Sequence record: SRR31156797_3857
Length of the DNA stretch: 42,778 bases
Strand: one strand, 5' to 3'
A program made the position numbers and the translations under genes. The notes beneath the pieces are model-generated. The model ran no database searches, was not told the DNA's origin, and saw only the letters and a list, made by a program, of their open reading frames with translations. Shown one piece after another: positions 1-42,778 of the stretch. Positions within the stretch are counted from its first letter, which is position 1. Each line of letters begins with the position of its first letter.

Positions 1-622
1 GGCAGCGAATGTTGTATGGGAACGGCATAAAGTGCACATCTGACATTAAGCCAGTTCGACGCGCTTTGGTATTCAAGTTACCCATCATGCCCATAGTACC
101 GTTTGTCATACCATGGTATGCGCCACGGAACGCAAACATGGTATTGCGGCCAGTCGTTTGCTTAGCTAGCTTAATTGCGGCTTCTACTGCATCTGCACCT
201 GAAGGGCCTGTGAATTGAATTACACAGTTATCACCTAACTCTGAAGGTAAGAACCCTTTCACTGCTTTGATGAAGTCTGTTTTAGACTTGGTCGCAATAT
301 CAAGCGTCTGGTACGGTAGACCTGAGTCTAGCTGTTGTTTGAGCGCCTGATTAATCTCAGGATGGTTATAACCTAGCGCCAGCGTACCCGCACCGGCCAA
401 ACAATCTAGGAAGATTTGGCCACGAGTATCTTCCACCAAACAGCCGTAAGCTTGTTTGATAGCGATAGGTAAACGACGTGGGTATGACCGTACTTCAGAC
501 TCATGTTCTGCTTGTTCAAGGAGAACTTCATCGGGAGTAAGATCGTAAACACCGTCTACGACTGGAATCTGGTTTGAAATTGCGGTTGCGATAGTGTTAT
601 CGACTTCAAAGGCTGTACTCAT
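1..622 (-). CDS. dat: Diaminobutyrate--2-oxoglutarate aminotransferase (N-terminal part, probably of the Vibrio DABA aminotransferase/decarboxylase fusion for norspermidine synthesis); runs off the window start
   Basis: Not in the ORF track. Manual translation from ATG 622 (SD AAGGGGA) gives MSTAFEVDN...ESEVRSYPRRLPIAI...FLDCLAGAGTLALGYNHP...QFTGPSGADAVEAAIKLAK...FRGAYHGMT, which are class-III PLP aminotransferase (Dat/EctB-like) motifs. Confidence 0.9.
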   Translation of the reverse strand, partial: MSTAFEVDNTIATAISNQIPVVDGVYDLTPDEVLLEQAEHESEVRSYPRRLPIAIKQAYGCLVEDTRGQIFLDCLAGAGTLALGYNHPEINQALKQQLDSGLPYQTLDIATKSKTDFIKAVKGFLPSELGDNCVIQFTGPSGADAVEAAIKLAKQTTGRNTMFAFRGAYHGMTNGTMGMMGNLNTKARRTGLMSDVHFMPFPYNIRC

Positions 623-1016
623 CTTAGTCCCCTTGAAAAGTGTAAATTTCTGTTCATTTCTCTACGCTGACTTAAATAAGAGAAACGACAAATAGCAAAA
701 CGTTCCGTCTGTAAAACACAGATACGGAATAACGGGCCATCTTTTTTTGATAGCAATTAACTAAAACAGAGGATCAAGGTTCTGTAATGCTGCTGTTTTC
801 ATAAACAGGGCATTCTGGAAGTACAAAGCTGATTACTGGTTGTAGTTTAAATGAATTCAATGTTGGGTTTCCCATTAATATGCTGTTCCCACAGCATTAA
901 GTATCCCGTCTATCAACAAAAAGGTTTTGCTGATACCTACCCTACGTAATGTCACAATCAGCCTGAATGGTCATTACGCGTATCCCCCAGAAACTCAGTC
1001 CGAGATTGGAGCGGAA

Positions 1017-1046
1017 ATTAACATAAACTTGATAGTTTTAGCAATA
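1017..1046 (-). promoter_or_regulatory. Candidate sigma-70 promoter for dat (TTGCTA ... TGtTAATTT, extended -10)
   Basis: The minus strand reads ttgctaaaactatcaagtttatgttaattt. It lies downstream of the adhesin terminator and implies a leader of about 390 nt. Confidence 0.4.
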
Positions 1047-1125
1047 AAAAATTGAATAAGAATATCGATCTTTCTTACAAAAAGAACATGCAACTGTGAA
1101 GGATTGTTCGGTATATAAACGATAC

Positions 1126-1157
1126 AAAAAAGAAAGCCCTTGCATGGCAAGGGCTTT
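1126..1157 (-). terminator. Rho-independent terminator of the adhesin gene
   Basis: Stem aaagcccttgc-atg-gcaagggcttt followed by a T-run on the minus strand. Confidence 0.85.
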
Positions 1158-1180
1158 GAGCTGAGTAGTAATAATTGCTG

Positions 1181-3367
1181 TTAAACTGGTTCGTTAGTTT
1201 TCAGAACATCATTCAAAAATGCTGTAGCATCAAAGCCACCACCTGTATCATATAAACTCATATCGACATCTTCTATTACAACGACCTGCATCTCACCGTC
1301 ATTACTTTCGACCGACAACGTGACACTATCAGCATCATTGCCAACCTGTAGTTTTCCACTATCGAGCAATACTTCAATATCATCTGATGTTGAGTCTTCA
1401 GTCAGAATAGAACCGATTTCTAAGCTGTCCTTACCTACCTCGAAGTTTTTAACGGTATCAGTACTATTATCTAATACATTATCAAGCCAAATGAACACAT
1501 TAGCTTGTTCATCGCCTTCTAATGTTTCATTACCTAATGTAGCAGATACGTTGTTGGTCTCCTCATCAGGTGAGATTGTTTGATTCACATAATCTAAAGT
1601 TACCGTTTTCTCTTCGCTTTCAGCTCCCATTGAGTCAACAACGTAATAGGTAAAATTCTGGTCTTCATCAACTGCAGGCTCTTCACCTCCAAAGCTACTA
1701 ACCACATAATTCGAACCCGTAGTAGTTGTTGTAAAATCAACTCCAACAATCGTTGTACCATCATCGGCCTTATAACTGATAGTCAAAGTATTTGTAGCCT
1801 CATCATAATAAGTACCTTCACTATCTGTTGTGTATTGCATTTCAACAGTAGTTGGTTCAGTCTCTCCATCGGCTAAAACACTGAAGTAAACGGTAGCACC
1901 ATGTTCGGATGGGTTTATGCCCTGCAAACTAAAAGTTACAGTCTCAAGTTCATTTTCAGAAAGGTTAACAGACAAGGTTTCGAATTTATTGATCCCCCCA
2001 CCAGCACCTCCGCCCTCGCCTTCAGCCACTCCATACCCAGTGCCACTATTTGTGGAGCCATTCGCTGTTAGAAACTTAACATTTGCCTCTTTGTCATGAT
2101 GCCAGCCTGTTAATACACTTTCAGCGTTATCACTGTTCAAAGTGAAAACTCCATCATCAGGAAGGTAGGATATGTTGTTAGGATCAAACTGATTTCCGTT
2201 ATCAATATCAGCCTGTTTAATTTCGACGGGGTCATTGTCACCTTCTGTGTACCATAACGTTCCGCTTTCTGGGAGGGAGGTTAATACCACATAAAGTTCT
2301 TGACTCGTGATCACGTCTTGATACGGATCGCTAAGGTCAGGTCCAGTTGCCAAGTAATCCACATCTTCATCTGAAATATAGTCGTTATCAGCACCAAACT
2401 CAGTGTCAAAAATGATTGGTATCGAGTCAGTGCCTTCTACGTTAATTGTAAAGTTTTCAGCTTGTGGAGCCTCGTTCACATTGCGTTCAAATAACTTAAC
2501 GTCCGCAATTACTGGTTCATTAATTCCGTCACTTACAGATACTTGAATAACAAAATCATTATCCATATCTTCATAATTCGGCTTCCAATCACCATCCTCG
2601 TCATATACGAGAGTAATGACACCAGTATTAGGATCGATCTCTAAGAAGTCATATCCTTCTCCCACAAAAGAATATTCCAGGCTATCACCAGCATCAGTAT
2701 CCTCCGCTTGGACCTGACCAATTACAGTTCCACTCGGTGTATTTTCGTCATAATAGAAAGCATACTGCGCTATAATCGAGTCTTCTCCTTCAGGCTCGAT
2801 TAGGGGTGTGAACGAATTACCATCGTCATCATCGTCATCGGTTGTGTATTCCGTACCGACAAAATAAGGTGGGGTATTCTCATCCTGAACTATAAAAGGA
2901 GGTTCATCTTCTAATGCTGACAAGATTGGTGGTTCATCTTCTACCAAATCTTCATTCAGGCTCTGCGTTTCGCTTAAGCTCTGACGTGAATATCCGGAAG
3001 TGCTGAACGCTGTAGCAGCGATGAGACTAGCAAGTTGCATGATGACGGTACCACTGTTACCTAATGCGGACCCATTTGCCCCACCAGCGGCGGTTGCTTG
3101 ATCTTCATTAAGTGTCGGGTCAGCCCCTTGCTCTAATTGCCCAATGATCTGAGCAATTTCGTCATCAAAATTTAAGTTTAGTGCACCTTGCTCACTTCCC
3201 GGAACTTCTTCCGCCGTCACTTGAGGATTGGCTCCATCTCCGACGGTCACGACAACTTCACCAGGCGCAGGCACTGCACCAGCTGCGAGTTCACGAATCT
3301 GACCTTGCCTATCGATAACCAAAGTGGCATTAGCAAGCATAAATTGGCTAAAAGTACGTGCGTCCAT
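1181..3367 (-). CDS. Retention-module (LapA-like) T1SS-secreted adhesin with a cadherin-like domain and a C-terminal T1SS target domain
   Basis: Start revised to MDARTFSQF (SD GGGAG). N-terminal DDEIAQIIGQLEQGADPT...ATAAG retention motif; cadherin motifs DENTPSGTVIGQVQAEDTD, LEIDPNTGVITL and NVNEAP; C-terminal ANVFIW...DTVKNFEVGKDSLEI. Very acidic. Confidence 0.85.
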   Translation of the reverse strand: MDARTFSQFMLANATLVIDRQGQIRELAAGAVPAPGEVVVTVGDGANPQVTAEEVPGSEQGALNLNFDDEIAQIIGQLEQGADPTLNEDQATAAGGANGSALGNSGTVIMQLASLIAATAFSTSGYSRQSLSETQSLNEDLVEDEPPILSALEDEPPFIVQDENTPPYFVGTEYTTDDDDDDGNSFTPLIEPEGEDSIIAQYAFYYDENTPSGTVIGQVQAEDTDAGDSLEYSFVGEGYDFLEIDPNTGVITLVYDEDGDWKPNYEDMDNDFVIQVSVSDGINEPVIADVKLFERNVNEAPQAENFTINVEGTDSIPIIFDTEFGADNDYISDEDVDYLATGPDLSDPYQDVITSQELYVVLTSLPESGTLWYTEGDNDPVEIKQADIDNGNQFDPNNISYLPDDGVFTLNSDNAESVLTGWHHDKEANVKFLTANGSTNSGTGYGVAEGEGGGAGGGINKFETLSVNLSENELETVTFSLQGINPSEHGATVYFSVLADGETEPTTVEMQYTTDSEGTYYDEATNTLTISYKADDGTTIVGVDFTTTTTGSNYVVSSFGGEEPAVDEDQNFTYYVVDSMGAESEEKTVTLDYVNQTISPDEETNNVSATLGNETLEGDEQANVFIWLDNVLDNSTDTVKNFEVGKDSLEIGSILTEDSTSDDIEVLLDSGKLQVGNDADSVTLSVESNDGEMQVVVIEDVDMSLYDTGGGFDATAFLNDVLKTNEPV

Positions 3368-3692
3368 ATTGTGCTCCCATGAGCCTGTCTCAGCTCTGTG
3401 GCCTACGCTACGCCCCCCAAAAAATGCGCAGCTTCCCATGCTTTAACGTTAGTTGGTGGCTGCTTAAGCATCAACTAAATTACTAGCACTACAGCCTCTA
3501 CAATGACTAAGGTATCAATAAATAAGGAAAATAATCGTTGGTACTTTTTTGCACTAAGCTCTCACTTTTTATGTTTATAAACTAATATAACTTTAACTAT
3601 ATAACTATCTATAACAGCTCAAAACTAAACCAAAAGAATTAACAACATCATTGGTCTGGTACGAAATAATTCGAACTATAAGGAGCGTCATA

Positions 3693-5006
3693 GTGAAACA
3701 GCAACTTTCATTTCTAGCTGGATGCTTGCTCGTATTATCTGCCCCAGCTTCATCTCAAACACTTGAGCAAGCCGTTGCCATCGCATTAGCAACTAATCCT
3801 GAAATCAAGAGCAGTTACAACCAATATGTAAGCTCTGTTAAAGAGAGTGACGCTTCCGGAGGTAACTATCTACCGACTATCGATTTAGATGCGGGGATTG
3901 GCTACGAAGGTATTCGGCCTGCTTCGTCAACTGGACGAGATGACACCGATTTAACCCGTAAAGAGGCCAGTATCATCCTTAACCAACTCCTATGGGATGG
4001 TAACGGTACACTTAACGATATGGACAGAACCGCGGCTGAAGCAGAGTCGACTCGGTTGCAACTTTTAGATGACGCATCAAATTTGGCACTTCAAGTGACC
4101 GATGTGTACTTAGCTGCTGTCAAGGCGACTGAGATTTTGGCTTTATCTGAAAGTAACCTCTCCGTTCATATCGACATCTATCGCGATATTAAACGCCGTG
4201 TAGATTCTGGAATTGGGTCGACAGCTGACTTAACACAAGTAGAAGCACGGATTGCCAAAGCGCAAGGTAACCTACTCGCAGCACAAAACAATCTGTTTGA
4301 TACTCATACTCAGTTTCGCCGATTAGTTGGCCAAGAGCCTTTAGGCCTTATTTATCCGCGAGCCGATGAATCAAAAATCCCGTTATCGCTCTCGGATGCG
4401 TTAGTAGAAGCGTTTGATAGCCACCCAGTGATCAAAATAGCCAATGCCGATGTGGACGCAGCGCGATTCCAATACAAGCAGTCAAAAGCCCCCTATTACC
4501 CAACGTTTTCCATCGAAGCTCGCCAAACTTGGCGTGATGATGCCGGTGGTTATGAAGGGAATGCGGATGAAACCGTCGCTATGCTTCGCATGAACTACAA
4601 CATATTCAATGGCGGTAGTGACAGTGACCTCAGTGAAAGCGCGGCATATCAACTCAATAAATCAAAAGACTTACGTGATAACGCTTATCGTCAAATTGAG
4701 GAAAGCCTACGCCTATCCTGGAGTGCGCTTGACTTAACTCTCCAACAGAAAAACTTTTTAGCCGACCACGTTGACTCATCGGCAGAAACCGTCGTCGCCT
4801 ATGAGAAGCAGTATGGGATTGGCCAGCGAACACTACTGGACTTGCTAAACACCGAAAACGAGCTGTTCGAAGCGCGCAAGGAGTACTTAGATGCACACTA
4901 TGCTGAGCAGTACGCTAAGTATCGAGTGATGAACGCGACAGGTGTTCTTATCGACGCACTGTTGGTTGATATCCCTCAAGAATGGACGACGGAAGTGGAG
5001 TACTAA
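3693..5006 (+). CDS. TolC-family outer membrane protein (LapE/AggA-like T1SS channel)
   Basis: GTG start after SD AAGGAG; signal peptide; QTLEQAVAIALATNPEI, YLPTIDL and GQRTLLDLLNTENELF motifs. Confidence 0.92.
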   Translation: MKQQLSFLAGCLLVLSAPASSQTLEQAVAIALATNPEIKSSYNQYVSSVKESDASGGNYLPTIDLDAGIGYEGIRPASSTGRDDTDLTRKEASIILNQLLWDGNGTLNDMDRTAAEAESTRLQLLDDASNLALQVTDVYLAAVKATEILALSESNLSVHIDIYRDIKRRVDSGIGSTADLTQVEARIAKAQGNLLAAQNNLFDTHTQFRRLVGQEPLGLIYPRADESKIPLSLSDALVEAFDSHPVIKIANADVDAARFQYKQSKAPYYPTFSIEARQTWRDDAGGYEGNADETVAMLRMNYNIFNGGSDSDLSESAAYQLNKSKDLRDNAYRQIEESLRLSWSALDLTLQQKNFLADHVDSSAETVVAYEKQYGIGQRTLLDLLNTENELFEARKEYLDAHYAEQYAKYRVMNATGVLIDALLVDIPQEWTTEVEY

Positions 5007-5008
5007 TA

Positions 5009-5626
5009 ATGAACAAAAGCACTCTATTAATAGCAATCCTAACCACATTGGTCACTAGTGCTCCAGTCATGAGTGAGGATGAGTACCAATACAAGGAAAC
5101 GCCAACCGCGAATCAAATTGCTGATTTGCAAGATGACGACCAAGATGGCGTTGTGAATGCACGCGATATCTGTCCGGGAACCCCTGCCGGATCACAAGTC
5201 GATAATGATGGCTGTGGAGAAATTCGTCGTGAGCAGGATCTGCGTCAATTACGCATCCTTTTCGCTCACGATTCGTATGAAATTAATCCGGTGTTCGCCA
5301 ACCAAATTCAAACCATGTCTGATTTTTTGAAAACCTATAAGTCGGCATCCATTGAGATCCAAGGCTACACCAGTAAAGTGGGTACCAATGAGTACAACTT
5401 AGATCTATCGAAAAAACGGGCAGAAGCCGTTGAGCAAAAGCTACTCTCATACGATATCGACTCTAAACGAGTGAGAATCATTGGTTATGGTGAAACACGT
5501 TTGGAAGATGAAGGCGATGACCCCGCAGCACACGCGATAAACCGAAAAGTGACCGCTACTGTGGTCGGACTTAAAGAGAAAGTAATCGAAGAATGGACGA
5601 TATTCTCCACCCTAGAAAAACGGTGA
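5009..5626 (+). CDS. OmpA-family peptidoglycan-binding protein with thrombospondin type-3-like Ca-binding repeat
   Basis: DDDQDGVVNARDICPGTP; IEIQGYTS...YNLDLSKKRAEAV...GYGE...NRKV; start revised to MNKS. Confidence 0.9.
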   Translation: MNKSTLLIAILTTLVTSAPVMSEDEYQYKETPTANQIADLQDDDQDGVVNARDICPGTPAGSQVDNDGCGEIRREQDLRQLRILFAHDSYEINPVFANQIQTMSDFLKTYKSASIEIQGYTSKVGTNEYNLDLSKKRAEAVEQKLLSYDIDSKRVRIIGYGETRLEDEGDDPAAHAINRKVTATVVGLKEKVIEEWTIFSTLEKR

Positions 5627-5646
5627 CAACCGATCTAACCGCTTCA

Positions 5647-5682
5647 AAAGAGGCCTTTCGTAAATGAACAGGCCTCTTTTTT
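5647..5682. terminator. Bidirectional terminator between ompA-like and receiver-TPR genes
   Basis: aaaagaggcct ... aggcctctttttt between convergent genes. Confidence 0.75.
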
Positions 5683-5693
5683 ATCACTGAAAC

Positions 5694-7322
5694 TCACTTC
5701 GGGTTCATCGCGCTATGAACTTTTATCTGAACCTTTCGTTGCATCTTTTCAATCACTTTGACTTTAGGATGTGAAGGGTCCTGTTTCTCTAAGTTAGTAA
5801 TTAAAATCGACGCACTCTTTTTAAACTGAGACCAAAGCATATTTAAATTTTGACTGTCGTTAAGTTGATACTTAATCATGCCGTTAACAAAATCCAAATG
5901 GTGAGTGATTAGGCTTGGCATCTCATGAGAGCGAATGGCGAGAGGTTCCACCATCTGGCCTTTGGATTCCAACTGAATCGCTAATGCAAGTCGAGACTGT
6001 TTATCTTGCTTTAGCTCATCCAATTTTTGGTACACAGTCAAAGCCACAGCGGCATCGATATTGTTGAGCTTTTTGAGGCTATCGGATTCCCTATCGACCC
6101 ACTCACTCACCTCATCAATGAACCCCATATAACAAGCCAGTGCTACCACTAATATTTTCCGATGCGGAAGACGCGTCCCTTCCCATATGTTGAGTAATCG
6201 ATTTAACGAACACACTGGATTGCCGGAAATGATTTCAGCAACCGTTTTATACAACTGCTTGGACACACTCAAATCGTCAACCTGATTGGACTGCGAATCT
6301 AAGAAACGATTCATCTTAGTCATCAGACGCTTGTTCGATACTGGGTTTCCACTTTTAATTGCGTGTACCACCTCTAACGCAAATCTCAACTCTTCCACAC
6401 AGAGCAGCTGCTCATCATTGGCGAAAAAGTTAGGATCAACACGTCTCAAACTGCTGTACGCGTTGTCATGGTCATTCGAAGCAACCAGTAAGTAGGCAAA
6501 ATTGATCGCCGCTTCAACCAAATGTGGATAACGCATGGTGATCTGCTCCAATATGCCTAAAGCTTGCTCTATATTGTTGTCGAGAATGGAGTTAAACGCG
6601 GTAATTTCAGAGATTAAGTGATGCTCAGGATAACCCATCACCTCGTATTCATGGGCCAGTTCTAACGCCGTGTCCTTGCTCCCGATTTGAGAATGGAGTT
6701 CTATCATCTTCAATAACACCCATTCGCTCGGATGCTCTAGGTGCAGAGCATCCAGAATCTGGAAAGCAGCACTGGTTTTATCCTGATTCAAATAGTAGTC
6801 AATGATGGTTTTGTTTAAATCAATCCGCCACTCAGGGTTCTTTTTCGATAGACGATCACAAACCAACTTCGCATGAGCCATATTACCTTGAGCCATATGG
6901 TGACTAATGGTGGTAAACGCCTGACGCTTTCTTAGGCTTTCATCCACAACATCTTTCAGTTGATTGTAATTAAAAGGCGTTTCAATGATGGCATCCGGAG
7001 CCATCGCTACAACTTGTAATCGTTCGGCTTCTTCCAACTTACCCGTGATAAACACAAACGCACAGTCACTAGAAAAACACGAACATTGTTGATACAAATG
7101 CTTGTACTTAGTACCGACAACACGTCCTTTAGACAGGTAATTACAGATGATCAGGTGATAGGTGTGACTCTTAATCAGGCGATTAAAGGTGATAAAGTTG
7201 GTCGCCTTATGAACATTGCCTTCAGCAAATCCCATGTTCTTAAGCATGTTGCTCATATAGGAGAGAAGAACCAACTGCTCTTCTACAATAATGACCTTCA
7301 GGTTTTTTGTATCTACTGCCAT
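5694..7322 (-). CDS. Atypical response-regulator receiver domain plus TPR-like helical domain protein
   Basis: N-terminal KVIIVEE...HLIICNY...FVFITG...PDAIIETPF receiver pattern followed by about 400 aa of helical repeats. Confidence 0.7.
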   Translation of the reverse strand: MAVDTKNLKVIIVEEQLVLLSYMSNMLKNMGFAEGNVHKATNFITFNRLIKSHTYHLIICNYLSKGRVVGTKYKHLYQQCSCFSSDCAFVFITGKLEEAERLQVVAMAPDAIIETPFNYNQLKDVVDESLRKRQAFTTISHHMAQGNMAHAKLVCDRLSKKNPEWRIDLNKTIIDYYLNQDKTSAAFQILDALHLEHPSEWVLLKMIELHSQIGSKDTALELAHEYEVMGYPEHHLISEITAFNSILDNNIEQALGILEQITMRYPHLVEAAINFAYLLVASNDHDNAYSSLRRVDPNFFANDEQLLCVEELRFALEVVHAIKSGNPVSNKRLMTKMNRFLDSQSNQVDDLSVSKQLYKTVAEIISGNPVCSLNRLLNIWEGTRLPHRKILVVALACYMGFIDEVSEWVDRESDSLKKLNNIDAAVALTVYQKLDELKQDKQSRLALAIQLESKGQMVEPLAIRSHEMPSLITHHLDFVNGMIKYQLNDSQNLNMLWSQFKKSASILITNLEKQDPSHPKVKVIEKMQRKVQIKVHSAMNPK

Positions 7323-7511
7323 GAAAACGTCTAATTAGCGAAACAAAACGTTTCTTAATGTTAAGTCTATCGTTAGGGGCGCCTAATATTCCACGTCCTT
7401 GGGCACTTGGCAAGATACTAGATAGCGTTCACAAAAACCGCTGCATTTTACAATACGAATAGTCAAATACGCCTCTCAAATATGAACAAAACCATGTGAA
7501 CTTGGGGACAT

Positions 7512-7539
7512 AAAAAAACCTCAGCCGAAGCTGAGGTTT
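7512..7539 (-). terminator. nhaA terminator with cUUCGg loop
   Basis: Minus strand aaacctcagc-ttcg-gctgaggttttttt. Confidence 0.9.
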
Positions 7540-7559
7540 CATATACATCAGGTTGACAA

Positions 7560-8711
7560 TTACTGACTTGCTTTCTTTGGCAGTGAAATACGTAGCAAGA
7601 AATACCCCACAACAGCAGCCATGGTTGAACCCATCAAAATACCTAAACGTGCGTATCGATCGAACTCGACATTATCCATACCAAACGCCAGTGAAGAGAT
7701 AAAGATCGACATAGTAAAACCGATACCACACAGTACTGACACAGCAAAGATATGCTTCATACCAATGCCTTCCGGTAATCTTGCAACTCCCAGTTTTACC
7801 GCCGCCCAACTAAAGCTAAAGATACCTAGTGGTTTACCAATAAACAGACCTAAAGCGATACCCAGAGGCAGTGTTGATGTCAGAGCACTTAACGACACAC
7901 CTTCTAGAGAGATACCTGCATTGGCAAACGCGAACAGCGGCAAAATACCAAATGCGACATAGGAATGCAGACCATGCTCTAGATGTTTCAATGGAGAATG
8001 CTCTTTACCGTTACCTTTCAGTGGAATCGCAAAACCAATCACAACACCGGCTAATGTCGCGTGGACACCAGACTTAAGAACCGCAACCCACAGAATGAAA
8101 CCAACAATCAGATAAGCACTGATTTTGGTTACATGCTTAGCATTCATCACAAATAGGATCGCTGTCATTAAGAAGCCAACAGCCAACGCCATCGTTGATA
8201 AATCACCGCTGTAGAATAACGCGATGATAACAACAACACCTAAGTCATCGATGATCGCTAATGCTAGTAAGAACACTTTCAAGCTAACCGGAACTCGATT
8301 ACCCAGTAGTGCCATGATACCTAAAGCAAACGCAATGTCAGTTGCTGCAGGAATTGCCCAGCCCTGAATAGCCATAGGGTCTGCAGAGTTAAACAAAACA
8401 TAGACTAACGCTGGTGCAAGCATGCCACCCACCGCAGCGATAGCCGGGAAGATAGCCGTTTCACGAGACTTCAAAGCACCTTCAAGAAGCTCTCGCTTTA
8501 CTTCAAGACCAATCAACAAGAAGAAGATAGCCATCAGGCCATCGTTGATCCAGTGAGAAACAGACATACCAAGAATGTATGAATGCAGTACCGCCTGGTA
8601 AACTTCATTAAGCGGTGAGTTTGCGATTACCATAGCGATAGCCGCAGCAATTACTAGAATAATGCCACCAGCAGACTCCATTTTTAGAAAATCGCGAATG
8701 ATATCAGTCAT
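7560..8711 (-). CDS. nhaA: Na+/H+ antiporter NhaA
   Basis: [53 protein letters not shown] and [10 protein letters not shown] motifs. Confidence 0.98.
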
Positions 8712-8808
8712 TATATCGTCCTTATAATTTCGTTATGTCGATAAATGATTACGAACAGATGGGCATCAGTGTAGTGATTGTTTTCACCCTTGAATAATCG
8801 CTTGTAAT

Positions 8809-8835
8809 GATTCGAAACATCGGTTTTTCCGAATC
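8809..8835. promoter_or_regulatory. Imperfect palindrome upstream of nhaA; candidate LysR-type (NhaR) operator
   Basis: gattcgaaacatcggtttttccgaatc. NhaR control of nhaA is established; this site assignment is inference. Confidence 0.3.
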
Positions 8836-8945
8836 AACCGACAATATTGGATATATATTCCGCATTAATTGCTATTTTTTAAGTATAGAGAAGAAACAAT
8901 TACAGAAACAATAGCAGTAGATAAAAACTCTGTGCTACAAAAATG

Positions 8946-8972
8946 AAAAAAAGGAGCTGATTGCTCCTTTTT
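8946..8972 (-). terminator. Terminator of the ABC/lipocalin operon
   Basis: aaaaaggagc-tgatt-gctccttttt. Confidence 0.8.
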
Positions 8973-8980
8973 GTTTATTT

Positions 8981-10108
8981 TTAATACCCTACAGACTGTA
9001 TGAAGCCTTTTACAGCATGACTACCCGTTGTGTGAACTGAACCTTGCCAATACGGTGTCGCGAATGGAAGCCATAAGTTGGGGTTATCAACGTGGGTCGT
9101 CAAATCAATATCATCGTTGGCAAGCGTAATACGCCATGCCATTGGCAGTGACTTTCCGTTTTCCAACTCAACATTATTCAGCGGGGTAATCGAAACATCG
9201 TCTCCAGTTAACGATATGACTCTACCATCTCGAGTTGACAGTGTCCCAAATACATAAGGTAACTCGGTGTCATGGCGCATACGCTTCAGCGACAAGGTCG
9301 TCTGCTCATCAAGGTTAATGACAAACCAATCCCAACCTTGCTGGCTATCGGCCATTAAACCACTGCCCCACTCTTTGCTCATCCATGCCGTACCTTTAAC
9401 ACTAATAGGTGTACTTCCCTGCTCTAGCTGAAGTTGCCCATACACCGATAAGTAAGGCGCTTGCATGTTATAGGTGGCAATGGGTAATGATGAATGCTTT
9501 TTCTGAAAACCGCGATTACCCGGCAAAATCAAACGACCATGATTATCATTGTACAATGAGACTGAGAATTGGTCGGATTTTACGTCAAGATGCCCGGGGA
9601 AAGCCGTTCTTCCAAGTGAACGCCAAGCCCAGTTATCGATCCAAACACGAAAAGGAGGATTATTTAACCCTGCCTGCCCTATGCCTCCTCGAGCGATACG
9701 TTGTTCTTTCCAGGTTCTCTTATCGGTAGAAATAGCGATATGAGAAGTGTAAATCTGAGAGTTACTCCAGCCTAGTGAATCACGCTTGTCAGCGTTTGCT
9801 AATCGAAAGTAACTCCACTGCACAAAATAGTGCTGCCCTTGATTATCGTAAACACTTGCAGCGTAGTTCCACCACTCATGCTGGAACCCTGAGTGAAACG
9901 CAAAATCAGCAGGCAGAACGACCGGGCGTTCAACCACAGGCTCTGGAGCCAATGTCGTGTCTGCCTGTAATATCTGTTTCACTTCATTTTCAACAACCAC
10001 AATATCTTCAGGTTGGTAAAATGTTCTGAGCACAATACTGACCACAGAAACAGCAGCAGCGAGTAAAAGAAAAGTTAAGGTGTACTTGAGTTTTACTTTT
10101 CTGATCAT
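8981..10108 (-). CDS. Lipocalin-like AttH/CrtC-family secreted protein
   Basis: LPADFAFHSGFQHEWW, GTAWMSKEWGS, QGWDWF, PMAWRI and PYWQG motifs; N-terminal membrane anchor; TAATG overlap with the permease. Confidence 0.8.
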   Translation of the reverse strand: MIRKVKLKYTLTFLLLAAAVSVVSIVLRTFYQPEDIVVVENEVKQILQADTTLAPEPVVERPVVLPADFAFHSGFQHEWWNYAASVYDNQGQHYFVQWSYFRLANADKRDSLGWSNSQIYTSHIAISTDKRTWKEQRIARGGIGQAGLNNPPFRVWIDNWAWRSLGRTAFPGHLDVKSDQFSVSLYNDNHGRLILPGNRGFQKKHSSLPIATYNMQAPYLSVYGQLQLEQGSTPISVKGTAWMSKEWGSGLMADSQQGWDWFVINLDEQTTLSLKRMRHDTELPYVFGTLSTRDGRVISLTGDDVSITPLNNVELENGKSLPMAWRITLANDDIDLTTHVDNPNLWLPFATPYWQGSVHTTGSHAVKGFIQSVGY

Positions 10109-12561
10109 TACAGCGCATCCCTGAGTGATTTCATTGGCGATTTACGCACAAGACGGATGATGGGTAATGCTCCTGCAACGATCAATGCCAACATCGAAAA
10201 CAGCGCAGTTTCAACATAAGCCAATGGCATCAATTTAAGTTCCATTGTCCAGCCAAATGATTGCTTGATGACAATTTCCACGACCAACTTGGCTAGCGCT
10301 AACCCTAAAGGCATCGCGATCAGCATCGAAATAAGCCCAAATACAAACAGTTGTAACGCACCAATGACAACTAACTCTTTACCAGAAACGCCTAAGCAGC
10401 GTAATAGAGCCGTATGTCGTTGACGAGAAGTCTCACCGGCTAAGGTCGCAAAGAAAATACCGCACACAGCAATAAATAACGTAATGCTGCCAAGTGTATC
10501 GGCGATGACAAAGGTTCGATCAAACACACGCATCGCTTGTCGGTGAATATCACTGTTATCAACAATACGTTCAGGATCTAAATGGAATACTGAGTTTAAG
10601 CGACTGATGACCGTGTGCCTTTCGGCACTCTCTTTGAGCAATACCGCTAAAGCTACATCGCCAGTTCCGGCGAAGGCATGCAGCCAATTTTGATGAGACA
10701 TCAATATCTGGTTGTAAGGGTTACCATAGTCGTAATACACCCCAACCACCTGCCAACCCTCACCTAAAGGTTCTGCAAGATCAATCGAATCACCAGGGCG
10801 AAGGTCCATTTTCAATGACATCGATTCACTGATCATAATTCCTTTTGAATGGTGTAAGTAATACCAGTAGTTTGGTACGGCTATCTTCACGGTTAATGAA
10901 TTTTCTTCATCAGCAGTAGCTCCGGAACTGACGACCTGTAGTGTCCCTTTCTCGGAAGGGATTTGATTTTCCCAACGCCACCAAACATGCTCGACCTCTG
11001 GTTGATTCTGTAGCCAACCACTGACCACAGCAGCAGAGTTGTTGGTTGGGAACAGATACAAGTCTGCGGCTAAACGCTGTTCAAGCCACTGTTCTGTCGT
11101 GTCGCGGAAGCTACCGACGGTAGTAACCACACCGATATTAGCCGCCATTGCAATCATAAACGCCATGGTTGCAACACCACGATAACTCATGCTCGCAGCC
11201 GCATCCGCAAAGAACCAGCGAGCTTTCACCCAGCGTAATGTATAGGAAAAGCTGTTAAACCATTTCCAAATAATGTACGGGGTTAATAGCGCAGCACTGA
11301 TTAGCATTAAGGCGATAATAGTAAAGCCGGATGATTGCGTTTTTGGTGCCTGATAAATGGCAATAGCCGCGACAATCAACGCGCCTGCAACAAAGGTTTG
11401 CAGCAAGAACTCATTACCAGTAAAACGCAGAATAGACAGCCTTGTGGTTAAACGAATCGGTTGTGATCTGAGTAAGCGGATCAGCGGCCATGCACAAGAG
11501 CCAAACGCCCCTATAATCGCCATCAATAAACTGTAACGGCTCCACTCCCAATCCCAAACAATCGACAAGCCAACATTGGCGTTGTACAAATCAGACAAGC
11601 TCATCGAAACGGAAGGAATCATCTGATTCGCTAAAACTAAACCAAGACCATTGCCACATATCCAGCTAATAATAACTAAACCAAACAACTCCAGTGACAA
11701 GGCTTGCGCTAAATGCCAGCCGCTAACTCCTGTTTGGCGTAGCATACCAACCAATCGTTGACGTTGAATAAGCGACAAAGACATGGCTTGATAAAAAATA
11801 AACAGCCCGACCAAAAATGACAGCATGCCCATCGCCGTTAAATTGATATGGAAAGCTTTGGTCAGAGATTCCAGTTCAGAGCGCGCACTCTGTTTAAGTG
11901 ACATCCCTTTAGGAAGAGATTGAATTAACCTTTCTAGCTTTTCTTTTGGCATTTCACCGCAGGCAATCGAAGTAAAGCCAGAACTTCTGCGAAGTTGGCG
12001 AATCAACGACATATCCGCAACCAGTCGAGTACCCGTGATGAGATTATTCTGATCGATATGGATAGGACCAAGAATGGTACCATCTTGCATGGTAATCTTG
12101 TCACCATCATTCCAGCCTTGCATAGACGCAAATTGATCACTAACCAATACTGGATAGGGTTCTCGCATCAGCTTTATTGCTTGTACTTCACTCAGGCTTT
12201 TATCACCCGCGACAGGAATGAGCGCGACAGGATCAATACCCAGTAAAGAGACATCCACGCCACTTTGAGTGGTAAAACGGTAACTATCGAAAGGCGTACA
12301 TTGATGGAAACCATCTCTGCGTAATTGAATGTAGAAACCTTGTGGAATTCGGTTTCCAACATGTTTAGGACGAATGCGGTATGGAAGAGGATTAGAAAAC
12401 AGCTTTTCGCCATGTTCATAGCTTACGCGGGCATGTTGGTTAATTGCAGTAACACCAACAAGCAACGAAACACCTAGAGTCAGTCCAAACCAAACAAGGA
12501 TTATCTGTAGAGGGTAACGGCGGTAGTGACCAAGTAGCGCTTTAACTACGGGCCATAACAT
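10108..12561 (-). CDS. FtsX/MacB-like ABC transporter permease (AttF/G-like)
   Basis: Two FtsX-type TM blocks (QRQRLVGMLRQTGVS; RQRHTALLRCLGVS); start revised to MLWPVVKALL. Confidence 0.88.
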   Translation of the reverse strand: MLWPVVKALLGHYRRYPLQIILVWFGLTLGVSLLVGVTAINQHARVSYEHGEKLFSNPLPYRIRPKHVGNRIPQGFYIQLRRDGFHQCTPFDSYRFTTQSGVDVSLLGIDPVALIPVAGDKSLSEVQAIKLMREPYPVLVSDQFASMQGWNDGDKITMQDGTILGPIHIDQNNLITGTRLVADMSLIRQLRRSSGFTSIACGEMPKEKLERLIQSLPKGMSLKQSARSELESLTKAFHINLTAMGMLSFLVGLFIFYQAMSLSLIQRQRLVGMLRQTGVSGWHLAQALSLELFGLVIISWICGNGLGLVLANQMIPSVSMSLSDLYNANVGLSIVWDWEWSRYSLLMAIIGAFGSCAWPLIRLLRSQPIRLTTRLSILRFTGNEFLLQTFVAGALIVAAIAIYQAPKTQSSGFTIIALMLISAALLTPYIIWKWFNSFSYTLRWVKARWFFADAAASMSYRGVATMAFMIAMAANIGVVTTVGSFRDTTEQWLEQRLAADLYLFPTNNSAAVVSGWLQNQPEVEHVWWRWENQIPSEKGTLQVVSSGATADEENSLTVKIAVPNYWYYLHHSKGIMISESMSLKMDLRPGDSIDLAEPLGEGWQVVGVYYDYGNPYNQILMSHQNWLHAFAGTGDVALAVLLKESAERHTVISRLNSVFHLDPERIVDNSDIHRQAMRVFDRTFVIADTLGSITLFIAVCGIFFATLAGETSRQRHTALLRCLGVSGKELVVIGALQLFVFGLISMLIAMPLGLALAKLVVEIVIKQSFGWTMELKLMPLAYVETALFSMLALIVAGALPIIRLVRKSPMKSLRDAL

Positions 12562-13213
12562 GAAGGTGTCCCCCTTGAAGACGAATACAGCCGTCCATAT
12601 GTCCCGCCACTTTTTCACTGTGTGTCACTAGGAACAAAGTGCACTTTAACTGCCTAGCCAGTGTGGTTAGCAAACGCATCACCGCTTCAGCATTGCGTTC
12701 ATCAAGACTGCCTGTTGGTTCGTCAGCGAGTAAAATGGTTGGCTCCATGTAAAGAGCACGAGCAATCGCGGCCCTTTGCTGCTGACCACCCGAAGCTTCT
12801 TCTGGGTAACGGCCTAAAAGTGGCATCAAGTCGAGCGCAGAAATGATCTGACGCCAAAGGCCACGATCTTCTGGTAGCCCCTTCAACTGCCGACAAAAAC
12901 GAATATTGTCAGCAATATTAAGCGTAGGAAGTAAATTAAACTGCTGGAAAATATGACCAATGTTATTACGACGATACGCAGTGCGTTGGTTTTCTGTGGT
13001 GTTATGCATAGCGAAATCAGGGAACCAAATTTCTCCTGAATCGACAACATCTAATCCCGCAATTAGGTTAAGAAGAGTACTCTTTCCAGAGCCACTTTCT
13101 CCCATCAGGGCTAGTTGGTCACCTTGATTGATCGTTAACTCAGCGCCCTGTAACACCGGGTGAAACTCGCCACCGTCGACATATCCTTTGCTCAGGTTTA
13201 CCAGTTGTAACAT
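12542..13213 (-). CDS. ABC transporter ATP-binding protein (LolD/AttE-like)
   Basis: Walker A GESGSGKS, signature SGGQQQR, Walker B ILLADEPTGSLD. Confidence 0.95.
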   Translation of the reverse strand: MLQLVNLSKGYVDGGEFHPVLQGAELTINQGDQLALMGESGSGKSTLLNLIAGLDVVDSGEIWFPDFAMHNTTENQRTAYRRNNIGHIFQQFNLLPTLNIADNIRFCRQLKGLPEDRGLWRQIISALDLMPLLGRYPEEASGGQQQRAAIARALYMEPTILLADEPTGSLDERNAEAVMRLLTTLARQLKCTLFLVTHSEKVAGHMDGCIRLQGGHLHVMARS

Positions 13214-13421
13214 TCAATCTCCAACATCAACCAAGGGCCATAGGCCTCTTGATATTAAGCTTTATTAATTTGCATGACGAACCACAAGCGGTGTGAGTAC
13301 GCTGAGGTTTTTACGACACAGAATGGGAGGAGAATTTACACTAATTCCCCTACAGTAGGAAGTCTTTTGCCGCGTACTGCTACTGAGTTGTTGCAAAATA
13401 CAGCAACTTTGCCGTTAAAAT

Positions 13422-14798
13422 TCAGCTTTCGATAAGGTTACGCATCCACTTCTTACTTCTTACCCTAAAAAAGCAACCCACCCACTTCACGACTTCTTCA
13501 CTAAGAAACAGCAGATATATCCATTCAGGTTTTGCGCCAAAATAAATTGCCGCTACGGCAGCCAGTGGAATACCGATAAGCCACTGCGCAACCAGATCCT
13601 GCCCCAAGCAAAACTTTACATCGCCGCCTGCACGTAAAACACCCACTATCGCCACCATTGGAATCGAACGTAACATGATACCCAAAGTAAGGATCAGAAT
13701 GAACTTCTCAACCAAGGCCCGAGTTTCTTCTGTCAACGCGCTAAAGGAGTTGAGGATAGGAATCTGTGCGAAATAGAGTATTCCAGCCATAAAGATAGCG
13801 GTGATAAAGTTAGCGCCAATCACACCTAGCGCTTGGTAATACACAGCTTCGTACTGTTTCGCGCCGAGTTGGTTACCAATCAATACCGCGGCAGCATTAG
13901 ATAAACCAATCAATAAACTCAATGAAATCGATTCAACCGGCGTCATCACAGACAGTGCCGCTAAGCCTTGTACTCCGGTTTGTCCCATAATCGCATGATA
14001 GACAAACAAGCCACCGGACCAAGCAAGAAAGTTGAATGTGGTTGGCAAAGACAGTTTCAAAAATCGAACAACATTGCTCAGCTCAATAACATTACGCAGG
14101 TCAGCAAACCCAAATGCCAATAGATGCTTTTTGCCGTACAAATAGCCATATAAACAAGCGACTTCAATTACGCCACTTAACAAGGTCGCTAACGCCGCAC
14201 CTTGAATGCCCAACGCCGGAAAACCTAACTTACCAAAAATCAGTATCCAGTTAAGTATGATATTGGAAACAATACCCACCCCACTGAAAAAGGTACTAAT
14301 ACCCGGCTTATGCATCGCTCTTAAGCCAACCGACATACTGTTCACACAGGCAATCGCACACATACTAAATGACGTGATGACTAAGTATTGACTACCAAGT
14401 TCATTCACCACTTGTGAATCTGTCGTCAACGCCATAATGTCACTAGGGAATACCACAAACAGAACCACGGTGAACAAAGCGAAAATCATCGACATCAACC
14501 AAGTTAATGCCGTACTTCCTCTAACACCCTCTCTATCGCCGGCTCCCCAATACTGAGCTGAAAGCAACGCACCACCCGCAGACATACCCACTAACATAAT
14601 GGTAGAAACAAACGTCGCTCTTGCAGCTACACCCACTGCCGCTATTTCCGCTTCACCAAGTTGGCCCAGCATAAGAACGTCAACCAGGCCACGGCTGGAC
14701 AGAAGCAGCATTTGCAAACTTATCGGTATAGCAATAGCAACCAGACGACGAAAAAAGTCGCCTCTTGTATGAAGCAAAACATTAGATAACAGGGACAA
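13422..14798 (-). CDS. MATE family efflux transporter
   Basis: About 12 TM; DVLMLGQLG, SAQYWGAG, NWILIFGKLGFPALGIQGAALAT and LRAGGD motifs; likely TTG start at 14798 after SD GAGG. Confidence 0.92.
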   Translation of the reverse strand: MSLLSNVLLHTRGDFFRRLVAIAIPISLQMLLLSSRGLVDVLMLGQLGEAEIAAVGVAARATFVSTIMLVGMSAGGALLSAQYWGAGDREGVRGSTALTWLMSMIFALFTVVLFVVFPSDIMALTTDSQVVNELGSQYLVITSFSMCAIACVNSMSVGLRAMHKPGISTFFSGVGIVSNIILNWILIFGKLGFPALGIQGAALATLLSGVIEVACLYGYLYGKKHLLAFGFADLRNVIELSNVVRFLKLSLPTTFNFLAWSGGLFVYHAIMGQTGVQGLAALSVMTPVESISLSLLIGLSNAAAVLIGNQLGAKQYEAVYYQALGVIGANFITAIFMAGILYFAQIPILNSFSALTEETRALVEKFILILTLGIMLRSIPMVAIVGVLRAGGDVKFCLGQDLVAQWLIGIPLAAVAAIYFGAKPEWIYLLFLSEEVVKWVGCFFRVRSKKWMRNLIES

Positions 14799-14895
14799 GC
14801 GACACCTCAGAGGACAAGAGATTGATGACGAACGAAAATTATGTCTATTATACTCACTTGTGCATAAGCTAACCAACATAAACCGAGGTGTATAG

Positions 14896-16332
14896 GTGAA
14901 AAAAGTTCTGGTACTTGGGGCATCCGGTTACGTCGGCTCTCAACTGCTTCCACTGCTGTTAGCCCAAGGCTATGAAGTCACGGCTGCCGCTCGTCATATT
15001 GACTACCTAGAAGCTCGAACAACGCCAGACGCTCGCCTAACAATAACCTATTTAGATCTGGCAGATGAGCAACAAACATTAAACGTGGTCCGTGAGTTTG
15101 ACCTTGTGTTCTTCCTCGTTCATGGCATGGCTCAAGGCCATGATTTTCTCGATTACGAGTTAAAACTTGCTCACAATTTTAAGCAAGCACTCGATAGAAG
15201 CCAGATCAAGCACGTCATCTATCTCAGCGCACTTCAGCCACAAACGGGCGATTCCGAACACTTAAAAGCCCGTCAGGTGACCGGAGAGATCTTACGCCAA
15301 AGTTCGGTTCCTATCACCGAAGTCCGCGCTGGCGTTATCATCGGCCCCGGTTCTGCCGCATTCGAAATCATGCGTGACTTCGTTTACAACTTACCGATAC
15401 TGATTACGCCTAAATGGGTCGATTCCAAGGCTAACCCAATCGCACTGGAAAATCTCAATCACTATTTACTCGAGTTAGCCAAAGAGACACCTCAGATAAA
15501 CCATATCTATGAAGCCGGCGGCCCAGATATTCTTTCCTATCGCAAACAGTTTGAAACCATCTGCCAAGCGGCAGGAAAACCCTTTCATTTGTGGTCAACA
15601 TCGTTATTAACACCGCGAATGGCATCGTATTGGCTGGGTATTATCACCTCAGTACCAAGCAGCATTGGCAGCGCTCTGTTAGCTGGTTTGGAACACGATT
15701 ATGTGGCGCAATCCGATGAGCTACAACAACGTTACCCTCAGTCACTGATATCATATAACGATGCAGTAGAGCAGACGATTAAACGTGAAGGCACTTTTGT
15801 GCGCAGCAAAGTTTGGGGATTCGAGCCTAACGCACTCAAACGTTGGCAGGCGGGTTTTGGTTATTACCCCAAACAAGCCGGAGCAACGATTGAAACCGAA
15901 CTTACCGACACCCAGTTATGGCAAGTTATCACGACGATTGGCAGTCCGGCCGAAGGTTACTTCTTTGCCAATGGTTTGTGGCGAACCAGAGAATGGCTCG
16001 ATCTGTTCTTTGGTGGCGGGATCCCGGTTCGCAGAAGCCCATCAGGGCCAGAACTTGAAGTCGGTGATTTTATCGATTCATGGAAAGTGATTCGCTGTGA
16101 AAACCACCGCTTCCTGTCGCTATTTTTCGGTATGAAAGGCCCAGGGTTAGGAAGACTAGAGTTCACGATTAAAGATCTTGGCCACACACGCGAACTGAAT
16201 GTCACTGCATGGTGGCACCCCAAAGGTTTCTTAGGGCTTCTTTATTGGTTTGCCATGATGCCGGCCCACCTGTTCATTTTTAATGGCATGGTAAAAGCCA
16301 TTGTCCGTAAAGCAAAATCAAAAAAGCCCTGA
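14896..16332 (+). CDS. Atypical SDR NAD(P)-binding protein with C-terminal DUF2867 (YbjT-like)
   Basis: VLVLGASGYVG Rossmann motif, RAGVIIGPGSAAFE, GDFIDSWKV and WWHPKGFLGLLYWFAMMPAH; GTG start with SD GAGG. Confidence 0.88.
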   Translation: MKKVLVLGASGYVGSQLLPLLLAQGYEVTAAARHIDYLEARTTPDARLTITYLDLADEQQTLNVVREFDLVFFLVHGMAQGHDFLDYELKLAHNFKQALDRSQIKHVIYLSALQPQTGDSEHLKARQVTGEILRQSSVPITEVRAGVIIGPGSAAFEIMRDFVYNLPILITPKWVDSKANPIALENLNHYLLELAKETPQINHIYEAGGPDILSYRKQFETICQAAGKPFHLWSTSLLTPRMASYWLGIITSVPSSIGSALLAGLEHDYVAQSDELQQRYPQSLISYNDAVEQTIKREGTFVRSKVWGFEPNALKRWQAGFGYYPKQAGATIETELTDTQLWQVITTIGSPAEGYFFANGLWRTREWLDLFFGGGIPVRRSPSGPELEVGDFIDSWKVIRCENHRFLSLFFGMKGPGLGRLEFTIKDLGHTRELNVTAWWHPKGFLGLLYWFAMMPAHLFIFNGMVKAIVRKAKSKKP

Positions 16333-16350
16333 TATCACTATCAGGGCCTT
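16324..16350. terminator. Hairpin between convergent genes
   Basis: aagccctgata-tcac-tatcagggcctt. Confidence 0.55.
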
Positions 16351-16374
16351 AGATACAAAACACTTAGGAGAGCA

Positions 16375-17034
16375 TTAGTCCGCCTTGAATGACAACGGAA
16401 TTTCCGCAAGCTGTGTTCCCTGATTGGATGGATAAATCACATACTCACCATGGTATTTCACGTTCGATTTGTAGTCCGTTTGCTTGTGAACCATAAAGCC
16501 CGCCTCACTCACCATCTCGATAAACTGCGCATGGTTACCACGAACAAACCAGTTCATTGGTTTCACCATCAATTCACCTTCAAAACACGAGTCACACTGG
16601 TTGGAACACAAAGCCAATGAGTTTTGACCGTCGGTAAAGATTTGAACTTTACCCGCACCCACTAACGGTTCAGCAGTAGAAACTTCCCAATCCGCCTCTT
16701 CCATCACATCTAAAAATGCTTCAATCTTTTTGTCGGTAATAACATTGTCCGTATCACCAGAAAAGAACTGCTTATAAAAGGCTGAAATACGTTTAAAAGT
16801 AAACAACAGCTCAGACTGATTGCCTTTAGAACGTCCCGCTTTCTGCCAACGGGTTAAATCCGCCACAACACAAGTTGCAAACCTTTGGCTCTTAATCGCT
16901 TTTGATACCCAGTGCACTAAAAAGTGGTTGTTCGCCACTGGCGCATTGGCAAGCTTGCCAGACTGATGCTCTGCCGCAAGCTCATCAAGAGCCGTGTTGA
17001 CCACATTCTGAATTTCTAAATAGTATTCCGACAT
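16375..17034 (-). CDS. Conserved Vibrio hypothetical protein (DUF2913-like)
   Basis: Start revised to MSEYYLEIQ (TAATG overlap with bcr stop); NHFLVHWV..AIK..RF motif. Confidence 0.65.
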   Translation of the reverse strand: MSEYYLEIQNVVNTALDELAAEHQSGKLANAPVANNHFLVHWVSKAIKSQRFATCVVADLTRWQKAGRSKGNQSELLFTFKRISAFYKQFFSGDTDNVITDKKIEAFLDVMEEADWEVSTAEPLVGAGKVQIFTDGQNSLALCSNQCDSCFEGELMVKPMNWFVRGNHAQFIEMVSEAGFMVHKQTDYKSNVKYHGEYVIYPSNQGTQLAEIPLSFKAD

Positions 17035-18242
17035 TACGCTTTTCTTCCTAACGTCCAATAAAACAGTGCAGACAGCACAGAACACATCGCCATTACAAGT
17101 ACCATTGGCCATGCGACACCACTTGGCATCGCTGCTACAATCATACCGACAACCGATCCAGTACCGAATCTGAGTGTTCCAGCTAATGATGAAGCTGTAC
17201 CAGCCATTCGTGGATAGCGGCTTAAAAGCAGCGCCATAGAGTTACTGCCGATGGTTGAGATGGTACCCACAAACATCACCACAAACGGAACGGTACCCCA
17301 GAGCCCCCAGTCCATCAACCAGCTGAAAAACAAACCAAAACCAGCCATTAACTGGATGAACAAACCAAAACGAAGCATGGCATGTGAACCCACTTTTTTA
17401 ACGAAACGGCCGTTAATGGTTGTCATTGCAATCATTGCAACAATATTCAAACCGAACAAATAGCCAAACTCGCTTGGGCTAACACCATACAAGTCTATGT
17501 AGACAAACGAACCCGCGGTGAGAAACGCGAACATACCAGAGAAAGAGAATGCGCCAGCGAAAATCAATCCCATCGCAGAACCGTTTTGGCATAGCTTTAC
17601 GTAGTTGCGAATAGTACTTCTAAAATGTAAAGGTTGGCGGTTCTCTTCTGATAACGTTTCTGGAATTTTCCAAAACACCATCAAAATGACTATCACCGCG
17701 AAAATGGCCAAGACCCAAAAAATAGAACGCCAGCCAAACCAAATCGCTAAGTGGCCACCAATCATAGGTGCAGCAAGAGGTGCCAGAGTAATGACCAAAG
17801 TGACAAAAGACATTGCGCGAGCAAAATCTTCACGGTCAAACATATCACGCACAACCGCTTGAATGACCACAGCCGCCGCCGCTCCCGCAAAACCTTGTGC
17901 GGCACGCACATACATTAGCGCATCGATACCATTTGTGGTTGCACTCACGACAGCCGCAACACCAAACAGAAATATCCCCGTCAGCATCACTGGGCGACGA
18001 CCAAAACTATCAGCAAGTGGGCCATGCAGAAGCTGGCCAAGAGCAAAACCCAAAGTGTACGACGTCAGCGTAATTTGCACTGCACCCGCACTCACACCCA
18101 GATCTTTTGCAATCGCAGGCATCGAAGGAAGATACATGTCGATCGCAAGTGGCGTCAGAGCCCCAATTGCGCCTAGGACAATAAACAGAATAAAGCTGAT
18201 TTTAGTTTCATCGTTACTCGATGACGCTGTATTTGAGGTCAT
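17034..18242 (-). CDS. bcr: Bcr/CflA family MFS multidrug efflux transporter
   Basis: LAIDMYLPS, GPLADSFGRRPV and AGTASSLAG motifs; rsuA-bcr synteny. Confidence 0.92.
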   Translation of the reverse strand: MTSNTASSSNDETKISFILFIVLGAIGALTPLAIDMYLPSMPAIAKDLGVSAGAVQITLTSYTLGFALGQLLHGPLADSFGRRPVMLTGIFLFGVAAVVSATTNGIDALMYVRAAQGFAGAAAAVVIQAVVRDMFDREDFARAMSFVTLVITLAPLAAPMIGGHLAIWFGWRSIFWVLAIFAVIVILMVFWKIPETLSEENRQPLHFRSTIRNYVKLCQNGSAMGLIFAGAFSFSGMFAFLTAGSFVYIDLYGVSPSEFGYLFGLNIVAMIAMTTINGRFVKKVGSHAMLRFGLFIQLMAGFGLFFSWLMDWGLWGTVPFVVMFVGTISTIGSNSMALLLSRYPRMAGTASSLAGTLRFGTGSVVGMIVAAMPSGVAWPMVLVMAMCSVLSALFYWTLGRKA

Positions 18243-18412
18243 AAATCTCCGATCGGTTTCGATAGTAGAAGTGCGGCCACAAAAGCCGCACTTAATATTA
18301 GCCTAGTAAGGTAAGCCTAAAAGATGTCCACGCATTGAACACCTGTTAGGGAAATATTGAGGAAAGAATTAGGTTGAGCAATCAATTAGGAAAACTAAAT
18401 TTAATCAATCCG

Positions 18413-19108
18413 TTACTTCCAAACAGATTCGACTTCATCTTCCGTTAAGTAGCGGTATTCACCCGGTTCTAGGTCGTCATCTAGCTCGATTTGGCCGACT
18501 TTCTCACGATGCAGACCAACCACTTTATTGCCTAGCGCTGCGAACATACGCTTCACCTGGTGATACTTACCTTCATGGATAGTGAGTAACACTTCATTTT
18601 CGTCTATGACTTCCATTTGTGCTGGAAGCGTCGGTTCGCGTTCATTTCGCAGTTCAATCCCCGCCGCCAACTTGTCGGCATAGTCAGGTTGAACAGCGTC
18701 AGCCAACCAAACACGATAGATCTTACCGCATTTGTGTTTTGGCGAAGTAATACGATGAGACCACTTACCGTCATCAGTAATAAGCACCAAACCCGTAGTA
18801 TCAACATCTAAACGGCCAGCAAAATGCAAACCATTCATATTCATTTCATCGAGAAGAACAAACGCCGTGTGATTAAAACCATCTTCATGTGAGCAAACAT
18901 ACCCTTCTGGCTTGTTCAGCATGATATATTTAGGCCCTGTTTGGGTAATTTCACGCCCTTGCCATTCTACTTCTGCTTGCTCTGCTACTTTAAAAGAACC
19001 GCTCTTTTGCACAACACCATCTACCGTCACTTCACCTGTTTTCAGGATTTGGGTGGACTCTCTACGTGTTGTACCTAACGCGTCACACAAAAATTTATCT
19101 AATCGCAT
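18413..19108 (-). CDS. rsuA: 16S rRNA pseudouridine(516) synthase
   Basis: MRLDKFL S4 domain; catalytic AGRLDVDTTGL; EGKYHQVKRMF. Confidence 0.97.
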   Translation of the reverse strand: MRLDKFLCDALGTTRRESTQILKTGEVTVDGVVQKSGSFKVAEQAEVEWQGREITQTGPKYIMLNKPEGYVCSHEDGFNHTAFVLLDEMNMNGLHFAGRLDVDTTGLVLITDDGKWSHRITSPKHKCGKIYRVWLADAVQPDYADKLAAGIELRNEREPTLPAQMEVIDENEVLLTIHEGKYHQVKRMFAALGNKVVGLHREKVGQIELDDDLEPGEYRYLTEDEVESVWK

Positions 19109-19210
19109 GAATACCTCATCTGCTTGAAGTCAGGTATTATACGCATGTCGTTCAAAATAGTTGAGCTATTTCACAGAATTAATTCTCGAATCAACAACAC
19201 GAATCATTGC

Positions 19211-20947
19211 ATGTACACACTTCGCCCATATCAAGCAGATTCCGTTAAAGCGGTTATCCATTATTTTCGTAAGCACTCTACCCCTGCGGTCATTGTTTTG
19301 CCTACCGGTGCAGGCAAAAGCTTAGTGATTGCCGAGTTGGCAAGGCTGGCGAAAGGCCGAGTACTCGTGCTGGCCCACGTCAAAGAACTGGTGGAGCAAA
19401 ACCACGCTAAATACGAAGGTTATGGACTTACTGGCGCGATTTTTTCAGCTGGCTTAGGGCGAAAAGAAACCGACCAGCAAGTGGTGTTTGCTTCTGTTCA
19501 ATCAGTGGTGAGAAACCTGGATGAATTCAAGAATCAATATTCTTTACTGGTTATCGATGAATGCCACCGTGTACCAGATGACAAGAACAGCAGCTATCAA
19601 AAAGTCATCTCTCACCTACTGGAGCTTAACCCAGGAATGAAAGTTCTGGGTTTAACCGCGACACCTTATCGCTTAGGGATGGGCTGGATTTACCAGTACC
19701 ACACCCGAGGTTTAGTACGCAGTGAAGAAAAACGTTTCTTTCGCGACTGTATTTTTGAACTTCCTATCCGCTACTTATTGGATGAAGGCTTTCTTACGCA
19801 CGCCCGCTTGATCGATGCTCCGGTTCTTAGTTATGACTTTTCGCAGCTAAAGCCAGCCAATACCGGCAGATACAAAGAGTCAGACATGGACTTGGTAATC
19901 GAACAGTCCAAGCGAGCTACGCCACAAATCGTTAGCCAAATTATTCAGCAAGCGAAAGACAAGCAAGGCATCATGATTTTTGCTGCCACCGTTCGTCACG
20001 CACAAGAAATTATGAGCTTACTGCCAGAAGAAGAATCGGCATTAGTGATTGGCGATACGCCGTCACCTGAACGCGACAGAATTATTCAGGCGTTTAAGCA
20101 ACGTGAAATCAAATATCTGGTGAACGTGTCGGTATTAACGACAGGCTTCGATGCCCCACATGTGGATCTTATCGCCATCCTGAGGCCCACTGAATCGGTC
20201 AGCCTATATCAACAAATCGTTGGTCGAGGACTGCGCCTGTCGGAAGGTAAAACAGAGTGTTTGGTACTGGACTACGCAGGGAATACTTACGACTTATACC
20301 AGCCTGAAGTCGGCGACCCGAAGCCAGATTCCACCAGCGAGATCATTACCATACCCTGCCCTGCTTGTGGTTTTAACAATAACTTCTGGGGTAAATTGGA
20401 TAACAACGGATTCTTGATCGAGCACTATGGTCGTAAATGTCAGGGCTACTTTACTGACGAAGAGACCAACGAACGTGAGCACTGCGGTTACCGATTTAGA
20501 GCCAAATATTGTGGCGAATGTGGTGCTGATAATGATATCGCTGCACGTATCTGCCATGAATGTGACGCAACTTTAGTCGACCCAGATAAAAAGCTGAAAG
20601 AAGCACTTAACCTGAAAGATGCTTTAGTCTTCGAATGCCTCAACATGGATATAAGCGTTCATAAAGACGATAAAGGCAAGTCACAACTCAAAGTCACTTA
20701 TATTGGTGACAATAATGCCCAGGTGCATGAATTCTGGGCGTTAAACACACACAAACAAAAAGCGGTATTTAAGCAGAAATTCGTACGTCCTCACTTAGCA
20801 GATAAACACCGACCGTTTGAGGAAGCGTCACCAAGTAAAGTAGTGAACAACCAACACCGTTTTCGCCCACCACAGTTTGTTATAGCTAGAAAATCGGGAC
20901 GTTTTTGGAAAATGAGAGACAAAGTATTTGCCGATGAGCTGAATTAA
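19211..20947 (+). CDS. radD: DNA repair SF2 helicase RadD (YejH)
   Basis: MYTLRPYQ, PTGAGKS, DECH, TATP, QIVGRGLR, CPACG/CGEC zinc fingers; rsuA-radD-rplY synteny. Confidence 0.95.
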   Translation: MYTLRPYQADSVKAVIHYFRKHSTPAVIVLPTGAGKSLVIAELARLAKGRVLVLAHVKELVEQNHAKYEGYGLTGAIFSAGLGRKETDQQVVFASVQSVVRNLDEFKNQYSLLVIDECHRVPDDKNSSYQKVISHLLELNPGMKVLGLTATPYRLGMGWIYQYHTRGLVRSEEKRFFRDCIFELPIRYLLDEGFLTHARLIDAPVLSYDFSQLKPANTGRYKESDMDLVIEQSKRATPQIVSQIIQQAKDKQGIMIFAATVRHAQEIMSLLPEEESALVIGDTPSPERDRIIQAFKQREIKYLVNVSVLTTGFDAPHVDLIAILRPTESVSLYQQIVGRGLRLSEGKTECLVLDYAGNTYDLYQPEVGDPKPDSTSEIITIPCPACGFNNNFWGKLDNNGFLIEHYGRKCQGYFTDEETNEREHCGYRFRAKYCGECGADNDIAARICHECDATLVDPDKKLKEALNLKDALVFECLNMDISVHKDDKGKSQLKVTYIGDNNAQVHEFWALNTHKQKAVFKQKFVRPHLADKHRPFEEASPSKVVNNQHRFRPPQFVIARKSGRFWKMRDKVFADELN

Positions 20948-20979
20948 TCAGCAAACACAGCAGCTAAGCGACATTTTTA

Positions 20980-21008
20980 TTGCGACAAACATGATTGAAT
21001 GATAGTAT
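20980..21008 (+). promoter_or_regulatory. sigma-70 promoter of rplY
   Basis: TTGCGA-N17-TAGTAT followed by a GC-rich discriminator (ccgcgc). Confidence 0.7.
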
Positions 21009-21013
21009 CCGCG

Positions 21014-21112
21014 CTCGTTTTGATGGATGAACTTCATTTATCGAAGCGCTACGACAACACAAGGTCGCATTGTGTTGTTAATTTAATTTTTACTAATTTT
21101 GAGAGTAAAACT
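21014..21112 (+). ncRNA. L25 (rplY) autoregulatory leader
   Basis: Hairpin acaacacaa-ggtcgca-ttgtgttgt (21054-21078), then an AU-rich enhancer and GAGAG. This matches the known architecture of gammaproteobacterial rplY leaders. Confidence 0.65.
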
Positions 21113-21391
21113 ATGAAATTTGAAGCAGTAGTACGTACTGAACTAGGTAAAGGTGCGAGCCGCCGCCTACGTCACGCTGGTAAATTCCCTGCTATCGTTT
21201 ACGGTGGTGAAGCAGCTCCAGTATCTATCGTTCTTAACCACGATGAAATCATCAACCAAATGGACAAGCCTGAGTTCTACGAAGGTCTAACTCTAGTAAT
21301 TGATGGTGCTGAAGTTAAGGTTAAGCCGCAAGACGTTCAACGTCACGCGTTCAAGCCAAAAGTTGAGCACATGGACTTCATCCGCATCTAA
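21113..21391 (+). CDS. rplY: 50S ribosomal protein L25 (short form)
   Basis: [20 protein letters not shown]...FPAIVYG...[15 protein letters not shown]. Confidence 0.98.
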
Positions 21392-21480
21392 TTCCCTACC
21401 AAGGAATTAGTTGGATACAATCCAACCTTTTGCATATATAAGATAAATCAGCATTACCAACTGATGAATCTAAAAAATTC

Positions 21481-21520
21481 GAAACCCCGATGCTACCAAC
21501 ATCGGGGTTTCACCGTTTTT
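21481..21520 (+). terminator. rplY terminator
   Basis: gaaaccccgatg-ctaccaa-catcggggtttc followed by accgttttt. Confidence 0.8.
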
Positions 21521-21767
21521 GAGCCCTCAACAACGCTCCCAATTCTCTCCAATTTACTAAGCTTAGTCACTCTACCTTCACCTTTCTCTCTCGACTATCT
21601 TAGACCCATTTTCACCACTCTCAAGTTACGGCTCCACTTCCTCTACTTTTTCTTTAACTTAAGAACATACGTCAAAGCCTTTCCAAGGCCCTCTCGCAAG
21701 CTTCCAAGCAATTCAGTCGCCAGTGTTATACTTCCGATTTAATCGCTTACTGATGAGGCTACAGAAA

Positions 21768-21905
21768 ATGAAAAAGAAGACTTTGACTGAGCGAGAGCTA
21801 CTCGAAGGATTAGATGCTCATACTGCTCATGCTGATGAATTGGCGGAGTTGGTTGATACAGAGATAGACTTTGACAAAGCAAGGGAAGATTGCAGCCACG
21901 AATAG
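21768..21905 (+). CDS. 45-aa acidic peptide resembling the C-terminal toxin-binding part of MazE/ChpS/PemI antitoxins
   Basis: MKKKTLTERELLEGLDAHTAHADELAE; extended -10 TGtTATACT at 21724-21732; SD GAGG. Confidence 0.5.
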   Translation: MKKKTLTERELLEGLDAHTAHADELAELVDTEIDFDKAREDCSHE

Positions 21906-21975
21906 ATGAATTTATCGCAGCTGCTTACCTCTAGTTGATCTGAGGGGCTAACTCATTTTTGGACAGAACCTTGTT

Positions 21976-22000
21976 AGAGCCAAAACCTAGTTTTGGCTCT
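21976..22000. terminator. Hairpin between the convergent peptide and SMC genes
   Basis: agagccaaaac-cta-gttttggctct. Confidence 0.55.
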
Positions 22001-22067
22001 TCAGATTAGCTTGTTTAACAAATATGTGCCTGTCCATCGTCACAGAGGAAGAGATAATCCGTTATTT

Positions 22068-24422
22068 CTATTGCGTATCGACAACTAAGCGCGCCTGTTC
22101 CATAAAGTTAATCCGACCCACTGGCATTCCGAACTTTTTGTACTTATAACGGAAGTAAGCAGACATGCGATCTTCATGCGTTGAGATAATAATCTGACGG
22201 TTTGCAAACTCAGTACGCAACAATTCAATGAAACCCGCAACATTAATTTCATCTAATGTCTGTACCGGGTCATCGATTAGCAATAAACTGTGTTTCGCAT
22301 ACCGTTGATTAAGCGCTAACGTAAAAGATAGAACTAAAGCGGAAAGTTGACCAGAACTCATGGAAAACACGACATCATGGTCTCGCCCTGGCGTTTCACG
22401 GAAAGCAATTGAATTCCCATTGTTCTCAATGAAGATCCCTAATCCTTGTTGATAACTTTGCATCAGTCGGCCTGAATAAATATGAAACAAGATTTCGATC
22501 TCTTTCACAATCGATTCTAGATAGCGTTTTTTTTCGTTTTCGTATATTTCCTTGAGCTTTTTCAAGTGCCCTCTAACCTTACTGGCATTTTTCACCTGTT
22601 GGTCAGCGTCCTTATACGCCTGCTCACAAGTCGTTGCATATATTGAAGACGCAAGAGACTGTTGCTGTCGCATGTAGTTAGTTTTCATCTCGATCTGCTT
22701 AAGCGTTACTTGCCTTACCGCCGACGAATCGTTGTTAAATACTACCCTATATAAGCGGTCAAAGTCGTTATAAAGACAGCTGTCGTCTACTGGTTTAAAC
22801 TTGGAATGTACTCGCTTATCCAGCTCAGACAATTGTAATTGAGCATTCTGATCAAAGCTCTCAACTAGCAGATCCTGAAATTCAATTCCAGCCACCTCCA
22901 ACTGCTGGCTGTAATTCTGCAACCAATGGAGTTGCTCTTGACTCAGCGCAACAAGCTTACGTTTGAAGGCAACCTTATCTTGCTGCTGTTGCAGATAAAT
23001 ACCCAGAGCTTGCTCAATTGGTAACAGGTATGTCTTCTTAAATTCAGCTAACTGCCCAGTCAATTGACTGTTTTGCTGTTCAGCCAATAGCTGTAGCGTT
23101 TCTCCCTGTTTCTTGATCCCATTAAGCAGTGATTCAACTGAGTCCCAGCTATGACCACATATAGGGCAAACTTCTGTAGGTTTTCCATGTAACTGGTGCT
23201 GTGTAAAGGCTTTCACCAACTGCTCACGCATCGACACTAGAACAGCTAAGCTCTCATCCAATTTGTCAATCGAGGTAATATGCTGTTTTAGTAGTTCGAC
23301 CTGACGACCGAACTCGCTCGGCGTAATATTCTCTGGGAGTAGATCAGTAAGGACATGAGGAAGAGTAAGCTGATCATGTTTTACAGCCTTCACAATATCC
23401 TTAAACGCATCAATTATCTGTATAGCGGCGTCATATCGCTGTAATTCTAGCTCCCACGTCTGTTGTTGAGGGATACGATGCACAAACATAAGCATCCGCT
23501 GTTGTAACTCTCTCTGCGGCAGGAGCCTTTTTTTAAGCTCCTGATTATAAATATGATTCTCATAATGGGCAAAATTCTTAACAAATCTCCCTATACGGAA
23601 CAACTCACCATCCGTTGATAGCCATTGCTCAAACTGTTGAACTTCACACTCTAAAACTTCCCGATCCCAAGGTTGATCGGTAACATTGATTAATCGTTTG
23701 TAATCAACAGGTCCACCATCCGGTAACAACTGCTGTTTGGCAGTTTCCCATTTGGCTTTTAGTGCTTTAACCTCCTGCTTTTTTTGCGTGCCACATAACT
23801 TACCGATTTTGCTAAATGACAGGTTGATATTATTGATTTTCTGCTGGATTTTCCCAATTTCAAACAGGTGAGCGATTTGTAGCTGGCGATCTTTTTCTTT
23901 CTGTTTCAGTAACCGAGTATTTTCTTCCTGCTCCACATAATGGAACAATTCAAAGTCTCGCTTATACTCCGCTCCTTGTAACTCAGAAAGATACCCTACC
24001 TCATCGGAAACCGGCAAATTGCGCTCAGCTTCCAGAGCCGTTAATTCATATAAAGGTAACTTTAATTCCTTCAGTCCCTTATGCTTATCTAGTTCAGTCT
24101 TACAAGCCGCCCGTTCAAGGAACTTGGTTTGTTCGTCTATTACCACCTCGGCACGTATGGATAACCAAGCTCCCGCTTTTGCTTTATTAAATAGCCATGG
24201 GCATCCTAGTTTCTGGCTGCGCCCATCCACCGTAAGTTCTTCTAGCTCGACGTAACGCCGAATTGTCCCAGTCAATAGCAACTCTAAAGCATCAAAAAGC
24301 GATGACTTGCCAAAGCCATTGGGACCATCGAGAACAATCAGGCGATCGTTATCAATGACTATTTCACGACGTTCAAACAGTTTGAAGTTCTGAATTACCA
24401 GACGTTTAACAGTCAAGTTCAT
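22068..24422 (-). CDS. lmuB: Rad50/SMC-like ABC ATPase; Lamassu LmuB-like sensor
   Basis: Walker A GPNGFGKS, Q-loop YVEQ, coiled coils with central CPICG zinc hook, signature MSSGQ, Walker B/D-loop LLIDDPVQTLD, H-loop STH; overlaps the upstream gene. Confidence 0.85.
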   Translation of the reverse strand: MNLTVKRLVIQNFKLFERREIVIDNDRLIVLDGPNGFGKSSLFDALELLLTGTIRRYVELEELTVDGRSQKLGCPWLFNKAKAGAWLSIRAEVVIDEQTKFLERAACKTELDKHKGLKELKLPLYELTALEAERNLPVSDEVGYLSELQGAEYKRDFELFHYVEQEENTRLLKQKEKDRQLQIAHLFEIGKIQQKINNINLSFSKIGKLCGTQKKQEVKALKAKWETAKQQLLPDGGPVDYKRLINVTDQPWDREVLECEVQQFEQWLSTDGELFRIGRFVKNFAHYENHIYNQELKKRLLPQRELQQRMLMFVHRIPQQQTWELELQRYDAAIQIIDAFKDIVKAVKHDQLTLPHVLTDLLPENITPSEFGRQVELLKQHITSIDKLDESLAVLVSMREQLVKAFTQHQLHGKPTEVCPICGHSWDSVESLLNGIKKQGETLQLLAEQQNSQLTGQLAEFKKTYLLPIEQALGIYLQQQQDKVAFKRKLVALSQEQLHWLQNYSQQLEVAGIEFQDLLVESFDQNAQLQLSELDKRVHSKFKPVDDSCLYNDFDRLYRVVFNNDSSAVRQVTLKQIEMKTNYMRQQQSLASSIYATTCEQAYKDADQQVKNASKVRGHLKKLKEIYENEKKRYLESIVKEIEILFHIYSGRLMQSYQQGLGIFIENNGNSIAFRETPGRDHDVVFSMSSGQLSALVLSFTLALNQRYAKHSLLLIDDPVQTLDEINVAGFIELLRTEFANRQIIISTHEDRMSAYFRYKYKKFGMPVGRINFMEQARLVVDTQ

Positions 24423-25110
24423 AGCCATCCTTGCCTAATTCTGAAGTCATAAGTGCCAGTAAATTTTCTGGGGTGATTTCCTCTAAGGGATTTTGGTCAG
24501 CTATATCCGAGAGAGCCAATTCAGTCGCCCTCAAAACCTCAGCATTGGGTGACTTCAAGACTTTTTCCTGAATATTCTGTTCAAGGTTGGTCAGATCCGC
24601 TTTACTTGAGCCTTGAATCGTAAGTGCTGATACCTTTATCGCCAACCTGTACAGCAAACTTTGCCAGCCTCCCTGATTGTACTGCGTTTTGTATGCGGTA
24701 AATGTCTGAGTATCAGTCAGAACATTGCGAAACACTGACTCCAGCCCATTCTGTTCAACTATCAGCTGTAAAGCTTCCAGTTCATCAGACGTATAAGGTA
24801 AAACATGCTTTTTAAAGAAGTAACTATCCTCTTCTGCGTGATGTACCATTTTGCTGGTTTTCTCATTCAAACTTTCGGTCTGCCATACAATCAACAAGTT
24901 AATATTTTTCTCAAGTGCAGGGTCGACCGTCGTTTTCTTGCAGTCGCTCAGCCAATTTGCCTGAAGCTCAGGAGAAAGCTCTGGTTCACCATGAACCACT
25001 AGCCAGTAACCCGTTTTATCCGGCTCGCTGTATTCATACAACTCCAATTCAGTCAAAGCTTTTCGCTCCATCCTCTGCAATTCGAACAACTTTTCAATCA
25101 ACTTCTGCAT
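24406..25110 (-). CDS. lmuC: ABC-three-component middle component (LmuC-like)
   Basis: LEKNINLLIVW...AEEDSYFFKKHVLPY pattern typical of ABC-3C middle components; overlaps both neighbours. Confidence 0.7.
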   Translation of the reverse strand: MQKLIEKLFELQRMERKALTELELYEYSEPDKTGYWLVVHGEPELSPELQANWLSDCKKTTVDPALEKNINLLIVWQTESLNEKTSKMVHHAEEDSYFFKKHVLPYTSDELEALQLIVEQNGLESVFRNVLTDTQTFTAYKTQYNQGGWQSLLYRLAIKVSALTIQGSSKADLTNLEQNIQEKVLKSPNAEVLRATELALSDIADQNPLEEITPENLLALMTSELGKDGYELDC

Positions 25111-26392
25111 CTTTTAAGCTCTCAGGTACATTATTCAAAGAAACCAGCCCCACCTGTTGAAAACTGCCGATACTAGTTCCTATAATCGTTTCTTCTTCCG
25201 TGGCATCCACACCAATTTTCACACAAGTGATGGATGGCCTATCTATAGCACTGGTAATCAACGCCCCACACTCAAATAAGCATTCAACATCTTCCTCAAG
25301 TGCCTGTTGCAAAATATCATGGCAGACCACGTCTTGGTGTTCTGCTGCGGTATGAATCCCTGTTGGATAATAGAATCGACCGTCAACTTGCCATGCGAAA
25401 TGCACCCTTTCACTATCTGGTTTCTGCGCTTTAACCAACTTATGGAAAATTGTAAACAGCCCCTGCCTCATAGAGTCACGGTCAAGCGTTTGGTCCTTAA
25501 ACTCACTTAGTGTGGTAAATCGCCCTCTTCGATGTGGCATCGTTGCGCGAAGGAAAGCCTTCATACCTTGACTATCCAAGTCAGTGATTGTTGCTATGCA
25601 GTCATCTAACTTGGCGTATGCTGCTTGTGGTATCGTATCGTGCTGCTCGCAGAATTCTTGATAGTAAGCTCCAATATCAATCTGCAAGCGGCTAAGGAAA
25701 TACTCTTCATTGTTAAATCGCTCATAATCGTCAGCTTCCAGAATTTCATAGATATCCGAAAACTCGATAAACTCATTAGCTGCAATTGCTGTCTGGTTCC
25801 GATTTGATTGGTGTATTTGGTGATGTACCATGACAACTTTAGTGTTCACTATCGCTTCGAGGATCTCTCGGATTGAAGTGCAAAGCATTGCTTTCCAAGG
25901 AAACAAACAATCTACAACTGATATCATTTCCCTGATCTGAGCTTCAATATACCTATCAACCTCATCGAGTGGACAATAAAGCCTGGAATGCTCCTCATTT
26001 GCACCTGGTTGTAGTGGGTAGGGATACAACTCTACAGGTTGGTATTCCTGTTCGAATGATTCTGGTAGATCCGTTATTTCACGAGCGACATGAAAATATG
26101 CCGTCTGGATACCCCGTTCTGTGGCATTTTCCTTTTGGCTATTAATGCCTGCGCGATAGCCAGAGAACAACGTAGCCTTGTAAGCTTTGACTTGGTGCAA
26201 TGATAAGCACTGGTTTGCTCGAAAAATCGCAAAATCATCCTGACTTTCCAACTGCAGTTTAAGATCGCGATTCGCCTCATAGTCATTAGTCATTAGCCGA
26301 AGACAATGATACAGAGCGAGCTTTCCCTGATATACAAACCCACTCCATGTTGAAATCGCTGTATGAGGGTCGCTCTGGAGGTTTTGAGTCAT
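25094..26392 (-). CDS. lmuA: Lamassu LmuA-like effector: N-terminal Cap4/DUF4297-type PD-(D/E)xK endonuclease plus C-terminal domain
   Basis: AISTWSGFVYQG...LESQDDFAI...LHQVKAY restriction-fold catalytic motifs; ATG 26392 with SD AGGA. Confidence 0.78.
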   Translation of the reverse strand: MTQNLQSDPHTAISTWSGFVYQGKLALYHCLRLMTNDYEANRDLKLQLESQDDFAIFRANQCLSLHQVKAYKATLFSGYRAGINSQKENATERGIQTAYFHVAREITDLPESFEQEYQPVELYPYPLQPGANEEHSRLYCPLDEVDRYIEAQIREMISVVDCLFPWKAMLCTSIREILEAIVNTKVVMVHHQIHQSNRNQTAIAANEFIEFSDIYEILEADDYERFNNEEYFLSRLQIDIGAYYQEFCEQHDTIPQAAYAKLDDCIATITDLDSQGMKAFLRATMPHRRGRFTTLSEFKDQTLDRDSMRQGLFTIFHKLVKAQKPDSERVHFAWQVDGRFYYPTGIHTAAEHQDVVCHDILQQALEEDVECLFECGALITSAIDRPSITCVKIGVDATEEETIIGTSIGSFQQVGLVSLNNVPESLKDAEVD

Positions 26393-26497
26393 ATAATTTC
26401 CTGTCACCTAAAATCAGGGTCACCCACAAAGTACTCACGAGGTTTCGTAACGCCTTCGGAAAATAACTAACGAGCAAGTATCTAATATAATTAATAA

Positions 26498-26506
26498 AGT
26501 ATACCA
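26498..26506 (-). promoter_or_regulatory. Extended -10 promoter candidate for the Lamassu operon
   Basis: TGgTATACT on the minus strand about 105 bp upstream of lmuA. Confidence 0.45.
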
Positions 26507-26836
26507 CCAATCATATAGAAATCGGACTTGTATTAGATCAAAGTGGCTGGCTAATTAATGATGAAAGGAGCAGGTTCCAAATTTGGGCATGGCCTGAGTA
26601 GCAGGCATTTTGCCATATGAAAGATAATCTATTTAAAGTTGAGCACTAACACGAAAAGGGGCAGAAATGTTTCAGCCAGTTCAGGCTGAAACGAAGATGG
26701 ACAGAAACGGGTTTCGAAAAATCAAACATTAGAAAATCATGAATAACACTGGTATGGCAGGCTGCCACATTTTCCGTACAGGACGACTGGATAAGATAGT
26801 TAAGTTTTCCTTACATTGGGACAGCATATGCCTTAA

Positions 26837-28177
26837 TTAACTCTGATACTTATCCAGCTTGTTGTAGAGCGTTTTTATACTTATTCCTAAGTCCTCTGCT
26901 GTTTCTTTTTTGTTGCCTTCATTTTCTTCAAGAGTGTTAATAATGGCGGCTTTTTCTATTTCTTCTAAAGTCACACCAGCTGGCACTCTATCCTCTAATG
27001 TTGTCCCTGTTTCTAAAGGAGGAGTATCAAAAATTAGGTGTTCATCTTTAATCGTATCGTCCGCCAAAATGAACGCTCGCTCGACACAGTGTTTTAATTC
27101 TCTAACATTGCCAGGCCATGTATGCGCTGCGATTTTTTCGAGGGCTGAGGCTGTAATAGCTTTTGGAGCCGCTTCATCCGCATTCCGGTGAGCGATGAAA
27201 TGTTCAGCAAGGCCGACAATATCGCTACCTCGTTCTCTGAGAGGCGGAATATTGATAGGGAAGTGAGCTAATCTAAAATAGAGGTCTTCTCGTAAAAATT
27301 GCTCTTCAATAGCCACTTGTGGATCACGGTTGGTGGCGGCGATGATACGAGTGTTGGCAATACAGAGTGTGTTACTGCCGACTGGGCGATACTCGCCAGT
27401 TTCAAGAACTCGCAGTAGTTTAACTTGATGTTCAAGAGGCATTTCGGTGACCTCATCAAGAAACAATATCCCGCCCTCAGCTTGCTTAAAAACACCTTGG
27501 TGCGTTCGGTTGGCGCCTGTAAATGCTCCTTTTTCATGACCAAATAGTTCACTGTCGACTAACTCTGGGCTGATGGCGCCGCAGTTAATGGCAATAAAAG
27601 GCTGCTCCTTTCTATCACCGGCAAGGTGGATAGTCTGCGCGACGAGCTCTTTACCAGCACCGCTTTCACCAATGATCAATACGTTGGCCTCAGTTTTCGC
27701 CACTCGTCTGAGGGTGCGATACAAGTTATGCATTAGCCTTGAGGAGCCGACTAACATACCAAACTGGTCTAAGTCGCTTGTGGATATTTCTTTCCCCTCG
27801 CCCTGCTTTTCTAGGAAGTATTGACTAAAGTCCGCTAGCGTATCGGCCAGAATTTGGATATCTACCGGCTTTCTATAATGAAAAATGGCGCCACTTTTCA
27901 TCATCATGTCTAAATTCTTGTTGGGTGCACCGGAGCCGATGATGACCAAATCCAATTCTTCCAACCCAGTGGCACTGGATAGTGCGACAAAATCATCATT
28001 GGTGAATTGAGATACTTCAACAATGGCGGCATTGGGTTGAAGTCGTTGTAGGCTATCTATCCAGTGTTCGTTGTCATTATTGCTAATCGTATCAAATCGT
28101 GACAACTCCTCCAGAGAGCTTATTTGAGACAATAATTTCTGATCTTTCAACTCTACGAACAGTGTTGGTAATCCCAT
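26837..28177 (-). CDS. sigma-54-dependent enhancer-binding protein (degenerate receiver, AAA+, Fis-HTH)
   Basis: GESGAGKE, ELFGHEKGAFTGA, LFLDE, REDLYFRL, WPGNVREL and LGISIKTLYNKL motifs. Confidence 0.95.
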   Translation of the reverse strand: MGLPTLFVELKDQKLLSQISSLEELSRFDTISNNDNEHWIDSLQRLQPNAAIVEVSQFTNDDFVALSSATGLEELDLVIIGSGAPNKNLDMMMKSGAIFHYRKPVDIQILADTLADFSQYFLEKQGEGKEISTSDLDQFGMLVGSSRLMHNLYRTLRRVAKTEANVLIIGESGAGKELVAQTIHLAGDRKEQPFIAINCGAISPELVDSELFGHEKGAFTGANRTHQGVFKQAEGGILFLDEVTEMPLEHQVKLLRVLETGEYRPVGSNTLCIANTRIIAATNRDPQVAIEEQFLREDLYFRLAHFPINIPPLRERGSDIVGLAEHFIAHRNADEAAPKAITASALEKIAAHTWPGNVRELKHCVERAFILADDTIKDEHLIFDTPPLETGTTLEDRVPAGVTLEEIEKAAIINTLEENEGNKKETAEDLGISIKTLYNKLDKYQS

Positions 28178-28380
28178 GATTTAACTCTCTTTCAACAGTA
28201 GTGAGGGGGATGATAGCACAACAATAGTGAGAGAGATGACAGCACGAGGTATAAGGAATGAGAATGTATGGCTTTTCTTCCCCGGTTTTTGTGAATAATA
28301 CTGAGTGAATATTTAAAACAATAGATAAAAATTGGGAAATATTATTATTGTGTATCACTAATTCGGACGAGATAAATATT

Positions 28381-28440
28381 TATATTTTTTACAAACACTC
28401 CTTGTAAATTATTCATCCTCCATCATTGAAAATATTAACA
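28381..28440. promoter_or_regulatory. Candidate upstream activator (enhancer) sites
   Basis: TGTAAAAAATATA (minus strand, 28381-28393), TGTAAATTATTCA (28403-28415) and TGAAAATATTAACA (28427-28440). Confidence 0.5.
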
Positions 28441-28471
28441 GTATTTTCTATTTTCAACATAAATACTTTTA

Positions 28472-28484
28472 ATTCAATGAGTTG
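28472..28484 (+). promoter_or_regulatory. Candidate IHF site
   Basis: attcaatgagttg, a near match to WATCAANNNNTTR, between the UAS and the -24/-12 promoter. Confidence 0.45.
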
Positions 28485-28490
28485 TATTTC

Positions 28491-28506
28491 TGGCATGTGG
28501 TTTGCT
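28491..28506 (+). promoter_or_regulatory. sigma-54 (-24/-12) promoter of the osmY-like operon
   Basis: TGGCATGTGGTTTGCT with GG-N10-GC spacing. Confidence 0.85.
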
Positions 28507-28539
28507 CTAGTGATAATGCAAGTACAAAAAAGGAGATAA

Positions 28540-29091
28540 ATGATGAAAAACATTACAAGTAAAATTCTACTAACAACGGTTATTGCTACTTCTTCGTTTG
28601 CAGCGGTTGCAGATAACATGTGGAAAGAAGATACGTTAGATGCTTGGATTGATGGTAAAGCAGAAACGACACTATTACTTAACTCCAATTTGAACTCTTT
28701 TGATATTAACACTTATGTTAAAGACCAGGTTGTTACTTTAACGGGCTCAGTTGAGAACCAGACAGAAAAAGCCCTTGCCGAAGAATTATTATTAAGTCTT
28801 GATGATGTTAAGTCGGTAAAAAATGAACTTACGGTCATCGATAATGAAAAAGATAAAAATAAAGAATCAGTACAAGCCTTAACGGATACTAAAATAACGG
28901 CCATTGTTAAGACTCGACTATTATTTAATACGGAAGTAAGTGGTACTGATATCGAAGTGGAAACTAAGGAAAACACAGTAGTATTAAAGGGTTCAGTGAC
29001 GTCAGATACGGAACATGACCTTGCTCTATCTATTGCTCGTAATACATCCGATGTTGATAAAGTCATTGATAAACTTGAAGTGATTCAATAA
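28540..29091 (+). CDS. Periplasmic dual-BON domain protein (OsmY-like)
   Basis: Signal peptide; two BON repeats (DAWIDGK...VTLTGSV...[17 protein letters not shown]...VVLKGSV...VDKVIDKL); SD AAGGAG. Confidence 0.92.
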
Positions 29092-29123
29092 TAAATTTAC
29101 CAACAGATATAAGAGAGATCATT

Positions 29124-29294
29124 ATGCTTCGCTGGGCTTTAATATTTTTTATTCTTGCCATCATAGCAGCTTTATTTGGATTTGGTGGTATAGCAGGCGC
29201 TGCGGCAACAGTAGCTAAAGTTATGTTTTATATATTTGCTATTTCGTTGCTTGTATCGGTGGTAATGAATTTAGTTAACAAAAATAAGAGTTAG
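29124..29294 (+). CDS. DUF1328 (YtjA-like) small membrane protein, 56 aa
   Basis: Below the ORF-track cutoff. Manual translation: [38 protein letters not shown]...; osmY-ytjA adjacency. Confidence 0.9.
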
Positions 29295-29302
29295 GAGTTT
29301 TT

Positions 29303-29500
29303 ATGAATATCAGTACAGTTATTGTCCGTTTTCTATTGGCAACAGGTTTTGCTTTTACGCTTGCCGCATGTAGTGACGAGGGCCCCTTAGAACAAGCTGG
29401 TGAAAGAGCTGATGAAGCGGTAGAGGAAGCTCAAAATCAAATAGAGGACAGCTGTGAGAACGTGAAAGAGCAACTTGATACGGAAGATCAGGACTGCTAA
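29303..29500 (+). CDS. Small acidic lipoprotein
   Basis: Lipobox LAAC, then SDEGPLEQAGERADEAVEEA; SD AGGAG. Confidence 0.8.
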   Translation: MNISTVIVRFLLATGFAFTLAACSDEGPLEQAGERADEAVEEAQNQIEDSCENVKEQLDTEDQDC

Positions 29501-29567
29501 CAAAAGGCATTAACTCACGAATTAAATCATCCGAACCTCATAAAAAGAATTGAAGCAGGAGCTAGAT

Positions 29568-29996
29568 ATGAAAAACATATTTGATGTGCTTAAAGATAGC
29601 CATGAGAAGCAACGTCTTTTGATGGATGCGATACTCCAAACATCAGGTGATACTCAGGCCAGGCAAGAATTCTACTCCAGTCTTAAAGAAGAATTAACTA
29701 AGCATGCGGTCGCGGAAGAACGCCACTTCTATGCACCTTTAATAGAGAGCGATCAATCCGTTGATATGACTAGGCACGGTATCGCTGAACACCACGGTAT
29801 TGATAAGGTGCTTACTCAGCTTGATGACACCGACATGTCTTCACCAGCTTGGCTCACACTGATGAAGACACTTAAACACAAAGTAGAGCATCATTTAGAA
29901 GAAGAAGAGCAGCGTTTCTTTCAAACAGCTGGACGAGTTTTAGACTCAGATCAGAAAGAAACTTTGGCTCGAAAATATGAGCAAGAGATGGCTTGA
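29568..29996 (+). CDS. Hemerythrin/HHE cation-binding domain protein
   Basis: H..HAVAEE...EHH...HHLEEEE motifs; start MKNIF with SD AGGAG. Confidence 0.9.
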   Translation: MKNIFDVLKDSHEKQRLLMDAILQTSGDTQARQEFYSSLKEELTKHAVAEERHFYAPLIESDQSVDMTRHGIAEHHGIDKVLTQLDDTDMSSPAWLTLMKTLKHKVEHHLEEEEQRFFQTAGRVLDSDQKETLARKYEQEMA

Positions 29997-30049
29997 TTCG
30001 AAGTGTGACCTAAGCTTGGTCGTGAAGCGTAGGTTTTGGTTTAACAACT

Positions 30050-30076
30050 TGGGCCCATTTACGGGCCCACTTTTTT
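30050..30076 (+). terminator. Terminator after the hemerythrin gene
   Basis: tgggccc-atttac-gggccca-ctttttt. Confidence 0.75.
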
Positions 30077-30102
30077 AATACACAGAGAATTAAGGCCTCA
30101 CT

Positions 30103-31716
30103 ATGTTTATCGTTAAGTACTATATATTCATTGCTATCGCTTGTTTTTCTATAGCAGCATTTACCCCCAATGTATTACTCAGCTTACTATTGGTTTGGTC
30201 AGGTTTATCGATGTCTATCGTCAGCGCAGCCTATATCTTCGAGATACCATCAATATTTAGAAAAAAAAGTAATGGCAAAATAGCTTGGTGGATAAGATGG
30301 GCGTTTATTCCTTTTTTTCTGGGTATTCGTTTATACAATACTTGGGCGATTAAAAGAGACAAAGTCGAACCCATTCAGCAGGTGGCAGAAGGATTATATG
30401 TTTCCCGACGTCTACTCCCCTCCGATTTGTCATTTCTACAATCTCAAAATATAACGTGTATTGTTGATGTCACCGCAGAATTTGCGGGGTTAGAGAGTGC
30501 GATGACCAGCGAAGAGCTTCATTACCTCAATACCCCAGTACTCGACCATCAAGCCCCTAAGTTACGCAAGCTCAAACATGCTCTTAATTGGATAGATACT
30601 CAGATAAACCAATCAAGGTCCGTAGTTGTTCATTGTGCACTTGGACGTGGTCGCTCTGTGTTTGTAGTTGCAGCATACCTGTTAGCGAAAAATCCATCTC
30701 TGAGCGTGGAGCAAGTGCTAAAAAATATCAATGAAGTACGAAGCACTGCACGGTTGAACAGAAAGCAACTAAAGGTACTGAATGCTATCAGTGATAAGGG
30801 GCTACTCAATCTTGAAGAAAAATGCTGCCTAATTGCCAACCCTGTTGCAGGTGGAGGCAAATGGCAAACGAATGAGCAGCAGGTTATTCGAGAGCTCACC
30901 CGAAAGTTCAATTTAGACATAGTGACCACCAGTAAAGAAGTATCTGCGGAATCTCTAGCCAAACAAGCAAAAGCGCAAAATGCTTCTCATATCATCGTGT
31001 CTGGCGGAGACGGCACCGTCAGCGAGGTGGCAAGACAAATCGTGGGGACAGACACGGCACTCGGCATTATCCCATTGGGTACGGCAAATGCTTTATGCCA
31101 TGTGCTCTATGGTTTTGCGACAAAAGTGTCACCTGTTGAAAAGGCCTGCGAGGCTATTCTATCTGGCAAGTCTAAGAAAATGGATTTGGCGTACTGTAAC
31201 GATCAGCCAATACTGCTTATTCTTGGTATTGGGTTTGAAGAGAAGATGATTGATTACGCTCATCGTGAACAGAAAAATAAAAATGGCCAACTTGCTTACT
31301 TGTCCGGCTTATTTTCAGCGGTTGTGGCAGGAGAAAGTCAGTGGTTTGAAGTCACTAAAGATGGGGAGTCAACACGCGAAGCTGAATTACAAAGCTTAGT
31401 GGTTGCCAACACGTCGCCTTTTAGCACGGTCCTTGCTCAAGGGGGCAAAGAGCCAAGACCTGATGATGGTCTATTGCATATTACCTATTTAGAAAATACC
31501 GCTTCGCTTGGAGAAAGAGCTTTGGCGCTGTCTGATGTGTTGCTTTCAAGCTTAGGCCTCAAAGAACAAGCTTCATTTTTTGACTATGAGTCTGCAAAGC
31601 AAGTCAAAATAGACTCAAATCGATCGATCCACTATGTCATTGATGGAGAAAAGTTCTCTGCTGAATCACTTGAGATAAGCATCAAAAGCCAAGCTTTATC
31701 TGTTTGCATTCCATAG
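30103..31716 (+). CDS. Membrane-anchored dual-specificity phosphatase / diacylglycerol-kinase-family fusion
   Basis: N-terminal TMs; PTP loop HCALGRGRS (CX5R); DAGK motifs NPVAGG, GGDGTV, PLGTANAL, DDGLL and DGE. Confidence 0.88.
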   Translation: MFIVKYYIFIAIACFSIAAFTPNVLLSLLLVWSGLSMSIVSAAYIFEIPSIFRKKSNGKIAWWIRWAFIPFFLGIRLYNTWAIKRDKVEPIQQVAEGLYVSRRLLPSDLSFLQSQNITCIVDVTAEFAGLESAMTSEELHYLNTPVLDHQAPKLRKLKHALNWIDTQINQSRSVVVHCALGRGRSVFVVAAYLLAKNPSLSVEQVLKNINEVRSTARLNRKQLKVLNAISDKGLLNLEEKCCLIANPVAGGGKWQTNEQQVIRELTRKFNLDIVTTSKEVSAESLAKQAKAQNASHIIVSGGDGTVSEVARQIVGTDTALGIIPLGTANALCHVLYGFATKVSPVEKACEAILSGKSKKMDLAYCNDQPILLILGIGFEEKMIDYAHREQKNKNGQLAYLSGLFSAVVAGESQWFEVTKDGESTREAELQSLVVANTSPFSTVLAQGGKEPRPDDGLLHITYLENTASLGERALALSDVLLSSLGLKEQASFFDYESAKQVKIDSNRSIHYVIDGEKFSAESLEISIKSQALSVCIP

Positions 31717-31986
31717 TCACTGATGACAGCACCAACCATGAATGAAGGACATCACATCACCATGGAGATGAATCTCTCTTTACGTTGTTTGCTTGTCATT
31801 GTTAACCTCTGTTTGATTTAAGCCATTGCCATCACCCTAATTTTCAGTGCTTGTGATGTTTAGCGATGGCTTTTCTGTTTTTCGGCAGTACTCAATTCAT
31901 TCGACTTAGTAAGATCGGTATGAAACCATGCAAACACTGGTATTGTGAACGGTTAATCTGAGGGTACTTTGCAATGGGTCATTGAT

Positions 31987-32235
31987 GATCTTTACGCAAA
32001 AGGTGGTCAAATGTGGTACACGACAGACTACAATATTGTGGGTTTCAAAGGCAGTATAGAAGACGAAGGTGTATTCGCTGGCGCAGGTGTGGGTTTCAAA
32101 TTGACAGATCAATTCTTAATCAACGCTGAATATATGTGGTACGACGTAGACCTCAATGCAGAGAACGTTACGAATGGAGCAAGCACAGAAACAGATTTTA
32201 ACCAAGTGTCATTAGGTGTGGAATATCGATTCTAA
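31987..32235 (+). pseudogene. C-terminal remnant of an OmpA-type outer-membrane beta-barrel protein
   Basis: LYAKGGQMWY...GVFAGAGVGFKL...INAEYMWY...SLGVEYRF with terminal Phe; no signal peptide or N-terminal strands upstream. Confidence 0.7.
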
Positions 32236-32451
32236 TACGGATTACAGGGCTGAATTCACTAAATGGTTTTAAGCTCTTGATGTCTTTCATAGCAGTGCAG
32301 GAGCATACTTCTATGATTTATAATAAAAAGAAGACTCTGTCCTGTTTTTTTACACGAAGAAAAAATAATAGTAATGAAAAGCGTCAAGCCTATTTGCTTG
32401 ACGCTTTCTTATTATAGTCGCTCGCCCGGCAGTGGATAATATCGAACTAAA

Positions 32452-32862
32452 CTATAAATGCTTCGCCATTTCGTCATTTTCCACTTGTAATGCGGCAATC
32501 CAGTAAGAGAAGAATGATGACAGCTTTTGGTTGTTAAATGTTCCAATCGCACTTTTCAAATAGGTGATTAATTGTCGATTGCTTCTATACATTTCGTCGT
32601 AGCTGCTAATCACAACGGGCTGGCTTTCTTGCATTGAATGATTGATTTCTGACTTTAAATCAAGGATTTTAAGCTCAATTTCATTGATCATCGAACGCTC
32701 GACTTTTAAAAATCGACTAGCGGCTCTAGAGAGAGTTTGGTGCGTCCTGTACTCAACGAGCTGACAGCATGACTGATAATGCTCTTTAAGAGCGAATAAT
32801 ATTCTATCTATGCTTTGATAGTGCGTCGCGTCGAAAGTTCTATTGTGATTTTCCACCCACAT
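32452..32862 (-). CDS. Hypothetical helical protein (possibly degenerate ferritin-like four-helix bundle)
   Basis: Strong SD AAGGAG; 136 aa of amphipathic helices; hairpin at about 32380-32406 downstream. Confidence 0.6.
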   Translation of the reverse strand: MWVENHNRTFDATHYQSIDRILFALKEHYQSCCQLVEYRTHQTLSRAASRFLKVERSMINEIELKILDLKSEINHSMQESQPVVISSYDEMYRSNRQLITYLKSAIGTFNNQKLSSFFSYWIAALQVENDEMAKHL

Positions 32863-32974
32863 ATTGTTACTCCTTCTTGTTTAACCGTGTTCTCCATACC
32901 TGCGTAGAATTTAACCCTTCACCCCATTGATCATAAGTTATTAATCTAAATACAAAAACCCCCATTAATCGTCG

Positions 32975-33058
32975 TTATTTTTTGTCTCTATTCTGGCGCT
33001 TGCTTTGACAGTATTGCTTTGTCGTCAATGGTTTTTTGTTCCAGGTAGAGTTTGTCAT
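32975..33058 (-). CDS. Putative 27-aa basic peptide
   Basis: MTNSTWNKKPLTTKQYCQSKRQNRDKK with SD GAGGA; downstream of the minus-strand sigma-54 promoter. Confidence 0.35.
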   Translation of the reverse strand: MTNSTWNKKPLTTKQYCQSKRQNRDKK

Positions 33059-33338
33059 TTGCTCTTCCTCTGTTTCAATGCAGTATCGTCGAGCATTAAT
33101 GGTGTAGTTGTCCGGAATGAGCTTATGCGGTTTTGAAGGTCTTGAGATTGACTTTAGTTTTAACTCAACGCACTTCTTAATCGCATATATATCAAAAAGA
33201 ATTTTTTTGTAACTTTATTATCTACATTAGATATTTCTTTCTCTTAAATAATATTCTCACTTTCGTCCAAACTTATAACGGATGAAATTTTCATACTTAT
33301 CATAGTCACTCATTTAGATTTATAGGCAATAGAAATCA

Positions 33339-33354
33339 AGCATGTTACGTGCCA
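33339..33354 (-). promoter_or_regulatory. sigma-54 promoter (leftward)
   Basis: Minus strand TGGCACGTAACATGCT, GG-N10-GC. Confidence 0.7.
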
Positions 33355-33403
33355 AGTAAAATTGCCTCTACCCCCTAATTTATGGCAGAAATAAATGCAA
33401 TTT

Positions 33404-33447
33404 TGTAAAAGATACAATCTTCATGGTAAATGAGTGAAAATATTACA
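33404..33447. promoter_or_regulatory. Candidate shared enhancer sites between divergent sigma-54 promoters
   Basis: TGTAAAAGATACA (33404-33416) and TGAAAATATTACA (33435-33447). Confidence 0.55.
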
Positions 33448-33512
33448 TGAATTGCACTCTTTATATTACCGTAAAGCTCTCTAACACTATATACGGTAAG
33501 CTATTTTCAAGT

Positions 33513-33528
33513 TGGCATGATGTTCGCT
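33513..33528 (+). promoter_or_regulatory. sigma-54 promoter (rightward) for the yqjD-like operon
   Basis: TGGCATGATGTTCGCT, GG-N10-GC. Confidence 0.7.
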
Positions 33529-33607
33529 TAGCTTAGTGTAAGAAGTGATAGTTAATTTTGAATGATCACTTTATTTTCTCTCATTAGATAAGTTAAGGAG
33601 ATTACGT

Positions 33608-33856
33608 ATGCCAAATGCAAATACTAAAAAAACTGATCCTAAGCAACAGGCCGAAGATATTTATGAAGAGGCAGAAGAGGTTGCTTCAGAAGCAATAAAA
33701 AATGTTAAAAATACCGTTCAAGAGACGCTCGAAGCAGGGTCTGAAACTGTAAAAAATAAAACAGAGCAGGCTGAAAACATGATTAAAGAGCGCCCACTCT
33801 TGAGCGTTGGATGCGCATTTCTTGCAGGCTGGGCTATTTCTAAGCTAATCAAATAA
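33608..33856 (+). CDS. DUF883 / ElaB-YqjD-like tail-anchored protein
   Basis: Charged helical N-terminus; C-terminal IKERPLLSVGCAFLAGW anchor; SD AAGGAG. Confidence 0.8.
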   Translation: MPNANTKKTDPKQQAEDIYEEAEEVASEAIKNVKNTVQETLEAGSETVKNKTEQAENMIKERPLLSVGCAFLAGWAISKLIK

Positions 33857-33884
33857 ATTTGAATGATGCACGAAGAGGAAAGTT

Positions 33885-34361
33885 ATGCAGTCTAATGACA
33901 CCAACGACGCACACAATGAGCCTCAACATCGAGAAGCGGAGCTTTTAGAACGAGCGGTCGTTCAATTAAGGGGGCTTTTAAAAGACCTAACCGCATTCCA
34001 ATCTCACACTCAACAGTGGTCAATGTCGATTTTTGAGCTGTTTACTTTGGAGTTGCGCAACACGGTTGCCGCGAGTAAAAAACTCATTGTCATTAAACTC
34101 CTCTTCGTTGCACTGCTGCCGATGTTTCTTATTAGCATCGCCGTCGGTGTTGGGGTTGTAGGGTACTACTTTACCTTGAACCTTTTAGTGGGCTATAGCG
34201 CTTTCATTGCAGCGTTCAGCGTTATCCTGGTGCTCTTGGTACTCGGCAGCAGGTATTGCAAGCAATTTGTGGGTTTTGAATATACCAAAGAGCAGCTCGG
34301 GAGGTTGTGTCATGCGATCAATGAAAAAACGACAGCGGAAAATTCTAATGAAAAGGCTTGA
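33885..34361 (+). CDS. YqjE-like (holin-X superfamily) two-TM membrane protein
   Basis: FELFTLELR motif followed by two TMs; located after the yqjD-like gene. Confidence 0.65.
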   Translation: MQSNDTNDAHNEPQHREAELLERAVVQLRGLLKDLTAFQSHTQQWSMSIFELFTLELRNTVAASKKLIVIKLLFVALLPMFLISIAVGVGVVGYYFTLNLLVGYSAFIAAFSVILVLLVLGSRYCKQFVGFEYTKEQLGRLCHAINEKTTAENSNEKA

Positions 34362-34563
34362 GTGTGATAGTAAAGCTCGTCAAGTTGCACTCAGCATGGG
34401 ACTGCTCTACTTCAAAGGAAAAAGCTTTGTACAGCAATCCCCATTTCTTGCGGCAGGGTTTGCTGCGCTCGGTATGTTCGCCCTTAGCAAAGTCAAAAAT
34501 CTCAAGACGCTTTTTTATGGTTATAAACAAGCACGTCTATTAATTTATTCACTTGATAGATAA
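34312..34563 (+). CDS. Small basic membrane protein, positional YqjK-like
   Basis: Start MRSMKKRQRK after SD GGGAGG; overlaps the previous gene; one hydrophobic segment. Confidence 0.55.
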   Translation: MRSMKKRQRKILMKRLECDSKARQVALSMGLLYFKGKSFVQQSPFLAAGFAALGMFALSKVKNLKTLFYGYKQARLLIYSLDR

Positions 34564-34584
34564 TTAATAATAGATAGTTAATAG

Positions 34585-34645
34585 GTTCTGGCTTAGTTAT
34601 CAATGTAGTTATTCACTATTAAATTTAGTGTGACTAAGCCAGAAC
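34585..34645. repeat. 13-bp perfect inverted repeat with a 35-nt spacer
   Basis: GTTCTGGCTTAGT (34585-34597) / ACTAAGCCAGAAC (34633-34645). Confidence 0.7.
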
Positions 34646-34670
34646 TGGATCTTAATATCTGAGGAACATA

Positions 34671-35699
34671 ATGAACAGTAAACAAGAGAATATATTAAAA
34701 TACAGTTTAATGACCATTGCTCTTATAATAATGTTCATTTTCATATTACATGTTGCTAAACCGTTTTTGTTGCCCGTTTTTTTTGGCGCTTTTATTTCAC
34801 TTCTATGTGGCCCGTTAGTCAATCGATTAGTTCGTTTTGGAATTCCCCGTGTCATTAACGTTATCACTGTTTTATTAGGGCTCGTTAGCTTCGTTGTATT
34901 GAGTTTAAGTCTGTTAAGTGAGCCTGCTCAGCAGTGGTGGTCTAAGCTGCCAATGTTAATTCAGAATGTTTCTAATGAAGTCAGTGAAGCTGCTGAAAGT
35001 AGTGAGTTAGGTGGCAAGGGTGACTTCACTCTCAGTAGCACAGTGCCTAACGATGGACTCACAAGCAATACCTCATTTTCCATCATTAAATCAGTGCTAA
35101 CTACAACTCCAACGATAGTTACACAATTAATGGTCGCTCTTTTTATGGCGTACTTCATGATGAGTTATGGCCGCCAGATATATTCTCAAAGCTTATCTTT
35201 GTTCACACGATTTTCCGATAAACGCAAGGTGGTTGAGCTTGTGAAGGTGGTTCAAACCGATCTTTCTCGATATATAAGCTCTATTACGATCATCAATGTG
35301 TGCTTAGGAGTGGTTGTTGGCTGTGTATTCTACATGATGGGATTAAAAGACCCGTTTCTGTGGGGAGCATTTGCTGGTTTGATGAATTATATCCCTTATC
35401 TTGGGCCAATGGTTTCGGTGACCTGTTTTGCCTTGGTTTCCTTTTTGCAGTTTGAGTCTCTAAGTTACTCATTGACCGTTGCTTCGCTCTTTTTGGCTAT
35501 CAACCTTATAGAGAGTCAATTGGCGACTCCGACTCTGCTTGGTAAGAGATTTAGTTTAAACCCTCTAATTTTGTTTGTGTGGTTAGTCTTTTGGGGGTGG
35601 TTATGGGGAGCAATGGGAATGCTGATGGGAGGGCCTATGCTAGTACTTGCTAATGTTGTTCTAAGTAAAAGTAAGTCGCCCTCAAATTATGATCTATAG
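34671..35699 (+). CDS. AI-2E family transporter
   Basis: About 8 TM; LMNYIPYLGP, IESQLATP.LLGKRFSLNP and WGWLWGAMG motifs. Confidence 0.92.
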   Translation: MNSKQENILKYSLMTIALIIMFIFILHVAKPFLLPVFFGAFISLLCGPLVNRLVRFGIPRVINVITVLLGLVSFVVLSLSLLSEPAQQWWSKLPMLIQNVSNEVSEAAESSELGGKGDFTLSSTVPNDGLTSNTSFSIIKSVLTTTPTIVTQLMVALFMAYFMMSYGRQIYSQSLSLFTRFSDKRKVVELVKVVQTDLSRYISSITIINVCLGVVVGCVFYMMGLKDPFLWGAFAGLMNYIPYLGPMVSVTCFALVSFLQFESLSYSLTVASLFLAINLIESQLATPTLLGKRFSLNPLILFVWLVFWGWLWGAMGMLMGGPMLVLANVVLSKSKSPSNYDL

Positions 35700-35744
35700 A
35701 CAACGAAAGGCCCTGTTAGTTTTTAAGGCTCAACCCTCACCGCT

Positions 35745-36344
35745 TTGAAGGATAAAGCTTTCATGGTTAACAAACTGAAGCGAAAAACCAAAGACCTGAT
35801 TGAGTCTAACAATATTTTGGGCGGTGTTTTCACTGCCTCTCTTCTTGAATCTACGATTGTACCTATTCCATTGGAAGCATTGCTTGTTCCACTGTTGCAT
35901 AAACGACGCGATAAAGTTTGGCAACTCGCACTTATGGCGACTCTAGGCTGCATTGTCGGCGCACTGTTGGGGTATGCGCTTGGTTACTACATTTTCGAAC
36001 TACTTCATGATTGGGTAGTCTCCAACTGGATAACAGAACAGCGATTGGATACTGTCATGTTACGGATAAAAACCGAGGGCTTCTGGTTTGTGATGACCTT
36101 AGGCATCGCACCCATCCCTTTCCAAATTGCAATGTTAGCAGCAGGGTCTACTCATTTTTCGCTCCCTTTATTTCTACTCGCTACAGGCTTATCTCGTGCC
36201 ATTAGGTACTTTGGTATCGCGTTGGTAGTCTATATAGCCGGCCATAAAGCAGAAGAATTGATAAAAAGATATAAAGTTGCAACATTAGGTCTTATAACGT
36301 TGGTATTGATAGTCGCCTGGTATCTGAGTACGAGTGGTAGATAG
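35745..36344 (+). CDS. DedA/YqaA (VTT domain) membrane protein
   Basis: LESTIVPIPLEALL, GALLGYALG, PIPFQIAML and SRAIRYF motifs; start uncertain (35745 TTG or 35763 ATG). Confidence 0.88.
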   Translation: MKDKAFMVNKLKRKTKDLIESNNILGGVFTASLLESTIVPIPLEALLVPLLHKRRDKVWQLALMATLGCIVGALLGYALGYYIFELLHDWVVSNWITEQRLDTVMLRIKTEGFWFVMTLGIAPIPFQIAMLAAGSTHFSLPLFLLATGLSRAIRYFGIALVVYIAGHKAEELIKRYKVATLGLITLVLIVAWYLSTSGR

Positions 36345-36701
36345 TTTGCTTGTGTCCATTGACGTTGCGATTACTCGCATTAGTTTTTTGTTAACCTTTC
36401 GAATATCTACCATTCAAGTTAACTAGATTATTAGTTAACAACATGGATGAGCAGCATTGCTTACGTAAAACCTCCCTCTCAACAGCCAAATAGGAAAATA
36501 TCTTTTTCAGGTTGCTGATTTCTACAGTATTAGCAAACAACAGCTAATAATCTTTTTATCTGCCCAACCACAGAGTCTCTTGATACCACTCACACAACCA
36601 CAAACCTCAACCAAAAGATTAGCTTGCAACCAGCTGATAAATTTACCTTTTATGTATACTGAGATGACATTTTAAAAGCAGATTATGGCTAGGGAATTTG
36701 A

Positions 36702-37034
36702 ATGATAAAGATACTGCTTAAAATATTAATCACTTTAGCTATTGTCGTGGCTTTAATGGCAGCCTGTAGGCTTAAATTCGATTATTTGGCACAAATAGCC
36801 CTGATAGATTACATCACCTATAGCGGTATCGTTTCTCTGCTGATTGCTTTTGCAGTTTTTGATGGTAACCACCCTATCAACCAGCATTTTCTCTCGATGA
36901 TGGTTCACCGAGAACTCGTATCAAAAGAAAATGACACTAAAGACGACATGAATAGAATCAGCGCGACTCTCGCACTAGGGGCTGTGGGGGTAATTCTGGT
37001 AGCAACGAGTGGTGTGATGGCATGGCTAAGTTAA
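36702..37034 (+). CDS. Hypothetical membrane protein (3 TM)
   Basis: Hydrophobic segments; overlaps the next ORF. Confidence 0.6.
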   Translation: MIKILLKILITLAIVVALMAACRLKFDYLAQIALIDYITYSGIVSLLIAFAVFDGNHPINQHFLSMMVHRELVSKENDTKDDMNRISATLALGAVGVILVATSGVMAWLS

Positions 37035-37375
37035 TCATCAATGTACTGATCATCAATCTTGTCGCGGCCGTTGTCGTGTTTGTGCTTTCTCAATATGTTG
37101 GCGCATTCACAGCCAATCATATTGAAGATTATCTGTTTTTTGTGGTCATCATTCTGTGGGCTTTAGCCAAACTGATGTGGACGGGTGGAATGCACAGCAA
37201 AGTTACCCGTATTGATGATGCGATGACCGACAAAGTCTACTCTATGGTTAAAGGGCACGACTTTGATAGCGAGCAGCAAACTCATTACCGTCAAAACTAC
37301 CAAACGGGCTTTGTGCTTTTTATTGCTGGCATACCCGCTCTGATAGCCTGCATGGTGTTATATTGGCTTTGCTAA
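37022..37375 (+). CDS. Hypothetical membrane protein (3 TM)
   Basis: TM-TM-loop-TM architecture like the preceding ORF. Confidence 0.65.
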   Translation: MAKLIINVLIINLVAAVVVFVLSQYVGAFTANHIEDYLFFVVIILWALAKLMWTGGMHSKVTRIDDAMTDKVYSMVKGHDFDSEQQTHYRQNYQTGFVLFIAGIPALIACMVLYWLC

Positions 37376-37379
37376 ATTT

Positions 37380-37400
37380 CAGCCCCTTAGTCAGGGGCTG
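37380..37400. terminator. Hairpin between convergent genes
   Basis: cagcccct-tagtc-aggggctg. Confidence 0.6.
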
Positions 37401-37420
37401 AATAATAGTAATGTTAGCGA

Positions 37421-37771
37421 CTATTCGAAAATCGGGGCGTCGTAATCTGTCGCTTCATCGGTGTAAGCTGTGACGATTGCGTCTTCCACCAGTCCGGATT
37501 CAGCCTTCACCTGAGTCTCAAAAAAGTCTTTAATCTGCTTTCTGTTACCGTGCGCTGCCCATGCGTCAGCGTCTTTCCAAATCTCATTGAACACGATTGG
37601 GTAATCGTTGCTAACGGCACTTGGATGATCAATCTGACGGGTCACCGTATATTGAACGCATCCTTCTTCACGGTATGAATCCGGTTCTAAGGCTTTTAAC
37701 ACTTCGAATAATTCCGCTTCTTTACCTGCTTTAGGTTTGAACTGGGCAATTACATATACACGTTTTGTCAT
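37421..37771 (-). CDS. Antibiotic-biosynthesis-monooxygenase (ABM) family protein
   Basis: VIAQFKPKAGKE...REEGCVQY...FNEIWKD...AAH pattern. Confidence 0.85.
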   Translation of the reverse strand: MTKRVYVIAQFKPKAGKEAELFEVLKALEPDSYREEGCVQYTVTRQIDHPSAVSNDYPIVFNEIWKDADAWAAHGNRKQIKDFFETQVKAESGLVEDAIVTAYTDEATDYDAPIFE

Positions 37772-38011
37772 CGTTCTATTCTTCTCAAAATAAATGTCGC
37801 TGGCATACTACCAGTATTTTACGCATTTAGTCGTATCAACTCTGCGTTCAATCCCCTATTCATTAATCTAGATTAAGTTTTCTAGTAGTCAGATTCGTTA
37901 ACATCTCGGCATTGTTTCTCGAAAGTCCTAAATATTCAAATCACCTAGCTGGTGATGATCCTTATTTGCTCTAAGAGATGTTCACTGACCACAATTAACG
38001 AGGAGTTAGGT

Positions 38012-39124
38012 GTGAGTGATTTATTTTCACAAAGCCGCATCGGTAACATGGTGTTAAAAAACCGATTTGTACGCAGTGCGACTTGGGAGAACATGGCGAC
38101 GGAAGATGGCCACATGACCGATAAGCTTTACGCTATCTATGAAGAACTCGCAAAAGGCGAAGTTGGTCTTATCGTCACTGGTTATGCCAACATTGTAGAA
38201 GAGGAAAAACCCAACGCAGGTATGATGGGCATCTACAATGACTCCTTCATTGATGAGTATTCAAAGCTGACGGAACAAGTTCACCAATACGGCGCTAAAA
38301 TCGTTATGCAAATTGCCTATGGTGGAACGAAAACCACCTATAACGTTGGCGAACGCGTTATTTTTGCCCCTAGTAATGTGTGTGAGAAAAGCACTCAGAC
38401 TCAAGGCAAAGAAATGACTAAAGATGAGATTACTTACATCGTCAACGCGTTTGCCGATGCTAGCCTAAGAGCAAAGAAAAGTGGCTTTGATGGTGTAGAA
38501 ATTCACGCCGCACATACCTACCTCATTAATCAATTTCTCAGTCCATACTACAACCAACGTACAGACGAATACGGCGGTAGTTTAGAAAATCGAATGCGCT
38601 TCCTGCTTGAGATAGTCAGCGAGACTAGAAAGTTAGTCGGTGAAGACTTTCCTATTCTTATTAAGCTAACCGCCACTGAGTTTTTTGACGGGGGCTTAAC
38701 CTTTGAAGAAACCCGAACTATCTGTAAAACTCTCGAACAGATTGGTGTCGATGCACTGATCATTTCCGGCAACATCCACGGTAAAGCCAACACGATGATC
38801 GGTGAAAGCTTTGATGGACATAAGATTCAGGATGAAGGTTTTTTCCATGAGTATGGTGCAGTGATCAGTGAAGAGGTCAAGATTCCGGTGATTACTGTCG
38901 GCGGATTAACTGACATTAACGCCATAGAATCTTTAGCGGAAAATACCAATATTCAATACTTTGCCTTATCTAGACCACTTTTATCTGAGCCATGTCTAAT
39001 CAAGCGCTGGATGGAAGGAAACCGCGAGCCCGCGGTTTGTGAAACTTGCTCGAAATGTCGAACAAAGCGTGGCAACTTCTGCGTAACCAATAAAGACAGA
39101 AAACGAGAACTAGCGAAGCTTTAA
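38012..39124 (+). CDS. NADH:flavin oxidoreductase (old yellow enzyme family) with a C-terminal Cys cluster
   Basis: LKNRFVRSAT, GFDGVEIHAAHTYL..QFLSP..N.RTDEYGGSLENR and CETCSKC...C motifs; GTG start after SD GAGGAG. Confidence 0.92.
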   Translation: MSDLFSQSRIGNMVLKNRFVRSATWENMATEDGHMTDKLYAIYEELAKGEVGLIVTGYANIVEEEKPNAGMMGIYNDSFIDEYSKLTEQVHQYGAKIVMQIAYGGTKTTYNVGERVIFAPSNVCEKSTQTQGKEMTKDEITYIVNAFADASLRAKKSGFDGVEIHAAHTYLINQFLSPYYNQRTDEYGGSLENRMRFLLEIVSETRKLVGEDFPILIKLTATEFFDGGLTFEETRTICKTLEQIGVDALIISGNIHGKANTMIGESFDGHKIQDEGFFHEYGAVISEEVKIPVITVGGLTDINAIESLAENTNIQYFALSRPLLSEPCLIKRWMEGNREPAVCETCSKCRTKRGNFCVTNKDRKRELAKL

Positions 39125-39133
39125 ACCCGCTAC

Positions 39134-39162
39134 AAAAACAGCCCCTGAATAAGGGGCTGTTT
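39134..39162. terminator. Bidirectional terminator
   Basis: aaacagcccct-gaata-aggggctgttt. Confidence 0.85.
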
Positions 39163-39188
39163 ATTATGAACAATGCTTAGAAATTAGC

Positions 39189-40451
39189 TCAAGAAGCTTT
39201 ATCTGAACCAACGACTTGAGAGCCGTCTTTCGCTTCAGACTGTTCAATTTTGTCATCGTTTTCAGCATTTTCTCTGAATAGCTCTGCAACGCTGGTGCGC
39301 TCCAGAGTTCCTTTCAGATTGCCTTCTTCATCAACAACTGGAAGGGAGTAATCACTTGACATACTGTCCGTCAATACCGTTTCAATTGCAGCATCCGGCG
39401 AGATAACCGCAACCTCTTCATATATTTCTTCACTAATATGTTGTGAGCCTTTGGAATGGTCATCCACCGCTTGTTCCAAGGCATCTTGAGTCAGAATACC
39501 TTGATAACCTTCTTCCGTTACATGGTAAGCATAATCGTGCTTCGAACGCTTCATTTGTTGTAAAGCTTCATCGATGGTTTTCGCTGTAATACGGTATGAA
39601 GGTGGCAGCATTACTGTTTCAACCGTCAGAGCTCTCGCACGGTTTACGTCTTTAACGAAGGCTTCTACATAATCGTCCGCCGGATTAAGCAGAATGTCAT
39701 CTGGCGTCCCTTGCTGAACCAGAACACCATCTTTGAGAATGGCAATCCTGTCACCCAAACGCAACGCTTCATCCAAATCATGAGTAATAAAGATAATCGT
39801 TTTTTGCAGTTTACTTTGCAGCTCGATCAACTGATCTTGCATTTCACTGCGAATGAGCGGATCTAGTGCCGAGAACGCTTCGTCCATTAACAGGATTTCT
39901 GCGTCAGTACATAATGCTCGAGCTAAACCGACACGCTGCTGCTGACCACCAGATAGTTGTGAAGGAAACTGTTGCTCATAACCTTTTAATCCAACAGCCT
40001 CCAACCACTCAGACGCTTTTTCAAGGCGCTTTTCTTTAGGAGTCCCCTGAATTTCTAAGCCATAGGCGACATTATCAACCACGGTACGATGAGGTAACAA
40101 ACCAAAGCGTTGGAATACCATCGACATTTTATGACGTCGAAACTCTTCCAACTCTTTTTGAGACAAGCTCATCACATCAATACCTTCAACCAATATCTTA
40201 CCCTCTGTTGGGTCAATCAAACGGTTGAAGTGACGAATCATTGTCGATTTGCCTGAGCCAGACAGCCCCATAATGACGAATATCTCGCCTTTATGTATTT
40301 CCAAGTTAATATCTTTTAAACCAACGGTATGTCCCGTTTCAGCTAAAACATCTTCTTTGTTTTTACCCTGTTTAACCTGGTCTAAAACGGATAGTGGCTT
40401 TTCACCGAAGATTTTATACAGGCCACTAATACTAATTAGGGGTTTAGTCAT
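39189..40451 (-). CDS. proV: Glycine betaine/proline ABC transporter ATP-binding subunit
   Basis: GEIFVIMGLSGSGKST, LSGGQQQRVGLARAL, LMDEAFSALDPLIR and C-terminal CBS-like region. Confidence 0.93.
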   Translation of the reverse strand: MTKPLISISGLYKIFGEKPLSVLDQVKQGKNKEDVLAETGHTVGLKDINLEIHKGEIFVIMGLSGSGKSTMIRHFNRLIDPTEGKILVEGIDVMSLSQKELEEFRRHKMSMVFQRFGLLPHRTVVDNVAYGLEIQGTPKEKRLEKASEWLEAVGLKGYEQQFPSQLSGGQQQRVGLARALCTDAEILLMDEAFSALDPLIRSEMQDQLIELQSKLQKTIIFITHDLDEALRLGDRIAILKDGVLVQQGTPDDILLNPADDYVEAFVKDVNRARALTVETVMLPPSYRITAKTIDEALQQMKRSKHDYAYHVTEEGYQGILTQDALEQAVDDHSKGSQHISEEIYEEVAVISPDAAIETVLTDSMSSDYSLPVVDEEGNLKGTLERTSVAELFRENAENDDKIEQSEAKDGSQVVGSDKAS

Positions 40452-41337
40452 GATGAGAAGTTCCTAAATGAGCCTGAGTACGTTTTGCATACGCTTGTGA
40501 CGCGCGGTCGAACAGTATTGCTAATGCAACAATAGCTAAACCGTTTAACAATCCGACAGTAAAGTATTGGTTCATAATTGCTTTTAGTACTGGCTGGCCT
40601 AAACCTTTGACGCCGATCATCGATGCAATCACCACCATAGAAAGCGCCATCATAATTGTCTGGTTAATACCGGCCATAATGGTTGGCGTTGCCAAAGGTA
40701 ATTGAACGCCCCACAAACGTTGCCATTTGTTGGCTCCAAAAGCAGTCGAGGCTTCCAACACTTCTTTGTCTACCAAACGAATACCTAAGTTAGTCAGTCG
40801 AATGACAGGTGGAATTGAATAGATCACAACCGCAATCACACCTGGAATTTTGCCAATACCCAGCAGCATTACCACAGGGATCAGGTAAACGAAACCCGGC
40901 ATGGTTTGCATCACATCCAGCAAAGGCGTCACTATGGTTTGAGTGCGGTTTGATCGCGCCATCGCTATGCCAATCGGTATACCGATGACAATTGAAACCA
41001 CAGTACATACAGTGATAATACTGAGTGTACGCATGGTGTCTTCCCACATACCAAACACACCAATAAGCAGCAATGAAACTGCGCAGCCTAGCGCCATCTT
41101 CCACGACCGACTGGCCAAATACACTAAACCACAGCAAACAGCGAGGACGATAAACCAAGGCGTGTTCAGCAAAAGCTTTTCGAATGCGATAAGAAACTTG
41201 AGTAAGGGATTGAAAAAGGCACTAATGGCATCGCCATATTCACTAGAAAAATCGCGATAAGCACCATCCAGTGTTTTACGAATCGTCAGTAGAGTACTTC
41301 GATCCATCTCTGGGAAACTGGTTAACCAGCTAGACAT
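40444..41337 (-). CDS. proW: Glycine betaine/proline ABC transporter permease
   Basis: PLLDVMQTMPGFVYLIP and IMAGINQTIMMALSMVVIASMIG motifs. Confidence 0.93.
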   Translation of the reverse strand: MSSWLTSFPEMDRSTLLTIRKTLDGAYRDFSSEYGDAISAFFNPLLKFLIAFEKLLLNTPWFIVLAVCCGLVYLASRSWKMALGCAVSLLLIGVFGMWEDTMRTLSIITVCTVVSIVIGIPIGIAMARSNRTQTIVTPLLDVMQTMPGFVYLIPVVMLLGIGKIPGVIAVVIYSIPPVIRLTNLGIRLVDKEVLEASTAFGANKWQRLWGVQLPLATPTIMAGINQTIMMALSMVVIASMIGVKGLGQPVLKAIMNQYFTVGLLNGLAIVALAILFDRASQAYAKRTQAHLGTSHHD

Positions 41338-41360
41338 AATTGTGATTTCCTTTTTTCAAA

Positions 41361-41381
41361 CCCGGCACATCATGTGCCGGG
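41361..41381 (-). other. Intercistronic stem-loop between proX and proW (mRNA stabiliser)
   Basis: cccggcacat-c-atgtgccggg. Confidence 0.6.
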
Positions 41382-41411
41382 ACGAAACTTGTTGCCGATG
41401 TTTAGGTGTGG

Positions 41412-42401
41412 CTAAAGAGCTTCTTCGATTTTCTCAACCGCGTCAGCCGATACCCATTTCTGCCACATCTCTTTGTTGTTTTCTAAGAAGTGGTACATCG
41501 CCATTTCACCATCAGCCTGATTGTCTTCCATCCATGCCAATAGAGAGTTCATTTTGGCATTAGTGAAGCCACGCTTATTTAGGTATTCCATAATTTCAGG
41601 CGACTTTTGAGCAAACTTTTCTGTTGCTAAAGTATAGACGGGAGCTGACGGGAAAGGCGTTGGTTTCATGTCGGCACAATCTGTTTGAGTGATACAGTTG
41701 GTGAACATATCTTTATCAACTTCAACACCAAAATCGACTTTAACCATGTTGTACTTACCCAAAATGGCCGTCGGTGCCCAGTAGTAACCAAACCAACCTT
41801 CACCACTGTTATAAGCTTTAGCGATAGAACCTGAAAGACCCGCACTCGAACCTGGATCAATCACATGGTATCCCGCTTTGTCTAACTCAAGCGCTTTAAA
41901 TAGGTTGTTAGAACTGATTTGACAGTTCCATCCAGCCGGACACGTATAAAATGCAGCTTTATCTGGATCTTCGCTATCAGGGAAAAGCTCCGGATGTTGA
42001 CGAATACCTTCAATCGTTTTTAGCTCAGGGTGCTTTTCTACCATATATTCTGGAATCCAAAACCCCTCTTCGCCACCGTCAACCAAAGAGCGACCAGCTA
42101 AGCGAAGCTGCTTTGCCTCAACTCCCTTAGCAATTCGCTCTTTAAAAGCATTCGTCCACATTTCAGGGGCAATATCTGGCTGGCCTTTACTTTCCATTGA
42201 TGTCATAGCCGGGACAGAGTCACTGGCAATCAACTCAGCGTCACAACCATAGCCATTTTCAAGAATAAATTTGTCGATGTTCGCGATCAAAGTTGCTGAG
42301 TTCCAAGTCATGTCAGCAATGGTTACACGACCACATTCAGAAGCGTTTACTGAGCCAGAAAACGCCGCCATTGCAAGTAACGACATCATTCCTAATTTCA
42401 T
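41412..42401 (-). CDS. proX: Glycine betaine-type ABC transporter substrate-binding protein
   Basis: Signal peptide; VTIADMTWNS, DIAPEMW, EEGFWIP, CPAGWNC and YYWAP motifs. Confidence 0.9.
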   Translation of the reverse strand: MKLGMMSLLAMAAFSGSVNASECGRVTIADMTWNSATLIANIDKFILENGYGCDAELIASDSVPAMTSMESKGQPDIAPEMWTNAFKERIAKGVEAKQLRLAGRSLVDGGEEGFWIPEYMVEKHPELKTIEGIRQHPELFPDSEDPDKAAFYTCPAGWNCQISSNNLFKALELDKAGYHVIDPGSSAGLSGSIAKAYNSGEGWFGYYWAPTAILGKYNMVKVDFGVEVDKDMFTNCITQTDCADMKPTPFPSAPVYTLATEKFAQKSPEIMEYLNKRGFTNAKMNSLLAWMEDNQADGEMAMYHFLENNKEMWQKWVSADAVEKIEEAL

Positions 42402-42749
42402 ATCTAAATCCTTTCCTGGAGTATGAATTTTTCGTTTAGAGCTATTAATCTATCGCAAAATTAATTAGTACTCAAATAATTGTGACGATAAAAATGATAT
42501 TTACATCAACAATGAAACAGAATATTACATTCAAAATAGACAATAAACACCTTAAAAACAGTAAGTTAAAAAACACCCATTTAACAAGCAACTTCCATAC
42601 TCACACTTAAGTAATTAGAGTACAATTGATTTGGGCATTAATCATTTTCAATTTAATACCGAACGCGCCAACGTATTGCTGAATACCTAAAAGCAAACCC
42701 TCATTAAACAATGAAATTAAGGTCACTAAAGTGTATAAATACCTACAAT

Positions 42750-42778
42750 CTAGGGTCTGTTGACCTTTTGCGATGATT
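42750..42778 (+). mobile_element. Possible left end of a Vibrio intergenic MITE/IS-like repeat (truncated by the window end)
   Basis: CTAGGGTCTGTTGACCTTT resembles a terminal sequence I recall recurring in Vibrio intergenic regions; only 29 bp are visible. Confidence 0.35.

Follow-up and report, generated by a model that had tools for sequence, protein, structure and literature searches.

A long-type Lamassu operon with a putative Cap4-type nuclease effector in a sharply bounded 4.7-kb cassette

The lmuA-lmuC-lmuB operon and its products

The window analysed here, a 42,778-nt stretch of DNA (sequence record SRR31156797_3857), carries on its minus strand an operon of three overlapping genes, lmuA-lmuC-lmuB (Table 1). 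The overlaps are 17 nt between lmuA and lmuC and 23 nt between lmuC and lmuB, and translation revealed no stops or frameshifts in any of the three reading frames. The effector open reading frame can be read from a GTG codon (25094-26407, minus strand); the ATG at 26392, which is preceded a few bases upstream by AGGTGA, yields the protein described below.

Table 1. Features of the cassette and its operon (positions in the window)
Feature	Position	Strand	Description
4.7-kb cassette	21956..26663	.	complete operon, leader, and 3' tail; other carriers are homologous only here
lmuA	25094-26392	-	effector, 432 aa; Cap4-type PD-(D/E)xK nuclease and CTD1-type C-terminal domain
lmuC	24406-25110	-	middle component, 234 aa, MC1 type
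lmuB	22068-24428	-	Rad50/SbcC-like ABC ATPase, 786 aa
leader	26393..26663	-	271 nt upstream of lmuA; inside the cassette, conserved in all copies
subterminal hairpin	21976..22000	.	11-bp stem, 15 nt inside the cassette 3' end
terminal inverted repeat, lmuB-side arm	21960..21980	+	starts TGGACA, contains TGTTAG
terminal inverted repeat, lmuA-side arm	26643..26663	-	starts TGCCCC, contains TGTTAG

LmuA carries the motifs G18-F-V-Y-Q22, E49, D52-D53, and Q67-V68-K69. Among 23 aligned family members, the columns W16, S17, G18, Y21, Q22, G23, K24, D53, H66, Q67, V68, and K69 are invariant. The PADLOC LmuA model matches the effector (E 5.7e-20), and the Pfam Cap4_nuclease match is weak (18.2 bits against a gathering cutoff of 26.2). 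Since fold comparison places the nuclease domain at about residues 8-225, the C-terminal domain comprises ~205 aa (about 226-432) and not the roughly 300 aa proposed in a sequence-only reading of the locus. In the model, this domain consists of helices, an acidic loop (394-409, low confidence), and strands. Pfam CTD1, which is matched by 23/23 LmuA family members, covers residues 120-382 (E 6.3e-33) and overlaps the back part of the nuclease domain.

LmuC is matched by Pfam MComp1 (E 1.5e-12), and none of the PADLOC LmuC models matched it. Its AF2 model (pLDDT 90.8) is composed of an alpha/beta domain (residues 1-165) and a three-helix C-terminal module (173-226), with a flexible linker of low confidence (about 160-172) between the globular domain and the short helical module. 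The 844 cluster representatives that the LmuC family profile recovers at E <= 0.001 are nearly all stand-alone proteins of 220-250 aa.

LmuB contains a Walker A motif (GPNGFGKS, 35-42), a signature motif (SSGQ, 691-694), a Walker B motif (LLLIDD, 715-720), and the residues Q167 and H751; its sole CxxC forms a putative zinc hook at C421/C424. Across 33 family members, G35, K41, Q167, C421, C424, S691, G693, Q694, D719, D720, D726, and H751 are invariant. The PADLOC LmuB model matches residues 3-772 (E 4.7e-65), and Pfam SMC_N matches in two stretches (E 1.6e-19). The sequence-only reading had described three overlapping genes in the order effector, middle component, and ATPase, GFxYQ...E..DD...QVK motifs in the effector, and all ABC motifs plus a CxxC hook in the ATPase; the ORF coordinates, the LmuA translation, and the lmuB motif positions bear these points out.

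Assignment to the long Lamassu subfamily

The same reading had assigned the operon to the Lamassu (ABC-3C) systems, which agrees with the PADLOC matches to LmuA and LmuB, the Pfam matches to CTD1, MComp1, and SMC_N, and the fold comparison. No ABC-3C family of Pfam other than MComp1 and CTD1 is matched. In particular, LmuB is an ATPase with a split head and a central coiled coil, LmuA combines an N-terminal effector domain with an ABC-3C C-terminal domain, and lmuC lies between lmuA and lmuB. Judged by its sequence, the operon is a Lamassu that combines a Cap4 nuclease/CTD1 effector, an MC1 middle component, and a large zinc-hook LmuB.

A long (Rad50/Mre11-like) Lamassu subfamily was defined by Haudiquet et al., PNAS 2025 (PMC12663957) and Li et al., bioRxiv 2025 (10.1101/2025.03.14.643221), and accounts for 536 of the 3,829 Lamassu catalogued (PMC12663957). 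According to these reports, its hallmarks are an LmuB of ~800 aa with exactly one CxxC and the Walker B consensus hhhhDD, an MC1-type LmuC, and a CTD1-5-type LmuA C-terminal domain, the latter two being longer than in short systems (PMC12663957; 10.1101/2025.03.14.643221). The present operon, with a 786-aa LmuB, one CxxC, a Walker B of the form hhhhDD, an MC1 LmuC, and CTD1, belongs to this subfamily as described there, and the models of LmuC and of the LmuA C-terminal domain fit the published long-type descriptions (PMC12663957). It shares with the catalogued long Cap4 subtype the gene order A-C-B, the Cap4 nuclease, CTD1, the MC1 LmuC, and the LmuB length; there is no difference in kind. The present lineage appears to travel as a bare 4.7-kb cassette. 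Thus, the earlier suggestion of a variant distinct from the well-studied systems holds with respect to the solved ones, but the subtype had already been catalogued and is not a new kind. Outside the cassette carriers, the closest relative with a name is Oceanisphaera ostreae, whose LmuA is at most 67% identical.

The solved Lamassu are either of the Cap4-CTD7-MC3 type (Vibrio cholerae, Salmonella) or of a CTD12 type without LmuC (Bacillus cellulasensis). Fold comparison brought up PDB entries 9nxx and 9hr5 (cryo-EM structures of V. cholerae DdmABC/Salmonella LmuACB) and 9ux7 (B. cellulasensis), whereas sequence searches gave no detectable match to solved Lamassu chains. V. cholerae DdmABC and Salmonella enterica LmuACB differ from the present system in an LmuB of about 600 aa, a Walker B of the form D[Q/S/T/E] instead of DD, a small MC3 LmuC instead of the two-module MC1 protein, and CTD7 instead of CTD1; moreover, V. 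cholerae LmuB lacks any hook, whereas the present family always has a single one. The short Cap4-CTD7-MC3 (DdmABC) type was therefore ruled out by CTD1 and MComp1, by the long LmuB with DD, and by the lack of a match to solved chains. The type I LmuAB of B. cellulasensis (Cap4-CTD12) lacks LmuC and differs further in its C-terminal domain and its short LmuB. Among long systems, only the Bacillus cereus B4077 Lamassu has been validated experimentally; it carries hydrolase-protease effectors (PMC12663957) and is likened to the present one by description, not by sequence.

SbcCD, the proposed ancestor of Lamassu (PMC12663957), and Mre11-Rad50 have a zinc-hook coiled-coil ABC ATPase in common with LmuB. 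However, the Mre11/SbcD phosphoesterase is absent here, its place being taken by a Cap4 nuclease that has a C-terminal domain of its own, and Pfam detects no metallophosphatase domain in either neighbouring gene. Furthermore, the coiled coil of SbcC is longer, according to the literature, and the present system appears mobile and is patchily distributed.

Cassette boundaries and mobility

In blastn comparisons with five other copies (L001-L005), nucleotide identity of 91-97% is found only within about 21957-26675, and the flanks are unrelated. The ends were refined by alignment and script: in five other genomes (Vibrio, Enterovibrio, Shewanella), homology ends abruptly at about 21956 and 26663, and three more sequencing runs yield contigs that break at 21956, 26663, 26664, and 26665. 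Common ends thus occur at unrelated places in several marine bacteria, in at least nine sequence contexts from three genera. Ordinary chromosomal genes flank the cassette in the window and in L001, L003, and L006, and the L002 copy adjoins Gabija-like genes in an island. In a quick LmuB tree, the nearest relatives come from Aeromonadaceae, Alcanivoracaceae, and Enterobacteriaceae and not from the other Vibrionaceae member in that tree. Because the cassette ends are shared and the nearest LmuB relatives belong to other families, sequence comparison indicates that the unit spread horizontally, as one block, among chromosomes of Vibrio, Enterovibrio, and Shewanella. As far as such comparison goes, this sharply bounded cassette is what is new here.

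In an alignment of six copies, the leader, presumed to be a promoter or regulatory region, shows numerous invariant columns as far as the cassette end. At the other end lies a 3' tail of about 110 nt. The subterminal hairpin (DNA fold -11.5 kcal/mol, z -4.29; 0/200 shuffles as good) is present in 5/6 copies, its left arm being altered in L003. The inverted arms are imperfect (14/21 positions match); the pattern derived from them matches nowhere else in the window, which is no independent test since it was built from them. An integron gene cassette, which would have an attC site with R''/R' boxes at its 3' end and limits at the G|TT crossover, was rejected as an explanation: at both ends the GTTAG/CTAAC boxes are set 13 nt inwards and do not mark the limits, no palindrome of attC length is present, and no fold forms at the 5' end (z -0.02).

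It is possible, though tentative, that the operon constitutes a minimal non-autonomous mobile element with imperfect inverted TGTTAG arms that is moved by a recombinase acting in trans. Such an element might move between genera without target duplication and outside an integron, prophage, plasmid, or island, and its arms, once circularised, might form a site resembling a recombinase core, with two roughly 14-nt arms and a short centre. A rather doubtful alternative is that the ends are not recombination sites but the limits of a selected functional unit, which transformation together with illegitimate or flank-homology recombination would have spread. It would accord with the lack of a recombinase gene in the cassette and of a detectable target duplication, with a similarity between flanks and ends that is not significant (observed 35.0 versus a null of 32.7 +/- 4.1; 30% of resamples as high), and with the failure of our searches to find the end motif with other cargo. 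However, illegitimate events that occurred independently should leave ragged ends, whereas these agree to about 3 nt in six assembled contexts and three further sequencing runs, and the shared extent takes in the non-coding leader (about 270 nt) and 3' tail.

Proposed mechanism of defence

By analogy with work on the V. cholerae, Salmonella, and B. cellulasensis systems (PMC12663957; 10.1101/2025.03.14.643221; 10.1101/2025.06.23.660979), the zinc hook C421/C424 would join two LmuB protomers, and LmuB together with LmuC would keep one LmuA inactive and monomeric via the LmuA C-terminal domain. Free or aberrant DNA ends, as in replicating phage or plasmid DNA, may then be recognised in an ATP-dependent manner, which would change the LmuB-LmuC scaffold. 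The released LmuA would oligomerise and bring its nuclease domains (D53, Q67, K69) together, and the resulting indiscriminate DNA cutting would kill the infected cell or stop its growth (abortive infection). Since all solved structures belong to the short subfamily, the release and tetramerisation of LmuA are extrapolated here. Li et al. leave open whether the Rad50/Mre11-like subfamily obeys the same principle (10.1101/2025.03.14.643221).

LmuA might instead act in cis, as in SbcCD or Mre11-Rad50: it would stay docked at the LmuB heads through LmuC and cut only the DNA molecule whose end had been sensed, giving a restriction-like defence and not abortive infection. The single hook, the longer coiled coil, and the DD Walker B are more Rad50/SbcC-like, and the LmuB family profile, when run against the PDB, picks up Rad50 chains (1e-6 to 1e-4) but none of the solved short LmuB chains. 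Moreover, in published AF3 models of long systems, LmuC and LmuA sit at the heads of LmuB, like SbcD on SbcC, whereas docking occurs near the hook in the solved short systems (PMC12663957), and a departure from the Rad50/Mre11 principle is described for the diverged subfamily only (10.1101/2025.03.14.643221). Nevertheless, in all the solved cases cited, Cap4-type nuclease domains form their active site only on oligomerisation (PMC12663957; 10.1101/2025.03.14.643221), and abortive infection was the behaviour seen both for the validated long system and for the further Lamassu-family systems that Millman et al. tested (10.1101/2022.05.11.491447), which makes action in cis unlikely compared with effector release.

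Maintenance of the operon

Related loci show that the triad is more than a chance arrangement: of 80 such loci examined, 67 have it with the same lengths and motifs, and the remaining 13 are interrupted or situated at the end of a contig. Among the 67 triads, LmuB measures 764-792 aa and always has a single CxxC, at a relative position of 0.53-0.55, and its Walker B reads hhhhDDP in 66 cases and DAP in one. In comparisons with four other copies of the cassette, dN/dS is 0.12-0.20 for lmuA (three valid comparisons), 0.26-0.49 for lmuC, and 0.14-0.16 for lmuB, which at the sequence level indicates that all three genes are under purifying selection.

These ratios argue against a decaying or silent passenger without present function, as do the intact frames with all catalytic motifs, the identical gene lengths in five other copies, and, weakly, metatranscriptome contigs that cover most of the operon (from one library, with DNA carry-over possible). 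A passenger might be suspected from the lack of a strong sigma-70 consensus in the leader, from the L001 copy, which is split by an insertion sequence, so that the cassette is not always intact, and from its rarity (4/401 Vibrionaceae genomes searched), but this reading is very improbable. A housekeeping SbcCD-like repair module, to which the match of the LmuB profile to Rad50 heads might point, is hardly credible given Cap4 nuclease-CTD1 and MC1 genes in place of Mre11/SbcD, a patchy, horizontally transferred distribution, and the island copy beside Gabija-like genes; nor does LmuB cluster with SbcC/RecN, an outcome that the sequence-only reading had named as adverse to its proposal, as there is no NCBIfam SbcC/RecN match and in two carrier genomes the cassette's own LmuB is the only match at E <= 0.001. 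Taken together, the locus very probably holds an intact and selectively maintained long Lamassu defence operon with a Cap4-type DNA endonuclease effector, which would act by the mechanism proposed by analogy and was transferred as a 4.7-kb block.

Significance

The operon adds one more intact example of a long Rad50-like Lamassu with a Cap4 nuclease, a type of which we know of no validated member. Neither a structure of the long subfamily nor a reported experimental test of a Cap4 member was found. The long subfamily has been proposed as an evolutionary intermediate between SbcCD repair and compact Lamassu (PMC12663957). A self-contained 4.7-kb version with its own leader would be a convenient construct for distinguishing effector release, as in short systems, from action in cis, as in Mre11-Rad50. 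The less ordinary point is the behaviour of the cassette, whose ends are shared and which carries no mobility gene; if a trans-acting mechanism proves true, it would show how single defence operons, and not whole islands, move between chromosomes.

Genes, motifs and family assignment

Three long open reading frames, overlapping head to tail by 17 and 23 nt, occupy the minus strand of the window between 22068 and 26407. The sequence-only reading, which had described three overlapping genes with a full set of effector and ATPase motifs, is borne out by the reading frames and their translations. In particular, LmuA carries G18-F-V-Y-Q22, E49, D52-D53 and Q67-V68-K69, and LmuB carries Walker A at residues 35-42, a single C421-x-x-C424, SSGQ at 691-694, LLLIDD at 715-720 and H751; all of them are fully or almost fully conserved across the aligned relatives (23 for LmuA, 33 for LmuB).

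Coordinates of the genes, neighbouring features and adjacent elements
Feature	Position	Strand	Description
lmuA (effector)	25094-26392	-	frame opens at GTG 26407; ATG at 26392 behind an AGGTGA box gives 432 aa
lmuC (middle gene)	24406-25110	-	234 aa
lmuB (ATPase)	22068-24428	-	786 aa
Small ORF	21768-21905	+	45 aa, just beyond the cassette 3' end
Hairpin stretch	26664-26709		45 nt just outside the cassette 5' end; 9-bp stem, z -3.93
Sigma-54 activator gene	26837-28177
Cadherin-like-repeat region	1181-5626		752-aa protein adjoining an outer-membrane efflux protein (OEP) and an OmpA-family gene
Fusion gene	30103-31716	+	537 aa; dual-specificity phosphatase domain and diacylglycerol-kinase catalytic domain
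SWAT-3 insertion sequence	L001:9276-10164		889-bp IS4/IS5-family element, 253-aa DDE transposase, at the lmuA/lmuC junction
SWAT-3 repeat	L001:13314-13600		about 250 nt immediately following the cassette 3' end, repeated elsewhere in the genome
MA40-2 Gabija-like pair	L002:12838-17054		AAA_15 + OLD-type TOPRIM directly after the cassette, with a UvrD-like helicase as second member
E. norvegicus DSM 15893 repeat	L005:7613-7721		about 100 nt, abutting the cassette 5' end

Database matches uphold the proposed identity of the operon as a Lamassu (ABC-three-component) system with a nuclease effector. LmuA matches the Pfam CTD1 domain of ABC-three-component systems (E 6.3e-33) and, weakly and under the gathering score, Cap4_nuclease (E 0.0031); scanned one by one, 23 aligned relatives match CTD1 in every case and Cap4_nuclease in 19. 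LmuC matches Middle Component 1 (E 1.5e-12), and LmuB matches SMC_N and related P-loop families. PADLOC recognizes LmuA (5.7e-20) and LmuB (4.7e-65) and has no matching model for the middle gene. That the ATPase might be a housekeeping SbcC or RecN is disfavored: a NCBIfam scan gave no match to either, and the cassette's own LmuB was the only match to the window LmuB at E ≤ 0.001 in two carrier genomes.

The reading frames of the triad are open. With four near-identical copies as the reference set, dN/dS is 0.12-0.20 for lmuA (three valid comparisons, the row against the Enterovibrio norvegicus DSM 15893 copy being left out because an indel shifted its codons out of register), 0.26-0.49 for lmuC and 0.14-0.16 for lmuB. 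A promoter scan returned 8 sites against 10.9 expected, none of them convincing upstream of lmuA. In a marine-sediment metatranscriptome library (X12), contigs cover most of the operon (window 21956-26436), the 8 pieces listed showing 90-99% likeness; they give a weak hint of operon expression, weak because carry-over of DNA is not excluded.

Predicted structures

The AlphaFold2 model of LmuA has a mean pLDDT of 79. In the fold comparison the next unrelated family scored 8.3 or less, and residues 226-432 found no match in the list; from these results, therefore, the effector is a Cap4-type PD-(D/E)xK nuclease whose C-terminal domain is unlike the solved ones. An atlas look-up of this domain gave a CTD7 cluster as nearest, at 0.78, which lies under the meaningful range, and the same look-up gave zero matches for LmuC. 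In the LmuC model (pLDDT 90.8), a weak linker joins an alpha/beta domain (residues 1-165) to a set of three helices (173-226). Long LmuC has been described as a globular part and a short domain that follows an unstructured linker (PMC12663957), a description which the predicted model fits. The published likeness of LmuC to SbcD/Mre11 was not reproduced, all scores being in the uninformative range of the tool.

Long and short Lamassu systems

Haudiquet et al. divided Lamassu into short and long types (PMC12663957). The long LmuB is about 800 aa in length, always has one CxxC and a Walker B of the form hhhhDD, and is partnered by a longer LmuC and longer LmuA C-terminal domains; such systems account for 536 of the 3,829 counted, and previously validated systems are all short save one hydrolase-protease system from Bacillus cereus (PMC12663957). 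Li et al. drew the same dividing line, with a Rad50/Mre11-like subfamily (CTD1-5, MC1, LmuB of 800-1000 aa) and a diverged subfamily (CTD6-12, MC2-8, LmuB of about 600 aa); Cap4-CTD7-MC3 is the composition of the systems studied in V. cholerae and Salmonella (10.1101/2025.03.14.643221), and the type I Bacillus system has CTD12 (10.1101/2025.06.23.660979).

The window system shows every long-type feature that was looked at (786 aa, one hook, DD, MC1, CTD1), and its effector differs from those of the solved Lamassu systems in the C-terminal domain. Neither single nor family-profile sequence queries matched the solved Lamassu chains, though these were present in the library searched; the LmuB family profile retrieved Rad50 heads (E 1e-6 to 1e-4).

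When one genome per species was scanned, 138 LmuA relatives came up, and 80 loci were retained. The full triad occurs in the same order in 67 of them, the other 13 lying at contig ends or being interrupted. The proteins of the 67 triads measure 404-446 aa (LmuA), 219-251 aa (LmuC) and 764-792 aa (LmuB); LmuB has exactly one CxxC in all 67, at 0.53-0.55 of its length, and hhhhDDP in 66. A large middle gene and a long ATPase are therefore the norm within the long subfamily. The size of the proteins, read earlier as a sign of a variant distinct from the well-studied systems, is thus real, and so is that distinction, but the variant is not new as a kind, since the same features run across the long subfamily. 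The window system is a further instance of a kind already described, long Lamassu with Cap4. No experimental characterization of a long Cap4 Lamassu was found in the literature, the supplements of PMC12663957 and 10.1101/2025.03.14.643221 aside.

Searched against 1.84 billion cluster representatives, the LmuC profile retrieved 844 at E ≤ 0.001, and almost every one is a stand-alone protein 220-250 aa long. The 33 LmuB sequences placed in a quick maximum-likelihood tree, with SH-aLRT support only, span Pseudomonadota, Bacteroidota, Campylobacterota and Thermodesulfobacteriota; the tree places the window LmuB beside Oceanisphaera, Alcanivorax and an enterobacterium, apart from the other Vibrionaceae member.

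Relatives were also seen in 61 plasmid records, all below 60% identity; none of the plasmid relatives exceeds 30% identity. Among them, in shrimp-associated Vibrio parahaemolyticus, V. owensii and V. campbellii, plasmids some 60-69 kb in size encode a distant ABC-three-component LmuA relative that is 27% identical across 88% of the query.

Proposed mechanism

A mechanism of holding, release and tetramerization has been shown for short systems (PMC12663957; 10.1101/2025.03.14.643221), and by analogy it most likely applies to the window system. LmuB2-LmuC would hold one LmuA monomer via the LmuA C-terminal domain until DNA ends and ATP turnover alter the LmuB-LmuC scaffold; LmuA would then leave the complex and tetramerize, its paired Cap4 domains would cut DNA, and the cell would abort infection. 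The main rival is a cis-acting variant of the system that would behave like Mre11-Rad50. It is retained because the LmuB heads are the predicted docking site in long systems (PMC12663957) and because Li et al. leave open whether the Rad50/Mre11-like subfamily acts like Mre11-Rad50 (10.1101/2025.03.14.643221).

Limits and ends of the cassette

Nucleotide homology of 91-97% to five genomes (Vibrionales bacterium SWAT-3, Vibrio sp. MA40-2, a Shewanella MAG and two Enterovibrio norvegicus strains) is confined to window 21957-26675, and the flanks are unrelated. By alignment and script, the cassette runs from about 21956-21960 to 26663. In three further public runs, contigs break at 21956, 26663, 26664 and 26665 and continue into different sequence; a fourth run has 45 additional bases of the window's own flank in common. 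The non-coding parts of the cassette are a conserved leader of 271 nt and a 3' tail of about 110 nt with a strong hairpin (z -4.29). The ends form imperfect inverted repeats (14 of 21 positions matching) with TGTTAG in each; the cassette contains no recombinase, and no target duplication was found.

The copies lie in varied surroundings: between rplY and a sigma-54 activator gene in the window, beside NRPS/PPTase and alkaline phosphatase genes in SWAT-3 (L001), in an island that holds Gabija-like genes along with IS66 and an integrase fragment in MA40-2 (L002), beside RapA and DUF3530 in the L003 copy and in an integrase-bearing island in the L004 copy. Ahead of the MA40-2 cassette lie RadC, two DUF2787 genes, the integrase fragment and IS66, and these surroundings are a defence or mobile island. 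The insertion sequence in SWAT-3 gives LmuA a different C-terminus (460 aa) and cuts lmuC-lmuB off from the leader; the same genome has at least 8 more copies of it that are 100% identical, and genome G294 has copies at 98%.

Several short elements adjoin the cassette. The hairpin stretch beside the window copy recurs alone, on a separate contig of run X2 that has only 26658-26703, and also stands beside the cassette copy of run X11; it looks like a small repeat element. The DSM 15893 repeat, which may be REP, MITE or attC-like in nature, is matched in strain FF-33 by at least 6 copies (76-85% identity), and a 3.4-kb stretch contains three of these. The SWAT-3 repeat turns up again within its own genome and in two further genomes of the genus (86-93% identity). 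The small ORF beyond the 3' end has no Pfam match, and a likeness to the C-terminus of an AbrB/MazE-type antitoxin is unsupported. The single Rfam match, to the 'rnk leader', falls on the rplY terminator and is below threshold. Farther out, the cadherin-like-repeat region may encode an adhesin with its secretion partners, and the phosphatase-kinase fusion lies on the other side of the cassette.

Mobility of the cassette

Window synteny with relatives stops at the rplY terminator (21522), and none of the relatives compared has an equivalent of window 21523-21955 downstream of rplY. For the right-hand flank, the nearest relative identified is locus L097 of genome G039 (93.7% at the nucleotide level over 28271-31451); its synteny restarts only at about 26698, and its sigma-54 activator gene is largely deleted, with two fragments of about 100 nt kept. 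When the flanks of the window, L004, DSM 15893 and SWAT-3 copies were searched in relatives, both flanks were adjacent in none, and so no empty site was found. Near-identical DNA was absent from 72,556 plasmids, and no protein match was found in 50,697 phage records. Of 401 Vibrionaceae genomes, 4 contain a 29-nt pattern of the 5' end, and each of these carries the cassette; the pattern is also present in a single metagenome contig, which shares its flank with L003, and in no viral contig. Within these collections, the end motif is known only with this cargo.

Several modes of movement were weighed against these ends. A recombination-site model has no support, because similarity between flanks and the opposite cassette end is at chance level (score 35.0 against a null of 32.7 +/- 4.1 over 6 loci, with 30% of resamples as high). 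A CTAA-like motif 11-13 nt before the junction was seen by eye, post hoc, in 4 of 9 left flanks. An IS200/IS605-like element with hairpins at both ends is rejected, given that only the 3' end folds and the 5' end is unfolded (z -0.02); this reading is also weakened because the hairpin is altered in L003. An integron cassette is rejected as well, as the GTTAG/CTAAC boxes 13 nt inside the ends come without a palindrome of attC length. Our favored guess, put forward tentatively, is that the cassette may be a cis-mobilizable element for which a recombinase would be supplied in trans. It is this behavior of the cassette that constitutes the only unusual point of the system.

Follow-up and report, generated by a model that had tools for sequence, protein, structure and literature searches.

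The window, i.e., the whole stretch of 42,778 nucleotides analyzed here (sequence record SRR31156797_3857), harbors a gene cluster between positions 26837 and 36344. All genes that a sequence-only reading had placed in this interval were recovered at their positions, as were its three -24/-12 motifs (28491+, 33354-, and 33513+). The locus comprises the following features.

26837 to 28177, minus strand: sigma-54 enhancer-binding protein (activator) of 446 aa, with a predicted pseudo-receiver (residues ~1 to 127), an AAA+ core with GAFTGA, and a Fis-type HTH
28193 to 28244, no strand: 26-nt tandem duplication in the upstream leader of the activator gene, absent from the aligned V. pelagius sequence
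28388 to 28437, plus strand: upstream element 1, inverted repeat TTTACAA-N7-TTGTAAA (TTAC-N11-GTAA) plus TGAAAATATTA
28491 to 28505, plus strand: candidate sigma-54 promoter P1, TGGCAT-N5-TTGC, TGGCATGTGGTTTGC, 35 nt upstream of the BON gene's start codon
28540 to 29091, plus strand: periplasmic protein with two BON domains and OsmY-like architecture (PF04972, 111.3 bits, 2 stretches)
29124 to 29294, plus strand: small DUF1328 membrane protein (PF07043, 47.2 bits; NF010226, 71.5 bits, cut-off 59)
29303 to 29500, plus strand: acidic lipoprotein of 65 aa with an LAAC lipobox, read from the translation
29550 to 29996, plus strand: hemerythrin-domain protein (PF01814, 58.8 bits)
30050 to 30076, plus strand: terminator-like GC hairpin with a T run, separating the hemerythrin gene from the fusion gene
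30103 to 31716, plus strand: membrane-anchored fusion of a dual-specificity phosphatase and a DAGK-type lipid kinase (PRK12361 family)
31782 to 32376, no strand: DNA in place of an MscS-family gene that the V. pelagius copy contains (blastn homology break at 31781/32377)
32452 to 32862, minus strand: intact gene for a 136-aa protein, with orthologs in loci L158, L162, L169, and L172
32967 to 33303, minus strand: broken gene for a DUF2383 (four-helix-bundle) protein, tblastn pieces in frames -2, -1, and -3
33340 to 33354, minus strand: candidate sigma-54 promoter P2, TGGCAC-N5-ATGC, TGGCACGTAACATGC, oriented toward the genes for DUF2383 (broken) and the 136-aa protein
33401 to 33445, plus strand: upstream element 2, TTTTGTAAAAGATACAAT plus TGAAAATATTA, common to the divergent P2 and P3
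33513 to 33527, plus strand: candidate sigma-54 promoter P3, TGGCAT-N5-TTCGC, TGGCATGATGTTCGC, 81 nt upstream of the start codon of the ElaB-like gene
33608 to 33856, plus strand: 82-aa protein, hydrophilic and membrane-anchored at its C terminus (ElaB/YqjD-like)
33885 to 34361, plus strand: 158-aa membrane protein (PF07332, 12.9 bits, sub-threshold)
34312 to 34563, plus strand: small basic/hydrophobic ORF, conserved in 5 other loci
34671 to 35699, plus strand: AI-2E family transporter (PF01594, 158.9 bits)
35745 to 36344, plus strand: VTT/DedA-family membrane protein, the final gene of the module (PF09335, 49 bits, cut-off 33.9)

The activator matched Sigma54_activat (222.6 bits), AAA_lid_14, and HTH_8 (56.6 bits) in Pfam; its translation contains GESGAGKE, GAFTGA, and ILFLDEV, and its AAA+/GAFTGA core and HTH are intact. 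Against the NCBIfam equivalogs, all scores were under the cut-offs. In the N-terminal CheY-like domain the acceptor Asp is missing, that position being E54 here and G in two of eight orthologs. The model of this domain (pLDDT 82.6) has a (beta-alpha)5 fold, and a Foldseek search with it gave 91 matches at E ≤ 0.001, mostly receiver domains among the matches listed. Sequence and model together indicate that the domain is a pseudo-receiver, predicted not to be phosphorylated at the usual Asp. Pfam detected neither a FleQ domain on the activator N terminus nor a histidine-kinase domain in the cluster's own proteins. The N-terminal family is small: a set of 1.84 billion proteins yielded 20 representatives at E ≤ 0.001. 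For the activator gene itself, no upstream sigma-54 site was reported in the 22 loci scanned (the window, L081, and L116 to L135).

Downstream of P1, the two-BON protein scored 66 bits with the NCBIfam OsmY model (cut-off 174), and on our reading of the translation its N terminus resembles a signal peptide. The position of the lipoprotein gene, next to the DUF1328 or the fusion gene, is conserved in other loci. Translation of the hemerythrin protein likely starts at the ATG at 29568, as judged from the ribosome binding site and ATG read there; the protein reached 56.9 bits with NF053874, the PA2171 family (cut-off 190). The fusion protein scored 750.7 bits with NF009025 (PRK12361; cut-off 505), with DSPc and DAGK_cat domains and the motifs HCALGRGRS and GGDGT in its translation. 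Its gene follows the hairpin and has no sigma-54 motif of its own in the window; such a site occurs in only 1 of 18 orthologs, and in other loci the fusion gene is the last of the DUF1328/lipoprotein/hemerythrin string.

The products encoded downstream of P3 were compared with those of the E. coli yqj genes. The 82-aa protein gave E = 0.0023 and 18.4 bits with the NCBIfam ElaB model (cut-off 139) and E = 4e-4 with E. coli YqjD by BLASTP; in the Atlas, 22 of its 30 nearest named clusters were DUF883 (score 0.91), and the Pfam DUF883 model gave no match. The elaB/yqjD likeness proposed from sequence is thus retained as a weak similarity, but below the curated cut-off. For PF07332 (cut-off 28.4), orthologs of the 158-aa protein reached 24.4 and 23.2 bits and E. 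coli YqjE 75.8 bits, and hhalign of the 158-aa protein was not significant; it is possibly a sub-threshold relative of YqjE/holin-X. The small ORF occupies the place of yqjK in the E. coli gene order, with no PF13997 match and no significant hhalign result. The proposed yqjE and yqjK likenesses were therefore not upheld. The AI-2E gene comes after the ElaB-like genes in most loci that possess the latter.

The DUF2383 gene facing P2 has at least two frameshifts in the window; the intact V. pelagius gene scored 29.8 bits against a cut-off of 30.8. P2 lies approximately 36 nt before the start codon, is conserved in V. pelagius, and has equivalents in L158, L162, and L169. The promoter proposed at 33354(-) is thus present, but its first target is broken here, followed by the intact 136-aa gene. 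The 136-aa protein had no Pfam match and Atlas scores of 0.86 to 0.89, below the 0.9 line, and might be a second ferritin-like DUF2383/DUF6306 relative, a lead only. Farther along, the MscS gene annotated in the V. pelagius copies L081 and L082 has been swapped for unrelated DNA, which includes an outer-membrane beta-barrel fragment (31969 to 32235) covering only positions 102 to 175 of the OMP_b-brl model.

The window copy of the module is therefore partly decayed, with its DUF2383 gene frameshifted and its MscS gene lost. Together with the 26-nt duplication in the activator leader and a nearby defense system, which suggests a variable region, these lesions would fit a silent remnant that inherited promoters and genes but whose circuit no longer works because key parts were lost or the activator is never active. 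We consider this improbable, since the ORF of the activator and 11 others are undamaged and the promoters and upstream elements have been conserved between the window and V. pelagius. Contigs of an RNA library also include sequences matching module genes at 90 to 99% identity, which is no proof of transcription. RNA-labeled library contigs from two studies start at 28528 to 28532, i.e., 23 to 27 nt past the -12 GC of P1, a weak hint only, and none covers 28135 to 28481.

The -24/-12 motifs exceed chance by their placement and conservation, not by raw count: the window holds 44 matches with ≤2 mismatches, versus 40.5 in shuffled sequences. A set of 63 upstream windows from 20 loci in other genomes contained 20 sites, compared with 1.9 expected (Poisson P = 4e-14; this and the other P values are inflated because the loci are related, with near-duplicates L118/L119, L132/L135/L167, and window/L081 among those counted). 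Within the comparison set of 36 loci in other genomes, 24 of 25 loci have a GG-N10-GC site upstream of the BON gene (7 of 9, then 2 more of those 9, plus 15 of 16), the 16th locus of the last set having TGGCAC-N5-TTGA instead. The ElaB-like gene has such a site in 14 of 14 loci (5/5 and 9/9), with the consensus TTGGCATGnnnTTCGC, the DUF1328 gene in 4 of 5, and the hemerythrin gene in 3 of 9. The motifs keep their position even where the proteins of a locus are no more than 40 to 60% identical.

Two specific elements lie approximately 75 to 140 nt before the -24 box. Of 29 cluster promoters, 17 are preceded by TTAC-N9-11-GTAA at a distance of 90 to 114 nt (the motif has 55 occurrences in 443 kb), and so are 12 of an additional 15 BON promoters; in the window, P2 and P3 lack its strict form. 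GTARAARnTACA was detected at 14 sites in 761.5 kb, 13 of them 76 to 140 nt upstream of an ElaB-like promoter. In the window, element 1 lies 102 nt before the -24 box and is identical in V. pelagius. Element 2 has blocks conserved with that species and is 73% identical to element 1, with which it forms direct repeat D1; exact copies of TGAAAATATTA occur at 28427 and 33435 only. The composite of upstream element and promoter was found once in the window, and in five whole genomes of relatives 9 of its 18 matches fell inside the cluster (6 matches for the reversed-pattern control), which supports the description of the island as self-contained.

The motif count in the window, equal to chance, and a sigma-70-like hexamer pair overlapping P1 (28490 to 28517) might suggest that the -24/-12 sequences are look-alikes in AT-rich intergenic DNA, with sigma-70 or sigma-S promoters in use and the activator controlling something else. 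This explanation, already disfavored, is very improbable: the sigma-70-like -10 hexamer is not conserved in V. pelagius, whereas motif position is maintained across divergent proteins together with specific upstream elements, and, across whole genomes, matches to the composite pattern concentrate at the cluster.

Among 401 genomes, 31 have the N-terminal domain of the activator and 50 the fusion gene. Of the 31 genomes with the domain, 23 also have the fusion gene (Fisher P = 3e-17), and the two genes lie within approximately 6 kb of each other in 22 of those 23. The comparison gives strong support to this linkage, to a sigma-54 activator belonging to the module, to promoters kept in register in orthologous loci, and to specific upstream elements. 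The module is also present on two V. pelagius plasmids, with homology bounded by the module's ends (26844 to 36281) and different flanks. Activators 94 to 98% identical over the N-terminal domain occur in several Vibrio species and one Shewanella. Sharp ends, plasmid copies, and near-identical activators across species speak in part for the portability that had been proposed, but no tRNA gene or flanking repeats were found and no integrase domain by Pfam on the flanking ORFs scanned. Downstream of the module, the window carries a glycine-betaine-type ABC transporter. No characterization of the module was found in the literature searched, consistent with its being undescribed; a V. parahaemolyticus delta-rpoN RNA-seq paper names no such genes in the passages and tables covered.

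The block of approximately 9.5 kb contains genes of envelope-protection and growth-arrest type, together with a dedicated sigma-54 activator and promoters to match. Because the same wiring was found again in many marine bacteria, the block appears to be a genuine stress regulon. We put at roughly 0.7 the probability that it is a discrete, horizontally movable module forming a small sigma-54 regulon of its own. In such a regulon, the orphan enhancer-binding protein would bind the upstream elements some 100 nt before P1 and P3, element 2 also serving the divergent P2, approximately 50 to 90 nt away; that one activator binds both elements is an assumption, because the two element types differ in geometry. 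It would use ATP to open sigma-54 RNA polymerase complexes at the three promoters, the signal presumably being read, via a ligand or partner protein, by the conserved alpha4-beta5-alpha5 face of the pseudo-receiver (GxPNxxLDxxM...HxRxP). The transcription units would comprise BON, DUF1328, lipoprotein, and hemerythrin genes from P1, probably with read-through into the phosphatase/lipid-kinase fusion gene; DUF2383 (broken here) and 136-aa genes from P2; and, from P3, genes for the ElaB-like tail-anchored protein, the membrane protein, the small ORF, the AI-2E transporter, and DedA.

Judged by its cargo, the module would combine envelope or osmotic protection with an arrest of translation and growth. 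YqjD, ElaB, and YgaM are described as RpoS-controlled ribosome-hibernation factors in a preprint (10.1101/2024.08.16.608256). The "general stress, RpoS-like" character first suggested may hold by homology only, some of it weak: the OsmY, ElaB, YqjE, YqjK, and PA2171 cut-offs were not reached. The same wiring could instead serve a narrow osmotic or membrane-lipid adaptation. After an osmotic or membrane perturbation, the envelope would then be adjusted by the fusion protein, MscS, DedA, AI-2E, and BON proteins; the ElaB-like and hemerythrin proteins would function in the membrane or in redox reactions and have nothing to do with ribosome hibernation. The best-conserved core across genomes (activator, BON, lipoprotein, DUF1328, and fusion) would suit this, as would the absence of the hemerythrin gene and ElaB-like unit from many loci, the MscS-family genes in several module versions, the transporter downstream, and the sub-cut-off ElaB and PA2171 assignments. 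We regard it as unlikely, given the conserved sigma-54 promoter at every ElaB-like gene compared and the inclusion of hemerythrin in the BON string of Vibrio-type loci.

Among known systems, the P. aeruginosa PA2134-PA2190 stress/biofilm region likewise has a hemerythrin and a DUF2383 four-helix protein together, the latter being PA2169. PMC13041383 describes PA2171 as binding the ribosome and FtsZ, repressing translation and FtsZ polymerization, and promoting persisters; PA2171 and its neighbors are induced in biofilms according to PMC9262955. Unlike in that region, the window hemerythrin scores below the PA2171-family cut-off, and PMC9262955 reports no sigma-54 link ("RpoN" occurs 0 times); PA2146 carries a KGG repeat in the same source, so that nothing ties it to the window DUF1328 protein.

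The regulatory layout resembles that of Psp and Zra. Psp (PspF-pspABCDE) and ZraSR-zraP are sigma-54 envelope stress units in which the activator gene is divergent from the target operon, with upstream elements and a small local regulon, as in the module. The activator is neither PspF (266.6 bits, cut-off 443.6) nor ZraR (259.9, cut-off 760), because both NCBIfam scores fall short. PspF has no N-terminal domain and ZraR has a true phospho-receiver with a kinase, whereas the module combines a pseudo-receiver with other cargo and no match to a kinase family among the cluster proteins. FleQ and FlrA have a receiver-like domain without the acceptor Asp, followed by AAA+ and HTH domains, the same degenerate architecture as the activator; unlike them, it has no Pfam FleQ-domain match, belongs to a small N-terminal family, and has targets that are not flagellar.

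In E. coli, osmY and ytjA are sigma-S dependent. The module has similar components in its periplasmic two-BON and DUF1328 proteins, and it parallels the yqjA-mzrA-yqjC-yqjDEK neighborhood in the succession of a C-tail-anchored hydrophilic protein, a membrane protein, and a small ORF, with DedA nearby. The similarity to E. coli proteins is weak, as the results above for OsmY, ElaB, YqjE, and YqjK indicate. In contrast to the E. coli sigma-S genes, to which a comparable role falls, the module has -24/-12-type promoters and a dedicated activator.

Annotation of the region from 26837 to 36344 bore out the gene list of the sequence-only reading by ORF list and family scans, and both the genes and the three -24/-12 motifs (28491+, 33354-, 33513+) were found where that reading had placed them.

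Features of the module
26837-28177, minus strand: sigma-54 activator, 446 aa (Sigma54_activat 222.6 bits, AAA_lid_14, HTH_8)
28491-28505, plus strand: P1, predicted -24/-12 promoter
28540-29091, divergent from activator: two-BON protein (2 BON stretches, 111.3 bits)
29124-29294, divergent from activator: DUF1328 protein (PF07043 47.2 bits vs 27; NF010226 71.5 vs 59)
29303-29500, divergent from activator: 65-aa lipoprotein
29550/29568-29996, divergent from activator: hemerythrin (PF01814 58.8 bits)
30050-30076: terminator-like hairpin between the hemerythrin and fusion genes
30103-31716, divergent from activator: membrane-anchored dual-specificity phosphatase/DAGK-type lipid kinase fusion (PRK12361, NF009025, 750.7 bits vs cut-off 505)
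33304-33607: second divergent control region, with P2 (33340-33354, minus strand) and P3 (33513-33527, plus strand), predicted -24/-12 promoters
32452-32862, left side of this region: 136-aa gene
Left side of this region: DUF2383 gene
33608-33856, right side: 82-aa tail-anchored protein (ElaB-like)
33885-34361, right side: 158-aa membrane protein
34312-34563, right side: small conserved ORF
34671-35699, right side: AI-2E transporter
35745-36344, right side: VTT/DedA protein

Curated cut-offs were reached for the BON, DUF1328, hemerythrin, AI-2E, VTT/DedA and PRK12361 families. The fusion matches NF009025 over model positions 4-540 of 546, and the HCX5R and GGDGT motifs read from its translation are both invariant in the ortholog alignment. 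E. coli YtjA is a member of the DUF1328 family. The BON protein, whose N-terminus resembles a signal peptide in the translation, shares the architecture of OsmY but is no equivalog (NF007858, 66 bits vs a cut-off of 174), and the hemerythrin fails the PA2171 family model (NF053874, 56.9 bits vs 190). The 82-aa protein scored 18.4 bits against NCBIfam ElaB (cut-off 139), and Pfam DUF883 was absent at E≤10. It aligned with YqjD over the tail region (BLASTP E = 4e-4), hhalign gave E = 0.016 in the comparison with ElaB/YqjD/YgaM (DUF883), and 22 of its 30 nearest named Atlas clusters are DUF883 (score 0.91), which serves as a lead only.

The yqjE and yqjK likenesses were not supported. The 158-aa protein scored 12.9 bits against PF07332 and its orthologs 24.4 and 23.2 (cut-off 28.4; E. 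coli YqjE itself, 75.8); BLASTP returned no alignment with YqjE, and hhalign gave a nonsignificant E = 0.25. The small ORF resembles yqjK in position and size only, with no match to PF13997, no Pfam family at E≤10, no significant BLASTP alignment with E. coli YqjK and an hhalign E of 0.18. Nor did BLASTP significantly match the module's DedA protein to E. coli YqjA. The module's gene order nevertheless echoes that of the E. coli yqjA...yqjDEK neighbourhood. A hairpin (34585-34648, GGTTCTGGCTTAGT ... ACTAAGCCAGAAC) with a 13-bp stem, a loop of roughly 38 nt and no T run separates the small ORF from the AI-2E gene and may be a processing or attenuation site.

Compared with TGGCAC-N5-TTGCW, P1, P2 and P3 have 1, 1 and 2 mismatches, respectively, with GG and GC 10 nt apart, and they lie upstream of genes. 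Matches to TGGCAC-N5-TTGC (two mismatches allowed) number 44 in the window vs 40.5 in shuffles, i.e., about as many as by chance, and the case for these promoters must therefore rest on position and conservation. In a first set of 20 genomes with the fusion, of which about 20 kb around that gene was fetched, 63 intervals spanning 15-150 nt upstream of cluster genes held 20 GG-N10-GC sites vs 1.9 expected (Poisson P = 4e-14, a value inflated because the loci are related). Sites preceded BON genes in 7/9 cases, ElaB-like genes in 5/5, DUF1328 genes in 4/5, hemerythrin genes in 3/9, lipoprotein genes in 0/9 and the fusion in 1/18; the two missing BON sites were recovered by a whole-genome pattern search. 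In a second set of 16 loci, picked for holding the activator's N-terminal domain, a site was found upstream of BON in 15 loci and of the ElaB-like gene in 9/9, and the sixteenth BON gene has TGGCAC-N5-TTGA. Alignment yielded the consensus TGGCAC..T..T.GC for BON promoters and TTGGCATG...TTCGC for ElaB-like promoters. By sequence, placement and conservation, P1-P3 are thus predicted sigma-54 promoters.

The strict IHF consensus was present within 75 nt upstream of only 6/29 promoters, none of them in the window, and a looser IHF-like A/T element beside the -24 box is visible in the aligned promoters. A perfect 8-nt inverted repeat near P3, TTACCGTA-N18-TACGGTAA, was dismissed as it is not conserved in V. 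pelagius. No sigma-54 site upstream of the activator gene was reported in the 22 loci scanned. The upstream leader of that gene contains a 26-nt tandem duplication in the window (28193-28244), present as a single copy in V. pelagius. In another cluster arrangement, seen in two loci from other genomes (L116 and L123), a DUF2383-like gene lies between the activator and BON genes, and no sigma-54 motif was found upstream of it in either:

L116 6857-7408, minus strand: DUF2383-like gene, 183 aa (24.4 bits vs cut-off 30.8)
L123 12227-12778, plus strand: DUF2383-like gene, 183 aa (16.7 bits vs cut-off 30.8)

Two types of element that differ in geometry, TTAC-N11-GTAA and GTAAAAGATACA, lie upstream of the module's promoters. 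The BON type, an inverted repeat TTAC-N9-11-GTAA, is found 90-114 nt before the T of the -24 box in 17/29 cluster promoters, vs 55 occurrences in 443 kb, and also precedes 12/15 further BON promoters. Its copy in the window, TTTACAAACACTCCTTGTAAA (28388-28408), is identical in V. pelagius. The ElaB-like type, GTARAARnTACA, has 14 occurrences when both strands of the 761.5 kb of DNA retrieved are counted, 13 of them 76-140 nt upstream of an ElaB-like promoter; it was found in the window only at 33405, and otherwise in the V. pelagius plasmid copy L081 and in loci L132-L135 and L157-L168 of other genomes. The two control regions of the window also have in common a 33-nt direct repeat (28405-28437 and 33413-33445, 73% identity), inside which are the only exact copies of TGAAAATATTA in the window, at 28427 and 33435. 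The sequence-only reading had called the regulon self-contained. Consistent with this, the composite pattern TTAC-N9-11-GTAA-N70-98-TGGCA-N8-GC gave 18 matches across the whole genomes of five relatives, with 9 falling inside the cluster, vs 6 for a reversed-pattern control in the same genomes. Owing to this concentration, the regulon looks local to the cluster.

Transcription was assessed with the assembled contigs of four runs, in which small shares of the sequence words were present. Contigs 90-99% identical to module genes were present in three runs from two studies, one RNA-Seq and two labelled metatranscriptomic but probably DNA. Three contigs begin at 28528, 28531 and 28532, i.e., 23-27 nt past the -12 GC of P1; this hints weakly at a start but does not map one. 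No contig of these runs covers 28135-28481, an uncovered stretch being no evidence, and contigs of the fourth run, whose library type is unrecorded, do cover it.

The match of the activator to PF00158 (222.6 bits) spans model positions 1-167 of 168, its translation contains GESGAGKE, GAFTGA and ILFLDEV, and its C-terminus harbors a Fis-type HTH (PF02954, 56.6 bits, residues 403-444). The AAA+ core (Walker A/B, GAFTGA) and the HTH identify it as a predicted bacterial enhancer-binding protein. It scored far below cut-off with all NCBIfam activator equivalogs, and a Pfam scan of its first 140 residues returned no family. A homology search with the whole activator was uninformative, since conserved AAA+ peptides dominated the search patterns and only generic sigma-54 activators were returned. 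The N-terminal domain had 66 matches, nearly all with Vibrio as the named source and a few with Shewanella; some are 94-98% identical despite different species names, and one belongs to a V. pelagius plasmid. A search of 1.84 billion representative proteins gave only 20 matches to the domain at E≤0.001.

A sequence profile of this domain gave no significant match to solved structures (best E = 0.045; receiver domains, 0.3-0.4), and its CheY-like nature was settled by a fold search after the profile search had failed. The AlphaFold model, built with nine orthologs (pLDDT 82.6), displays a (beta-alpha)5 fold followed by a long helix (residues 107-129). Foldseek returned 91 matches at E≤0.001; receiver domains make up most of those listed, among them pseudo-receivers such as CpaE (N-terminal domain) and CikA. 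The fold would suit an NtrC-type response regulator, but we rejected this possibility, as the acceptor Asp and the acidic pocket are missing and a Pfam scan found no histidine-kinase domain among the cluster's own proteins. In the alignment, the acidic pair after beta1 is absent, the acceptor position at the end of beta3 is Glu54, replaced by Gly in 2/8 orthologs, and the beta5 Lys is not conserved; GxPNxxLDxxM and HxRxP are invariant. These substitutions indicate that the domain is a predicted pseudo-receiver, of a new subfamily. In one relative (L120; G685:C1, about 4318001-4319000), the activator appears to be disrupted: its N-terminal domain is confined to a 146-aa open frame, and the remainder aligns separately with 70% coverage.

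Of 401 genomes drawn from the order of Paraglaciecola marina, 50 have the fusion family, whereas a sample of 400 across the class gave a single positive, its own centre genome. The N-terminal domain of the activator is present in 31 of the 401 genomes. The fusion was also detected in 23 of these, and the coordinates place the two genes no more than about 6 kb apart in 22 of the 23 (Fisher P = 3e-17). Among the 20 first-fetched fusion loci, the activator adjoins the fusion in 10; of the other 10 genomes, a clear activator copy lies elsewhere in one, and another yielded a weak match (E = 7e-6). The fusion thus also exists without the module's activator. In other loci, it ends the DUF1328/lipoprotein/hemerythrin string (gaps, 37-155 nt) and therefore is probably co-transcribed with it there; the window has an intervening hairpin. 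Most names in the activator and fusion gene clusters, of 881 and 1687 sequences, are V. parahaemolyticus, a further cluster of 418 is named from V. alginolyticus, and the module is also present in many cold-water genera (Colwellia, Psychromonas, Paraglaciecola, Thalassotalea, Pseudoalteromonas).

Megablast against plasmids matched the whole block to two V. pelagius plasmids (84% identity), with homology confined to 26844-36281 of the window. The flanks differ, with LysR and aspartate kinase genes on the plasmids, and a Lamassu-like/ABC-3C defence system and small membrane proteins in the window. Sharp borders, different flanks and plasmid copies together show, at the level of sequence comparison, that the block moves as one unit. 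Portability, as proposed earlier, therefore stands in this sense but not in that of a classical genomic island, as we found no tRNA gene and no repeats flanking the module, and the flanking ORFs covered by the Pfam scan lack an integrase domain. The defence system consists of three genes directly upstream of the module (22068-26407, minus strand), encoding an SMC-like ATPase (PADLOC LmuB, 218.9 bits), MComp1 and a CTD1/LmuA-like protein (70.7 bits), and its proximity suggests that the module sits in a variable region. Downstream are an ABM monooxygenase (37421-37771) and an NADH:flavin oxidoreductase (37952-39124); an NADH:flavin oxidoreductase is likewise encoded close to the module on one of the V. 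pelagius plasmids. A glycine-betaine-type ABC transporter (39189-42401, minus strand; ATPase with CBS domain, permease and OpuAC binding protein) follows a few kb from the module.

The window's copy has undergone changes. It lacks the MscS-family gene of V. pelagius and has unrelated DNA there instead (31782-32376). In this DNA, an OmpA-like beta-barrel is represented by its C-terminal half (31969-32235; OMP_b-brl model positions 102-175), and a bidirectional terminator (32377-32408) marks the end of the replacement. The DUF2383 gene is spread over three reading frames, and P2 thus now faces a pseudogene, followed by the intact 136-aa gene.

According to one preprint, YqjD, ElaB and YgaM are RpoS-controlled, membrane-anchored ribosome-hibernation factors, and the polar location of YqjD is linked to phosphatidic-acid-rich membrane (10.1101/2024.08.16.608256). 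PA2171 is described as binding ribosomes and FtsZ and promoting persisters (PMC13041383), and as induced in biofilm (PMC9262955). A link between PA2146 and DUF1328 was dropped, as PA2146 homologs have a KGG repeat motif (PMC9262955). By family resemblance, the cargo would serve envelope or osmotic protection together with growth arrest. A narrower function of the module, limited to the membrane or to osmotic conditions, is a serious rival.

A bolder reading, a transferable, sigma-54-gated dormancy cassette including membrane-state sensing and a coordinated arrest programme, has in our estimate roughly one chance in eight. The pseudo-receiver activator would sense the state of the membrane, possibly via the almost always linked fusion. 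Lipid remodelling would create phosphatidic-acid-rich domains that recruit the tail-anchored ElaB-like protein as a ribosome silencer, the hemerythrin would stop translation and division, and the BON, DedA and AI-2E proteins would guard the envelope. If so, plasmids and chromosome-2 islands would let marine bacteria exchange a preassembled means of entering growth arrest other than through RpoS.

The sequence-only reading had proposed an undescribed, RpoS-like stress island rewired to RpoN with its own activator. Its main lines are supported by conservation, linkage and the upstream elements, and the yqjE and yqjK likenesses are not supported; OsmY equivalence and membership of the PA2171 family miss the curated cut-offs. 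The analysis argues for a conserved, movable, self-contained predicted sigma-54 module with two specific upstream elements and stress-type cargo. Searches of the open-access literature combining RpoN or sigma-54 with these cargo families yielded no such regulon, although absence there is no proof. Passages and tables of the study on the RpoN regulon of V. parahaemolyticus name flagellar, T6SS2, nitrogen and formate genes plus a few hypothetical proteins, and none of the module's families; its supplements might list orthologs (PMC9817140). OsmY, hemerythrin and diacylglycerol have zero occurrences in Francke et al. 2011 (PMC3162934).

The module occurs in widely studied species and bears on the persistence and survival of marine vibrios, and as its predicted promoters, upstream elements and activator are defined to the base, the question can be put to a direct test. 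The usual associations of sigma-54 regulons are with nitrogen, flagella, secretion or a few envelope responses, and OsmY-, ElaB- and hemerythrin-type proteins are textbook sigma-S cargo in E. coli. The module would place proteins of these types under a tightly off/on, ATP-dependent activator, as a natural example of a stress regulon travelling in one piece.
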